A stretch of DNA of 63,986 nucleotides, filler included, from Dimargaris cristalligena (taxonomy: Eukaryota): NCBI GenBank assembly GCA_003614675.1. It is 3 parts of 3 records of this genome, joined end to end, with 100 filler letters (N's around TTAATTAATTAA, not from the genome) between each part and the next. Parts side by side here need not be neighbours in the genome. Positions count along the whole stretch, not along the records: positions 1 to 21,920 come from ML002650.1; 2 more parts are not named here. One strand, given 5' to 3'. The notes beneath the pieces were generated by a model. It searched no databases and was not told the DNA's origin. It worked only from the letters and a program-made list of their open reading frames with translations. This document shows positions 1 through 63,986 of the stretch, piece by piece. A program made the translations under genes and the position numbers. Within the stretch, counting starts at the first letter, position 1; every line of letters begins with the position of its first letter.

Positions 1-55
1 CCCTACGTCCTACTCGGCTCCCCTAAATACTAGTCCACCACGACCAAACGTAACA
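1..55 (+). mobile_element. Probable 3' end of an LTR or other repeat terminus, truncated by the window start
   Basis: Ends in ...CGTAACA (49-55). Shares the exact 14-mer AGTCCACCACGACC (32-45) and upstream CCCTA..CTCGG.TCC similarity with 22368-22432, which ends in ...CGTTACA. Confidence 0.4.
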
Positions 56-59
56 GGTA

Positions 60-1221
60 CCATACCAAATCTGTAGTCTATTCCCAATGTGGAGTGCCCT
101 ATGTTCCTGTGATGTACATATTTTTCAATAGCCTAAATTGAAGCCCCTGGTAGGTGGAGGCTACTGAGACAACCTGCTTTACAAACTATGATTTCCAATA
201 ACCAGGGGACCATAGTCCACAGTTTTATTAAATCAAATCCATTAGACAACAGGTGATTTGATTCATCATTAATATGGGAGAAGTTCATTCAGGCTGTATA
301 ACGAAAAATCCATTGGATGAGGCCAATATTACTGGTTAAAAGATATTCTCACATGGATTCGTCCATACACGTATTATGTAAAACCTTATACAGCTGGTTT
401 GAATTTCTTCCATATGTTGGTTCAACCATGGTCACCTACAGCTTATCAGATAGACTTATATAAAAATGGATTTGATAATAGTGTTGGTGGATGTTGCTGG
501 ATGTTTCAAAATGGTGAACTGCTGGGGGCCTGGCTACACTCCGTGCTGTGGGGTTGGTCATGAGAGCAGCCCTTTGCATGCAGTGGTTGTGGTACAGCCT
601 TAGGAAATGTGGTATTTTATGCAACATATAAATCATAGGCAATTCTTGGGATAATTGTGTCTCCAGATAACTAGGCCATAGAGGATGAGTTGGAGTCAGT
701 TAATTTCCGAGTTTATTATGGGGTAAGATGTCTCACCAGATAGCCCCCGCTGGGTCGATATTGAGGGGGAGGAGATGGATTACGTTGGTGGACCTCACAT
801 GTATAGATGGCCATTGTGTCCAAAGAAGACATTTATCAGTCACTTTTTGCCAACTGCATGGTATTCCTACCTGCAGAACCTGTAAACGCGGCATTCAATG
901 GGGCTTGTTATAGGTTTACTGAGGATATCTCGAAGGGAAGTATAGGGGCTTCAGGAAGAAACAGTGTATTACCTGGTATGGTGGGCAGTGGTTATTTACC
1001 TGGATCACATCAGCCGGAATAGTTGTCTGAGTCTGGATAGACGGGTTGGAGAATGATTCCCAACAATACCGTTTTCTTAAGGCGAACAGTATGGAAGAAT
1101 GGAATAAAGGATTGTAGCTTGCTGAAGCAACATCACACTGCTCGAGTATGGGGGATCCTCGTGGACGAGGCTGCTGGATTGTCCTTGAGAGAATTCCCAA
1201 CGAAAACTGAAAAAGAAACAT
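60..1221 (-). pseudogene. Possible decayed coding relic of unknown origin
   Basis: Minus-strand frames read as protein-like stretches broken by TGA/TAG/TAA (e.g. LRDILSKPITSPIECRVYRFCR*EYHAVGKK*LINVFFGHNGHLYM*). Partly CpG-poor. No recognisable family. Confidence 0.2.
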
Positions 1222-1285
1222 ATAAATAAGCGATATTTGTCGGGCGACTGGCTCTGCTGGATGCCCATATTTCGCCTTTCTAACC

Positions 1286-1323
<38 letters not shown>

Positions 1324-1527
1324 TAATCGAAGTGTTGGTTACTTGACCCTATAATTTTTTTTTACTAAAGCAAGTCGAGAAATCACCCTAACCCTGAGAA
1401 GTTCCGTTATATACAGGAGGTCCCTTGCGCTCGACTAACCATTCTATTATTCCCTCCCCTTTTACCGTGCCCCCTTTTTTTTGCATAACCCCCTTAAAGG
1501 TTTTTTTTTGCCCATAGTCTGTGTATC

Positions 1528-3159
1528 ATGCTAGCCGCTAGTAGGGTCGTTCAGGAAATGCCGCTCGGGGCTGACCTGGAGAAGCCGATTGCCCTTCGTG
1601 CCACCAGCGACCCCCTGCCTCATTCGTCGGCGAGAGAGCCTCAGTCCGGGCCGAGCCTTGCGGAAGTTGGTGTGCCCGATATATTCCCAGTGCCCCGCAA
1701 AACCCACACCCTACCCTACCTAGCCAAGCTATCTCTATCCTCCTCCTGTCAAGAACAACTTGAACTACTTGTGTCCCCGGCCCCATACGGTGCGGCAGGG
1801 CCTACCTCGGCTGACCCCTACCTGGAATGCCCTCCATTCCAGGTGTCGGTTGGTTTACCCACGCCTACCATTGACCCCGCCCAACCTCCCGCGGTTCCCG
1901 AGCCCAGAATACATAATAGAATAAACAACCCCGCCGGCGCCGCCGCTGTCAGGGTCGAACTCACTGCTGCCAGGCCACAGGTTGGCACCCAGTCGTCGGC
2001 TTCAGAGATATTAGCCCCCCAACCGGGGTTGCTTTTAACGCCCAAGTCTACCCACTTGTTATTTTCGGATGCCGAACAGGCTATAGTGGTGAAAGGGGGT
2101 TATTTGGATACTACTGCTGTACCTACCCCTCGACCCTCCACGCCCCAGACCGTTGCCACTGTGCTTCTCCCTCCCCCCGATGTGCAGCTGTATTCCCTGG
2201 GCCGTAACTCCCAGGGTCGCACATTTGCGACTATTCCCGACGATTTTGCCAAGCGCCCAGATACGGGGGACGCCTTAGTCGGCCGAACGGCCCCGCTCAT
2301 ATCTGCGGAGGAGGTGGAGACTTTCAAAGTATGGGCTGAGTTTTCGGCCAATGCCTACGATGATGTCACCGGCTGGCGAGGCCCCCGGTGCGGTGGCCGG
2401 ACGACGGGCACCCATACAGTCCGAACCTTCCATAGCCGCATGCCGGCCAGCGATGCCTACGTAGCGGTCAACGACCGACTGAAGAGCGTTATTTTAGCCT
2501 ACCGCGGCACGAGTCGCCCGTTGGCGGCCATCCAAGACCTGAAGATCGGCTTGCAGAAGTTCTTTCCCGACGCCCCGGGGGTAGATATCCACCGGGGGTT
2601 TATGGAATCCTACCTGGCCCGGGCCGATTCTATATACGCGACCGTGGAGGAGCTGGTCAACCGGCGGTACCCCGGTTACGATTTGGTGATTACGGGGCAT
2701 TCGCTGGGCGGGGCGCAGGCCCTGCTCGCCGCGGTCGATTTTAGCCGTCGGCAAGCGGCCTGGATTCCCCGGATCCGGCTCTACACCTATGGGCAGCCCC
2801 GGGTGGGGGACCGCGATTTCGCCCAGGAAGTCCAGCGGCTGGGCTTTTACATTCGGCGGATCACGAACGGCGAGGACCTGGTGCCCCGCCTGCCCCCACA
2901 GTTTCTCAATTACTTGCACTGCGGGACCGAAGTATGGATCAATAACAATCATCGACCGTGGCCGGGGCAGGAGTTCTCTACGGTGTTATGTGGACCCGTT
3001 GATAGTATCGGCGAAGACCCCATGGGGTGCAACAGCGTCGCAGTCATGAAACTGGAAGTACAGGACCACCTCAAGTATTGGAATATCGGGCTGGGGTCGC
3101 TGATCCTCAGTCAACCGATTATCTCGAGTGGCAATAAGGGCAGGTGCGATATCTTCTAG
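1528..3159 (+). CDS. Class 3 lipase (alpha/beta hydrolase) with a long Pro-rich N-terminal extension
   Basis: 543-aa ORF with ILAYRGT, IHRGF, nucleophile VITGHSLGGA, YTYGQPRVG, catalytic Asp in EDLVPRLPP and His in QDHLKYW. A splice-acceptor-like CCCATAG lies just upstream, so the 5' end is uncertain. Confidence 0.9.
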   Translation: MLAASRVVQEMPLGADLEKPIALRATSDPLPHSSAREPQSGPSLAEVGVPDIFPVPRKTHTLPYLAKLSLSSSCQEQLELLVSPAPYGAAGPTSADPYLECPPFQVSVGLPTPTIDPAQPPAVPEPRIHNRINNPAGAAAVRVELTAARPQVGTQSSASEILAPQPGLLLTPKSTHLLFSDAEQAIVVKGGYLDTTAVPTPRPSTPQTVATVLLPPPDVQLYSLGRNSQGRTFATIPDDFAKRPDTGDALVGRTAPLISAEEVETFKVWAEFSANAYDDVTGWRGPRCGGRTTGTHTVRTFHSRMPASDAYVAVNDRLKSVILAYRGTSRPLAAIQDLKIGLQKFFPDAPGVDIHRGFMESYLARADSIYATVEELVNRRYPGYDLVITGHSLGGAQALLAAVDFSRRQAAWIPRIRLYTYGQPRVGDRDFAQEVQRLGFYIRRITNGEDLVPRLPPQFLNYLHCGTEVWINNNHRPWPGQEFSTVLCGPVDSIGEDPMGCNSVAVMKLEVQDHLKYWNIGLGSLILSQPIISSGNKGRCDIF

Positions 3160-4319
3160 TATTTTTTAATTTTTTTTTTGCACTGCTCTTATTGACTTAT
3201 ACAGCAACATAGGAGAGCCTGTGGGGCTGTGAGTCTGTTGGACCGGTGTGCTGCATGGTATTTGGAATATGGGAGCCACATTATCTGTACTTGTATAGCG
3301 CCATTCGACATTCTCCGCATTACAATTATATTTATTTAACGAACTAAAGCGCCGGCATTTTATTTGTTCTAGGCTTGGGGGTGTTAAATCGGTATTAGTG
3401 AGTTCTAAGGATCATCGGGGGACGTTGTTTGGGACCTAATCAGCTAGCAAAGCCTCGTTAACTCCACGTCCCAATTAGTTTGATGATTTAATATCAGGCG
3501 GTTGCTGTAAATGAGCAAAGAGGAGCTAAATTTAGCCGAGCAAATGGGATGCATTAAAGGAGAATTTTAAACACCGGGATTTATTATACCCACAGTTCCT
3601 GAATCTATTGGCAGAAGGATATTGAAGAAGTAGGGGAGGGAGGGCTTGGTCGGAGTCGTTGCCTATAGTCGCTCTTAATGAGCACGCAATCGGAGAGAGC
3701 TGCATATACAAATAGAGGGTGGTATTACATGTTCTCTCCTCCTCTGGGTTTCTTTGGTAAAACAAGCATCAGCTAGGTAAAGCGACATGGGGAGGTATTC
3801 TTCAGTGGATACGGCTGACGCCATTTAAACATTGGTGGCGACTTCTAACAGTGGCGTCTTCGAGATGGCCTGTCATTTGTTAGAGGTCATCATTGGCAAA
3901 CGCCAACCAAACCCCTTTCCCAATCGAGAGGTTACAGCTTTAATAGCGGTAGGTGGATGATGTAGCGCGGGCTTGCTAAAGCAGCTGAGTAATGGGAGAC
4001 TTGGCCAACCAACGGTCAATTCCGTCGATTAAAGCGGCCCTACCCTGCAGCAATCTTGACAATGACGGTGGATAAATCCGAGAGGCGGCGACACCGAGCC
4101 ACTCAGATAGACGGTATACCATTTAGAGCCGTTTCGCATGATTTCAGCAGTATAGTTTGGTATATTATACTATACTGATTTGTACTTCCCACACACCACC
4201 ACTGTTTTTATGTGCGCGCCAAGATAACTCTCCCTCTCTCTCGCTCGTAATACTGCTTTACTGGATTATTATTTTCCTTTGTAATAACTCTGGCCCAAAC
4301 AGCCCACCCCTCTCTCTTC

Positions 4320-4357
<38 letters not shown>

Positions 4358-4408
4358 CCAGTGCCTTCTTCGACGATTCCCTCACCCTCCACTACTATAC
4401 ACCCCCAT

Positions 4409-5336
4409 ATGGCCCTACGACTTCGTTGTTCCTTCCGCTCCCTGTGTCCCTCGTTACCCGTTTCCAAGTCCACTTCCACCCTTCGCTTGTATACCACTAC
4501 CAATAGCAATAATATTTCCCGCATCCGCTTGCACGACGTTTATTCTTCGCGAGCCCCTCTTCCCATCAGTCGCATTCACTCCACCCCAGTGAATACTCTA
4601 TACATTCCCCTCGCCCCCCAAGCATACCGAACCACCGCCACCATGTCCAGCAACCCAGCGGCCAACCTTTCTAACACCAAGTCCGAGGAGGAATGGCAGG
4701 CTGTTCTCAATCCCGAGCAGTTCCGCGTGCTGCGCCAAAAAGGCACCGAGGCACCAGGCACCGGCGAGTACGAACACCACAAGGCCGAAGGTAAGTTGCG
4801 GTGGCTATTTCCCTGATAGACGATAATGCCCTCTCTCCATATAGTAGTAAAGCGCATTACCCTCCCCTTTCACCCTCCATTGAATCAAACCATACCATAA
4901 CCACCCTTGTAGTCGTTGGGGTGGGTGGCTCCCAAGTGAAAAGCACAATTACTACCTCCTAACTCTATATTAACCATTTACCACGGTACATGCGTGGCGT
5001 TTCCATATATATATATATATATATTTAACAAAAACAATATTTGGCTCGGCCCAACTTTATCCCACTCCACTAGGGGTCTACACCTGTGCCGGCTGTAACG
5101 CCCCGCTCTACAAGTCAGTCACCAAGTTTGATTCCGGCTGTGGCTGGCCGGCTTTCTACGACTCCATCCCCAACGCCATCATCCGCCAGCCCGACAATTC
5201 CGGCGGTCGCCAACGTACCGAAATTATCTGTGCCGCTTGCGGAGGGCATCTAGGCCACGTCTTCAAAGGTGAAGGCTTTAAGGTCCCGACCGACGAACGT
5301 CACTGTGTCAACAGCGTGAGCATCAAATTCCATTAA
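4409..5336 (+). CDS. msrB: Methionine-R-sulfoxide reductase B (Cys-type, Zn-binding), 2 exons
   Basis: Exons 4409-4790 and 5074-5336 (GTAAGT...TAG, phase 1). Motifs: EEEWQAVLNPEQFRVLRQKGTE, CAGC, KFDSGCGWPAF, CAAC-GGHLGHVF, catalytic RHCVNS. Alternative ATG at 4643. Confidence 0.95.
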
Positions 5337-5644
5337 AAAACCCCCGATGGCTAGGATGGTCCTAAAAGTAAATACGTAAATAAAGCAATGTATTCCAGTC
5401 AACCAATGGCTGGTTAAAACCAGTAGACCGGGAAAACTAATTGCACCCACCATTACCGGTCTCTTGATACTGTATGGTTGAGGGATATTTGTTCACAGGT
5501 ATAAGTGAGAACTAGATACTGATATAGTCAACTGTATTAGGGAGTTAGATGCCTACCAAATAACAGAGTGCTGCTTCTATGCCTCGTGCAGGCTTATGTG
5601 GTAATAGTGGGGGACTACTTTGGATAGCTAATTGTGAGCACTCG

Positions 5645-6705
5645 AACTGGGCTGGTTAACCTGTGTAGCATGAAGAGGGGAGGGTAAAAATAGAAATGTA
5701 TTGGTGAAATGTGAAGTAGATTAGGAATAGTTCAAAAGTATCAGACAACCAGCCTCCATATAGCAATATTAGGGGATGTTGCCTGGTTTAACCACTCTTA
5801 GTCCATCAAGAGTCCTGAGGATAGGCTTTTAATGGTAGGAGGGGCTTAGGCTTAGCCAAGTAGGCTACTAGCATTAGGTATAGGGTATAATACTAACTAA
5901 TAAAGGCTTCAGTAGCAGGGGTATGTAAGGGATGTGCAGTAGGCATACTTACTAGTTAGTATGGGGGGAGTAAGTGTATATAGTGGTTATTAAGTAAACA
6001 GGGGATAAAAATAAACTAAGGAATCTAACTGGTCCCAATGAGGCCTAGTTATATATATGCAGGGACAACTCCAGAGGGAGGTCCTAAGGGAAGGATACTA
6101 CTGGGACTAAGGTATAGGTAAATAGGCTAACTAAATAGCCACTAGTATCTAGAAGACTCTGATAGTAACTGGAAGAGTCTTTGGATTAACACTTGGGTGA
6201 TTAGTACAAAGAGGCAGAGTCCAGAAGGGGAAGGGTTATATAATATAGGGTGATCCCCTAATACAGAGGATGACCATAGTAAGGTTAATATAGTACTATA
6301 AGGCCTAATAGGGATGGGCACTAAGGTATCTGGATTAAGGAGGATTAGATGGTTTGTCAGTATGAGAATAGGGTAACTTTTAAATATGGTTCCTTTTTTT
6401 ACTAACTACTAAAAATTACTAAAGTCATTAGTCCAAGTATGATACTGTGTCAGTGGATGGTACTATATAAGCTAAATTGTTATGATGGCCAGCTGTGCCC
6501 AAAATATTCAATGTTTGTATAATATAGCTTATAGATAGGAGTTGAGTACAATTTAATGGCACCTTAAGGGACACATCATTTCACTCAGTGGGGGTATAAT
6601 TTCTAAGAGCTACCAATGAGATAATCCTCAGTGAAAGGATTTTGGGTTTTTAGATGGCAAGTATGTGCTTCACTATTAGAAAATATAAATACTTTATTTG
6701 TATTT
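5645..6705. repeat. Degenerate interspersed repeat or TE relic, copy A
   Basis: No CpG in about 1060 bp, TpA-rich, no open frame. 5785-6310 aligns in the same orientation with 11991-12507. Confidence 0.75.
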
Positions 6706-7097
6706 CGGGCCCAACATTCTATTACTAAAAGTGGAAATATTAAATGTTAGAGAAGATCATATCATATACCCAGAAAAACCAATCATTTTCTGATGTACCG
6801 AGTATAGTATGTGGAAAATTAAAGACAGCAATATAGTGGTGAACTACATGTCGCCCACAATAGACTTATTGTGCCTTTAAAAAAATGAAATATAAAAGAT
6901 GATTTACCAACATTGCTAGATCCAAGGTGAGAAATGAGGCAAGGGAAATATATCCTATCAACCGTAGGGACAATGAAAACCAAATATGATTACAGTATCT
7001 TGGGATTGGAGAGAGGCCAGGGCCCTTCAGTTTCCTCATTTTGGAGTTTCTAGTACAGGTCTCCGACACCAATCAAGTGATTGACTTCCCTGGCTAT

Positions 7098-8773
7098 TTA
7101 AACGGAATCCAGAGTGGATTGCATGAGTCTGGCATTGGGGGTATTGATCAGAACCTCGGGAATGGGCCCGGCCAAGACACTATCTCCACGCATTGTGCCG
7201 AGCTGATCACCCAGCGCCTTTCTCAATATGTACTTGTCCACAACAAAGGCGACGGTGTTTCTGACTGTGTCATATCGGATTTTGTTACCCAGAATGTCAT
7301 AGGGACAGTGTTCCAAGTCGGGAATGGGACGATTGGCTGCCTCAAGGTCCGACCGCATATTCTCCCATTTTTCGGCGAATTCATCCTTGGTACGGCTGAA
7401 TCCATATTTCTCGGCACACAGTTGGACCTGGCGAACAAAGTCCGCATTCATTTCTGATCCTTGGTAGAAATCGTAATGTAAGGGATATGGCCCATTTTCT
7501 AACATAAGCATGAAGCTCGGAATAATTAGGAACCAGTCGGCCTCCGCCCATGTAGCCCACTGTCTTTTGAGGTACTCGATTAGATTGTCCCAATCCTTCA
7601 CGGAAGCTAGAGTGAAAATCGTGGCAAGTTGGACCACCTCGGTCTGGGGAGCCGTAGACTCAAAACTATCTTCGATACCGTAGGCATTTTCCGCTGCGTC
7701 GAACAAAACCTGCTTTTCCGGTGCCCAGACCTGATTGCATGCCTTCTTGAATGAAGCACTACCGCTGTAGCTCGCCAAGAGATTCTGGAGTTCCAGTACT
7801 AGATCGATATTGCCGTCGGCCGCCAGGCCCAGCATTGGCGACATGACATACCTCTCATAGCGGGTGAGTTCCAAAAGCTCCACCACCTCCCAATGGGTCC
7901 CTGCGATCTGTTCGGCCTTTACATAGGCCTTTATGGCCTCGGTTATTTCAGGTAAGGGCTGTTTCTGGTAGGCATCGGATATTTCAGCCAGTTTGGAATC
8001 AATGAAGTGGTCGTCCTCGTCGTCAGTCGAGTCACCAGAAGGGTAGTAACCGAGGTTGAACTCAAACTTGAAAATATCGATTAGAGGGTCCTTTTCGTCT
8101 TGTGCAAGACTGTCATATTCTAGACTATAGTCGCCAACGCTGGGTAGGAGGCGTTTCATCTAAGCGGGGTTTAAAAACCAAATAGAAATATAAAAAAATG
8201 GCAGTCAAGGGATTGGATTTAGACGAAGGTAGGAAGAGAGTGGCTCTTCAAAATCGCCGCAGTCTATATCGCAGTGGGGCTAGGGTAACCAAATATTTCA
8301 CTAGCATATTCCAGCAACAACGGGCGTGGCAACGGGATTTCGGTGACAGTTGGAAGCTTGGCAATACCACCTAGGTAAACTCGACCCGCAGCTCTCTGAT
8401 GGAAAAACTGTGGTGTACTATTAGCATACATCATATTTCTAACGACATCTCTCTTATACTACCCCCTTACCATCATGTATCGATAAATAGGACTAAACTT
8501 GGTCAGTTTGTTATATCGCTGCGAAACCTTCATTAGCTCAGGGATTGTGTCAATGTCAATATGATCCAAGATTTTTTGAAATGTCTCATTGGCGAGTCGA
8601 TCAAGCGAGCCTCTAGAGGGAGGCGTAGTTTGACCCATGGGATGTGCCTGCAGCTGGATTTCTTGGGTGGATGGAGCTTCTTGATTGTCGAGTGGAGTGA
8701 GCACGGGGCTGGCCGCAACAATGGTCAATTGGACCATCCAGAAAAGCGAGAGGGTAGACACGGTAATCTTCAT
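7098..8773 (-). CDS. Putative secreted protein with an N-terminal F-box-like motif (about 454 aa, 2 exons)
   Basis: Exon 1 8773-8471 (MKITVSTLSLFWMVQLTIVAA-SP signal peptide; SLDRLANETFQKILDHIDIDTIPELMKVSQRYNKL) ends at a phase-0 GTAAGG donor. A phase-0 acceptor (pyrimidine tract, CTTAG at 8160) joins the 353-aa ORF 8159-7098. Confidence 0.7.
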
Positions 8774-11700
8774 GTTTGATGAATACAGGGGCGAATGGGG
8801 CACACTGGTGGTTGAGGGAAATCGAACGATGCCCTGCAGACGCGAGGGAGGGCGGAAGGAAGAAAGTTCTTTGGGAATTACCGCTCTATGAGTCGCTAGA
8901 AAACGGTACAGAATGCAAAGGTACTTGTTCACGAAATCCTCAATGTAAAGATTCAGGGGATGATAAGCTGTGGAGGGACAATTGGGGAGAGGGCAAGCCA
9001 CCCGGTTATATAGGCAACTCCTGGATCTAATTCCTTGCTACAGGCATCAAGAAAATCAATTTAAAACAAGAGCAGTTGAACCAAATCGTCGCATTTTATC
9101 GCTACATGCAATATAACCATGCATTGCTGAGCTCAAAAAAATATTAGAAATTGTGAGGCAGTTTACATTTGAGTGTAGCCCGTACAGAACCTCATCCCTC
9201 ATCTCTTCGACCGCCTATTTCTGAAAGAGACGAGGAGCGATGGTTCCACGGGGCCCCTTTATCATGGGTCAAACTCACTCAAACCATATTACAGACGCTT
9301 CCATCGAATGTTCAACGGTAGGACAGGAATATTATCATATAACCTGGTTGAAATCGAATGCTTTACCATTGGGCAGATATAGTGCCCGGTATGAAACATT
9401 TTTGGAAAAATAGGGTAATGGGGGCGCCGCAATCGCTCATCAACGATTAGATTCAATTAATACTATGGCCAAGCCACTGTTGTATAAGAAATATATATGG
9501 TGACTTATTCGTTGACTGGATCTCTCTTAAACGACTTGGTGAGGCTCAACCCGATGACACCCCCAACACCAACTACGGTGTAAATACTTTACTTGGAAGG
9601 GAGGAAGACTATCTGGGCGCACGGTTAGGGATGTCTACTAAAAGTGGGGTTCCCGCCAGTCTATCTACCATGGGATTTGGTAGTATAGGGTGACCTGGAC
9701 CTGCATAATAATCCGATTTTTATTGTACTAAGTCAAACCTAATAAGAGTGAACGCATATATACAAAAACAGGCAGGAACGGAACCTGCTGCCCTGGACCT
9801 TGAAGGCATTTCATTTCCTGGGGGATTAGGGGTGTAGGATTCTGTAGTTTGGCTGAGGTCCTGGGGACAGAGGTTGGCCATATTATTTGATAGCTTCAGG
9901 GCAATCTTGAAGGGCCAAGGGAAGGAAAGGGGTCCCAAGCCACATAATCCCACATTATCGTCAATAATAATATTGAACAGCTAATACATCATTTATTACT
10001 TGCAGTGTAGGCTAATCGGGCCGGGTTAATACTTACCCTAGGTGGACAGCATCCCTTCAATACGGTGGATATGACCATCCCAGTCGGAAAATAGTTTTGC
10101 AAATGACAAGAGGAGGGCGCAGACGGCCGCCAGCGAATGGTGGTACAGGGGCGTTCCATCATCCAGTAATTTGCGCTTTAGATGTAAGGTGGTCCTTTCC
10201 CAAGGTAAATGGGTGTAATAGTGTCAAAAAAATTCAACGGCAAGAGGACGCAATTATAAGGCTAGCTGGTCAATCTACGGGTATATATTGTTTTTTTAGT
10301 GGAATACCTAAAGTAAAAATTGAATATAGATGTATTGGACTCAAGAGAGATTGTGTTCCACTTTGTTTGAAGGATACTCATGGTTCCAACCACTGCAGAA
10401 ATGGCTAGTGTGGTCTGGTCAGGCCAATAGATGCGTGCAACTATGTGGTCACTTAAAGTACAGCATCAGTTTTGGGCCGAGCTAAATATGCATTGTTTAA
10501 TGACTGGGTTTAAACCTTCTATTATTAAGGCTGTCAGGTTACAGTGATTTCACAGCTGCTGATTTACCAAGGGCGCCAAATGCCGATAATACACACCCGT
10601 AGGCAGGGACTTTAGACCACAAGGTAATCGGGATGCCACCTTGACTAGGGAATTAGTATACATCTAAGCTATTATTGATATTGGCCATAGGTTAAGTTTA
10701 CAACAATTTACAGGCAAGTTACGATAAGACTGTCTTTTACTTCCAGCGGTTTTATATTTTCATAATACCGAGTTTATCATGGCTAGTATTATATCTCATT
10801 TGGCCACTCTTTATATTCGATAATATAATAGACCCGAAAAAACGCTGGTTGAATCCATATACTGTCGCCACTCGATACAGTCGAATTATCAGTGATGATG
10901 GGGTTATTCGCCCGACGATTTGGCACCCTCCTCAAGCCTATCCTCACACCCACACACCTTTCGCCCATAGAAATAATATAACCAACGACTCAAGGACAAT
11001 TCGTTTTATTTATTTTTTTAAAAAATTGTTTATAGGTACACTGAATCCATGGCTAATTGTGCAACCCAAAGGGGACAAGCTAATATGTTGCTGAACGTGG
11101 ATGTTGTACAAAAAAGTATTACTTTTTCATAATCCAAGGTAAGATGGTCCTACTCCCTTCTCAAGGGGCACCCCCTTACTCTCACGCCAGACTCCAGCGA
11201 AACACCCGAGAGTTGATGGCGTTACACTGGAGTTATTCTAGAAGGGTGCCTTAAAAAAAGTCTCTTTGCTCTTGTTGAACACCACCGCTATTCATATATC
11301 CCTCTTCCTCCCTATTGGCGTTCCGGTTATTTTGTAGACAGGGTTAAGATAGCAACTACCCAAGTGGCAGTTTGATTAAATGATGCGGCGTGGGCCAAAT
11401 TGGACACTTCCTACGTCTCCTTGGTCCCCAGTAGTTTCACTTGTTTTTTTTTCACTTCCAGCCATAGATCTCGTGGAGATAAGGCGTTTCATGTCCGTTT
11501 GCGGACGGGCTCGGAACTAGTATATTAGGTAAAATATATAGTTCCTGGAAAACAAATTCCAATGAAGGTAGAATGGCCGATTAGTTTTGTCTCTACAATG
11601 CGTGGTCTGCTGGCTAAATAATGGGACATGTTTTAAAAGTGAAACATAGGGGGCGGTTAGTGGTTGGCGGAAGAAGACTTAGTAGTAAAAATTTGATTGG

Positions 11701-11884
11701 TACAAAACCTCCAGTCGCAAAAAGTGTAGTTGGGGTATTTCCTTATCCGGTGACAAAATCGTCTAACTAATGATTGAAAAATCGGGACTCATGAGTCCCC
11801 AATGTGATTGCTTGAAACAAGAGCAGTACCTCATTAATAATAGTTTACATTTTATTGAAATAGCCAACCCTGTTAGTTTGGTCG

Positions 11885-12711
11885 GGATAGGGGAGGGCCT
11901 TGCCATGCTAATATGTAAGGTTATGGTTATTTATCACTAAAATAATTATTTATATAAAAAAAACTGTTAGCTATGTTCCATTTTCTCTCAGGTTAACCAT
12001 TCTTAGTCTGTTAAAAGTCCTAAAGATAGGCTTCCAACATTAAGGGTAGCTTAAACTTAGCCAAGTGGGTACTAGAGTTAGGTATAGATAAAGGGCACCA
12101 ACTAATAAAGGAATAGTGCAAAGGTTATATAGGGTATACACACTGACTAGTTGGTATGAGGGGGTGAGTATATATAGGACTTATTAGATAAATGAGGGGC
12201 AAGTATAAGCTGAGGTACTAATAGGTCCCAATGGGGACCCATTATATATATATATATATATATAGGAATAGCTCCAGAAGAAATATCCTGAGAGGAATAC
12301 TACTAAGATTATGTTATAGGTAAGTAGACTAGCTAGGGCTTGGTAGTATCTAGAAGACTCTAATGGTAATTAGAAGGGTCTTTAGATTAATACTTGAGTA
12401 AGTAGTGGGAATTTAGGGCCAGGGGCTGGAAAAGATATAATAAATGTTAATCTTTTAGCCACACCCAGAGCCATAGGAATGGTAATATGGCATAACAAGG
12501 CCTAATATAGTTGTGAGCATAACTAGGCAGAATTAAGGTTGGTGAGACAGGCCAACACACATGAACACTAATTTAGTATTAGAGTAGCCAGCCACTAATA
12601 ACTTATATGGGGCCTTATTACATGTAGTAGTTTTTCAATGGTAACTCTGGGTATGGAAATGACCCATTACCTAACTCACATTGAATCACCCTCTGCTAGT
12701 ACCCTTTACTT
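11885..12711. repeat. Degenerate interspersed repeat or TE relic, copy B
   Basis: No CpG in about 830 bp. Shares TAGTATCTAGAAGACTCT, GGTCCCAATG, CTTAGCCAAGT and AGGCCTAATA in colinear order with copy A. Confidence 0.75.
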
Positions 12712-14162
12712 CGATTTTAGAAAGCCTGAATATTTGAGCTCTGATATGGCATTAGAGGAATCAATCGTAACAATAATGCTATAGATTATGGCCCGGGCTA
12801 TGTTATAGGTAGAGGGCCGTGTAAGGATATCAACCTAAGGTCCCTGAATTTGGATATTACTTGGAAGTAGTTATGTGGTTATTGACGTTCCAATCTATCA
12901 AAACTAATGTATGGTTTAGTGGTATAGCATATACATCAGTTTTTTTGGTGGTCTGATGATAACCTATTCTGTATCCAATACCCCTATAATAAAATTGAAT
13001 ATGCCCATTTCATTTGCTGACTTTAACTGAAAGCCCGATATAAATACATATTAGTTCATCGATACATGAAAGGCATTGCCAGGGTTTAGTCGTTTGAAAC
13101 CATTTGATTAGCCCCATAACAATATAATGGTTGAGCCGAGTGGCTGGAGAGCTTCATTCGCCTGCAATGATAGTCCCACCCGCCATTTCGTAGTTGAAAG
13201 GATGTAGGTGTGAGGAATAGGGCTAGTTATCCAACAATAGGTAGCAGGATTTTTGGAGTGTCAACTGGAGGAGCAATGACTAACCTATACTCGACCGCAA
13301 CTCTCCCCTCCCCCTTCCCTTCGTTATTTTCATCTGACTTGAAAGGTTAATAAAAGCAAAAGGATTGCTTTGCTTCTTTGTATTTAAATATGAATTTGAA
13401 TATCGAACACCCTCTTGATACACTCACTCGCCTTGGTATTGCTACTACTATTGTCTTTTTGGGCGAATCCCTAGCCTTCGGTAGGGGAGATGTTCAATCT
13501 AGCTGTATATCATAGCATAAACTTAATGTGACGGGTTTTACAGGTGAAGACCAACTTCCACCGCCTGGCTAGGAATAACACAATCTATTGAACGAGCAAG
13601 GTGATCTACGCAGTGCAACAATCGAATGCCCAGCAGCCCTTTATAATGCCGCTTAGCCCTTGGTATACCCTTTAAACTAACTGATTTTTCTCCATCTATA
13701 TACCCCTGCTGAGTCATTATAATCGATTTTACTCTCGAATCTCTCTCCCTTTTTCCGTTCCCTCCTCATCCCTCACCTTTTCTTGGTACCATCTCGCACC
13801 GGTAATACTTTTGCCCGATATGCCTCGGGAAGATTAACATTGCAGGCAAAATACGGGGGATACCTAAGTATATAAGAGGGACGGTACTGCTCCTCCATTT
13901 ATTATCCATCATCCACACATTCATATGCATTTCCCCTGTCCCCATTACATTATTACTGGCATCGTTCGCACACTATAACCAAATCCACTTTGATTGTATT
14001 AGTATTGATTACGCTACTCTTGCTCCCACCGCCTGCCCATCGCCACTTTTAAATTTATAGTGCGCCAATTATACCTTCTCCTCCGCTGGACCATTTATTC
14101 GCATCTTCATCCACCACCACCACCTGGCCCTTTTGTAGCCCCGTTCCAAAGCCACTTTGACT

Positions 14163-14501
14163 ATGAAGTTCACCACCTCCCGTATTGTGCCCGTCGCGGC
14201 CATCCTGGTTACCATGGCCCTATTCCTTGACCCGGTTGTAGTGGCCGTTAATCCCGCTAACCCCCCTCCCCCACCCAAGACGGGATCCACTAGTAAGAAC
14301 TCCGCTAGCGTCGCTGCAAAGACGGATGCCTCTACTAATAGTCCCACCAAAAATACCAAGCCAGTCAGGTCACCACTCAGCAGAGTGGCTAGAAAATGCA
14401 TGTATCATGCCTGCGGCGCCTTACTCAAAGTTATAGATGCCGGACATAGTCTCTCAGCCAAGCTAGATGGAAGACCCCCATACGTCCCTCCCAAGAATTG
14501 A
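14163..14501 (+). CDS. Small secreted protein (112 aa), Pro/Ser/Thr/Lys-rich
   Basis: MKFTTSRIVPVAAILVTMALFLDPVVVA signal-peptide-like N-terminus. GC-rich coding-like island in AT-rich surroundings. TATA-like TATAAG near 13870. Confidence 0.6.
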   Translation: MKFTTSRIVPVAAILVTMALFLDPVVVAVNPANPPPPPKTGSTSKNSASVAAKTDASTNSPTKNTKPVRSPLSRVARKCMYHACGALLKVIDAGHSLSAKLDGRPPYVPPKN

Positions 14502-14690
14502 TAGACATCATACCATATAGCCTATATACTTTGGTCGGAAAATATACATTTTTGAAAAGCACGGATACGTCCCATTAGAGGAATAGAGGAAGGGTTATAT
14601 ATATATATATATATTTACCCACCCTTCCTGGCTCGGTATTTTTCTTGTGGGTTATTTTTTATTTTATTTTTTGACTATTTTATTTTTCCG

Positions 14691-16246
14691 GATATTAAAT
14701 GATAGATCTATATATCCATGTGAAATGCTACTATACCCACTGACACCAATGATGATTTGAAGTAAGGGTAGATGATATGGGGTAGCAGTGAATTAGAAAA
14801 TAATGTATTTAGAGTCAGTGAGTGGGGAAGTAAGTAGAGGGATAGTTATTGTACCAGTGGTTTGAGGTACCTCCATTTCATGATTAGGGCTGGGGTTAGA
14901 TTCCCTGCTTCCTCCTGGGCTGGTAGGTTCACCAGACATTTGTTTTAAGGGGCCAGTGCCTGGATGGAACATAGAGAACTTGGGAAATGGACCTTCTGCC
15001 TGACAAAATGGGTCAGAGCTACTGTTTGAGTAGGAGCTGGGGTATGGTGGGAAATGTTCCACATGGATTGATCCTAAACTCCCATTATTGAGGTTAGGTA
15101 CTGGAGGAGCCATGGTGGCTATGTACTAATGGGCTGGTTGTAAAGAAAATAGAGTAAATAAAAGGAATAGGAAAAAAAAAACATAAGATTGACTTCCGAT
15201 TGAAGTCTTTGGCTGATACTAGGTAAAATGCTGGGTGAAGTTAAAATAGATATTTATTCTGAATAATAAAAACTTATCTCAAAGATAACTTGCTGATTTA
15301 ATGGCTGACTGGGATACTATATATATGAAAAATATTAGGGTTATAGATTAAACTTATGCTATGACTTTTGGATGTCATCCTCAGATAGACTGGCAACCAT
15401 AAAACCATGAAGGGGAAAACTGGCTGAGTCTTCAAGTTTGAACTTTGTGCAGAAACTGCTATGAAAAAATGGAAAGTGGAAGCACCTTGAATCCACTGAG
15501 GCATTCATAGTAACTGGATAAAGATAAAGAAACTTCAACACTGCCTACTGGGCATCAGTATGAAGAGATATTCCTTCCAACTCGACTGGAAATGTAAAGC
15601 TGATGATGTTGAAATAACTGTTTGGCCAACTGGGCTGGAAGTAGTAGAAATAAGAAAACCAATTGGCCACCTAAATGATGATTTCCAAAAAACTGTCTAA
15701 TGCAGTAGCTGCTTGTTTGACTTGTGCTGGTGTTATGCAATGGAGGGCGGCTAACCAGTTCTTCCCATGGAAGCTGGAAATTGTTCCTGGTCATGGCAGT
15801 ACAATAGTCATACTAGCAGTCCCTAGTGTACCCTAGATAGTGGGGCTTAACTATTGATGCTAATGGATTGAAACAGTGACAGAGAAGAATGGGCTTTTAC
15901 AACTGGTACATACCACAACACCCTCTTTCTAAGAGGGCTCTAGACTTTATTGACTTTTACCACTTGCCATTTAATCACAATCATCAGTTGACTGGATTAG
16001 TATAAGATAGTCTTAGTTGGTTCAGCTAAACTATAGGTGATATGAATACTCCCCTCATTGCCATACCTGCCCAATAACCCACCATCATTACCCTAGAATG
16101 ATGCAATCAGACATTCAATCACACATGTAATATAATACACAGACATGCTCTCTAATGAGAATTACCTTGCTGGTTGGGTGTTGCAACTACTGGTATATCA
16201 GCTTTTGATATTAGTAATTGATTCCAGCCCCTCCATTATCATTATA
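14691..16246. mobile_element. CpG-depleted relic, possibly retroelement-derived
   Basis: Only 3 CpG in about 1.55 kb. On the minus strand near 15910-15935, CCCTCTTAGAAAGAGGG-TGTTGTGG resembles a polypurine tract followed by an LTR start. Short minus-strand ORF 14793-15113 has no recognisable domain. Confidence 0.4.
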
Positions 16247-17388
16247 CGTCTGTGCTTCCTCAACTATTGTTGGTTCACCTTTTACATGAATTTAACAAAC
16301 TTGCAGATATAGTCAGTGTGGAAGGGATTTGGTATGAATAGATGATCCACACAGGTTAAAGTCTGACTAGCCCATCTATGCATAATAAAGTAGATTGGGG
16401 GTAGTAATTGTTACCTAATCAAAATAAGAAATGCTGATAATAAAGATGGAGAGCAATAGGTGCAGAGAAAAGGGGGGAGGCTATAAATCCACTAGATTGA
16501 CCCTATACTCTACTTCCGGTTATTAGAAAGTAGACAAAACTATCACAACTATTTATATTTATGTTTAACATGGTATTATAATGATGGAGAAAAAGAAAAC
16601 ATAATTTTAAAAAAATATGTATGGTGGTTACTAATCTAACAGAGGATATTACAAGTTATCAAGAGGCAGAAGGGAATGTTATCAATGGCGGAATGAAAGA
16701 AGGCAGGATGCGGGAAGGAAAGGAAAGGGAAAATAACTAAACTGTGAAGGTGGAGGGAGGGAGTCAAGGGAAGAATACATGTTGGACATGAAGTTGAAGA
16801 ATAGAAGGGTGCGAAGGGATGAATAAAAGATATTAGATTCGGGGAATGAAGAGTAGTAGCTGGTAGAGGGGAGAAGATGTATATACAGGGGGGAGGACAA
16901 GTATAAAAAAAAGCAACTTATAAATAAATATACATATCACAAAGGGGGGATTGGAAAATCGCGCGGTTCAGGGCGTTAGTTAAACTATGTAAAGAGAAGA
17001 TGGATATAATCTTCGAAATGAGCCGAAATCTAGGTAGGGGGGGGATTAGGCTAGAAGGAGGTAATGAAGATGGAAGCCACACAACCCATGAACCCGGTAT
17101 CCTCTGATTGCTGAATTTAAGTTGAAGATTGACCAAAAAATATATAAAAATAGACCAGTAAAAGGATCGGATGGAATAAATGATTAACAAAGTTATTGAG
17201 ATAATATGAGGCACATTGGCATTGTATGTGGAAAAAGAATAGGAGTATTGCTAAATACTATCCGACTTCTCCCCCACCGCCCCCTACACTAACACACAAA
17301 TACATATATGTCTACATACAACAACTCCCTTCTCCTCCTTTCCAATCCACCACACATACACCCCCGTACACAGTCTGTCGTTGCATTA

Positions 17389-19790
17389 TCAGCCCCGATA
17401 GGCCGGATTCAGTCTGAATAAATGGGGTGCATTAGTCGACGGGGGTTTGTTAACCCTCCCCCCCACCACCATTGTAGGTTGCAGAAGGAACCGGCCGTGG
17501 GGCCCCTTAGAATGGCGATGCAGACAATGGTTCAGGGTATTCAGGGGGGTCCGACCCCGCTGGGTAAACGCCGGTCCCACCACCGGGGATGTTCGGATCC
17601 GATCGTAAATGGCCTGACAGGACAGGGGCTCGGTCGCCGCTGCGAGCACAAAGGCACAGGCATCGGACCAGCTTCGGATCCCCTCGGGAGTGGTTGCAGT
17701 TGCAGTTACAGCTGTTATGGCAGCTGTTGCTGTTGTTGTCGCCATCATCCTTGACCGCCGGACCAGAGCCGGAGTGGGATACGGGGATACCGATCGAGAA
17801 GAGCGGGAGTTAATGGCAGCTAAGGAGGTACCACCTACGGACCGGGTGGGTGACGAAAGGGGTGAGGGAGATCCTGCACCACGCGTGGTAGGCGAGGAAG
17901 AAAAAATGGGGATCGCCAGGGTGGGGGTTAGGGTGGCTGGGCGACGTGGTCGACGACTGGTACGAGGCGAGGAAGACGAAGCAGAGGTAACCACAAAGGG
18001 GGAAGGGGCCATGATCACGGTTTTGCCCGATCGCCGGGTAGGGGTAGGGGTGGTGGTAGTGGTAACAGGGAGGGGCTTGTTCAATACGGGAGCCGCCGGA
18101 ATAGCCGTGACCGCTATCCGGGGATGCGATGATGGTGGTGGCGACCTAGGCAAACCGACCGTTTCGTCGGCTTTCCGTTTCCGAATTAGTACCGGGCTAC
18201 TACCAGCCGGTGCCACAAGTGGTTTAGATCCCGCGACTGGGCTGGTGGATACAATAGCAGCAGCAGTAGCTGAAGGGGCGGGAGAATTTTTAGACCGTTT
18301 AGGGATAAGGTTGCCCTCCCCGTCAACGAGAAGGGGCCGGGGGAACGCTTCGTAGTTCCGGAAATCCCAGACTTTCACTAGCCCGTCGTCGGAGCCGCTA
18401 ACGATTAGACTTTCGGTCATGTCGATTGCATTGACATCACTGTTATGGCCCTTGAGTCTCAGAATATTGCCTTCTTCGCGCTGACGGATGGACCAAACCC
18501 GAATGGTCTGAGGGACAAGAGAGCCAGGGCAATAGGGATGGAATGGGTGATAGAATGAGGGGTTAATAACCTGATAGAGAGTCTATTACAAACAAAAAGA
18601 AATGGCAATGATAGCATTGGTATCTCGGGCTGATCCCTTCCATCCTCCCCCTGAGGAGTTGGAGTAGGAAATGGGGAAGCAATGTATTGTAAAATGATAA
18701 GAGAAGAGAGGAGAACCCCGCAATCATAATACCAACCACCCAATAATCATTATCAGGGACATTAGATTAAGCATGGCTGGAGGGAAGGGGGGGGATGTTT
18801 GAAGGGCGAATATCCCACATAATGAAGGGGTGTGTAAGTTAGGAAAGAGTGAAGGACTGGCGCCTATAGAGAGGGGGAAATTACCTTATCGTAGGATCCG
18901 GTACAGAGCTTGGTGCCATGGGTCTGGAGACAGCGAACCCCGCTAAGGTGGCCGTGAAGCATGTGTGGTTCGACTCGTTGGAAGGGGAACGCGTTGGTGC
19001 TAGGCGAAGAGTTCCGCCGGTTCAGTCGCTGCAGTGGCTTGCGCGAGTTAGTGGGGGACTGGGTCGACTGGTGGTGGTGCCATACCAAGATGGATGAATC
19101 CTCGGCGCCCGATACTAGATACGACTGATCCAATTTTAGCGAAGTGACGGGACTGCAATGGTTTCCAATGTACGAAATCACGGACCGGGTGGCCCGGTCG
19201 CACACCACGACGGAACTTCCGACTCCCACGTAGAGGAAATCGGCATCGAAGTCTACGCTACCAATGACATCGCCGGCCGTGGGTATCCGGGTGGTCGTAC
19301 TTCCAGGCCGACGAGGCGCCACGGGGGCAGTAGCAGTAATGGTAGTAGTAGTAGTAGTAGCTGTCATAATCTGGGGGCCATTGCCTCCTCCTTCGGGTAT
19401 CACCACGTCCTCATCCGGGTAAAGATTAAATATAGACTGACAGGTACCCGTGACGGTGTCCCAGATCTGCACTAGGCCGGAGCCCGTACCCGCGGCCATC
19501 TCGTGTTTTTTGTACCGCAGACAAATGACCTCATCGCCGTGGTCCAAGACGTGTTGGCGCACAAAGTCGGGTTTGCGGGTAGCGAGGGAAGCGAATGCGG
19601 GGCTACCCAGGGTTTTCGATGCATTCCACGGGGGCCGCTGGTCCAAATGTGCCAGAATATCGTCGTTCAAGTGGGCGAGTGCCGGATGATGGCAGTGGCG
19701 GGGGTCGGTCAACCGCCGCCGCGGGGATGTGGTATTAGTAGTAGCAGTAGTAGTAATAGTAGTAATAGTAGTAGAAGAAGGAGAAGAAGA

Positions 19791-19825
<35 letters not shown>

Positions 19826-20750
19826 CAGTAGCAGTAGCAGCAGCAGCAGTAGTAGGGACGGCCAGTTCCCCGCCCTGCAGTTGCCAAACCAACACGGTAC
19901 CGTCCCACGAACCCGAGACCAAGGTAGCTGACATTCGATCATAGTCCAAACAAGATACCGCATTGGTGTGGGCACGCAGGGTGCGTACGCAACGGTTAGA
20001 ATCCAACGACCATACTTTAATGACGTGATCGCGACCACCACTGAACACGAGGCGCCGCACGGGGTCAATGCGGACGGCCAGGACCACGCTGGAGTGACCC
20101 CGGTAGTCGCGGGTTTTATACTGACCCCGGTACCAGTTAGTTTCCAGCCGGTAGTAGTACTGGAACTCCTGGTCCCAATGAATAGCGGCCCGAGTGGCCG
20201 GAGGCAGGGGTTGGTAGCAGTGCAGGTAGTCGGGTAGGCGGAGGTGGAAGCGGTGCGGGGAAGTGGTGGTAGTGGACCGGAGGAGGGGCGAGGGGCCCGT
20301 AATGGTCGTTGAGTTACCGACCACCGCCCCCCCTCCTCTGGTTGGGCGGTGGCCAGCGGTTGACGTGGAGGCGGCGGAAACCTCTCCTATTTCCTCGCTC
20401 ACCTCTTTTTTTCCACCTTCGGAAAGAACGGTAGTGGTAGTAGTCATTGGTCGGGGCCGGATAAACCCGTCACGCGCTACGGTAGACTGGGGGTAGCGCT
20501 CCTTGACCAGCGGCAGGAAGCCGTGCCGGCGACACTGGTGGTACCACAAGGCCTGTTCGCCACACAGGATCCGCCAGCGGCGACAGGTCTGGGAAGCGGC
20601 CACGAGGGACTGGACCGGGAGCTCAGACAGGCACCGGAAAGTGATATGTAAGGGGAGCTTGGACAGGATATCCTGCTGGGGCGACCTGGCGGCCGCTGCC
20701 GCCGTCGGGGCCACCACGGGTTTGCTGAAATAAGGGTGTTTGCCCTTCAT
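17389..20750 (-). CDS. F-box/WD40-repeat protein with C-terminal HARE-HTH (ASXL-like winged-helix) domain, about 994 aa, 2 exons
   Basis: Exons 20750-18885 and 18507-17389 (GTAATT...CAG, phase 0; the junction GSYDK|TIRVWS restores a WD40 repeat). F-box DILSKLPLHITFRCLSELPVQSLVAASQTCRRWRILC. Multiple GH..WD-type repeats. C-terminal RSWSDACAFVLAAATEPLSCQAIYDRI...GRTPLNTLNHCLHRHSKG. Confidence 0.9.
19734..19855. repeat. Coding trinucleotide repeat tract (AGT/AGC/AGA)n encoding poly-Thr/Ala/Ser
   Basis: GTAGTAGTA.../GCAGCA/GAAGAA runs. On the minus strand these encode TTAAAATATATTTTTTTTTTSSSSPSSTTITT, an insertion in the WD40 region. Confidence 0.9.
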
Positions 20751-20823
20751 GTCGGAGCACAAGTGGGAAGTAAGTAGTAAAGAGGTGTGTACACAGCTAA
20801 AGGGGAACGGGGCCGTTTACCCG

Positions 20824-20859
<36 letters not shown>

Positions 20860-21862
20860 AAAAGGGGCGAATTGGGGGAAAGGCAGCAAATAGTTTAACA
20901 GACGGTATAACAAGAGGGACAAGAGCGGCCAGGTCAAGAGGCTTCGGCAGACCACACCGGAAGGGCAGAGAAACAGCTATAAAGTCCAAGCCAGGGAAAA
21001 GGGTTCAGCGCAAGAAGTAAGGCGGAGGGGAATGAGAAGCAATGCAACGGGGCCGTAGAGGGGCGTGCGGTGAAATAAAGGAGAGGAGAAGGAGGAGGTA
21101 TATAGAAGGCGGGGGTATTTTCTTTACAGGTATATAAGCAACTGGCCCCGTATAGTATAGTAAGTGAGAAAGTAAGTAGGAAAGTAAAGTGGATATAAAA
21201 GACGGAGAATAGAGGATATAAAAGAAAGGGAGTGTGCAAAGAAAGGCAAACCAAACGCTGGCTGGAGAAGGTGTTTTTCAATCGGGCTGACCAGGTGATA
21301 ATGCCCCTAGCGACGGAAAACGAGGTCAAGGAAAAGTCTCAAGGGCGCAACGAATGAACACCAGCAAAGACATTACTTTATAGTATTGTATTGTATTGTA
21401 TGGAATGTAAAAGAATATAATATAATATAAAAGAAAAGAGATAGATAGATAGACAGACTAAGCCAGACCACCGGGCCAGTGCATTCAGCAGTGCCCAAAC
21501 CCTTTTAAAAGACCAAGGAATTAGGAAAGAATTAAAAGAGAGTTGAAAAACCTGGTTCTGCTCGGCAGTGGCTTATTTCTTTCCACAGAGTCTCTCTTTC
21601 TCTCACTCGAAATGCCCTCCATGGCTTGGGCCGGCGGTTAGCCATGTATACTACCTATATTATACTATCCATCTATCTATACTATTAATATCTTCCCCGC
21701 CTCTTCTACGAGGGACAATTGCTTGGGCCAGTGTGGTGGATAAATTTTTGATTGGACACTCTAATAACGGGAGAGAAGACTTCCCCCAAAACCCCAATTA
21801 TTTTCCCTCTCACCTGCTCTCTACTTCTCCCAGCCTAACGGATCACTACTGCTGCTACTCTA

Positions 21863-21865
<3 letters not shown>

Positions 21866-21919
<54 letters not shown>
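21866..21919. repeat. (CT)n microsatellite abutting an assembly gap
   Basis: Perfect TC/CT run directly before the N block. Confidence 0.95.
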
Positions 21920-21920
<1 letters not shown>

Positions 21921-22020
21921 NNNNNNNNNNNNNNNNNNNNNNNNNNNNNNNNNNNNNNNNNNNNTTAATTAATTAANNNNNNNNNNNNNNNNNNNNNNNN
22001 NNNNNNNNNNNNNNNNNNNN
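21921..22020. other. Assembly gap with artificial TTAATTAATTAA linker
   Basis: 100-nt N block containing TTAATTAATTAA (21965-21976), which has stops in all six frames. Same construct as 43822-43921. Confidence 0.95.
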
Positions 22021-22367
22021 AATCATAGGGAAAGCATGCATCCACCAATAGAGATATAAATAAAATCAAAGTAAAAATTCGTGTAGAAAGAATGGGTTAA
22101 AAGGGAAGGGAAAAAAACTGGATATACCAGACAAAAAAGCCGCTTCATACCTTATATATAAATATAATAATCAAATAGTAATACTTTATACCTGTGGCAA
22201 TTAAGGGGACACTCCACCTTGCCACACCGGAGCCGAAAACCTTAATTGAACCAAAATTATAAATTAAACAGATTGACCCAGAATTCGGGAAAAAGGTGTG
22301 TTTCAATAAAATAATTAACTTTATTACTAAATTCTACAATCACCCTAATTAAGGAATTGTTTGAGTT

Positions 22368-22432
22368 CCCCTATCCCACCTCGGATCCGAGAACGACTGG
22401 TAATACCCACAGTCCACCACGACCCCGTTACA
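22368..22432 (+). mobile_element. Probable LTR or repeat 3' terminus related to positions 1-55
   Basis: AGTCCACCACGACC (22411-22424) followed by CCGTTACA. Lies about 350-400 bp from a contig gap. Confidence 0.4.
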
Positions 22433-23128
22433 CTAGGAGGAATGGAGGCAAAGCAACAGGAGGCCATGCACCCATTGTGTGAATAGATTTTAGAGTCGTT
22501 TTAATTATTCATTGTGAGATACGCAAGTGTGATGTATTAGGCTCTGCATCAATCACAGTTGAGTGGATTCCCAACAGAGATGGCAATATCACTAGATTGT
22601 AATTCAACTGGATTCAAGCAGGAGGCGAGACAAATCCACCATATAAAATGTGATATATGGCAGTAGCTATTGGCTATATATTGATGCGTATTAACTTGAC
22701 CTACTATTATTATTATGCATGCCTGAGGAGGCGGAAAATTGGAGGGTGGGGAGCAACGGCATCGACATCGGCAACAGCAACTGTAGATCAATGGTTTGGG
22801 ATCCTAGTGCGTATAACAAACCACTAGTGGACCAGCTCTCAACCTGTGATCGGCCCTCCATCTCACACCGCCCAATTCAAAGGACGACTTCTCACTCACA
22901 CCGTTGGAACTCCAGCATTTTTGAAATAGATGACGACCCTTGAAGCCTCTCACATAAATACCGGCCCAGTTCCACCCTTCCCTATACATCCATTATCTTC
23001 AAGTCTCTTATACTTACCTTATCAGCATTGTCATTACCATTTCCTTATCCATTCTCATCTACTTTCGACCTTTACCAAAGTACCTAACACCAGATTTATA
23101 CTTCCCTCTGACATACTTATTTACCGCC

Positions 23129-23452
23129 ATGCACTTTCCGACTATCATGCTTACCCTCGCCTTGACAACCATGGCCTCTCAAAACCATGCCACCACTCCC
23201 GCTACTACCAACTCATTCGGCCAATTGGTCCGCCGCTCACTGTCCTCGGATACTACGTTGCCGCACCTTTTCCGCCGCCAGGGAAAGCCAACCACATTTA
23301 CTATCCGAGATCCAAATAACATCCGAAAGCCCGATGCTATTGATCCAGTCCCCACCAAGAATTCCTCGAAAGCAAACAATTCTTCAAATAATACCACAAT
23401 CAAAAGGAAGGCCGAACCCCAGACCAATTCCTCTAAAAGGTCTAAGGTATAG
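23129..23452 (+). CDS. Small secreted protein (107 aa) with dibasic processing sites and a C-terminal NLS-like motif
   Basis: MHFPTIMLTLALTTMASQNHA signal peptide, LVRR/S and LFRR/Q Kex2-like sites, C-terminal KRKAEPQTNSSKRSKV. Confidence 0.6.
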   Translation: MHFPTIMLTLALTTMASQNHATTPATTNSFGQLVRRSLSSDTTLPHLFRRQGKPTTFTIRDPNNIRKPDAIDPVPTKNSSKANNSSNNTTIKRKAEPQTNSSKRSKV

Positions 23453-26202
23453 CTCTAACCCTTCGTGGCTGGTGATTATCAGGGTGGGTTAAAAAAGGCG
23501 ATAAAGTCCCCATCCCGTCATTTGAGTAAGCAGGCCTAGTAGTGGTATCAGCACTGTGCCTGCTGCCAGTTGTTGATTTTGTCTTCCATTTTATTTTGGT
23601 GATTCTTTGCATTTCAGATAGCCAATAAACTCCACTACATTTAAAACATGCTACAATTCTTCGCCAAACTCCCGGCCTTGAAGTTCTGTTGGCGGTTTGT
23701 AGTTGGCTCTTCAATAGGCAACAATTTCCCACAGCCTTACCCGAGGTTGATTAAATGTTGCTTTACCGATAACTAAACCCGAGTCTGCCAATAGCTGATT
23801 GGGTATTTACGAGGTAACAGCTCACAGCAATCTAATGCAATATGAAGTTGGCGTATCTCTTCAGTATCTGATCAGTTTGAGTATTGTTTAGTATACCATA
23901 CCGTGATCCGAGGCAATGGTTTCAAGCGGACCAGTCCAATTATTTGGTGTAGACCGCATATGCCCTTTGACGACTGGCATAATTTCATTTAGGATGTTCG
24001 CGGCTATAGAAATTGACTATTTTATTGTTGAATCAAGCACGAATGTAATCTAGTTAATACCAGTACGTTGCCTGTTCTCTACTCCGGCTACCCAGTATTT
24101 TGACGACTTACTACGTGATAAAATATTGTACCCTAAACCATTTTTAACAAAAGTTTGGCCGTCAACACCGACACTGCAATTTAGCAGAAAATTTTGCACG
24201 TATTGTGGTAGCATAGCCACCGATAGATTCACTGTTCAATGAATTAAATGAACGACTTTATCACTATATTATTGTAAATATCTATAAATGTCCTGTTGGT
24301 ATTATTTACCATTATTCTTGGCTTTTTTTGATGGTAGGATACTCTAATGCTTTCCGTACCTCAGCTCTCTCGAGTCCTTTTATCTGACCACGTATCACCA
24401 CAGTCTATAAAGCCACATATGTTCCGATGGCCGTTGTAATGATCGTATAGTACCCCGGAAAATCCATTTCGCTCAGTGCCTCTAGTGTTATTCAGACAAG
24501 GGTTTATGCGAAGTATGCGTTCATGATAGACGTGGATAAATGGGGATGCAAAACGATTGAAAGTGTGATAGTACGGGTTGTGGTTGGGATTGGTGGCCAT
24601 TCGTGCTTTTTGTCAACCGAGGACATCCTTTATAAAAAATCGATGTCTATTAAAACTTGGATGTAATTAGGGTATGATGCGCTAAAGCCGGGATACCTCG
24701 GAAGAATGCAAAGCAGGAATGACTTGGGCGCTCGAAGGGGGACGATAGAAACACGGATAGATGCGCTAATAATAATAATAATATATTGGGCGTTAAACAC
24801 GGGAACCTACAACATTGCAACTATAATGTAATACACCCCAAGGTGTGACCTATTGGCAAAATGCGGGTTAAAACATAAGGCGTGGCTATTCCTCTATTCA
24901 CTCTATGGTGTTATTTTTACTACTAAGCAATACAAAAAAATAAATAAATAAAGGAGGCCATAATTCTATGATGGGGTGGAAGCCAGTGCGAAGGGTATCT
25001 CCGCCTTGGCGACCGAATGTAATATGTAGACATATATCTAAATATAGCCCAATCCCATGTTTGAGGTATTGGTAGCAGTATACGGAAATAGGGGCCCCGG
25101 CCGACCGGGACGGCATCCTTGAGCCAACCATTACTAACCAGTCAGTTCTAATGAGTTCCACAGTACCCCTACCCCACCCAACCCATTCCAGGCATGTTTC
25201 GATTGCCTAGGTCTGACAGTGATTACCTACCCCTCCGCCACAGACTCGGGAGCCACCTGGTCGGCTAACAGAGCGGAAATTTGGCAGTTCTTTGCCTCCC
25301 CCTTCAGCCCCAAGACCGGTTGGCCTTCACTCCTGATGCGGACCAAAGTGGGATGTTGCAACCCCCCTGAGGTTACACCAATGCTATTCTTCCCCCCTGC
25401 GTAATACCACTCATCTAGATCTGGTTATTTGCCAAGTGAGCTAAGTTTACTACAATTTTGTTACCAGAGACCCACCCCCTCTTCTCCGCTCTCCCAATAA
25501 CAAGCAAGAGGAAGGAATCGATGGTAACGTATCCCGCCACATACGCTCCTCGCGATTTCAATTCTGTTAAGCCATGCATGGTGCTAATGGTAATGTAGAG
25601 TATAGAGGCCAAGAAGCACCATGGTTGAGTATGGCGTTATCGCCTACAGTCCAAAAAGACCCCTGGACTATAGGCGATACCGTTGTTGACTATGGTAATA
25701 GTTTGTCTAGATGGATGTTCCTGGGTACGCAAAGCACTGTGCCAAACCAAAGAAACGACTGGAAGTTGGAGTGATGGACCTTCTAGGAACAGTATAAATA
25801 CAAAGCTTCACGGAGACTACCGGTAATTAACTCCTACTCTGTCTTCACCCGACCATAACCGATATGAGCTTTACGATCGACTCGTTTTCTTAAACCCATG
25901 CTTCCACTTTCCCAGTGACTATTGGAAAGGTGGAATATCCATTTATAATATATTATTTGTACTCAGAAATAAATCCGTCATATACAAACCAACAGTCAGG
26001 TAGAGCCTGCTATATCATTTATACTCTCTTGCGCTGTCCTATTTTCAGGAACCATTACACTCTTTATACATTTTACTGCTCACGGATATTATATTATCAG
26101 TCTACACTTGGCTATTCACAACCAGTGACTGTACCCAACTACCCACGCATCTACCCTATTTAACCCCCGAATTGATTCACCCCTTAAGCAACCGCCTTAA
26201 CC

Positions 26203-26997
26203 ATGTGGCAGTCTATTCTTAAATGCCGGACTCTTATTTTGGCAATCCTGGCTACGCAAACCCTGCGGATGGCCCAAGTTCAAGCAGATCCGATGATAAC
26301 TCTGGATCCTTCCGCGGGTCCCGACGCTCTGTTCCCCTACGGGTACGGGATGATAAAACTCCCCCCCGCGGCTGGCGGCCCTACTACCTCCCCTCCCGAG
26401 GTTGAGGCTTGGGCACCCAATGGACCGTGTCCATTCACCCCCGGTACCGATCACAGTGCCTCCTGGCGTCAACCGGCCGGCTCCGCTCGCCACCCCGCTT
26501 CCTGTGCCGACATCACGGCCTCGGATTCGGGCTCAGATCACGAATACTCGTCCCAGAACCCCGGCGATTTCACCCCCACCACTCCCACTCCCACTCCCAC
26601 CTCCTCCTCCAACCCCTCCCAGAACCGCCGCCCCGTGGTCAACCTCCTGGTCATTGACTTGGATCTAGACAGTCACTTGCGCGGAGGTGTTCGTGTGGAC
26701 CTAAACCTGCTGGGCTTGCTAAGTTTTCGGGTCCAAACGTTCTCAGTGTTCGGGTATGACGCTGATCAAACCCTGATTTATTCCCGCTCCTATTCGGGTA
26801 TCTTCCTGCACATTGGCGGGATGGAAGTCATCAAGGTTAACCTCGGGTCTTGCCAAGGCTTGAACCTGCATACGGTGGTGGTGGTACTGGAGTCGGGCGG
26901 TAAGCGCTACGTTGGTAAGAAGCAACTCGACCAGGACTACTCGGAGCACCCGCAACTCCGGGCCTTTATGGGAAATAGTGAGGTGGACAAGCACTGA
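26203..26997 (+). CDS. Secreted hypothetical protein (264 aa): Pro/Thr linker plus beta-rich C-terminal domain
   Basis: Signal-like MWQSILKCRTLILAILATQTLRMAQVQA-DP, GC-rich single ORF, upstream TATAAATA near 25793. Confidence 0.7.
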   Translation: MWQSILKCRTLILAILATQTLRMAQVQADPMITLDPSAGPDALFPYGYGMIKLPPAAGGPTTSPPEVEAWAPNGPCPFTPGTDHSASWRQPAGSARHPASCADITASDSGSDHEYSSQNPGDFTPTTPTPTPTSSSNPSQNRRPVVNLLVIDLDLDSHLRGGVRVDLNLLGLLSFRVQTFSVFGYDADQTLIYSRSYSGIFLHIGGMEVIKVNLGSCQGLNLHTVVVVLESGGKRYVGKKQLDQDYSEHPQLRAFMGNSEVDKH

Positions 26998-27693
26998 ATG
27001 CCGTCAGTAACTCAAGAGCGAGATTGTACTCTTAGATATTCGACTTTGGTCCATTTCCAACTATTTTAGGAATAGTCGCTATTTATGGTAGCTATTTGTT
27101 TGAATTATATCACATCGTTTTACACCCTGAAATCTTTTTACAGGACCTGGCATTGCCATATTAGATTACTGACAAGTTGTAGTCATAAGGGCCCTTTTTT
27201 ATATTCGAAAAAACCCTAAATGGGGCCACCCTTACTTTTTGTTTTACATTGAAATCACCAGGACAAGAGTTCCCTAATATCTCTGATTAAAGCGGATTGC
27301 ATCATTCACACAACCAGCATAGGGCAGCGACAACTACTGACTGGATTTGCAAAGTTTTCAATAAATCGAAATTTATTTCGAAAATAATAATAATAATAAT
27401 AATAATAATACATGCCTAGTCGGACACACCATTGCCTGGCGAGGCCCTAAATTTTACACAGTGCGACAATTGCGCTAAAGCCACAACATTCTAACAAAAT
27501 CCGGGGCTACAGAGGCCCATTGGGAATAGATAGGGTAGATACACTCTCGGCAGTACACTAATTAACGTTAATGAGCACCCATTCAAGGGCGCACAGGTCA
27601 TGATGGTTCAAGAGAGCCAAGTCCAATAATAATAATAGTAATGGTCATAGTAATAATAGTTGAGAAACCCCTAATAGTAAGGGCGTACAGCTT

Positions 27694-28809
27694 TTACGCG
27701 GTGTGGTTCAGGGTGGTCAGATTTTGGATGATACGGGCCTGCCGACGCTTACTAATCCCAATGGACCGGAGATAGCGGGCAGGAGTTTTATATTGTTCCC
27801 GCATGAACTGGATGGTCATGCGCATAGCTTCCGGCGGCGCATCAATGAATTCCTCAGGCATACCAGTGCCCTGCATGTCCCGCTTCATTTCCTCGATTTG
27901 GCTCCGCATTCCCTCGCGGGTCTTCGTATAGTCGTCAATAATGAGTTCGTCGTCCACCCCGAGCAGGGATAGCAATAGGGCCACGATAATGCCGGTGCGG
28001 TCCTTGCCGTGGGAGCAGTGGACCAAGATGGGGTAGTTCTCCCGGTAGCTAAACGGTTTAATGGCGCGGGTGATTTCTTTGCCCGAATAGCGGAGCAGCC
28101 CGGAGTAGAAGCCGGGTAGGCCAATGTCCTGGAAGACCTCCCGACCCACCGTCTCCAGGACCTCCCGGCGCATACCGCGGAGTTGGTAGTAGCAAATCTT
28201 GCTGCGGGTAATCCAACCCGCGGAACCAAAGACGAACCCGTACCGGAAGCGGGGGCCGATTAAATTGATATTGAGCCGTTTTTGGTGTTGCACCGGGGCC
28301 ATGGGGGACACGTCCGTCGACCAGGTGGCTAGACTACCGACGGAGGACGACATGCGAGAGTCGCTGCTTTCCCCAGTACCTCCCCCACTTTCCGACTCGT
28401 TAGTACTGGCACTCCCCGAGTCCACGGGGCTAGCCGCAGGCGGGTCGTATGCCAAGGCAGTGACGCTATCCAGGACCGGGGACTGGGTGCTGCCAATGGT
28501 GGGGGCCACCAGGGGGAAATGGCTGTACCAAGCGCATTCTTCGTTATTGTGGCACTCTAAATCCGAACGAAGGTCGACGATAGTTTTGATGCCGATGCGT
28601 TTGGTAATCTGCTCGAGGTCTACTTCCGAGGCCCGGTCGGGTCGGGCCGAGCGAAAGAGGAGTCGGGGCAAAATAGGGATCCCTAGACCATCCCCGGTGG
28701 GATTCCGTTGGCGAAGCGATTCCGACACCGAACAGGCCACATCGCGGAAGTTGGAGATGTTTTCAAAGGCGTACTGAAGATCCGCCTCTTGAAGCACCGT
28801 GGCGGCCAT
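27694..28809 (-). CDS. Tyrosine/lipid phosphatase, Y_phosphatase3 (MptpB/IphP-like) family, 371 aa
   Basis: ENISNFRDVA, LFRSA, IKTIVDLRS, active site PILVHCSHGKDRTG, LLGV....IIDDY..T. First ATG at 28809. Confidence 0.9.
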   Translation of the reverse strand: MAATVLQEADLQYAFENISNFRDVACSVSESLRQRNPTGDGLGIPILPRLLFRSARPDRASEVDLEQITKRIGIKTIVDLRSDLECHNNEECAWYSHFPLVAPTIGSTQSPVLDSVTALAYDPPAASPVDSGSASTNESESGGGTGESSDSRMSSSVGSLATWSTDVSPMAPVQHQKRLNINLIGPRFRYGFVFGSAGWITRSKICYYQLRGMRREVLETVGREVFQDIGLPGFYSGLLRYSGKEITRAIKPFSYRENYPILVHCSHGKDRTGIIVALLLSLLGVDDELIIDDYTKTREGMRSQIEEMKRDMQGTGMPEEFIDAPPEAMRMTIQFMREQYKTPARYLRSIGISKRRQARIIQNLTTLNHTA

Positions 28810-30700
28810 GGTCAACTCGAGTGGATAGAGGCAGGGGTTACGGAAACAACAACTATTTGCTAAAGAGGGATGAGAGATGGAGGGAATGAGAGGACCACGG
28901 GAAGAAACGCCGCTGAGCCAGGCAGGGGGCAGACAAAAAGCTCCGAGTATATTGTATAGACGAAAGGAGCGGCGTTTGGAATACCGTTTAGGAACGGCGG
29001 GCACCCAAGCTATACACCTGACGGAGCTGGATAAACGTGAGCGGAAATAGGCCAATTGTAAGGAGGGCGAGAGATATAACCACAGACTAGGTTAATAAGC
29101 AATATTCAAGGGCCCCGACACTTAGGTCACCTGTATGTAATGTAGTGTATAGCTGGTGTGTATGGTAAATAGCTAATTAGAGAACCGTCGTGCATTAAAT
29201 AAAGCCAATAGTGTTAAGGGGCGCGGAGAAACAGGGCCTTATTTATATTAGGGGGGACTGGTGGCCTAAAGGAAAGGAAAGGAAAGGAAAGGGAAGATAT
29301 TATCACAGGGGTTGTTTGGATAGCCGGCCCCATCCAGAGACTCTTCTATAGAATCTGCCCGGAAGAACAATAGCTAAATGGGTATGATTATATGCAATAA
29401 CAGGAACGATGGGAAAAAGAAGGCCCACCCCACCCTAGTCGCCAGAGAGAGAAAGAGAGTGTGGCCTGGTATTGGTTTTGACCAATGGCATAGGCGCATC
29501 GAGCCAATAGCGGATCCGGCATGCTTATACAGGCAGAAACGAATAAAAATAGGCTTTCATTTGATAGGACCCGCACGCCTCGTCTTTTTTCCGGCCCAGC
29601 CAGTCGCATGGGAGGCGGAGAAGCGAGCACACGCTCTACAGCCCCGTCGGTTGGTTGCGCGGGCAGGACGGTTGCTTGGCATACGGGCTAATTTACCAAT
29701 GCCATGGGAGGTGCGTCAATGAGAAGGCCAACGGTAGCAATGAACGGTCGGTTGGCCCATCTCCCTACTTGGCTTGACCCCCCATCACCTTGGCTATCCA
29801 ATCCACCGGGGCCGCCCCCCTTGCTCCCCTCAGCTCCCATTCAGGGCGGCTAAGAAGTTAGGCAGACGGCTACTTACTGGCCCAATTACGGCCTGCATAG
29901 ATGACGCCTATTGATGAAGGCCACTGCTGAACGGCGCGCAACTCTGCACATTGGCAGCGTCTTCTTAAGTAAATCCCAACCTCTTGCATACGTAGGGGGT
30001 CGCGAGGGTGTGGAGTGGGGTGGGTGGATTTTCCTAAACCAGCTAATTATCGGTCCTTATTTCAGCAAGTAATCGCAATAATCGCAGAGGCCCATGGATA
30101 ATCAGCTTGTAAAAGACCACAGAGATCATCGGATGCGATCGTCAGGATTCCAGATGGCACCATGCTAGTTCTGGTATTTGCATTTATCTGCACCATAGTA
30201 ACATCGCCACTGAGCATTATTTGAGTCCAATTTAAACTAGCAATCAATCGCCTATTTTATAGTTCTGGCACTATATTCACGATGGCAGTAACTCAAGCAC
30301 CGCCTACACTAACTCATTGAAACAAAGGATACGGCCCCGTAGCCAGACATTACTTGTTTTATTGAAAAAAATATGCCCTGATTAAGCAGCGCGGTAAATC
30401 ATACGGCAGTGCATGCAGTGGTGAACATAGAAAGGAAAGTATGAACATAATAGTAATAATAATGAAATTTCCAACACAGGAGCATTTGGTAAGGATAGAG
30501 AAAGGCAAGAGTCAGGGAGCAAAAGTAGCGCCCGGCAAAGATACCGCAAAATAGGGCTCTATAACTAATTCAGAAATAATGGGAAAATGTGTGTGTGTGT
30601 ATGTTTTGGTATGACAGTGAAATCCCAAAATATAGCTTCTGTGAACCAGATCAAAAAAGATTTTATCATAAAAAAGAACACCAAAGATGATGCGACCTTC

Positions 30701-33700
30701 CTACTCAATAAGTTTAGCATAATCGTCAAACGACGCCAACAGGGGCAAGTCCGACAGTTTGCTCTTGCGGGGCTTCTTGCTCTTCTTATCCTCGTCGCCA
30801 TTCGCACCACCTTCCTTGGTCTTGCGTTTGATGTCTCGCTTGGTTTTGATGCCGGCCTTCTTGAGAATCGCGTCGAGATAATTGCCGGACGGCGCCGCTT
30901 CTTCGTCGCCACTGTCCTTCTCCGCCCCAAACTCATCATCATCATCATCATCATCACTACCAGCGCCAGCTTCGCCATCCGATGGGACTTCCAGAGGAGC
31001 CGCCAGTTCGTCGTCCTGGAGCAGCATGGCCATCCGATCATCATCGCCCTCATCCTCGTCCTCATCTCCGTTATCGCCATCGCTACCGGAATCGTCGCCC
31101 GACCGGTTAAAGTCCCCGGGCTGGGCGGCTTCGAAGTCCACCTCGAACTCGGCGTCCACATCTAGCAGACCGCCATTCGCCTCTCCGCCGAGTTCCTGTT
31201 GCATCAAAGCCAACGCCTCGGCCTCTTCGGCGGCGTCTTCCTCCGGCCACGCCTCGTCCATACCACTACCACCACCAGCCGCCTCATCATCACCATCGTC
31301 GTCGTCGTGATCCTCATCGGCCCAATCCTCCGAATCCATGAACCGGGTCTTCTGGCCCTCCACCGTCGTCACCGTCACCTTCTTTTCCCGCAGGTACGCG
31401 TAAATGAACCGATCGTCCGCGGGGGCGTCTAAACTCTTCCTTACGGCCTCGGCTCCGCTACCGATTTTAGCCTGATCTAAACCCGCGTAAAACCGCTTCG
31501 ATGACAGAATATGTCGACCCTCCCCGTGGGTGGGATCCGCGGCTTGGACGCGCGGCTGCATAAGCGACATACCCCGCTCGGGAGCTTGGTTCTTCTTGGG
31601 GTTCCGGAACACGAATTTGTCCAGGAAGTTCTGCAGCGAGTAGCTGTACAGATTGGGCGCCGCGATGTTCTGCAGCAGTTGGCGGACGATTTTGACGGCA
31701 TAATAGGCCACGGCCGGGTGGAAGTGGTCCACAAAAGGGAGAATCTCCCAGAGGCACGTGCTATCGGCAAAGGAGAAGAAGGGGTTGGAGTGGAACTGGT
31801 TATAGGTCCGCAAGGTACCTTCGGTGGTCCGGTTGGACGGTTGCTGGAGCGGGACCCGCGGTATTTTCGGGGTAATCTCCTCGGAGCGCCCCTTCCGTTG
31901 CTTTTTAGGTTTCGGAACATTGCTACCGGCCGCGTTCGCCGAAGAAGTGGGGGCTCCACCCGTGCCGGGGGTCTTGGTTTCGGCGGAGGCTGCCGCAGAC
32001 CCGTCGGCCGGTTCGGGGGCGTCTACGAACTTTTCCGACTCATCCACCTCTTCAGCTTGGATGATCAGACTACGCAAGTGGGGCTTGACCTGGAACAACT
32101 CGGTCAACATAAAAAAGACACCGCACACGAACGGAGCATCGTGGAACATGGCCGTCTGGACAATGCGCTTCACAAACGCACTGAGGCGCCGGGGGGAGTT
32201 ATCCAACAACAGACTTCGGTACAGGATGTTGATGTACATGGCCTGCTTGCTGCTGCTTAATAGACGCTGGTCCAGCAGGGACTCGTAGAGCGCCATATAG
32301 TAATGGTCCCAAATATCCGGTTGCGATACGGCCAGTTTCAAAATGAGCATCAGGGCCTGTACCACGGTGTTGAAGTTGGAGAAGGACAGAATCTTGAACA
32401 GCAGTTCGAGGTACTCGGTATAAACCACGTTGTCCAACTGGGCGAAGTTCATGCAACGGTTAATACCGGTCAGAATGGCGGTGATGAGTTTGGTGTAGTG
32501 GAGCTCGGCGCGTTCCAGACTTTCCTTGGCGTCTACCTTGGCCTTGACCGCCTGGATGCGGGTATTCCGTTGATCGCGCTGGGCACGGCGGGTGGCTCCC
32601 TCATCGGGCAGATTCCGCCAGCGCTTCTTGTCCCGGGGCTTGCCGGGTTCGGCCGGGCCGTGGGGGTTTTTGGGGTTCCATCTAAACGGCTTATGTACCG
32701 GCTTGGTCGGCAAAGTAGACTTGGGCGGCTCGTCGTTGGCCAGCAGAACCTGGCGGAACAATTGGATGTAGATTTCCATCAGGCGGTTGGACGTCACTGG
32801 GTCGTCGTCGTAGAGCACCACTTGGTTGAGAGTAGCCACGCTGTAGTAATAAGCGGTATCGTGGGTCGAGCTTTTGTTGACCACCTCGGCCAGCGCATTG
32901 ACGACCGCAATGGACATGTTAGGGAACGTGGCCATCAACTGCATGAGCAGATGGTTGACTTTGTTACGAATCGAGGGGTCGGAGTCTCCCATCTTGTTAC
33001 AGAGGATGCGCAGCAAATTCTGTTCCTGTTCGGGGCGTTGCGTCAACAACGAAAAGACGCTCTCCATCGCCGCGCGCCGGATATGGGTGACCGTGTCAAA
33101 GGCACCGGTTTCCAGGATGCGCACGAAGCTGTAGAAGCTCCGCTTGAGATTATCCTCAAAGTACCAGGCCACCAAATGCTGGGGCGTCACGTCCGGGTGG
33201 CCGTGGGGCTGATCGGCAAAGTAAGCCAATTTGCGTTCGGGCAGCATATCGGTGACGAACAAATCGGTCAAACTGGTCAAAGCAACCAGTCCGGCGTCCC
33301 GATTGCCCCGCGTGACCATGCCCATTAATTGGGCTAGCTTCTCGAGGTTGTGGGCCGGGGAACTTTGGATGGCGAGCGCTAAGGCGGAAATCCGATCGCC
33401 CGAGGTACCCTTATGCATCACCATATTGGCGAACCGCCGGTCGCCGGACGAGAGGTGCGGGTTGGACGTAAAGCTGGCCAGTTCCCGCTCGTAGAATTTC
33501 TCGGCCATCGCCAGTCGTTCATCGATGACGGACTTCGCGAGGGTCTCCAGATAAGGATGCTCGTCGAGGTGCAGGGCGGGTAGGGCATACCATTTGGAGG
33601 AGGCATCGAACAACGGGGTTTTTCTAAAGTAACCGATGCTCTGCAGACGACTGTTGGTCACGGGAATGGGGATATCGGCGGCCGGGGGTTCCGATTCGTC

Positions 33701-33887
33701 GGCCAGATTCATTTCGTCTTCACTGTCGCTCTCGCTGTCACTAGAACTGGAACTGGAGCTGTCGGAGGCATCGTCCTCGCTATCATTCTCACTGGAATCA
33801 TCGGTGACATCACTTTCACTAGAACTATCAGCGACATCCTCGCTAGACGACGCCGAATTTGGGTTAGCCGGTTCAGCCTGTAGGATA

Positions 33888-33925
<38 letters not shown>

Positions 33926-34181
33926 TAGATGCGTAACACGTCGAGGAGAGAGGGTGTAAGTAATATAGAAACGTAGGTGTGTGTGGGGAGGGGGGTTGGT
34001 CCAACACCACCACCGGTTATGCCAGGTATTATTCAGTGAGCAGTGCAGTAGCACGCGACGTCCCCAAGTCAACGGAGCGGGTTTAGTAGTGGTGGGAGTT
34101 ATGTTGGCTTACCTCAGGAACGACCGCCTTGGGCTTAGTCGCGGGGTGGCTGTTGGATTTCACTTCCGATTTTCTCGCCAT
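30701..34181 (-). CDS. MAK21: 60S ribosome biogenesis factor Mak21/Noc1 (CEBPZ, CBF family), about 1081 aa, 2 exons
   Basis: Exons 34181-34113 and 33877-30701 (GTAAGC...CAG, phase 0). GTSGDRISAL, PEQEQNLLRILCNKMGD, ILTGINR, SSSKQAMYIN, HFHPAV, FLDKFVFRNPKK, acidic tail ending LPLLASFDDYAKLIE. Confidence 0.95.
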
Positions 34182-35118
34182 GGCGTATAGGTCGGTCAAG
34201 CAGCTGGATAAGGAGCGTGCCGGGAAATACTAGGGGCCTGGAAAGGTCAAGTAAAAGAAGCCCAACGGAAATGCAGGCAGTTGATTCAAGCGAAAAAAAG
34301 GAATCGGGGAAATAGTACTGTACTAGGCACTCGAGAGAATAGTAGCAATGCCGCCTACTAGAGTATAGTATAGTTTAGCGAGCTTGGGCGAATGGCAAAT
34401 TCAGGTTAGGCTAGTTGGGCTAATGAAGGCTGTTTTTTTCTTTGATTTTCCTGGATATTCGTGGTTTTTTATTTCACAGCGCAGTGTTTTTTTTCTTGGG
34501 CAATTTAATCCATCATCCGGGCCCGCGCTCTATAAATCCATTCTGGCTCAGAGCTGGTTATATTATTTCCCATAGCTGATCATATTATTTCCCATTACCA
34601 TCCCGGATTCATCGTAGTTGATTGGCTGGATATGGTACTATACTAATTACACTGTATAGTACGCTATATGTGCCATCCTCTCACTAGGCTCGGCCATTAG
34701 ATGGCATCAACCACACAAATTACCAACCTAGGTGAAAATTGCATCATAGAGTTCTGTTCTCAGACTGCCTATTCGAATACTTTATTGGTGGGTATTTACT
34801 GCTCTGTATGTTTATTAATACAAGCTAGATATTCACAAGCCGCATCGCCCATTTAATTACCCCGAATACCCGAGTGAGAAAATGAGAAGCAATGGGTCAA
34901 TCAATACAGACATTAGTCACAAATAACATAAACGTGCACCACTTTAAGCAGGTGTTTGCCACGCATCAAAGCCTTAATCTGCGAATGAATGTTTGAATCC
35001 TCCCAATGGTGGCGGGGTGAGAAGGGGGGGGGGATAAAAGCAAAACACAAAGGATAAGCTAGATCTACAATAAAATCAATAACTGTGGAATGTCCAAACG
35101 ACCTTGAATTTTTTTAGA

Positions 35119-37576
35119 TTATAAAAGTGCGTCGTAGGCCATTGCGATTTGGTCCAGCTCCTTCAGGGTTAACTGCCGGACCGGCTTGTCGGGGTCGATA
35201 TCTACTTGGCTGATGATAAGATCGCCGTTTTCTAGCCGCCTGATAAGAGGTAGACATGGTGGGGGAATACATAAGAATGAGAATGCAAAAACGCACTATT
35301 AAGTAAGGCATTTTGGCATGCATGACTAAACAATAGCTTAGGAAATTTCGCTTCTGGCGGCATTATCCCCAACTTGCATAATACCCGAAACGGGTCACCC
35401 AATTAGTTAACACCATCTACATTTTTTGAGGGATATGGCCATCCAATAACTTACATGGCGGGCTCTGGCCAAGCTTCCGAGGACCTGGTAAACAGTATAG
35501 TCAATACGCGGGTAAAACTATTCGTAGGGGCCTGGATATTCCGTGTCTCACTAGGTGTAAACTGGAACAGGAACGACGGCCGCTAAAAAAAAAACACGCC
35601 CAAACAGATATGGAGGGGTGGGGTACCATAGTCGCCCAAGATGCCGGTACAGGTTGATAGCAATGGATACAATCAATAGTCAGCGAAAGTTGGGCAAGGA
35701 AGTGTGGTAAAGCGAGTGAGTTATAGTGCCATGGTGGGTATAAAGTGCAGTCAGCTTAGCACTGGCCGAAGTTGCCAGTATATAACGACTGTAGCCATCT
35801 CTCGGCAAATATTATTACTATTACATAACAAACCATGCATCTATTATTATTATTATTATTATTATTTAAAATAGAATTGCATGATAGACTTACATTTAAA
35901 ATTTCGGCTTTGGGATCTATTGGTATCCTCTTGATGGTGCCGGCAACTTCAGCCAGTATCATGAGGGAATGTTTCTTAATTTTTTCCATGCCCTTGAAAT
36001 CGCAAATCTGTTGTGATTTAATATATATATAGACGAGTGTACTCGAAGCCATAAAGTTAGAAGCGTAAAAAAACCCCTACCTTAGAAGCATAGAATATTA
36101 TTAGCTATAGCAGTACAGCAATACGTAAATACGAGTAACTTACACCCCAGTCCTCCATAGGCATAATCAGATTGTGAATCACCCGACCGTATTTAAAAAT
36201 ACCGTCCCTATTAATGGATTGGATTAGCATCCGGAAAACCAAGTTGTTGTTACTAGCTATCCGATTAAGCGAACCGGTCACCATAATGGGGGATGTCACC
36301 GCATTGGGGTCTAAATACCGACCAGGCGGGAGATCGGAATGCCAATAAAAAAAATCAGAAATATTGGCAAAGTATATTTTTACCGTCCGTATAGATCAAT
36401 CCGTAAACATACATTAGTTTCTATTAAAACATAATCGATTATATATATTTGGCGCATTCACTATATAGTAATAGTAATACTTAAAGTGATTGCTTTAGTT
36501 TTGGCCGTCAATGATATGGCAGTGAAAAATAATACCAATTGAAGGTTTACCTGGTGGGGGCAGTGTTGGATCTAGACTTAAAGTGGTTATTAAATCATCC
36601 GTGTGGAGAAAACTTTTGGACGACGGCATTTTAAAAAAGCCGAACCGGTCCGGGGACTTGTCGACAATGGGCTATAATCGAAGTAGACCAAATAATAGAT
36701 AGATGGTTGTTAGGGAACTTGAGCTTAGACCAGTATGTTAGCGGTTTAGATGGTATGACCCATCTTCCGACACTTAGTATGGAGAAAATGCTGAAAAGGC
36801 TGGTAAGAGGACCGGTTAAACAAATAAAATGGCAAGGGGGCGGGGTTAAACGGCTAATCACTTTTTTTACTAATCTAACCACTGGTCGTCGTACTCGGGG
36901 GAATACCCAAAAGACCTGTCAGTAAGCACTTACTTTAGTTAACAGGGCGTATTTATTGTCAAAATCGCACATGAGCACTTTCTTAGGATTGTAATTACTA
37001 AGGGCCTGGCTCCAGTAACCAAAATCTGGTCAACATGGGCCCACATAGACATAGTAAAGGTGTAGAGATGGGTTGTAAGTTATACATTTATCTTAGCCAG
37101 CTGAGGAAGCTAGTCCACAGAGCAACTATCCGACGGCCGATGCCCAGATGATGAAGGTCAAGGGATATATAAATCAATGTCGGGTACTTACTGCATAATC
37201 CATCGAGAACGTATTTATCTTTTATTTGATCTGGGCCCATGCTACCTATTAATTTGTCGAGCACGTTTTCCCCTGCGTATCGATAGGTAGACGATGCACA
37301 AATCAATAAAAATCGACATAATAGGACGGGTGCAAAAATTAGAATAGATTGGATTAATTATCAAGAGCGTATCCAGCGCCCAGTACCAATAGTTAGAGCA
37401 GGATGGGTTGAGTGGCTTTGGGCATAGTTTTGCCATAAAAGTGATGAACGAAGGTATTTCGGCTGCTATGCACACTTACCGTTGACAATAGCAGGCCGTA
37501 GTATAGTGCGGGACTTTAACATTTGACCGCTGACGCCCTGCAGCAGTTGTGTCCGCTTAACTAGTTTGGGGGGCAT
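35119..37576 (-). CDS. MTF1: Mitochondrial transcription factor Mtf1/TFB (rRNA adenine dimethylase fold), 8 exons, 306 aa
   Basis: Exons 37576-37480, 37272-37192, 37025-36934, 36671-36551, 36310-36144, 36007-35894, 35582-35455, 35239-35119. All introns are GT-AG with consistent phases (921 nt, no internal stop). Family-like motifs: YVLDGLCNFGYWSQAL..YNPKKVLMCD, INRDGIFKYGRVIHNLIMP, FQFTP....IQAP...F.RVL..LF, DIDPDKPVRQLTLKEL. Confidence 0.8.
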
Positions 37577-38350
37577 TTTGAGTAGGTAGTGTATATTATT
37601 AGAAGGGTCGGGTCAACTAGACCTGGCGGGTGCAGGACAGCCAATGCCAGTAAGCAAACAAAGGAGTCGGACGCGATACTTGGGGAACGGAAGGGCAATT
37701 CCGGCTGCAGGGGACTTCTCTGTACTATACAAGTTAAAAGAGTCTGGGATCTCTTTAGTCCAACAACTGCTCAGTTAAACCCCTGTTAGGTGCAATGTCC
37801 TGAGTACCAATGCAAAGAAAATAAAAAACGAAAAGCTTGTAACCCCACACATTCCTAAAGTTCCTTTCGTACCGGAGGAGCATAGTCACTGTACCACACA
37901 AAATGCCCTTTGGGATGGTACTTTATTTTAAGGAAGCCAGGTTAAAAAGCAACCCACGCCCGTTTATTGTGGGGGAAGCCAGAGAGGAAGGTTTTATTTG
38001 GGTGGGCAGTATACATTTAGCCAATGGGAGTTCATTCAAGGGGAAATGTAAATAAATGCACTTATTTCGCTTGACCCATAAATCAGAAAGGTATTTTGAC
38101 CTTCCCTCTAAGCGCCCGGGCGGACTTTAAATTAGCTACTGCTGGGAGAGGAGGGGAACCCGTTCTGAGGCACATGAAAAAACGGCCTGGTCTTTTTTGG
38201 GGGAGGAGAACCGCTTCAGATGCTGCCAGTCTACATGGTTTTGCCCAGCTCTAATTGTATTAAGCCTGGTCTGATTACCACTCCGTCCCATTCAGAGTGC
38301 CGTCTACTTGCCTGCTTTCTTTAGCCTCTACTCCCGACTACTACTCACGC

Positions 38351-40468
38351 ATGTCTGCCACCCCACCGCGGGCCATCAAAACCTATGGCCGCCGCGGCCA
38401 AACCCGGTTACTCCACGGCAACCACGGCAAATCCCGCGCCGAAAAACTATGGCAGGAAATGCTCGCCAATTCCCCCCAGGTCCGGAAAGTGAAGCCCTTG
38501 GACGTAGTAACCCTGCCGGACGAATCGCCTCCTCCCGTGGTCACCCGCCCCAAAACTTATAGGCGCCGAGCCCCACCAGCAGTACCAGCAGCAGCCTCCA
38601 CCTACATTGACCTGGTTGAATCGGATACCAACAGCGATGGGGATAATGCAAGTCCCGCCCCAGCGAAACCCCCGTTTCGATATGAAGGAACCGCATCGTG
38701 CGAGCCCGGTACGCCACGGGCACCCATTGTCCTCGATTCAGATACTTCCGACTGTGACTCGGATCTGGCGGGCTCTTTTATCCAAGAGGCTGATCGGGCC
38801 TTGGAAGAACACCGCCAACAACGGGATCAACTAGGCCCCATCCGGCTATTTGAGGATTTGCCCGGCGACTCAGTCTCTCCCCTGGCGGATCTTCTCGATA
38901 GCCCCACGTCATCGCCCCGGATTAGTATTGGTCACGACCAAGCGTTGCCACCTAGCGCCCCCCGCACACCCAAGGAACCCCCCGCCGAGCTTACGGAAGG
39001 GCTAGAAGGTCTGCATATTCAACTCGAAGGGGCCCCCAAGGATCCCAATAGTCCCAGTCCTGATAAAACCGAGTGCGATACGAATACTTCCCCAACTGAG
39101 AATCTATCCTCCACATCCGCCACTGTCCCTAATGATAGCGAGCTAGTAATCGATCCCACAGCGAAATCCCCCTCAAAACCGGCCTTGGATGAGGCGGTGG
39201 AATTGGATGCCACTCCCGAATTAACGTCTATACCCAGTTCCGTATCCGAGCCCTGGTCGGATCTAGCCCAAAGCCTTCCGGACCTCACCCACTTCGTGTG
39301 CCGGCGGGCCGTTCGCAGGGACAACCTTCTGGCTCTATGCAGCCAAACCGACCCGATGAGTTTCGATACCTTCTTCGGCCCGGATTTCCTGACCCAGGCG
39401 CGCAAACTAGACGAATCCACCTTTTCCGAAGTCTATTTAGGTCCCTGTCGGGATTTCCGGGGCCAAATTCAGTCCAACGCCGTGGTCAAAATCATCCCCT
39501 TTGGGGGCGGCCACAAAAACCCCGTCAACGGCCAGAAACAAACTACCTTTCGCGACGTTTACCAAGAAATGTGCGTTAGTTGGCTACTAAGCTACTGGCC
39601 CGCCTACCGCCACTCGGCCACTCCCTCCGCGGGTACCACGGATCTGGCTACCCATTGGAATTTTATCCGGGTGCACCATTTGGGTATCTGCAGTGGACTC
39701 TACCCCGAACCCTTACTAAACGAATGGGACCGGTGGCAAGGGGACCATCCCGTTGAATGCCAAAACATTCGGCCCGATTACTTGCCGCCCGAGCAGCTCT
39801 ACGCCGTATTCGTACTGGCCCACGGCGGTACTTCCCTGGAACACTACCGGTTCCAATCCCTGGCGGAGCTGCAAAGTCTACTCCAGCAACTGGCCTATAT
39901 TCTAGCCCTGGCCGAAAAGGAACTCCAGTTCGAACATCGGGATATGCACTGGGGCAACATCCTCCTGGCCCCCTCCGAGCGCACTACTTTGGCCTACGCC
40001 CTGACCGATGCGGGTGCCAAAAGTGATCCACCGGTTGTCCACAACGTCCCGACGGCCGGCCTGGAGGTCCACATCATCGACTATACCTTTTCCAGACTCA
40101 ATGTTCCCGGCCAGCGCGAGCAACTTTTCCATGTGGATATCACCGATCCGGATATGTTTACGGGGCAGGGTGACCGGCAGTTTGACGTGTACCGGCAAAT
40201 GGCCGCCGATAGCGGGGGTAAATGGTCCGACTTCTGCCCCAAATCGAATATACACTGGTTCGTGTATACGATTGATAAAATCTTGACTACCAAGGATGGC
40301 AGCCAAGCAACTCCGCCTTATGATGTACGGAATTTGCTCCAGCCGGCCTATCGAGATGACTTTGAGAAACTATACTCTCACCTCGCCCAGTACAATAGTG
40401 TCGCGGAACTAGTGGAGGGTGGTCACCTCGGCACCTTGTTTATCCTACCCGAAACAATACCCTCGTAG
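38351..40468 (+). CDS. Haspin-family Ser/Thr kinase (Alk1/GSG2-like), 705 aa
   Basis: N-terminal KTYGRR, VVKIIPF, LALAEKELQFEHRDMHWGNILL, haspin-specific IIDYTFSRL, FTGQGDRQFDVYRQM, W..F.PKSNIHW. Confidence 0.93.
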   Translation: MSATPPRAIKTYGRRGQTRLLHGNHGKSRAEKLWQEMLANSPQVRKVKPLDVVTLPDESPPPVVTRPKTYRRRAPPAVPAAASTYIDLVESDTNSDGDNASPAPAKPPFRYEGTASCEPGTPRAPIVLDSDTSDCDSDLAGSFIQEADRALEEHRQQRDQLGPIRLFEDLPGDSVSPLADLLDSPTSSPRISIGHDQALPPSAPRTPKEPPAELTEGLEGLHIQLEGAPKDPNSPSPDKTECDTNTSPTENLSSTSATVPNDSELVIDPTAKSPSKPALDEAVELDATPELTSIPSSVSEPWSDLAQSLPDLTHFVCRRAVRRDNLLALCSQTDPMSFDTFFGPDFLTQARKLDESTFSEVYLGPCRDFRGQIQSNAVVKIIPFGGGHKNPVNGQKQTTFRDVYQEMCVSWLLSYWPAYRHSATPSAGTTDLATHWNFIRVHHLGICSGLYPEPLLNEWDRWQGDHPVECQNIRPDYLPPEQLYAVFVLAHGGTSLEHYRFQSLAELQSLLQQLAYILALAEKELQFEHRDMHWGNILLAPSERTTLAYALTDAGAKSDPPVVHNVPTAGLEVHIIDYTFSRLNVPGQREQLFHVDITDPDMFTGQGDRQFDVYRQMAADSGGKWSDFCPKSNIHWFVYTIDKILTTKDGSQATPPYDVRNLLQPAYRDDFEKLYSHLAQYNSVAELVEGGHLGTLFILPETIPS

Positions 40469-41242
40469 ATTGCCCAGATAGTATTCCCTTTGAATCGGCT
40501 TACACTCCCCATTTTGATGCATTCTCCTCCGTGGTTTCCTCTATTGAATGAACAGCCGCCCATCGTGACTCAAGCGTTGGTGGCTTGGTTTAATCAGATT
40601 TGACTACTCGTTATTCCCCTTTTATATTACCACTCTTGTACGACTGCGTTGTCCCCTATGTATCCTAATTAGCTTAATGATGACCCATTAAAGTATTTCT
40701 AGCGCGTTGCCTTTCTGATCCTTGTTTGATCATTTGGGTTGTCTTTGCCAATAGCCGTGATTATCTATTCATATACCCCGTAGCTGGATTCCTAAATTAA
40801 ATATAATATATAAGTAGTGTTTTTCGTTTCAATTAACTGGTTGCGCGACGAGACAGAGGCCTACTGGTATAAATAAATAAGCTAAGTACTAACCATGGGG
40901 GATACTCTGGCAAATCACACTGATGAAACGATGTCTATTACTCAAAGGCCTAAATACGGACCCACCATAATTGGCTTTGGGCAAAACAGCAGTGAAGCAC
41001 TGCTCATTCAGTAAGTCAGGCTGGTGCCACCTAGTCAGCTCAGCCAGCCTAGCTAACGCGTTCACAACACAGTCCCCGTCACAGTTTCGCCCCAGCGACC
41101 CCTCTACACCCGCCCACCATAGCTACATGTCTCTAATGCACCTGTACCAGACCATCAAGCTAATCGTGATCATATTCCCATCCTCAGTTTCTTATTGTTT
41201 TATATTTATTATATATATATACATAAACAGTTATATATAACG

Positions 41243-42379
41243 ATGGGTTCCGTTTGGCCCTACCTTTGCTCGTTGCTGGGCTTGTTGTCTGCTTTGACCG
41301 CCTATGCTTCCGACGCCTCCGCCACGGATAAATCCGCGGCCCGCGACACCTCGCTCCCCTTCGGCCTCTCCAACTTATTAGGCCGCCAACCGACTTCGGA
41401 AATCGATCTCAACCTAGCCCAGTTCTACCCCGAATGCGCCATTCTCATCGTCTTTGCCTTATTCGCCGCCTGTTACTACAAGGGCCGCCAGACCAACCGC
41501 ACGCTGGCCATCCGCGTCGCCAACATTTTGAAACCCATCCTCGACCAAGAATTCAGTTATGTCGGTGACGGTCAGCGGTTCCTCCTTCAGGACGATCCGG
41601 CCAATTTCGTCGTGTACGGCAGTGGCCGTCGGCACTGCGAATCCCTCCACGGGTTCCTGCAACTCCGCAACCGCCACGACCTGATCCGGTTCGTTCTGGG
41701 GTGGTTTATGCCCGCGGCCTCCGATCGCCTGCAGCTGGAAATCCAGTTACGGCCCGAGGAGTTCAGTGGCTTCGTGTACGGCGTGGCACCCCAACGGGCG
41801 GCTAAAGGCATCCGGGAGAGTCGGTGGGACCTAAAAACATTCACCCGGTCTACCACGCTCCCCACGAAGGGTTCGCGTAAGATGACCCAGTGGGTGGAAT
41901 CAACGGAACACGCGACGCTGTTCGATAAGGCTGGACTCCCCGAGATGGTGAGCCACCGGGACGATGTGCTGGATGAACTGTTCGTGACGGACCAGCCCCT
42001 CGATAAACCCACCGAATTGGCCGACCTGCCCGCCCGGCGTACCCTCCAGGCAGTCATTCGCATCACTGATTCGGATGAAGCCGTGGCCCGTGCCGTGGCC
42101 TTTGTCCTGGCCCTCATCGATTATATCCCCACCCACCATGCTATTCGGGCGGAAACTAAAACAAAATTAATCAAGGCCCGCGCTGAAGCAATTCGGGATC
42201 TGGTCAAGGCGGAGTCCCAGGTTCAACAAGAAAGGGCCCAGCAGCTGAAGGCGGAACGGAAGAAAAAGGAGGCCGATAAAGTGAGTCAAATGACTCCCGA
42301 AGCCCAGCGCAAGTGGGAGGAAAAACAGCAGCAGAAGGAGTTTAAGCGTAAACAAAGCCGAATGGTTCGGCGCAAGTAA
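41243..42379 (+). CDS. CCDC47: CCDC47/DUF1682 family ER membrane protein (PAT complex subunit), 378 aa
   Basis: Signal peptide, TM ending YYKGRQTN, YGSGRRHC....GFLQLRNRHDL, and basic coiled-coil C-terminus (MTPEAQRKWEEKQQQKEFKRK). Confidence 0.85.
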   Translation: MGSVWPYLCSLLGLLSALTAYASDASATDKSAARDTSLPFGLSNLLGRQPTSEIDLNLAQFYPECAILIVFALFAACYYKGRQTNRTLAIRVANILKPILDQEFSYVGDGQRFLLQDDPANFVVYGSGRRHCESLHGFLQLRNRHDLIRFVLGWFMPAASDRLQLEIQLRPEEFSGFVYGVAPQRAAKGIRESRWDLKTFTRSTTLPTKGSRKMTQWVESTEHATLFDKAGLPEMVSHRDDVLDELFVTDQPLDKPTELADLPARRTLQAVIRITDSDEAVARAVAFVLALIDYIPTHHAIRAETKTKLIKARAEAIRDLVKAESQVQQERAQQLKAERKKKEADKVSQMTPEAQRKWEEKQQQKEFKRKQSRMVRRK

Positions 42380-43821
42380 ACTGATATACATTCAGCCCAC
42401 CTCTCTCTCACCTACGCATTTCTTATATATACGCCTGCTTGTATTTGGCAGCATTCTGTAATCTTGATAAAATTGGCCCTCGATTATATAATGAAAATTA
42501 ATTTATTTTGATTGTTTAGACTATGGCTAGTTGGACATGGTTGAAAGGTCGAGTGGATATTATAGGTCTTATTCAACACGACCTTATAGTAGTTTAAGTG
42601 ATCCATATGTAAGGTAAGGTATATATTTGTTTGGCAAATACACAAACAGTCCAAAGTTTGGAAACTTGCAGCGGTCATGGCAATTCCCCGCGCAACAGTC
42701 TTAATCGTATAAAATAATGATTATTTGGAGAGATGATGCTTCTTAGTTATAGGGGAGTTTGGTTTGTATTGCCATCGCTGTTTAAGTCCATGATCATGTT
42801 TCTCAAAAACGTCACCACTTCTCTCTCCTTACAGCACTTCTATCCATTGTTATTGTTCCACAAACGACGTGTTTGGCTATGGTCATGGTAGCTTAGTTAC
42901 AAGATATCAGTAGGCTATACTGGCTGGTATAAAAATTACTTTAATGCAGTATCGTCTGGCATGCCACCATTGATTATCAGTGGTAGATATCAAAGTCAGG
43001 CAATTTCCTACAATAGATATTGCGATTAGTTCCTACAGTTCTTTATTCGTTCATACATTTTTAACGGTTTCATTTACCGTATCTTTTACTGACAACCCTT
43101 AATGGTCCTCTCGCGTAGTAATTGTAATCCTCACAGCATGCAAATTTGCTTACGGAAGACGCTGTAATTGTGCAGAGGAACTATGGCAGACATCTGCTCA
43201 GGGCCGTTTTCGCTGGCCTATCTGAAGCACATCAGCCATTAGCATCACTTATTTTCTACGGTCCCATCTGTTGTTTACCATGAATAACGGCGTCCTGGAA
43301 TCTAATCCGTCTGTGTCCTCGAGTATTCCCGTACCTGTTAATTGGGGACCTTCCATATCTGCGGCAAAGCCTTGTGAGTAGGAAACCGGGCCCACCCCTT
43401 GCATTCCTAGACCCAGCATTGCCCATCCACCTATCCAACATAAGTACTGTGATGTTTTACGACCCTTGTCTAACGCACATAATATTACTGGCGTGTCCCT
43501 TCGCGTCTCCTTAATTATCATTCGGCAGTTCGAGTCATCGCTGCTTTGCATTACTCCGGGTTACCCCAGCCCGACCACAACACGCTATAATTGTGTCCTG
43601 CTTTCAGTAACTACATTAACTTCTTATAAAAAGGACGTCTTCGGTGCACGTCGAAAAAAATAACAATCATCATAGCCCTCAACATTCTACATCAACACCG
43701 CTTTAGTTCTTCCATTTATTTCCCTATCTCTATCTATTATTTTATTATACCCCGAATAAACCTTCGTCTTAACACCAACATTGACGTTGGATAAACTGGG
43801 GTCATCTCTAAACGCTTATAT

Positions 43822-43921
43822 NNNNNNNNNNNNNNNNNNNNNNNNNNNNNNNNNNNNNNNNNNNNTTAATTAATTAANNNNNNNNNNNNNNNNNNNNNNN
43901 NNNNNNNNNNNNNNNNNNNNN
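43822..43921. other. Assembly gap with artificial TTAATTAATTAA linker
   Basis: 100-nt N block with TTAATTAATTAA at 43866-43877. Confidence 0.95.
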
Positions 43922-44593
43922 TCATGGGCTAATTATTAAAGTTGTTGGTCGGATATACCACTGAATTCCACCGACTTGTTTCATTAATTAACTGGGCTTT
44001 ATTGGTATAATGGAGAGGGGAGGAGGCCGCTGACGTAAAATTGACCCAAGTTAAGTTGTACTACCATCCTGATTACATTATAGAGCTATTAAACAGGGTT
44101 CGACATTGGGTAAAGGAAAGAGAGACCCCCGGTGGCAGGTACGAGTGACACGGGTGGAATCATAAGACTCGGCCGCTTTTGTTCAGCGCTGGCTCTTAGT
44201 TTTGAAGACTCCCCAACCCTTTATCGCCAAGTTGAATAACTTGGCACTAGTCTCTAAACTGCTTCTCATTCGCTGCGCTACTACTAAGGCTTTTGTCACT
44301 CATTTGACTAAAACTCTTTACATTGCCAAGTTCTTTCCTTACCACTGTTTATAGGTTTTTTAAAAAATAATATTTCGTTTGCTTCTCTACTACCTTCCCT
44401 TTTATAAAACCCTACTAGGAATCCGAGCTTAGTAACAGAGCTCTCCTCTCCCTGAATTCCCCGGCCTTGTTAGTCCTGTGTTTATCCTTGCTGGCTTGCC
44501 GCATTTTCACCTCCTAACCCACCCCTCCCTTCTTTTTCACTCTTACGGTACCATCCCCTCCCCCTCTTCTGTCTACTGGCTGTGCCCACCGAA

Positions 44594-44887
44594 ATGAGAA
44601 CTCCCGAGACCCCTACCCCCGAGAATGTCCAGCGGGAAACTCCGCCCACACCCTCTACCGAGCCAGCCTCTGTCCCCACCTCTGCCACTGAACCCTCAGC
44701 TCCTGCCGATACCATCTCCGAGAGTGAGCTGGCCCTTCTCGGGGTATCTTTCCCCAATGGTGAGCTGAACCTAGCGACGCTGTTGAAGGACATTGACCAT
44801 GCCGACGACCTCCTGTCGCATTTGGATGAGCGGGTGGACCAGTTACTTAAAAATATCGACGAAATGATGCCTGCCCCTAAACCCTAA
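44594..44887 (+). CDS. Small acidic coiled-coil protein, UPF0184/bublin (C9orf16)-like, 97 aa
   Basis: Pro/Thr/Glu-rich N-terminus, then heptad helix ELNLATLLKDIDHADDLLSHLDERVDQLLKNIDEMM, resembling the UPF0184 core (LDHLEEKNDHL). Confidence 0.55.
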   Translation: MRTPETPTPENVQRETPPTPSTEPASVPTSATEPSAPADTISESELALLGVSFPNGELNLATLLKDIDHADDLLSHLDERVDQLLKNIDEMMPAPKP

Positions 44888-45362
44888 CCATTGCCCAACC
44901 CAACATAGAGTGGGCTCTAAATACGCATGTCCCATTCCCTCCATTTTCACTCTGCTCACTCCATTCCTGGACAGAATGTAAAACCCATTTAGTATCACTG
45001 AACCTCGGATAGGATTATATAAAAATAGTGACTCCCTCCCCCTTCCCTTGGGCCCAGAAGGCGATACCTTTCCTTTTTTTAAAAAAACAACAACAATAAC
45101 TGGGTTTAAGTGACGATGAACGAGTATATTGGTTTTAATCGAATAAACGGTCATGGGCCGGATGATAATCTAAGGATAAAAACACAAAGGACTGGTAAAG
45201 TATAATAAAAACCATACTAATACTAATACTAATGATAGCGATGATAAACAAAAGAACCAAAGATGATGCATTTGTGACGGAAGTAGGTGGATCCCGAGGG
45301 CCGTATCCGCCCTCTCCCCATGCATAAAGGTCCGAAAGACTCGGTCAATTGCGTTTAGATCT

Positions 45363-47368
<2,006 letters not shown>

Positions 47369-48034
47369 GGCTGGGGAAAGATGTTAGGGACTGGGTAGTA
47401 GCAACGAGAGTCGATTTTAAATGGGTAATATAGCACAAGGGGATTTGGAAGGGAGGCGGTGAAAAGATAAGAATAGAAAATAATGGAATAGAATGGAGCT
47501 AAGCAGCAATGGAGCAGCGGAGAGTGAATTCGCTAGTGACCTACAATAAAACCAGCGGGATGCTTGTGCACCCTCCTCACAAGCGTATATAATACATAGC
47601 TTTCGAGTATTTGAATAAATGCTACACATGGAACATTAGTTGGATGCGATTAGAGTTAGTCACCACCACGTTGCCTGGTCAGGTGATTTTAATTAGTTCA
47701 TGGGCCAAATTAGTATATTTGCTCATTCCTTCGACTAGCATAGTATAGTAAGTAGCTTGGACAAGTGGTAAGGGCAGAGGGGAGGAGATTCAACGAAGAG
47801 AGCTTTCTAGGCACCCACCGCCAAGCCGAAGATCAAGTAGATCAGCGACAACCACTGCATAACGGCTGCTTACTTACAACTCCCCCCATTCAGGCTAGTA
47901 AGCATGCCCTGCTTCGTCCAACCCTAATTCCGATCCTCCTCCTTCTGGCTTTACGGTGATTTCCCACTTCACACACACACAGACACACTCTATCTATATT
48001 TACATATTTATTATTAAATTCTATTCGGTGTATC

Positions 48035-48856
48035 ATGTCCCGAGGATCCCGTATTGTATCGCTTAGTCTGGCCCCCGGCCTTCGCCGGCTGTGCAGTGCT
48101 CCCCAGCCCCAATGGCCAGTCCGCGCCATGGCCGTTCGGGGATTTGCCCATTCCTCCGCCGCCGCCGCCGCTGCGACCAAAAAGGCCGAGCCGCCCGTGG
48201 TGAACAGTCTGCTCCCCCGCAGCGTCCCCGTCAAACAGGTCAATTCCCTCGACAAGCCCTTTAATGACCGCAAGCGGTTTCTCTTCCAAATGTACGAACA
48301 CCAACTGCAGTCGCCCGTCTACCTCATCTACCAGAACCACAATTTGACCGTGGGGGAAGTCAAGCAGATCCGCCAGCAACTGAAGGAAAAGTGCCACCCC
48401 CTGGCGCAGGTGGGGATTGTGCGCTCGTCCCTCATGAAGGCCGTGCTGCGCGGCACCGAATTCGAGAATCTCAACCCCCTCTTCACGGGACCCGTGGCCA
48501 TCGTCTACGTTGACTACCAGCGTCTGCAAGACCCATACGCCGACCTGGTGCACTCGGAAATCCCCGAGGTCCAGCCCGTGGAACTGCTCAAGAGTATGGT
48601 GGAAACGACGGCCCGCCAGTCGAAGCTGCTGCTGCTGGGCGGTAAATTGGACCAACAGCTGCTCAATCCCCAACTGGTCTCGCATATCTCACAGCTTCCC
48701 CCGCTGGCCTCGCTCCACGCCCAGTTGGTGGCCGGGGTGTTTGGTCCGATCCAGGCCGTACACCAGACCATTAAGCAGATTCCCCAGTCGTTGGTATTTA
48801 CGCTGGATCAGCACCGCAAGAACCTTACCCCGAAGGACGACGAAGCATCGGAGTAA
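48035..48856 (+). CDS. Mitochondrial ribosomal protein uL10m, 273 aa
   Basis: Arg-rich presequence, YQNHNLTVGEVKQIRQQL, FENLNPLFTGPVAIVY, KLLLLGGKLD, SQLPPLASLHAQL. Confidence 0.88.
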   Translation: MSRGSRIVSLSLAPGLRRLCSAPQPQWPVRAMAVRGFAHSSAAAAAATKKAEPPVVNSLLPRSVPVKQVNSLDKPFNDRKRFLFQMYEHQLQSPVYLIYQNHNLTVGEVKQIRQQLKEKCHPLAQVGIVRSSLMKAVLRGTEFENLNPLFTGPVAIVYVDYQRLQDPYADLVHSEIPEVQPVELLKSMVETTARQSKLLLLGGKLDQQLLNPQLVSHISQLPPLASLHAQLVAGVFGPIQAVHQTIKQIPQSLVFTLDQHRKNLTPKDDEASE

Positions 48857-49506
48857 ATGGGGACCATCGACCCGGGTTACTGCCCGTCCCCGCGCCATGA
48901 GCAAATTCATTATCGCTCAATACGACGGATTGACCCAAACGGCCGGTGCCCCTATTAATAGATGCCCCTATCACTTACCCAGGTCGCTGCAAACCCAAAA
49001 GCAAGATCCCTTTTTTTAAAAAATGAGGTTGGCCCCGCCAAAACCCCTTTTCAGTTATAAATATTTTTATTAAATTGCATTTTTGTTTCTAGGGGATGGG
49101 TCGAGTAAAAGTGGGATGATTGACCTGAAGTGCTGACAGACGATGTTGTGTATGTATATTTTGACGTAATATTGTCTATATATATATATATATTTCGCAT
49201 TAGATATGCAGCGCGACCCCTCCTTGTTCCGCAGAGGGGGAGGAGGGCCTGTCGTCTAAGTAAGCCTGCCTTTAGATTAAGCGGGCACCGCAACGGTGTA
49301 TTTTTCACATGCAACTTTAATTATCTAACCCATGACTATTGATTATCTACCTATCTGTAAGTGTAAGTTACGGCCGCCCGGTTATTTCGGCATGCCTCTA
49401 CACAATAAATATAAAGTGACTTGCCTGGCACACCACAAACGGTTATTTCCTCCACACAAATACAATAGAGCCGCGGTGCTTTCCCTCCCTTTCTCTTTGA
49501 CTTTCG

Positions 49507-49546
<40 letters not shown>

Positions 49547-49731
49547 CACCCGCTCTCCCACGTCTCCACTGCCCTGTTCCTTCCCTGCCAAGGGTTGCTG
49601 GAACGTCTTCTCAACATTGATACACTCTATTGTTGTCTTTACCCCTTCCCTGCCCATTCCATGAACCACGCCTCCCTTTCCCTTCTCCAGCCTTCGTTAC
49701 TCTACACCTCGCTCCGTCCCCGCTCCTCCGA

Positions 49732-50670
49732 ATGGCTCCCCCCACGTCGCGCCGATCCCTAGGCTGGTCCGCTGTGGCTGCGTCCGCGGCCCTGGCCCTA
49801 GTCTCCTACGGCCTTTATACCTGGACTCGCCGACCCTCCCTTCCTTCGTCCGACTCCGACCCCAACCGCTTCCCGTCCTCCAGGGAACCGCCCACCCTAC
49901 TCCAAACTCTGCAGAGTCTAGGGAGGGCTCCGGCCAACTCCAGTCACAGCCGCAGTCACCACTCCCAACGTCCTAAAGCCACCCTCTGTTTAAACCATAC
50001 CCTCATTTGGAATCCCTCCAAAGACCCCGCGTCGCCTAACCTGGCCTTTAAACCGGGCGCCCTGGCCCTGCTACAGGCCCTGACCACCCACTTTGACCTT
50101 TACCTCATTGCCACCGTGGAGAGTCCCGTCCACCAGGCCCATCTCACCGACCTCCTGCGCGACCGTGAGGCCATCGATTTCGACGTTCCTATTCCTACTC
50201 CTACCCATATTTCCTCAGAAGCAGCCACGTCCGCCACCGATCCCCGGATACCCATCGACTCCCGCAAACTGCTATTCTGTCAGTCGTCCCCCGGTAAATC
50301 CCATATCGTCCGCCACATTGACCCCCAGATCCATATCGATGCCGACCCGGACTGTCTGTCCGCCCTAATTCTGTTCGTTCCCCAACTCATTTGGCTCCGG
50401 CGCCGTTGTCATGCCACCACCCCCTCCCTCTTAAGTTCGCCCCGGTTGCCGTCCCACTCGACGACCCTCCTCCCCCCACCGGTCCCCTGCGATGATAACA
50501 ATGATGATGATGATGATGCCGTATTCAGTAGTAGCGATAAACTAAGCCTGTCGTCGTCATCGTCATTATCTGAGGCCTCTCCTTGCGACAGTGCCATCCT
50601 GCAGACCCTACGGGATTCCGCCAAAGTACGGATATTCGATAATATCGAATTCAAGTCGATCCCGCGCTAA
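49732..50670 (+). CDS. PEX22: Pex22-like peroxin (plant-type), 312 aa
   Basis: N-terminal TM anchor (WSAVAASAALALVSYGLYTW-TRR). FDLYLIATVES and RKLLFCQSSPGKSHIVRHIDPQIHIDAD match the plant Pex22 pattern DLYLM..V / KVLFCST..GR.SFVRQLEPDWHID. Confidence 0.75.
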   Translation: MAPPTSRRSLGWSAVAASAALALVSYGLYTWTRRPSLPSSDSDPNRFPSSREPPTLLQTLQSLGRAPANSSHSRSHHSQRPKATLCLNHTLIWNPSKDPASPNLAFKPGALALLQALTTHFDLYLIATVESPVHQAHLTDLLRDREAIDFDVPIPTPTHISSEAATSATDPRIPIDSRKLLFCQSSPGKSHIVRHIDPQIHIDADPDCLSALILFVPQLIWLRRRCHATTPSLLSSPRLPSHSTTLLPPPVPCDDNNDDDDDAVFSSSDKLSLSSSSSLSEASPCDSAILQTLRDSAKVRIFDNIEFKSIPR

Positions 50671-51346
50671 ACTATGCTTATTTGACCCCCCAATCCACTC
50701 ATCCTTGGCTAGGGAAGTACGTTCATTAGTATAGTAATGCGTGATATTTAACCTCGAACGAGTGCTAATCCCCTCCCCTAGCACCATCGATCCTGTATAA
50801 AAATAACTTATCCCCCTAAAAAGACCAGAGCGCCTCAGATTAATTGCCGTGTTATCACATAGTAGATTGAGAAACACAAAGTCCTTTGACTTTAATTTTT
50901 AATGGTATACACCAACAATGGCGGGCGAAGTTTATAAGATATATATTTAGTCAACAAAAACAAAAAGAAGGAAAGGGAAGAAGCTATAGTCAGACAATGT
51001 CCGATAGAATTAAAATCGTGTCCACTGTGGGGGTGGATGGGTGTAATTAATCGTGAGGCGTTATACAAAGACATACAAAAGAAAACCTTATCAGATGCGT
51101 AGCATACGAAGAGTTGGAAATAAGAGAGAGAGCGAAGGGAACTAACTAACGAGGATTGGTTATAAGGTAAGTAAAAAAATCACCACCGGTCTAAACAAAG
51201 TAAATAATAAAACAATCAAGGAATTACGGAATAACCCAGCCAGCCAAGTAAAGGCTTGGCTTGGCTAGGCTTTAATAAAGAACAAATCATTTTCCGGTGG
51301 GAGCGATACAGAATTGAAAAAAAGGAAATTGACAGGCCTCGCGGAT

Positions 51347-53731
51347 TTATGGGGATCGTTTGTTTATAACCAGGTGCTCTTGGAGCATACGAATCCAATC
51401 ATCGGCCTGTTCGCGGGTCTCCGCACAAAGCCAGTAGTCCCGCTTATTCCCTTCGAGACAAAATGCCGGTCGCTTGCTTTTACTGGAATCAGGACTGGGC
51501 AGCCGAACTCCCTTGATCTCATCCAAGGCGATAATCCGGGGGACCCGACTCTCCTGTTGAACGAAAATCGCACGGATCAAACAATGTGTGAGAAGTTAGT
51601 AAGTGGGTGGGTCGACCTGAAATCACCTGAGGTAGCTGATATATACACTCTGTGAATTTCCCGGGCATTGCTTGCATACCGCGGGAAATGAAAACATTGC
51701 TACCTGCTGATTCGCACAGGGTTATCTCTCTCTCTCAATCTCTCTTTCTAACGTCCAGTTGTCAATATTATTGAAATACAACTTAGCCAATATAGAGGAA
51801 ATCATCAATTAGTTACCTTGTTATTGCGGTAGTAGGACAAGCTCTTGGCCCGTAAAACAAACCACCGTCTGCGCCAGTGCTAGATGTCCGTGAATAAGCC
51901 ATAATAATATTAATAACACAAATCAATATCAAAGCAAGTTAGTATTTCAGCGGACACGGTGCTTCAAAATAGACTTGCGCCCCCATATCCAAGTGATGCA
52001 TTCCACCCCCCCCTCCCAGACCGCAGTATCTACATGGGCTATTAAGCATTACCTTATATTTGTCACGCTTGAGCAGATAGCCCTTCTGTAGGACTTCCGT
52101 ACTGTTCAGCCGTTCACGCACTACAGGGTCCCAGTTATGTTCCTCCGTTTCGTCGTCGGAGCTAGGTTCAGCACCCCCGTCGGAGTGCTCCGGGAATGGC
52201 GAATGCAGGATTCCGGGGCTGGCGGGACCATCGGGAGACCAGGCCGGGAACCCAGGGTCGGAAGCGTCGGTCTGATGCGAACCTACCCGCGGAGTGGGGT
52301 TAATGGTATGGGCCCGGTTAAGGGTCAGGTGGGTGGGTCGGATAGGAATGGCACGGGGCTCGGGCAAAGTGGTGATGGGCGTGGGGGGGGCCGAAGGGGG
52401 CGTAGGTGACGCCAGTGGAGGCGAAGAACCGGTAGAAGTAGCAAATTTCAAATGGGGGCGTACGGGCACGGTAGTGCCCAAGGCTTCAATCGGGCTAATG
52501 GGCTCCTCCTGCGAAACTTTCCGGGGGTTCGCCATGGTATGAGCCCGGTTCAATCGGCCCGGTGGTGCGGGAAAAACTGCCAGAGGGTCGCCCTGGGGCA
52601 TTCGCCGGGGGAGGTTCTCCTTGGCCAGGCGAATTTCCTCTATCCAATCGTGCATTTCCGTAGGGGTTTCTGCCTGCAGATAATAGACCTTATCGGTAGT
52701 AATGATGCCAATCACATTTTCCCGGCTCTTTTTTGGCACCTCCGAGATGGCTCGGATGGTATTCAGCTTAATGAGGTGGTTGAGCTTGTATTCCTATGGG
52801 TAATTCAGCATATATTAAGATAATGGTTAGAGGCCAGTCTTAATACAGAGGAGATAGTACCGCCAAGACCATTCATTGGATGACAATGCGTAGAAGCGAC
52901 CTAGGCTTCTGGGCAAGCCGGGCTGAGAAACGAAGTGTGCGACAGCGCAAATGATGAAATCCGACAACTAGGGAGGGAACCGGGAGTCCCCTAAGTAGTT
53001 ACGACCAAGTGCCAAGGCTGTTGTCAATCCATTGTGCCACCTGGACCAGTCAAAGGAGTGGGATACCATCATCCTGTCGAACCAGGGCCTAGCCACCGAA
53101 GCCAGGCGGGGACAGTATATTCGACAACCGGATAACAGGGGGAGACGGGCCCGCTCTTAGCCATAGAGATGGAGCAACTCTATGCATCGCAAGATATTAA
53201 AGGGACGTCCGCTTACCTTTTCGTCCCTATAACAGGCTAGGACAGTGGTGCGCAGGACAAACCACTTGCGTTTCCAGACCTATACATCATATTGTGATTC
53301 AGAAGGCCAGAGGGATATTAACCGTCGGATATATGCCCGATAGGCAATCATATTTTAGAAAATAACCAAACAAAAGGTATTAGCAACGTTGGGGCATTTG
53401 TGGCTCAATCGGCGTTGGTGGGTAAACGTTGGACCGCCAACGAAATCACCCCCTTCCCCCTGTCCCATTTATACCGGCAGGGGAGAATCCACCTGCTGGC
53501 CAGGGAAGCGATAGTGAAAAAGTAAGGTGCTGTATATACAAACCCCTCGGTAGGCTTGGGCTCCCAAGTGGGGCTAGGTGGCAAACCTACCTTCAGTTTA
53601 CCGGAGCGTTTAGACAAGCTTCCTTTTTTAAGAATAGCTTGGGAATCGATGGCTTCGTCGGCGGCGAGCTGCAGGATTTGTTCTTCGCGGTCGGACTCAG
53701 CGCCCTCTTCAGACTCGTAGTTGAGGGGCAT
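51347..53731 (-). CDS. Tandem PH-domain protein (Opy1-like), 5 exons, 404 aa
   Basis: Exons 53731-53591, 53279-53217, 52793-52053, 51879-51817, 51553-51347, all phase 0. PH1: KKGSLSKRSGKLK|VWKRKWFVLR...WIEEIR. PH2: QKGYLLKRDKYK|HWRRRWFVLR...DDWIRMLQ. Confidence 0.9.
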
Positions 53732-54742
53732 GGTGGGTGGGTGCTTGGCGGTATTATAGGTAAGGGGGGAAGGATTAGGGATGGAGCGGAAGCTGGAACT
53801 GGAACTGGAAAGCAAGGTGGAAGGGTAATGGAACCAATAGTGACATAAACATAAAGGTAGGGCGGGTGTCTGCTCGGTTGAGAAAAACAAGGAAGGAAGG
53901 TAGTAAGGTAGGTATGTGGTTTGGTTGGGTGTAAGCGACGGCGGTATATAATACAGTCGAGCCGACAGGGCCGCGGGAGGGAAAGGGAGAAAGGGAAAGG
54001 AAGGTCAGGCGGTCAGGCCAGGGCATAGAGTTGTATTATTATTATATATTATGTAGAATCTATGAAACAGTCCCGAATAGTGGAGGCAGCATATACTCTA
54101 TACTATTAGTATATGCGCATAGAGCCTCGAGAGGGCCCGTTGTCGCCGCCTTTGTATGCGGCTTTGCTGGGCGAGAGGGCTCCGCTTATTGTGGTAGGCC
54201 GAGCTGCATACAGTGAGAAAAGCGCGGCCTGATGATGGTCACAGCCAGGGAAACGGAGCCCTCTCCCTCTCTTCTTTCTCTCCTTTCTCTTTCTCTCTCT
54301 TTATTCTATTCCAGGAATATATCGTGTGCTACCCACCACCACACTCTTTTCTCCTCTCCCATTGGCCCGGACTAATGGGGAGATAATTATGTGGTAATGC
54401 CACCTGTTCATAGTAGTTTACAAATCACCTGACTTGACCTGGGTGGGGCTGTATGTGGCGGGATATTATTAGGTAGGGTATATTATGTATGTACTGCTTT
54501 GCATGAAGGAGAAGGAGGGAACTATTTTATTATTTACTCTCCATAACACTGGGTGGGCTTGTTCGTGTTTCCGCACACGGCAAATACGCGTTCCCGGTTT
54601 TCACGAGTGGTGGTGCCCGAATGGGCTGGGTAAAAATACTTTCCGGCTCCTTCAGTAGCTCCATAATAACCCCTTTCTAGTTGTTGCATTCGCGGGGGGC
54701 CTCTCCCTCTCTCCCCAGTTTCCGCCCTCCTTCGTCACTACA

Positions 54743-56044
54743 ATGCCCAGGAACTCCTCATCTATCGTCTCTTCGCCCTCCTCGTCCATGTCCACTGCCC
54801 CGGACCCAACGTCGCCCGCCGAATCGACTCGTGTTCTTCCCCAGCGGCGGTCCCGCCGCGAGCAGATGACGGCTACCCCTGACCTGGCTGAAGCCCTTTC
54901 TCGTAAGTTGTTGTTATTTATACCTGACTCTCCCTCACCTTTAAACCTCCCGTGGTTTAGGCGTTCAGGCCCAATTATGAAACCCCCCTTTCGTCCACCG
55001 TGTAATTTAGCTACTATTTTTGTTGGTATCCCGGCTGTCCAGCACTCCTCCCACTAACCAAATAAAATCGAATAAACTACTACCCTATTCCCTAAACTCC
55101 AATACCACGCTGTTCCAACGCTAGCTGAGCGATTGGCCACCCAGCGGTTCCTCGATGAATTAGTCATTCATATTGGGCGGTCTGGCTCCTGTGCTGCCGC
55201 CACTCATGACAACGACAATTCCCCCAAACCAGCCTACCAGGTCATCCGGGACCAGTTTGATCCCCGCTTATCCTCTAGCTACTATCCGACCTCCCCACCG
55301 TCGCCTCGCCTGCCCACCTTTACTCTTTTAGATCCCCAAACCTTGGCCACCCTTGGTCCACAAAACCACAAGCCACCCGCTAGGCGAACCCGGGCCCGAG
55401 CGGCTAAAGGGAATGGCGATGTCGGCAACTCCAGCTCCAGCTCCACTAAAGTAAGGGGATCGTCCATCAATCAGTACATGGTCAACCCACACTGTTCAGC
55501 ATTAAGTCAGCCAATCTCTATCTATCTTTTCCTTTAATCTATAATCTACAATAAGTGAGTGCCTTGACTTACCCCCACAGCCCATTCATTATGATAATTG
55601 CTGGTGGATTTACCAATCTACTATATTATTTGCTTTCACCAGGTTGACGATACCTCGGATAATTACTATGAACACCAACACCGTAAATTCGAGTTGGTCG
55701 AGAAAAAGAGCCGAAACCGTGACTTGGAGGTAGCGGCCCATAATTTGTACAAAAAGCAGATCCTCCAGGACCAGCTCCATTACTTGACCATAAACCACTT
55801 ACAGGTTGCTCCAACCTCCCGACACCCCGAAACGGCGGAACAGTCGGAGCATAGTGGGTCCCCCGGACCACGCCCCACGGATGGTCCCTTGGTCCAATCG
55901 GGTAAGGCCCGTCCGCCCGACCCACCCAATACGACGGTGCGTCGGTCGCAGAGGCTACCCCAGAGTGTTCTCCCCCTTCAGATGGACTTTCGCAGCGAAG
56001 AGTTTCAACTCCCCAAGGCCTGGCTGCGGAAACGATCACGCTAG
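54743..56044 (+). CDS. Hypothetical nuclear protein with a Sas4/PEHE-like motif, 3 exons, 295 aa
   Basis: Exons 54743-54902, 55125-55450, 55643-56044 (GTAAGT/GTAAGG donors, phases consistent). DDTSDNYYEHQHRKFELVEKKSRNRDLE resembles the D.SD..Y...H.K.E..EK motif of MYST-acetyltransferase partner proteins. Confidence 0.65.
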
Positions 56045-56324
56045 CCCCCCCCATTATGACTCTAAATTTAACTGGTTCCTCACTGTACACTAACCCGACT
56101 GCCCCTGGTATATTATTCTACTATAAGAAGAGGCAATCTAAGCTCTACTATATAAATCCACTCCCTTTGACCCAGCGGGCCGTCGTAATTTATTATTGGA
56201 GTTTTGATACGAATCGGCTCGTTTTCCTGGTCCACGTCTAATTAACAATAATATATATAAAAATAAACAATAAATAAACAATCCTGATGGTAAAAACAAG
56301 TTCCTTGCAGCCAGAGGTTATAAT

Positions 56325-57143
56325 CTATAGCGATGACAGAAGGTCCGAAATGTCCGAATGGAAGGCCAAATCGACGGCGGTAAATCCTTTGCCATTTTTC
56401 AGACTCCGATTAGCCCCTCGCTCTAGGAGGGCGCGCGTCACATCCGTATCACCCAGCAGTACCGCCAAATGTAGCGTGCTGTTCATGTTCCCGAAGGGGA
56501 TGTCCAGGTCTTGGTCAAAAGTCACGTCGATAATATCCAGGGCAATCCCGGTCTGGCCGTTCAGAATGGCCACTTGCAGACCCGTCAGAGCTCCCAGATA
56601 AGCGCCGAGGCATTTAAAAGCCTGTAGTTCCACGGTCTGGTCGTATTGGTAGTCACCGCGTACCTTGACGGTAGTGAGGCGGCGGTCGGCGGTTAGCAGG
56701 ACTCGCACTCGCTCGCCCTGGTTGTCAAGAATAGCGCGGAAGAACCGTTGGGTGATATCATCGTTGGGTGAAAGCGCGGGACGAAGGGCATAGGGTTTCG
56801 ACGGGGTGAGGACCTATACAGGGTTAAGGCCAAAATTAAGAGGGCGGAAATACATTATATCCAGGAACGGGGGGTCATATAGTAGAGGTGAGAGGCTAAG
56901 CGGATAGGCCTAATAGAAGAGTAACTATTTCTTAACCAATAGGAGCGGTAAAAAAAATCTGATATAAAAACAAACCACATAATATTCCCTAGTTTGGGAG
57001 ACCGACTGACTTGGGGGACCCAAATGAAGGGAGGGTCCCTAATAAGAATCGTCAAGGTGGCTTACCGGAGGATCGGCACTGGTGAGGGGCGTGACTCTGG
57101 TCGGGGCCGTCACGGCAGCAGCTACGGTAGTGGAATCAGTCAT
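56325..57143 (-). CDS. Small ankyrin-repeat protein, 2 exons, 188 aa
   Basis: Exons 57143-57066 and 56813-56325 (GTAAGC...TAG, phase 0). ALTGLQVAILNG, NSTLHLAVLLGDTDVTRALLERGAN, KNGKGFTAVDLA. Confidence 0.85.
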
Positions 57144-58501
57144 GAGGGGCTACTAAATGAGGCCAGTGGCGCTAAAGGTGAAGCAATTGCGGGGCTTCCG
57201 AAAGGCAGGGGGGCGGATGGGGCCTTAAAACGAAATAGCAGGAAGAGGAGAGGGGTTTGGAAGGGAAGGAAGGGGAAAGGAAAGGAAATAAAAGGAATAG
57301 GGCAAATGTGTGGTGGGGACCGGTCGGTGTAGCAACCGTACTTAGTTGGAGAGGGCAGGCCTGAGCTGAGTCGCGTGCAGCCATGCCTCACAATAGACAC
57401 GCAAGGCGGGGCAGGCCGCTGACTGACGGAGAAAAACACCCCGCCGAGTAGAGAGAGGTTCGTCATTGTTTTGCTTTGGTATCCTGTTGGGCCAATGCGA
57501 AGCAAAGTTACACTAGGCGAAGCCATATGGATTTAGGTTTGGTTGGGTTCGACTATAATAGTATAAATAGTGCTACTCTCCGACCACGAACCAACGTAAA
57601 ATGACTCTCCGCTATTAATCAGGGCCGGTCGGATTAGTAGGGTTTATAATGGGTATCATCCACCTTTTCCAGCCTTCACTATTGTTGCATGGGTGTGGGT
57701 TTTCCACCCCAGCATGCCGTCGCTGTTCGTTTTATGCACTAGCCCATTGTACGTCCTTCACACGCCTGGGGATGCTGCCAGATAATAACCTACAGAATGT
57801 GCCGGTCCAGCCAACTATATCCTGTGCATTATGGCTAGGGTTAGTGGGGTGTCGCCTGTGTGATTTAGGGTGGTTACGAAAATCCACCAAAAATTGACAT
57901 TCGAAGCGCTGCCGGCGGTCCATGTGATGAATCCGAGTAACTAATTCGTTGCGGATGAAGGAGGCGGGTTAACCCGAGAGGTCGGCCATGAATAGCACTA
58001 TAGGGTGACAGGGACAATATATTCATGACATACTCTTCTATACTAAGGTTGGTAGGGCTGCAGCGTTCACTACTCTCGGCCACCCCGACCTTCGGCATTT
58101 TGGCTAAATACGGAGAAGCAGTTCCATCCAAAAACGGGGATTACGTATAAATAATAGTTCTATAATATACATTAACCGAGTACCGTTATTGGGATGGAAC
58201 TAGACCACCAGATCAATATTATTTTATCGATCCCCTTTTACAGCGGGTCTCCCTGGCCTCACAGTTGCCATAACTCTTCTTACCAATTTATTTCGTGGCA
58301 CCGTGGCAAACCAATGGGATGCATAGCAGTAAAGTATTCTTCGCTCGTTTTTGCGTTACCAAACAGCCCTTCTGTATTAGTCTTGTTGGATAGTTTCCAG
58401 AGCCCGGGCCCTACCGTCTATATTTACAATCGAATAGTTCGAGTTTATTGGAAGCTAGTCTAGGTGGTCTTGCGTATAGCGGAATATAATGAGACCGATA
58501 A

Positions 58502-59176
58502 TCAGCCCTTCATGAACCGCTCCAAGTGTGTCCGGGTTCCGGCGTCAGCCAAGTCGAGCGGGGTTTTGTCATCGGCATTAAGGGCATCCGCGTTTGCCCC
58601 GTGCGCAATGAGCATCTCGGCCAGCTCGGTGTACCCTTCCTCACACACGATGTGTAGCGCCGTATTTTTCTCGTGGTCGGCCAGACTTACCCGGGCCTTG
58701 TGCTCGAGCAAGAACTGCACCATTGTCCCGTGGCCCTTGAGCACGGCACGATGCAGGGGTGAATGGCGGTTGCGATCCACCGCATCTATGGGGGCCCCGT
58801 GCTCCACCAGGGTATGGGCAATTTCAACGTGGTTTTTGGAAGCGGCGTAGTGCAGGGCGGTCTGGCCCGTTTCGGTAGCCAAACTAACGTCCGCTCCCGT
58901 ACGAACCAGCAGTTTCACCAGGTTGGTGGCCCCCACGGAGGCCGCGATGATAAGCGGCGTCCAGCCGGCGTCGTCCGAGGTATTCGGGTCGCTCTTGCGG
59001 TCCAATAAGAAATGCGCAGTCTCGTACTGGCCTCCCGAGGCCGCCCAGTGCAGAGGGGTCCGCTCGTCATCATCCCGGGCCTGTACCAGTTTAGGGTCCG
59101 CGTCGACCAAGCGGCGGAGGGCCTCGGTACGGCCGCTCAGACACAGGGCAGAGACTTCAGCAGTGAGCGGGACCAT
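58502..59176 (-). CDS. NAS6: Ankyrin-repeat protein, proteasome chaperone Nas6/gankyrin (PSMD10)-like, 224 aa
   Basis: DDDERTPLHWAASGG, DDAGWTPLIIAASVG, GQTALHYAASKNH, SPLHRAV and NTALHIVCEEG follow the gankyrin repeat order. Confidence 0.85.
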   Translation of the reverse strand: MVPLTAEVSALCLSGRTEALRRLVDADPKLVQARDDDERTPLHWAASGGQYETAHFLLDRKSDPNTSDDAGWTPLIIAASVGATNLVKLLVRTGADVSLATETGQTALHYAASKNHVEIAHTLVEHGAPIDAVDRNRHSPLHRAVLKGHGTMVQFLLEHKARVSLADHEKNTALHIVCEEGYTELAEMLIAHGANADALNADDKTPLDLADAGTRTHLERFMKG

Positions 59177-59539
59177 TTGGAGTGGGTATCTGAACGGGAA
59201 TGCGACTGGGGAAAAGGGTGAGAGGTTATTATTAGGTATAGAAGTTTATCACGGAGAAAAGCAAGGTAAAGCGAAGTTGATAATAAAGAATAGCGAAGAT
59301 GGGGAATGAATAAGGACTATGAACCGGGGGGAGGGTTTCAGGTCAATTAGACAATGGGCGCAGCCTTTGGGCCTTTAGTCAGCTTTCCCTCCTCCCCCTT
59401 CTTGGGTGAACCTGCCCTTGCTGGGGAATTATTCGTATTGGGGATACTGGTTCCGGTTTCTGGTGTAGAGAGGGCGAGACTGCTCGAGGCTCTTTTATTC
59501 AGTCCGACCCTTTTTCCCTCCCTGTTCCCCTATTTCCGA

Positions 59540-59782
59540 ATGTCCTTCGCTTCCGACGCCACCCTCGGGTTCCCACCCCAGCCCACCGCCCCCTCCTTCC
59601 GGCCGGGCTCGAGTCTGGCCCAAGCCGATGCCGGAAATAGCCATCCGGCCAGGTGGGTACCATCTGTACCTGCCGTGCAGGAACAGCTCCGGCTGCTCCC
59701 ACGCTTCGACTCTGCTCAACTCCACCCCGCATGGTTCGGCGATTGGCAGTCCCTCCACTCCCCACCACGACCCCATCTATGA
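59540..59782 (+). CDS. Hypothetical small protein (80 aa)
   Basis: GC-rich ORF MSFASDATLGFPPQ... divergent from the Nas6-like gene and followed by an AT-rich 3' region. No recognisable domain. Confidence 0.3.
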   Translation: MSFASDATLGFPPQPTAPSFRPGSSLAQADAGNSHPARWVPSVPAVQEQLRLLPRFDSAQLHPAWFGDWQSLHSPPRPHL

Positions 59783-60033
59783 ACAAAACCAACTACCCCC
59801 CACCCTCTTGAAGCTACGTGAACCCCAACACCCCTCCCAACTAGGCATAATATACACCCACCCGGCTAGGTCTTAATGATAAAAACAGTTTTATATATGA
59901 AACTGGGTGTTAAGCGACACGAAGCAAAAACACTACTATTAAATTAATGGGGCCATTTTCGGGCCTGGTACACACCCGTCCAGCTCTAAATAAGGTAGAG
60001 AAATTGGCAAGTAGTTCCTAATAAATTAATGGA

Positions 60034-61209
60034 TTACAAGTGCAGCAACCGATACTCGGCCGCATTGTAATCGATGGCATTGACGTGGAGGTCAGTGATG
60101 TTGTAAATCCAGCTATGGATCTTAATGTGGCTGTTCACCTTGATGGCCTTGCGGTACACCTGGGACTCGGCAATCTTGCGCACGGAGCGGACCACATTCA
60201 ACTCGGTCAATTTCTTGTTGCGCTCATCATCGTCCTTGAGGCTGCTGAAGTATTTCTCGTTGTTGGTGTAAATAGTCTTAATGGGGCTGAGGTAGCCGTC
60301 TAAGTAGACGTCGTCGGGCGTTCCGCTAAGGGCCGCCTTCACGCCGCCACAGCTAACGTGACCCGCTACCACAATGTGGTCAATGTTGAGGTGCATCAGG
60401 GCGTACTCCAGGAAAGCCATTTGACTCCAGTCCTCGCTATTGACGATGTTGGCAATGTTGCGGTAGGTGAATACATCACCGATGTTAAGCTTCAGTAGCT
60501 CCTCGGGGACCACTCGCGAGTCGGAGCAACCTATGGGGTATAACAGTAGGGTAAGGGGGTTAACGGTGGCAGAAGATGGAGGGGGGGCTGTGGTTAGTAG
60601 ACGGGCCAGGTGAATCCGAATTCATAACAATCAAAGCGCGAGTGAAGCTAGCGGGACTATCATCAAGGAGAGTCCCGTTGGATTCCGGGAGCCCCCCGGT
60701 CTGGCTCGCTCTCTTCCATCGCCCGTGTCCTTCGCTAGTAAGGGACCACCAAAACCAAGCCTTAACTTACCTATCCACAAAATCTTGGGCGTCTGGGTCG
60801 TCTTCAGATAATTCACCAAAACCGACTGAGTCGACATCATACTCATGCTCCATTCAGCATTGGCCTTGAATGCCGACTGGATATCGTAGGTTGTCTTGGG
60901 TGTCGCGCTGGGCTCCGTACCGTAGGACGTGGAGCTGAACAGGAGCCCAGCAACCATGCCCGCAATGAAAGTTCCGCGCATACCTAAAAGTTCATTACAC
61001 CGACCGGGCAGGACCGTGGAGTGGGAGGTTGCATATGGAGATGGTGCAGAGAGCAGTGGGGGCAGAATCATTAGTTACATGGATTTGATCTTATTTAGCG
61101 GAGTGATTGAAGGACAATACTGTTTTCCTAATAGGGGTCGGTAGGCTAGGGCCAGGGGGTATGTCGCACTGTCGAACAGCTAATCGCGGCATTACTTACC
61201 GAAAAGCAT
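60034..61209 (-). CDS. Beta-class carbonic anhydrase with N-terminal signal-peptide-like sequence, 3 exons, 239 aa
   Basis: Exons 61209-61200, 60983-60771, 60530-60034, phases consistent. Zn ligands ILWIG|CSDSRV and VAGHVSCGGV, plus GDVFTYRNIAN, LEYAL, LTELNV. Confidence 0.9.
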
Positions 61210-63643
61210 ATTGGTAATGGGAATATCGTCGGGAAATTAAAGGTCTACGATAGTTGGTGAGCGTAGATTAAAAAAATGGCCGGCAGAGAAGCAATACCGA
61301 CAGTATAATCACCTGGGGAACGGGGTTAAGCAGTATATCGAGCAGCAAGACGTGACAAGGAAATTAAAATGTAGAATAACGGCAACACAGGGGAAGTGGT
61401 AATATAGCTGGATGAGTAGATGGTCGTATAAACAATAAAGGGAGATATATGGAACGGGGTCAATCACCTGGTGAGTAATGGGTGACTGTTATTGTATGAT
61501 AGTCGATAAAGGTGGGCGAGAGCAAGGTATATATATATACCCCCAGGACCACTAAGCAAAAGGTAGTAATGAAGAAACGGGGTATCTATGGCGAAGGAAA
61601 AGGGGGTGGGGTTTGAAAAAAGGGGGGAGGCAACAAAGCCATGGCCAGGCCATCTTGCTCATCAATGGCCTTCGCATTTGTGTTCATTGGTCCAACGAAT
61701 ATTCAGATTCTTATTGGTGGGTGAGGCCAGTTAGGGACGGCTTCTCTCTCTCTCTCACTCTCCTCTATAGCATACACCACCTTGGCAGGCTGTTTCCTTT
61801 TCTCCAAGAGTGGGCATGATAAAGGGCGAGTGGGCTGGGCAAGCCTCACCCACTTGGGACCTTCCTTGTGTGGAAGCGAAATGGATGGACCTACTGTCAC
61901 CCGTGTCTGTGGCAGGCCAGTCCAGCGGGATTTACCAAGTGAAATGACCACCACTATCGACCCAAAAAGCACATTATATCCACCGTCGACGGGGGGTACT
62001 ATGTCGGTGAAGACTTTTTCAACCAGACTAATATATAAAATGGGACTCATCATGCTTAGATTAACTAGACCCGCCCGGCTGGATTAGGCCTGTCCGATCC
62101 TATTGGGAGGGTACGGGGCAGTGCGGCCTGAGCCCATTTTTTTAAAAAAACTACCGGTAAGAGTAAGAGGGAGGGCAAGTCCCGAGCTATCGACGAGGCT
62201 TCCTACCCATGGAAAGTTCGAAGGCCTGGCGCTTCCCAAACCATCCGTCGCTGCTTTGGGACAAGGGAAGTTGAGGAGCGAAGCAACTGGCTGGTTAAGG
62301 TCCCGGGTCAAGGTCCTTCGATGGAAGGTTCGCTGCATCCCAACCATCTACCGATGGTTTAATCTACACTATTATGAATGTCGATACATTTATCCGATTC
62401 GACAACTTCGCCTACTGTGAAGGAAAATACGTGATGGATGAGCGTAGCGGTGCTGACCAACGGGGGGGGGGGTGTTACTTCCATTACCCCGAACCTTATG
62501 AGCTAGAGTCGAAATCGCTAACCCAGCGATCCCGTTGGAGTGCCCCCATACAATCCAGCAAGGAAAATTGGCTGCTGAATCCGAACCATGGACGTTTGAC
62601 AGGTGGACAATTACCGCTGTCTGACAATAACGACCCACCGAACCTTCCCCCCTATAATAATGGCTCGTTGGCTTTGGCACAATAGTTTTTCGCCCTACAA
62701 TAATCCATCCTTTTACAGCCAGGATATCCATTTTCGTCTATATCAAGTAGACGGGGAAGTTTGACAATCGGAACGTAATGGATGGACAAAGGTTGAAAAT
62801 TGTCACTGCCAACGGGATCAGTTCATGCCCAAAATTATTAGAATACATCACCAACTTTGACTTTAAGCCATGAGTGGTATATAATTGTTCTAGAACAACT
62901 TCCCCTACTAGAACACAAATCTCACCCGCGAACATCCTTGCAGCCACCCTAACAATGTCACTTTCTCTATTTTCCGTTAGTCACCCCTTTGGGGTGGAGA
63001 AGAGGGTGGCAGAGTTAGGGAGGGAATGGGGAGGAGATAATTAAAAGGGTCCTGTATAAAGTATCGCCACCCCATCGATACAGTCCGATAAGGCCTTTTC
63101 CTCAACTGCAGTTCCCTGCAACTAAAATAGGTGAACGTGTGTAGGACGACGCACCCACACCCACACACATGTACTCTCCCTCTCTTTCACCAGACAATAG
63201 CGCAAAGCTTGGCCAACTCGCGTACGACGGTTGCCCAGTGCTACCTAGCTGGTAGGGTTTGAGTCACCCGTGTGTGGGCTACAAGGGTAGTATGATAGCC
63301 GTTGCCGCCTACCATACGGCTGGCATTACCCATGTACCACCCGGCCGGCTGGTGATGGTTGGTGGTATTCGTCACCCACTGCTACTGTTGCTTTTTTTTC
63401 TCTTTCTTTTACTGCTAAACTGGTGAACCGTTCAGCAGAAACTTCTTTTTAGTAGCATATCCCAGCCGGTCGCGCCTGTTCTTCCCAAAAAAGAAAGCCA
63501 CATTATGCATGTTGGTATTTGGAAATAGTAGACAAAACTGCGCGTCATTTTCACAGTGGCAGTCAAGTTTTGCATCACAGAGGAAAATGTGCGAAATAAT
63601 CAAATTCCGGCTAAATAATTATCCCAGTGAATGACTTCAGATG

Positions 63644-63649
63644 AAAAAA
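63644..63649 (-). terminator. RNA polymerase III terminator (T6) for the tRNA-Ala gene
   Basis: A6 on the + strand, i.e. TTTTTT about 10 nt 3' of the tRNA on the minus strand. Confidence 0.7.
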
Positions 63650-63659
63650 GAAACAGATG

Positions 63660-63732
63660 TGGAGAACGGGGGTATCGATCCCCCTGCCTCACGCATGCGA
63701 AGCGCGCGCTCTACCATTTGAGCTAGTTCCCC
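63660..63732 (-). tRNA. tRNA-Ala (anticodon CGC), intronless, 73 nt
   Basis: GGGGAACTAGCTCAAATGGTAGAGCGCGCGCTTCGCATGCGTGAGGCAGGGGGATCGATACCCCCGTTCTCCA folds as a cloverleaf with the G3:U70 Ala identity pair and anticodon loop TT-CGC-AT. Confidence 0.96.
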
Positions 63733-63986
63733 CATCTTGTTTTTGTTTGCTTCATTTTTATGTAGCTAAATTTTTGGCTACTCGTTTTCGAACCGTTCAC
63801 GACTATCCATCCATCGATTTCGACCCTTCGGGCACCCGCAAGACTGCCCGGAACGACGCCCCGACTGTCCGACCCGTCCACCAGAACGACGATTACGTGG
63901 ACACCCCGACGATCTATTGAACATTCCGCCGATTCTGTGAACATTTCGAAATTCGCATCTCAGATCTGAGATCTCATTCGAATTTC

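Follow-up and report, generated by a model that had tools for sequence, protein, structure and literature searches.

What lies at this locus? The window, by which we mean the whole stretch of 63,986 nucleotides from Dimargaris cristalligena that was analyzed (filler between its parts included), carries on its minus strand, between positions 7098 and 8773, an intact two-exon gene that is a member of a multigene family. The first D. cristalligena genome paper is reportedly that of Ahrendt et al. in 2018. The gene, the parts of its product, and the repeats on either side of it are listed here, one per line.

5788..6310, plus strand: degenerate dispersed repeat, copy A, downstream of the gene
7098..8773, minus strand: whole coding region; 454 codons and a TAA stop, in two exons split by one intron
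7098..8159, minus strand: exon 2 (residues 102–454); translation equal to residues 102–454 of P0011; TAA stop at 7098–7100
7101..8123, minus strand: C-terminal helical domain as modeled, residues 114–454 (AF2; some 18 helices with a single small beta hairpin)
7305..7418, minus strand: invariant Cys pair C349 (7416–7418) and C386 (7305–7307), a putative disulfide; Cys in 10/10 members
8160..8470, minus strand: intron, 311 nt, GTAAGG...TTAG, phase 0 (JGI model identity; collinearity with paralogues P0003 and P0004)
8471..8773, minus strand: exon 1 (residues 1–101), with the putative signal peptide, the linker, and the F-box-like module; translation equal to residues 1–101 of P0011
8480..8602, minus strand: F-box-like module, residues 58–98 (Pfam PF00646, subthreshold; PDB profile matches; ESM Atlas; AF2)
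8603..8710, minus strand: Pro/Gln/Thr-rich linker, residues 22–57, conserved among the Dimargaris paralogues
8711..8773, minus strand: signal-peptide-like N-terminus, residues 1–21 (rule-based script; n-region MK, VAA↓SP at −3/−1)
11993..12507, plus strand: degenerate dispersed repeat, copy B, upstream of the gene, in direct orientation

The 454-aa product is the same in every residue as the D. cristalligena protein BJ085DRAFT_27249 (P0011, RKP36461.1). An earlier note on this DNA had proposed that an intron at 8470–8160 joins exon 1 to the ORF at 7098–8159, and this gene model stands, as both exons are identical to the public protein; the features it had described between 7098 and 8773 are all present where it placed them. 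Exon 1 lies in an ORF (8459–8773, minus strand) that starts MKITVSTLSLFWMVQLTIVAASP, with no upstream in-frame ATG between M1 and the preceding stop, and the 353-aa ORF at 7098–8159 (minus strand) joins exon 1 in phase 0. The donor GTAAGG starts at 8470 and the acceptor TTAG ends at 8160; the intron between them contains stops on read-through and has a branch-like TTGAC 49 nt 5′ of the acceptor. A shorter intron, from 8470 to ~8409 (GTAAGG...ACAG), was dropped, because its frame runs on to an in-frame stop at 8264–8266 and residues for that stretch are missing from the paralogues. The NCBI locus H4R33_005217 (P0001) is the same gene, modeled with a different donor site from that of P0011.

The gene sits between the two degenerate repeat copies, as had been noted, and these are ~70% identical and direct. 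From 5.3 to 17.4 kb, where G+C is mostly lower, no other ORF matches a family. The window also encodes an F-box/WD40 gene (H4R33_005218, 17389–20816, minus strand), an ankyrin protein, and a carbonic anhydrase. A tblastn search with eight family proteins found neither a second copy nor a pseudogene of the gene in the window.

How far does the family extend? A HMMER profile search over 1,835,955,588 representatives returned six matches at E ≤ 0.001 (two from Dimargaris and four from Tieghemiomyces parasiticus), and a cluster look-up added P0009 to P0012, giving 10 members in total (four from Dimargaris, six from Tieghemiomyces). No relatives outside the Dimargaritales were found among these 1.84 billion representatives; judged by sequence matches, the range of the family in the library searched is this order. 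The signal-peptide-like N-terminus, the F-box-like module, and the C-terminal domain recur together in homologues from both genera, which makes the three-part architecture more than chance. The source of the DNA had been guessed to be a biotrophic or mycoparasitic fungus, and it is indeed one: according to passages of a study of the group (PMC9866270), Dimargaris and Tieghemiomyces are haustorial mycoparasites, and the Dimargaritales parasitize Mucoromycota and Ascomycota by means of an appressorium and a haustorium.

The breadth of this family bears on whether the locus could be an artefact, that is, a chance motif in a mis-modeled or decaying gene, or contamination from the host fungus. The P0001 and P0011 annotations do disagree on the donor site, and Dimargaritales assemblies derive from dual cultures with the host (as passages of PMC9866270 have it). 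We nevertheless consider an artefact very improbable: both exons are open and are identical in the proteins of two D. cristalligena annotations, the architecture is kept in 10 proteins of two genera, AF2 yields a confident C-terminal domain, and, with no relative in any other organism among the representatives searched, no host homologue was seen.

Where would such a protein act? Signal-peptide-like N-termini, as recognized by a rule-based heuristic (charged n-region, uncharged hydrophobic core, small residues at −3/−1), are found in 8/10 family members, with putative cleavage sites VAA↓SP, VQA↓ST, and VFA↓RP in three N-terminal sequence types that are mutually unrelated. In the Dimargaris paralogues the signal peptide is the best conserved part of the protein (four sequences compared): signal peptide and linker are 76–77% identical, the remainder 46–59%, an effector-like pattern, and the linker holds a near-invariant SPVLTPLDNQ. 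Neither a KDEL/HDEL-type end nor a hydrophobic C-terminus was found. The cysteines tell a similar story. Alignment columns 440/480 are invariantly Cys; in columns 238/278 both are Cys in seven members and both are absent in three, a pattern that needs two independent co-losses; and in columns 64/100 both are Cys in 6/6 Tieghemiomyces members and in 0/4 Dimargaris members. Each of the three column pairs is thus jointly Cys or jointly non-Cys throughout the 10 members, and this paired presence and absence suggests disulfides and oxidative folding in the secretory pathway. The secretory signal claimed earlier for this gene accordingly gains from two sides, the predicted features in 8 of the 10 members and the co-variation of paired cysteines. 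Most likely, then, the product is secreted by way of a cleaved signal peptide comprising residues 1–21.

An endogenous role has to be weighed against secretion, because nearly all known eukaryotic F-box proteins act within the cell that produces them. Here, the N-terminus would be a membrane anchor, or unused, and the protein would serve the parasite itself, pairing with its Skp1 as a substrate receptor of SCF specific to the lineage. A signal anchor is conceivable, since the uncharged run in the Dimargaris paralogues is long (residues 3–28, as the rule-based script also located it in the 7098–8773 product), with a 19-residue window at a Kyte–Doolittle value of 1.75. Furthermore, P0005 is without a hydrophobic N-terminus and P0009 has only a short one. 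However, the run is flanked by K2 toward the N-terminus and by D and E toward the C-terminus, charges that predict an N-in, C-out orientation; an anchor left uncleaved would then, under the positive-inside rule, still place the F-box on the lumenal side. A membrane span needs more residues than the hydrophobic cores of Tieghemiomyces offer (13 in P0007, none of them charged), and the paired cysteine co-variation indicates oxidative folding. P0005 and P0009, for their part, share 91% identity, and what sets their models apart is where each one starts; their N-termini may therefore be mis-annotated. An endogenous F-box protein thus seems unlikely to us.

We then turn to the module itself. F-boxes have a conserved L-P start and a hydrophobic pattern spread over three helices. 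The earlier note had placed an F-box-like motif at about 8608–8501; an F-box-like module is present (8480–8602), and its HMM score stays below the Pfam cut-off. Pfam PF00646 matches exon 1 over residues 58–98 with E 0.012 (16 bits) and a 66-aa piece with E 0.0047 (17.2 bits), and every Pfam F-box score in the family is below the cut-off of 20.5 bits. Among eight member segments compared with Pfam, PF00646 was hit in three, F-box_4 in one, and F-box-like in one, all subthreshold. A profile of the family's F-box region gave four matches to the PDB at E ≤ 10, two of which, FBXL2 (E 0.95) and Cdc4 (E 1.5), are gapless and in register on the F-boxes, at nonsignificant E values. In the ESM Atlas, the best feature match to residues 46–112 (0.93) was an F-box cluster, and in the structure search all 10 rows were F-box clusters, with a TM by query of 0.62–0.71 for what is a short stretch with an Atlas model pLDDT of 0.42. 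UniRef names P0003, P0011, and P0012 “F-box domain-containing.” AF2 places helices at residues 62–71, 77–85, and 96–102, with pLDDT <50 there.

Several comparisons gave no F-box. At E ≤ 1, seven of eight full-length members had no F-box match in Pfam, and P0001 to P0004 had none. The whole-family profile had three matches in the PDB, all to SdhE/YgfY and none to an F-box, and phmmer of the 52-aa module against the PDB returned seven matches at E ≤ 10, among them no F-box. In two hhalign comparisons of the family with P0013, the window's own canonical F-box protein, no F-box was aligned (probability 0.3 and 0.2); a search for relatives of P0013, for a wider F-box reference alignment, found its own record alone. 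No Skp1 was found among the 38 ORFs scanned in the window. The F-box evidence for the module is, in sum, convergent but weak, each sequence or model signal being below significance.

Could the protein be secreted and yet act outside the host cytosol, in the wall of the parasite, at the interface with the haustorium, or in the medium, and not through SCF? The module would then be a helical subdomain that has diverged, perhaps from an F-box, and has lost Skp1 binding, and function would reside in the C-terminal domain, for example in binding the host surface or wall. Such a protein shares all the secretory evidence with our preferred reading, that of an SCF-directed F-box mimic, and conserved disulfides fit a stay in an oxidizing compartment. 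The subthreshold scores and the comparisons that gave no F-box speak in its favor, as does the conservation of the module, which, at 46% identity, falls below that of every other part in the Dimargaris paralogues, unexpectedly so for an interface with a conserved partner. In Tieghemiomyces, a Cys precedes the P at the start of the module and seems to have its partner in a Cys beyond helix 3, a putative disulfide that would staple the module in the six members from this genus. In the 7098–8773 product the P is missing: the unusual LA in place of LP that had been remarked on at the outset is a feature of this one protein, with A61 where the nine other members have P, and the same site forms a glycosylation sequon (N62-E-T) that, if glycosylated, could block the contact with Skp1.

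Other observations weigh against a role outside SCF. In the alignment of the 10 members, each of the P, E, and I that open the module, and the F-L ahead of VS, is retained by 9/10, despite an overall identity between Dimargaris and Tieghemiomyces members of 20–30%, which suggests selection on exactly these positions. Independent weak signals agree on F-box families, and do so in register, and we know of no other function for the F-box fold. The C-terminal domain, for its part, matches no carbohydrate-binding or enzyme family in Pfam. We regard secretion with a function outside SCF as a real possibility, if clearly short of an even chance.

The C-terminal domain is the larger part of the protein, and here the structural model is firmer. 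With the 10-sequence alignment, AF2 reached a mean pLDDT of 68 and a pTM of 0.69, and beyond residue 150 most 10-residue blocks had a pLDDT of 65–94; with the four Dimargaris sequences alone the mean pLDDT was 40, too low for use. At E ≤ 1 the 353-aa part matched no Pfam family besides a subthreshold DUF4144, which agrees with the previous description of an acidic region of that length lacking a recognizable family; the protein as a whole is acidic (D+E 68 vs. K+R 40). Foldseek of the AF2 model against the PDB gave a best E of 0.33. The best Z in a wide VIA-align run was 5.4, for AhpD (89 residues, rmsd 5.1), and over the Foldseek list it was 5.3, the chains being designed helical repeats, PPR, and TPR-like. 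These scores are within the range that is common for helical proteins; thus, no fold was assigned. The domain is, by this confident model, a helical domain of ~340 residues that corresponds to no known fold or Pfam family in these searches.

Two specific identities were considered. Ankyrin repeats were one idea for the C-terminal domain: no member had an Ank family match in Pfam at E ≤ 1, hhalign against the window's ankyrin protein gave a probability of 0.07, and the ESM Atlas feature matches to Ank clusters (0.77–0.82) are below the tool's bar of 0.9 and serve as a lead only. The SdhE/Sdh5 flavinylation factor was rejected. The YgfY/SdhE matches of the PDB profile search reached only E 0.097–0.64 (profile positions 85–150), there was no Pfam Sdh5 match at E ≤ 1, and, with the catalytic motif of that family as the criterion, the family columns opposite the RRGMRE of SdhE chains contain no conserved G or E.

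What might the protein do? The gene family is, in our view, a credible candidate effector family, unpublished so far. For its specific mechanism, a secreted F-box mimic that hijacks SCF is our leading proposal, drawn from sequence and structural models and held tentatively, at somewhat less than an even chance. The product would enter the ER through the cleaved signal peptide (residues 1–21), fold there with one to three disulfides, and leave the cell in soluble form as an acidic protein, with the haustorium as the presumed site. The host hypha would then take it up. There, the three-helix F-box-like module (about residues 58–98) would bind host Skp1, mimicking host F-box proteins, and the 340-residue helical C-terminal domain would recruit host proteins so that the SCF ubiquitin ligase ubiquitinates them. 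The fuller proposition, that the Dimargaritales deliver private, disulfide-stabilized F-box mimics into host hyphae in which the C-terminal domain picks host proteins for destruction, we hold to be possible but doubtful.

Why would this matter? A secretion signal and an F-box-like module combined in two haustorial mycoparasite genera only would offer a concrete handle on how one fungus manipulates another from within. If the SCF-mimic reading is true, a strategy of bacteria, viruses, and a gall midge reaches fungus–fungus parasitism, and the C-terminal domain is a new substrate-binding fold; if delivery into the host is also true, it would mark the first time that one fungus is seen to hijack the ubiquitin ligase of another, and the Zoopagomycota would gain their first defined effector class. 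Should the SCF-mimic reading fail, what remains is a secreted family specific to the lineage, with a confidently modeled new helical domain, and a warning that an F-box-like motif in a secretome calls for data on binding.

How does the family compare with known systems? The SSGP-71 proteins of the Hessian fly are alike in that they come from a eukaryotic parasite, form a multigene family, and place an F-box at the N-terminus, ahead of a putative target-binding domain; they also carry a signal peptide. They differ in having a recognizable cyclin-like F-box and LRRs, and in that Skp binding has been shown, whereas the Dimargaris family has a subthreshold F-box, a helical C-terminal domain of no known family, and a fungal host, and is a candidate from computation. 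Interactions with host Skp proteins are on record for SSGP-71 members, which are regarded as mimics of host F-box proteins (passages of PMC4617103, citing Zhao et al. 2015). In Ralstonia RipG/GALA, Legionella AnkB, Agrobacterium VirF, and the Orientia Anks, the proposed logic is alike: an F-box of the parasite joins host Skp1/Cul1 and redirects ubiquitination. RipG7, for instance, binds Arabidopsis SKP1-like proteins (according to the same passages of PMC4617103). These bacterial effectors bear no sequence relation to the Dimargaritales family, are injected by type III/IV systems rather than exported by an ER signal peptide, and have LRR or ankyrin partner domains.

Among fungi, such effectors were said to be barely described: a candidate is listed for Rhizophagus clarus (PMC4746824), and in the literature searched we found no validated fungal secreted F-box effector. 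This candidate, NLS_30765, is likewise a predicted secreted effector with an F-box-like domain (PF12937), proposed by computation alone to interfere with host SCF signaling; it differs in its significant Pfam match (2.8e-07) and its plant host (PMC4746824). By our profile search, it is no relative of the Dimargaritales family. The same literature yielded no paper that describes effector proteins of zygomycete mycoparasites and none that contains both “Dimargaris” and “F-box”; the papers with “Dimargaris” and “secretome” are, by their titles and abstracts, about subjects other than this F-box-like family. Within the window itself, the canonical F-box/WD40 gene H4R33_005218 differs from the 7098–8773 gene in its strong F-box matches (PF12937, E 1.8e-09; PF00646, E 2.7e-08) and in having no hydrophobic N-terminus, but it displays the same order of parts, with the F-box at the N-terminus and a protein-binding domain behind it.

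Does the two-exon model of the gene hold? The earlier note had spliced a first exon to a 353-aa ORF through the 8470/8160 intron (listed below), and the window sequence has no upstream in-frame ATG between M1 and the preceding stop. The 353-aa ORF is 100% identical to H4R33_005217 (P0001), a 435-aa Dimargaris cristalligena protein at NCBI whose model fuses ...IPELMK onto MKRLL and is missing 19 residues. A 454-aa protein in the same 90% cluster, BJ085DRAFT_27249 (P0011, RKP36461.1), matches exactly throughout—residues 1-101 in exon 1 and residues 102-454 in exon 2; the proposed splice is therefore the public model of the second D. cristalligena annotation. The paralogues P0003 and P0004 are collinear across it, reading ...YRNKM-MKLRLP... 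at the junction. Annotation and homology are the two supports of this predicted intron. P0002, a further NCBI model, has no F-box-like module at all, and its 451-aa counterpart P0012 does; from sequence comparison, both H4R33 models, P0001 and P0002, look mis-spliced. The P0001 donor is GTTTCG at 8527, so that window 8471-8527 (-), 19 residues of the module, is dropped relative to P0011. The gene and its described features are confirmed, and the earlier note's interpretation of it, as a secreted F-box effector that hijacks host SCF ligases, is partly supported.

Features of the gene and its surroundings
4142-5336, (+): MsrB/SelR (methionine sulfoxide reductase B), split, at least 2 exons (4142-4816, 4974-5336)
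5788-6310 and 11993-12507, (+): degenerate direct repeat, about 70% identical, bracketing the gene
7098-8773, (-): the family gene studied
From 8773, (-): its first ORF (ORF reading), opening with MKITVSTLSLFWMVQLTIVAASP and reaching the GTAAGG donor beginning at 8470
8470-8160, (-): predicted intron, 311 nt, from the start of the GTAAGG donor to the end of the TTAG acceptor; stops if translated through
8159 to TAA at 7098-7100, (-): its second ORF (ORF reading), 353 codons
17389-20816, (-): canonical F-box/WD40 gene H4R33_005218 (P0014, 991 aa), PF12937 at E 1.8e-09

From 5.3 to 17.4 kb, no ORF other than this gene matched a family; when 16 other ORFs of at least 75 aa were scanned, the SelR exon was the sole match. 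The SelR gene lies about 1.8 kb downstream, and the two converge. G+C in 1-kb bins over 5.3-17.4 kb is 0.36-0.45, and 0.47-0.50 in the two bins holding the gene. As had been noted, the gene lies between degenerate repeats, flanked by the direct copies listed above, which appear to differ mostly by transitions (G/A and C/T) and each contain a (TA)n run, of unequal length. No second family copy was found within the window. Between 8800 and 17400 (~8.5 kb, G+C 0.37-0.45), none of 13 ORFs of at least 75 aa matched Pfam at E<=0.01, and this interval could be made of decayed mobile elements. The next annotated gene, H4R33_005218, has many WD40 matches, long Thr and Ser runs, and two large ORFs about 280 nt apart, presumably separated by an intron.

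How widely is the family distributed? Used as a word-index query, the C-terminal ORF returned four proteins at E<=0.001 (2277 candidates), all from D. cristalligena, and the first 110 residues of P0003 returned three (75 candidates), all of the same family. When 1,835,955,588 representatives were searched exhaustively with an HMMER profile, this recovered six proteins at E<=0.001—two Dimargaris representatives and four from Tieghemiomyces parasiticus (E 7.7e-41 to 1.1e-20)—and no relatives outside these two genera. Cluster look-up added P0009, P0010, P0011, and P0012; D. cristalligena therefore has three family loci, in two annotations. Two of these are identical or near-identical across both annotations; P0003 (BJ085DRAFT) shares only 76% identity with P0004 (H4R33), and the pair may represent separate paralogues, alleles that have diverged, or one locus evolving fast. 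T. parasiticus has six family proteins in four divergent groups, and identity between the genera is 20-30%. Two T. parasiticus pairs, 90-91% identical, may be alleles; passages of PMC9866270 report that 66% of BUSCO markers are duplicated in its assembly and that Dimargaritales are suspected to be non-haploid. The same source recognizes host contamination as a problem of Dimargaritales dual-culture assemblies, but the lack of a relative in any other organism makes contamination an unlikely origin. That the feature is an artefact is very improbable, being at odds with conservation over 10 proteins. The guess of a biotrophic or mycoparasitic fungus fits the source organism: passages of PMC9866270 describe Dimargaritales as parasites of Mucoromycota and Ascomycota that use an appressorium and a haustorium, and T. 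parasiticus as a further mycoparasite in the order.

We scored signal-peptide features (n-region, hydrophobic core, and -3/-1 residues) with a rule-based script. P0011 has the n-region MK, uncharged residues 3-28, a top 19-residue window of the protein at residues 3-21 (mean Kyte-Doolittle 1.75), and VAA-SP at the -3/-1 positions. The signal peptide proposed earlier is recovered as a prediction, and the same three features occur in 8 of 10 members, across three unrelated N-terminal sequences.

N-termini and predicted cleavage motifs (cut at the hyphen)
Dimargaris paralogues: MKI(T/V/I)(V/I)STLS..., (V/I)(A/M)A-SP
P0006, P0010 (Tieghemiomyces): MRIHLAF(T/I)GLLAAGTAVQA, VQA-ST
P0007, P0008 (Tieghemiomyces): MLAR(L/F)ALVSLLAG..., VFA-RP

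The remaining two, P0005 and P0009, share 91% identity, and their models may lack the 5' end: P0005 begins immediately ahead of the F-box-like part, and the N-terminus of P0009 is just a short MLLSPALAQSP. The 13-residue hydrophobic core of P0007 is too short for a membrane span, and the script found neither an ER-retention-type nor a hydrophobic C-terminus.

Cysteine columns in the 10-member alignment
Columns 440 / 480: Cys in 10 of 10 members
Columns 238 / 278: both Cys in 7 of 10, neither Cys in P0011, P0007, and P0008 (lost together twice, independently)
Columns 64 / 100: both Cys in 6 of 6 Tieghemiomyces and 0 of 4 Dimargaris members

These pairs co-vary as putative disulfide partners would, which points to folding in the ER. 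An endogenous role in the parasite is improbable; the charge distribution, the short Tieghemiomyces hydrophobic cores, and the cysteine pairs are all at odds with it.

Is the module an F-box? The motif reported earlier is found by HMM scan as a PF00646 match at residues 58-98 (E 0.012, 16 bits, with exon 1; E 0.0047, 17.2 bits, with a 66-residue piece), below the 20.5-bit cut-off. Among eight member segments, Pfam gave PF00646 in three, F-box_4 in one (E 0.13), and F-box-like in one (E 0.14), along with single matches to PAX, Death_2, and DUF2138; at full length, one of eight members matched an F-box (P0011, E 0.11), and none of P0001-P0004 matched F-box families at E<=1. The eight-segment profile had four matches to PDB sequences at E<=10: two phage tail tube proteins and two F-box proteins, FBXL2 (6o60_C, E 0.95, with no gap in the 35 columns printed) and Cdc4 (1nex_B, E 1.5), each aligned on its F-box. 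For residues 46-112, the best ESM Atlas feature neighbor is an F-box cluster (0.93), and F-box clusters fill all 10 structure rows (TM by query 0.62-0.71), matches that carry little meaning for short stretches and come with a whole-protein model pLDDT of 0.42. UniRef gives the name 'F-box domain-containing protein' to P0003, P0011, and P0012. The P, E, and I of the module start and the F-L preceding VS are each conserved in 9 of 10 members. The substitution of LA for the usual LP, raised earlier against the F-box, is peculiar to P0011, the other nine members having P. P0011 alone also has an N-E-T glycosylation sequon right after that A (residues 62-64, window 8588-8596 (-)); the other Dimargaris paralogues read I/S/R-E-T there.

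No search result reached F-box significance. The whole-family profile found no F-box in PDB, phmmer with the P0011 module gave seven matches at E<=10 with no F-box among them, and hhalign against the window's canonical F-box protein gave no relevant alignment. AF2 places three helices in the module (62-71, 77-85, and 96-102) at pLDDT below 50. Identity among the four Dimargaris paralogues is lowest in the module (46%), against 59% in the C-domain and 76-77% in the signal peptide and linker. We consider that the module probably has an F-box fold and that it may bind Skp1, a tentative prediction; we do not class the protein as proven to belong to the F-box family. The main rival, a serious possibility, is that it is a secreted extracellular protein without a Skp1 role, in which the module would be a diverged helical subdomain.

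The C-domain has, as previously described, no recognizable family: Pfam gives only a sub-threshold DUF4144. AF2 with the 10-sequence alignment (mean pLDDT 68, pTM 0.69) models about 18 helices and one hairpin, with pLDDT 65-94 in most 10-residue blocks past residue 150 and lower values at residues 141-150 (about 41) and 421-430 (50).

Structure searches with the C-domain
Foldseek against PDB: best E 0.33
VIA-align, 48,161 chains: best Z 5.4
VIA-align on Foldseek's list: best Z 5.3 (designed helical repeats, PPR, TPR-like chains)

Helical proteins commonly reach such scores with this tool. In the ESM Atlas, the feature neighbors are ankyrin clusters (0.77-0.82, under the tool's bar), and hhalign of the family against the window's ankyrin protein gave a probability of 0.07. 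We read the C-domain, from its model, as a helical, repeat-like putative protein-binding domain with no assigned family, which would resemble the usual partner domain of F-box proteins. All six Tieghemiomyces members (P0005-P0010) carry a ~50 to 75-residue C-domain insert (alignment columns about 313-400) in which acidic residues, Gly, Ser, and Thr abound, with nothing there in the four Dimargaris proteins; P0007 and P0008 have additional long acidic C-terminal tails. Just past the module lies a conserved stretch, EYDxLSxxEK...FEFDL (residues about 92-140; window about 8045-8159 and 8471-8500 (-)). It accounts for the sole PDB matches of the whole-family profile, to SdhE/YgfY flavinylation factors (E 0.097-0.64, profile positions 85-150), which are not significant; Pfam Sdh5 matched no family member, and where SdhE reads RRGMRE the family columns show nothing equivalent that is conserved.

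The data show the architecture, that it is conserved, and that a secretory signature is present. Among specific mechanisms the most likely, held tentatively, is a six-step route whose functional steps we infer: the protein would be exported via the ER, fold with disulfide links, be released at the haustorium, and be taken up into the host hypha, where the F-box-like module would bind host Skp1 and the C-domain would bring host targets to SCF. The family is credible as a set of unpublished candidate effectors of haustorial mycoparasites; literature searches found nothing pairing 'Dimargaris' with 'F-box.' If the F-box works, the family is a known strategy in new form; if it does not, these are new secreted helical proteins. 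On the earlier view that such effectors are barely described in fungi, our literature searches found no validated fungal case; for the mycorrhizal Rhizophagus clarus, passages of PMC4746824 give a secreted F-box-like candidate, by computation only, of like logic. The logic is also like that of bacterial F-box effectors, of which RipG/GALA bind plant SKP1-like proteins, and of Hessian fly SSGP-71, whose F-box and LRR proteins interact with host Skp proteins (both as described in passages of PMC4617103).

Follow-up and report, generated by a model that had tools for sequence, protein, structure and literature searches.

An F-box/WD40 protein with a C-terminal ASXL-type HARE-HTH winged helix in Dimargaris cristalligena: a candidate chromatin-directed SCF substrate receptor

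The locus described here raises the question of whether, in the mycoparasitic fungus Dimargaris cristalligena, a single gene combines an F-box/WD40 ubiquitin-ligase adaptor with a winged helix of the HARE-HTH type and, if so, what such a domain might contribute to such an adaptor. An initial annotation of the window (the whole 63,986-nt stretch of DNA that was analysed, along which all positions are counted) had proposed an F-box, WD40 repeats, a long basic S/T/P/R linker and an ASXL-like HARE-HTH in one gene, with the C-terminal domain from about 17679 onward. Translation, Pfam, profile and AF2 analyses bear out this organization, and the domain is placed at about 17679..17392.

Gene model and domain organization

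The gene occupies window positions 20750..17389 and has the following features.

17389..20750, minus strand: entire coding region from ATG to stop codon, in two exons; ~994 aa; same model as the deposited protein P0003
18885..20750, minus strand: exon 1; 622 codons covering the N-terminus, F-box, blades 1-5 and the start of blade 6
18508..18884, minus strand: intron; 377 nt, GTAATT...CCTCAG, with a GC dip and an ungapped WD40 join
17389..18507, minus strand: exon 2; 372 codons plus stop, covering the remainder of blade 6, blade 7, the linker and the HARE-HTH
20526..20666, minus strand: F-box; aa 29-75, above the Pfam cut-off, helices at 28-85 in the AF2 model
18364..20117, minus strand: seven-blade WD40 propeller; ~aa 212-670, interrupted by the intron, with disordered low-complexity loop inserts
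19732..19855, minus strand: trinucleotide array; period 3, 41 copies, encoding a Thr/Ala/Ser-rich insert between blades 2 and 3
17680..18363, minus strand: disordered linker; ~229 aa (S34 T31 P35 A29 R22 K7), pLDDT <50
17392..17679, minus strand: ASXL-type HARE-HTH winged helix, C-terminal; exon-2 aa 277-372, with a 13-aa species-specific wing-loop insert

Two stop-to-stop frames are present on the minus strand, at 18864..20816 (650 aa) and 17389..18582 (397 aa). Translation of 20750..18885 gives 622 aa beginning with MKGKHPY and ending with CTGSYDK, and translation of 18507..17392 gives 372 aa beginning with TIRVWS and ending with LFRLNPAYRG. The predicted GT..AG intron between them (18884..18508) has a GC content of 0.486 in its bin, compared to 0.54-0.61 in the coding bins. 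Joining the exons regenerates a single WD40 repeat (GSYDK/TIRVW); the same join is made in the deposited 991-aa D. cristalligena protein (P0003), and it aligns with the orthologues without a gap. Exon 1 matches P0003 at 618 of 622 residues, with a single 3-aa gap in an Ala/Thr run, and this length difference is located in the trinucleotide array.

The intron and the 3' end are both placed from sequence logic and orthologue alignment, which leaves some room for an artefact in which two adjacent genes, or one gene plus a fragment of a pseudogene, have been misread as one; gene models in these genomes can also be imperfect, since one chytrid model (P0013) lacks an F-box. Such a misreading is nevertheless very improbable. 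A single open frame within one exon spans blade 7, the linker and the winged helix, with no intervening stop, and exon 2 is identical to that of P0003, which comes from a second assembly (372/372 residues). The domain order is, moreover, shared by five species from two phyla, including compact chytrid forms in which the linker is only 15-20 aa long.

The Pfam matches in exon 1 include F-box-like (37.8 bits, cut-off 24.3), F-box (33.8 bits, cut-off 20.5) and WD40 (85.8 bits), and one further WD40 match (29.2 bits) falls in exon 2. The F-box is kept in four of the five orthologues, the exception being P0013. In the full-length AF2 model, 28 strands form seven groups of four with pLDDT values of 80-92, whereas the propeller inserts at P0003 residues 294-388, 443-485 and 558-591 fall below 50. 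This model has a pTM of 0.50 and is based on a four-sequence alignment. Conservation of the winged helix is about equal to that of the propeller; the linker is unconserved and shrinks to ~15-20 aa in the chytrid orthologues. The position of a basic cluster in the linker, IRKRKADE, is nonetheless kept in all three Dimargaritales (alignment columns ~785-795).

The C-terminal winged helix and its distribution

The HARE-HTH family (PF05066) is the sole Pfam match for the last 103 aa of the protein (E 1.6e-4), at 22.5 bits against a cut-off of 25.9; a 98-aa version gives 22.7 bits (E 1.4e-4), also below the 25.9 gathering score. The match stops at model position 59 of 71 because of the 13-aa species-specific insert in the wing. 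The orthologous domains of Tieghemiomyces (33.5 bits) and Entophlyctis (38.2 bits) are above the cut-off, and PF05066 is the only family to match at E<=0.01 for all five domains, with a best value of 7.2e-11.

A profile built from four of these domains and searched against 177,635 PDB sequences returned only two matches at E<=10, both of them human ASXL1 residues 10-82 (7.7e-8 and 4.7e-7), which agrees with the likeness to the ASXL N-terminal HARE-HTH pattern that had been pointed out from the sequence. An exhaustive phmmer search of 1.84 billion proteins with the 103-aa sequence found eight matches at E<=0.001. Five of these are meaningful: the protein itself, Tieghemiomyces, Dispira, Entophlyctis and, at E 4.1e-4, a bacterial protein with three HARE-HTH domains and an Mrr_cat domain (P0010). 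The other three (P0007-P0009) were rejected as repeat or low-complexity noise, judging from their sequences. A language-model (Atlas) search ranked a HARE-HTH cluster first (0.93, 175/256 features). The domain is basic in all five species, with net charges of +4 to +9, and features a conserved G-R/K-T/A-P turn ahead of the third helix as well as an ASXL-like LH..S motif.

The AF2 model of the isolated domain (pLDDT 74.3) consists of a helix at 6-16, a short strand, helices at 23-32, 37-41 (short) and 48-57, and a hairpin formed by strands 66-69 and 89-92; these elements recur when the protein is modelled at full length, and the folding alignments contained only four sequences. An extra helix inserted in the HTH is described as a HARE-HTH feature in the available text of PMC11037411, and such a helix is present in the predicted fold, as anticipated for a winged helix of this type. 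In a fold search of 48,161 chains, the top ten matches (Z 8.5-9.3) were winged helices of the forkhead, linker-histone, PadR/BlaI, Z-alpha-like and cullin WH-B types, although a Z of 9.3 only slightly exceeds the usual top score of unmatched models in this search. Foldseek found nothing in the PDB at E<=0.001, the best match being the FoxO1 DNA-binding domain (3.2e-3). The fold evidence therefore supports "winged helix" and not "HARE-HTH" specifically. ASXL1 and RNA-polymerase-delta chains are not among the fold-search or Foldseek matches listed, which is no evidence against a HARE-HTH assignment.

Collinear architectures were identified in three Dimargaritales (D. cristalligena, Tieghemiomyces parasiticus and Dispira parvispora) and two chytrids (Entophlyctis helioformis and Polyrhizophydium stewartii); judging from these sequences, the gene is real and conserved in five early-diverging fungi. 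None of the ~115 other F-box/WD40 proteins retrieved showed this architecture, in keeping with the earlier statement that ordinary fungal proteins of this class have no DNA-binding domain. Word-index searches gave the D. cristalligena protein alone when the window's domain was sought among longer proteins (1 of 290 candidates), and just the four known proteins among 8000 scored when the four-domain profile was used. A Sphagnum protein (P0014, E 8.8e-77) is a WD40 protein in which the winged-helix profile reaches only E 7.1, and it was set aside. The five carrier species are little studied, and none is a genetic model.

No description of the architecture was found in the literature searched, a scope that covers neither the figures of the founding HARE-HTH paper (Aravind and Iyer 2012) nor paper supplements. 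The initial impression that it was undescribed is consistent with this, but must be qualified, as the proteins are already public and one has been automatically named "HTH HARE-type domain-containing protein".

Possible roles of the fused domain

The preferred reading, to which a probability of about 0.55 is assigned, is that the protein is an SCF substrate receptor that is put on DNA or chromatin by its C-terminal HARE-HTH. The F-box would dock on Skp1 of an SCF (Skp1-Cul1-F-box) ubiquitin ligase, and the seven-blade propeller would bind a substrate by a route other than the FBXW7/Cdc4-type phosphodegron pocket. The ASXL-type HARE-HTH, on its flexible basic tether, would bring the ligase to DNA or chromatin, and it is therefore proposed that ubiquitylation may be confined to particular chromatin sites. 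Skp1 binding, a nuclear location, DNA binding and a preference for a modified base are all inferred for this protein, and any coupling of a DNA mark to ubiquitylation is purely conjectural.

It is possible, but unlikely, that the HARE-HTH is not a DNA binder and instead serves as a protein-interaction or regulatory module, such as an additional site for docking a substrate or partner, a lid that auto-inhibits the propeller or a degron-like element governing turnover of the adaptor itself. In bacteria, the RNA polymerase delta subunit has an N-terminal domain of this Pfam family that binds polymerase, and winged helices of the same fold make protein contacts, including the cullin WH-B found among the fold matches (Z 8.5). 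The ~15-20 aa linker of the chytrid orthologues would likewise hold the domain beside the propeller. Kweon et al. attribute proteolytic targeting to a module made up of the ASXL1 HARE-HTH and a lysine-rich segment (PMC6591016, available text), and the ASXL1 domain is reported, in a source available in part, to be dispensable for BAP1 activation; by analogy with these ASXL1 findings, a HARE-HTH need not bind DNA. However, the net positive charge in five of five species, the conserved turn and the LH..S motif are harder to reconcile with such a role. The domains closest in fold bind DNA or nucleosomes, and the 229-aa flexible tether in D. cristalligena is better suited to a free-ranging anchor than to a lid.

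A more specific proposal is that the HARE-HTH reads N6-methyladenine (6mA) at fully methylated or hemimethylated ApT sites and steers SCF-dependent ubiquitylation to 6mA-marked, transcriptionally permissive chromatin; in one variant, it could work immediately behind the replication fork, in the way that UHRF1 serves 5mC. This is somewhat more doubtful than a protein-interaction role. The two literature observations invoked in its favor at the outset are confirmed as published, at least in the available text of each paper: the purified ASXL1 HARE-HTH pulled down a 6mA duplex and not 5mC or 5caC DNA (PMC6591016), and 6mA in early-diverging fungi is confined to ApT and tied to active genes (PMC12695648). 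The former paper also links 6mA deposition to E3-dependent (TRIP12) proteolysis. The fungal domain is specifically ASXL1-like, given the profile match in PDB sequences, and bacterial HARE-HTH relatives such as P0010 are joined to restriction endonuclease domains. The role of fungal 6mA reader may also be vacant, because a 2026 review, in its available text, knows of none.

Several observations nevertheless weigh against a 6mA reader. The specificity of HARE-HTH domains is disputed, the literature being in conflict, and, according to the available text of PMC11037411, the 6mA preference that the 2019 ASXL1 study also reported for a RAMA domain could not be reproduced. The ASXL1 domain is stated not to have bound 6mA in a GATC context (PMC6591016, available text), so any sequence context would have to suit ApT. 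The F-box/WD40/HARE-HTH architecture was found in five species and not among Mucorales F-box/WD40 matches, although the Mucorales are 6mA-rich, and so it cannot be a general part of the fungal 6mA pathway. No 6mA data on Dimargaris were found in the literature searched. Less probable still is the full claim that this family is the first dedicated DNA-modification reader-effector in early-diverging fungi, with the HARE-HTH reading 6mA-ApT or its hemimethylated state and the SCF ubiquitylating a chromatin substrate.

If that claim were true, the family would be the cullin-RING counterpart of UHRF1. It would also mirror the 6mA/ASXL1/PR-DUB axis of animals, where this domain serves a deubiquitinase. 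Readers of 6mA are considered the missing piece of eukaryotic adenine methylation in the available text of two recent papers, one of which states that "identifying potential readers is key" (PMC12695648). The fungal domain provides a testable candidate: at ~90 aa it can be produced on its own, and a ubiquitin-ligase adaptor is attached to it in cis. Should it prove to be a reader, the chemistry of its downstream effector is therefore already given. Returning to the preferred reading, a chromatin-directed SCF receptor would still have a DNA-binding-type domain built into its F-box/WD40 architecture even if that domain reads another mark or plain DNA.

Comparison with known systems

Among solved structures, the compact orthologue is closest to FBXW7 (E 3.1e-61, compared to ~5e-39 for beta-TrCP and 7.7e-29 for Cdc4). 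As in FBXW7-like proteins, the fungal family has an F-box, a helical linker and then WD40 repeats, with a blade-to-blade alignment across seven blades. The FBXW7/Cdc4 propeller has eight blades; in the fungal family, seven blades are predicted by AF2, and the linker and winged helix stand where the eighth would be. The columns aligned with the arginine triad of the FBXW7 phosphodegron pocket (R465, R479 and R505) contain I, G/L/V and G/S/C in five of five family members, compared to R/R/R in seven of seven FBXW7-like proteins. Given the seven predicted blades and the absence of all three phosphodegron arginines, assignment as an FBXW7/Cdc4 orthologue was rejected, and no winged helix was found in any FBXW7-like protein retrieved.

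Among F-box proteins, the nearest conceptual precedents for carrying a reader of a DNA mark are the animal proteins KDM2A, KDM2B and FBXL19, which combine a CXXC zinc finger, an F-box and leucine-rich repeats (LRR); the CXXC domain reads unmethylated CpG, and the proteins act on chromatin. No homology is implied, as the fungal family has a HARE-HTH in place of the CXXC and WD40 repeats in place of the LRR, and the lineage and the mark also differ. In UHRF1, an SRA domain that flips out 5mC and a RING E3 domain place the reading of a DNA methyl mark and the ubiquitylation of chromatin on one polypeptide. UHRF1 has been termed a "multidomain reader-ubiquitin ligase" (PMC13297926, available text), but it is a RING E3 rather than an adaptor of a cullin-RING ligase, and none of its domains is related to those of the fungal protein. 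The bacterial P0010 contains the same domain family (Pfam 141 bits), and the HARE-HTH is an appended targeting module for an effector in both proteins. In P0010, however, that effector is a nuclease, the context is restriction, the host is prokaryotic, and the HARE-HTH is N-terminal and repeated.

The closest counterpart of the winged helix itself is the N-terminal HARE-HTH (PF05066) of ASXL1-3 and Asx, with which the fungal domain shares the W..A..VL first helix, the G.[ST]P..LN..LH..S+G region of the third helix and the F...F.L wing. A winged helix with an inserted short helix is predicted for both. Membership of the ASXL/Asx family was rejected, given the C-terminal position of the fungal domain and the failure to find DEUBAD/ASXH or PHD domains: these had no Pfam match among all 16 families for exon 2 or the best 25 of 43 for exon 1, and the confidently folded parts of the AF2 model are F-box, propeller or winged helix, with no room for either. 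In ASXL proteins, according to sources available in part, the domain is N-terminal, followed by a DEUBAD and a C-terminal PHD, and belongs to a deubiquitinase complex, whereas the fungal domain lies at the C-terminus of a ubiquitin-ligase adaptor. The connection with ubiquitin thus has the opposite sign, and the fungal family would show that the association between HARE-HTH and ubiquitin known from animal ASXL-BAP1 also arose in fungi, with that sign reversed.

Gene model and surroundings

An open-frame scan of the window detects two long minus-strand frames, 18864..20816 and 17389..18582, within AT-rich surroundings, with a GC content of 0.54-0.61 inside both frames versus 0.37-0.44 outside. 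The gene model built from these frames is as follows.

Exon 1: minus strand, ATG at 20750, 622 codons, C-terminal end ...CTGSYDK
Predicted intron: minus strand, 377 nt directly after exon 1, GTAATT...CCTCAG
Exon 2: minus strand, from 18507, stop at 17391..17389, 372 codons, beginning TIRVWS...

Joining the exons restores one WD40 repeat. An identical splice join is present in P0003, the deposited 991-aa protein ('hypothetical protein H4R33_005218 [Dimargaris cristalligena]'), which matches exon 2 at 372/372 residues and exon 1 at 618/622, with one 3-aa gap within an Ala/Thr run. The intron is predicted from splice signals, frame logic, independent annotation and an ungapped orthologue alignment. 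The agreement of frames, splice signals, P0003 join and orthologues supports the coordinates and intron proposed in the initial annotation, and an annotation artefact is very unlikely to be the source of the model. The 3-aa gap lies inside a 41-copy trinucleotide array (19732..19855), where the window and P0003 differ by 3 aa in length and one substitution, which suggests that the repeat varies in length among strains or assemblies. This array, coding on the minus strand in exon 1, encodes a Thr/Ala/Ser run of a propeller loop. An (AT)16.5 microsatellite is found at 20824..20856, with the start codon 74 nt downstream, in a region presumed to be promoter or 5' UTR.

The window DNA is nuclear and derives from a mycoparasitic Zoopagomycota fungus. 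According to Pfam, the long frames elsewhere in it are ordinary eukaryotic genes:

1498..3159, class-3 lipase
27694..29091, Y_phosphatase3
30701..33889, CBF/Mak21
38264..40468, haspin-like kinase
41123..42379, CCDC47
47960..48856, ribosomal L10-type
49621..50670, Pex22-like
51939..52793, PH domain

Frames 7098..8159 and 26188..26997 have no Pfam match at E<=1e-5.

Identity of the C-terminal domain

Pfam detects F-box-like (37.8 bits) and F-box (33.8 bits) domains at aa 29-75, both over their cut-offs, and WD40 repeats in both exons. The initial annotation proposed that the C-terminus is an ASXL-like HARE-HTH domain. HARE-HTH (PF05066) is indeed the sole family matched by the last 103 aa, but at 22.5 bits (E 1.6e-4; 22.7 bits with 98 aa) the Dimargaris domain falls below the gathering score of 25.9 bits, and taken alone this score is only suggestive. 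An exhaustive phmmer search with the 103 aa over 1.84 billion representative proteins gave 8 matches at E<=0.001. Three were dismissed as repeat proteins; the others are listed here.

D. cristalligena: its own protein
Tieghemiomyces parasiticus: P0004 and P0011, one partial and one full-length
Dispira parvispora: P0005, 762 aa
Entophlyctis helioformis, a chytrid: P0006, 561 aa
Bacterial P0010: three HARE-HTH domains and an Mrr-type nuclease by Pfam, 141 bits

The Tieghemiomyces (33.5 bits) and Entophlyctis (38.2 bits) domains exceed the PF05066 cut-off, and across the F-box/WD40/HARE-HTH family of five species, PF05066 alone is matched at E<=0.01 by 5/5 domains. When a four-domain profile was compared with 177,635 distinct PDB sequences, only two entries were found at E<=10, both of them human ASXL1 residues 10-82 (E 7.7e-8 and 4.7e-7), and the ASXL-like pattern described in the initial annotation is visible in this alignment. 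A language-model search places the HARE-HTH cluster first (0.93). As judged from sequence comparison, the relatives of the Dimargaris domain settle its identity as HARE-HTH at the family level, and specifically as ASXL-like.

An AlphaFold2 model of the 98-aa domain, made from an alignment of 4 sequences, has a mean pLDDT of 74.3 and a pTM of 0.67. It predicts a winged helix, in which the successive elements are helix, short strand, helix, short helix, helix, beta-hairpin wing; a 13-aa species-specific insert in the wing loop is modelled with low confidence. The predicted inserted short helix would correspond to the feature that, in a passage of a 2024 paper (PMC11037411), sets HARE-HTH domains apart from plain winged helices. 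Foldseek gave no match to the model at E<=0.001, the best being FoxO forkhead domains (~3e-3). The top ten of an all-against-representatives fold search are forkhead, linker-histone H1/H5, PadR/BlaI-type, Z-alpha-like and cullin WH-B winged helices, at Z scores of 8.5-9.3 that are modestly above background by the tool's own note. The modelled fold therefore supports 'winged helix', and assignment to HARE-HTH depends on sequence.

Architecture and distribution of the family

The full-length P0003 model (overall pLDDT 56) contains confident F-box helices at 28-85, a seven-bladed propeller (28 strands, pLDDT 80-92) and the winged helix at ~895-991. Disorder is predicted between F-box and propeller (99-187), in propeller loop inserts (294-388, 443-485 and 558-591) and in the linker (686-894). 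The four large low-complexity stretches ahead of the linker are absent from the chytrid orthologues and account for the ~430 aa by which the Dimargaris protein exceeds the chytrid form of 561 aa; in Dispira, some of these positions hold inserts of a different sequence.

Among solved proteins, FBXW7 is closest to the compact orthologue (E 3.1e-61), followed by beta-TrCP (~5e-39) and Cdc4 (7.7e-29). The seven blades of this orthologue correspond to blades 1-7 of FBXW7-like proteins when 12 proteins are aligned. The last-blade segment of the latter is absent from the family, with the linker and winged helix in its place. FBXW7 R465, R479 and R505, the phosphodegron contacts and cancer hot spots, are arginine in 7/7 FBXW7-like proteins, whereas 5/5 family members have I, G/L/V and G/S/C in these columns. 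With the triad replaced, the family does not qualify as a Cdc4/FBXW7 orthologue.

Four full-length proteins are collinear from F-box to winged helix; relative to the Dimargaris protein, the other three are 52, 48 and 35% identical. The winged helix is preserved about as well as the propeller (49, 45, 41 and 31%). The linker is not conserved, with 229 S/T/P/A/R-rich residues in Dimargaris, fewer in the other two Dimargaritales and ~15-20 in chytrids. When the complete chytrid protein served as query, Polyrhizophydium stewartii was recovered as the fifth species (P0013, E 1.3e-93; UniRef name 'HTH HARE-type domain-containing protein'). P0013 (491 aa) has the propeller and HARE-HTH, but its N-terminus is unrelated and lacks an F-box, probably reflecting a faulty gene model and not a true loss. 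That search yielded 121 proteins at E<=1e-20; among the matches listed, the abbreviated precomputed domain lists show PF05066 only for the two chytrid proteins, and those following the family (E 1e-49 to 1e-77) are FBXW7/Cdc4-like or generic WD40 proteins. Over 131 retrieved proteins, a domain HMM detects the winged helix in the five fungal species and bacterial P0010, with weak repeat-driven scores for two repeat proteins and E>1 for the remainder. The latter include the Mucorales and Dikarya F-box/WD40 proteins, consistent with the earlier expectation that ordinary fungal members lack the domain.

Since Polyrhizophydium was not recovered by the phmmer search, divergent members may go undetected; word-index searches scored 8000 candidates. 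Given this limited sensitivity, five species in two phyla is a minimum. In these searches the family is common only to Dimargaritales and chytrids. A passage of PMC13533422 reports that, among non-zoosporic fungi, only D. cristalligena carries a homologue of the giant-virus major capsid protein. These two observations could be coincidental or might point to exchange between the lineages.

Possible function and relation to known systems

F-box proteins of this kind attach to Skp1 through the F-box and use the propeller to bring substrate to the Cul1-Rbx1-E2 module. By analogy, the family F-box would dock Skp1 and its propeller would offer substrate to Cul1-Rbx1-E2. The winged helix is basic in 5/5 species (net charge +4 to +9). 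The Dimargaris domain is connected through a long disordered tether rich in arginine. Within this linker, the basic cluster IRKRKADE (window ~18100..18125; P0003 ~726-733) aligns with SRRRRWDD in Tieghemiomyces and RKRPHV in Dispira; its position is kept across the three Dimargaritales while the rest is unconserved, and it is a candidate nuclear localisation signal. In prokaryotes, HARE-HTH domains occur as additions to restriction nucleases and adenine methylases, according to part of PMC4738411. The best-supported reading, to which we assign a probability of about 0.55, is that the protein acts as an SCF receptor tethered to DNA or chromatin.

A serious rival, though a distinctly less probable one, is a non-DNA role for the HARE-HTH domain in protein docking, auto-regulation or as a degron module. 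It is somewhat more doubtful still that the domain reads N6-methyladenine (6mA). The relevant sections of Kweon et al. 2019 (PMC6591016) report that the HARE-HTH of ASXL1, on its own, bound duplex DNA with 6mA and not 5mC, 5caC or GATC-6mA DNA, and that 6mA deposition triggered TRIP12-dependent ASXL1 proteolysis; early-diverging fungi have 6mA at ApT sites, as stated in part of PMC12695648. However, passages of PMC11037411 consider cytosine modifications more likely to be sensed by HARE-HTH domains and state that a preference for 6mA, reported for the RAMA domain in the same 2019 study, was not confirmed. Furthermore, no report of 6mA in Dimargaris was found in the literature, and the family is patchy and absent among the Mucorales matches retrieved. 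The link to 6mA is inferential, and none of the five host species is a genetic model. Sections of two recent papers, one of them PMC12695648, name 6mA readers as unknown in fungi and a key missing element; a small expressible domain with a defined effector makes this question a bench experiment.

In the available portions of the HARE-HTH and fungal-6mA-reader literature, no description of the F-box/WD40/HARE-HTH architecture was found, in line with the initial annotation, although the domain's founding paper may mention one. Unlike ASXL proteins, family members have a C-terminal HARE-HTH and neither DEUBAD nor PHD, and are therefore not ASXLs. Animal KDM2A, KDM2B and FBXL19 are CXXC-F-box-LRR proteins. 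Together with UHRF1, an SRA-RING ligase that a passage of PMC13297926 calls a reader-ubiquitin ligase, they are the nearest concepts to the family.
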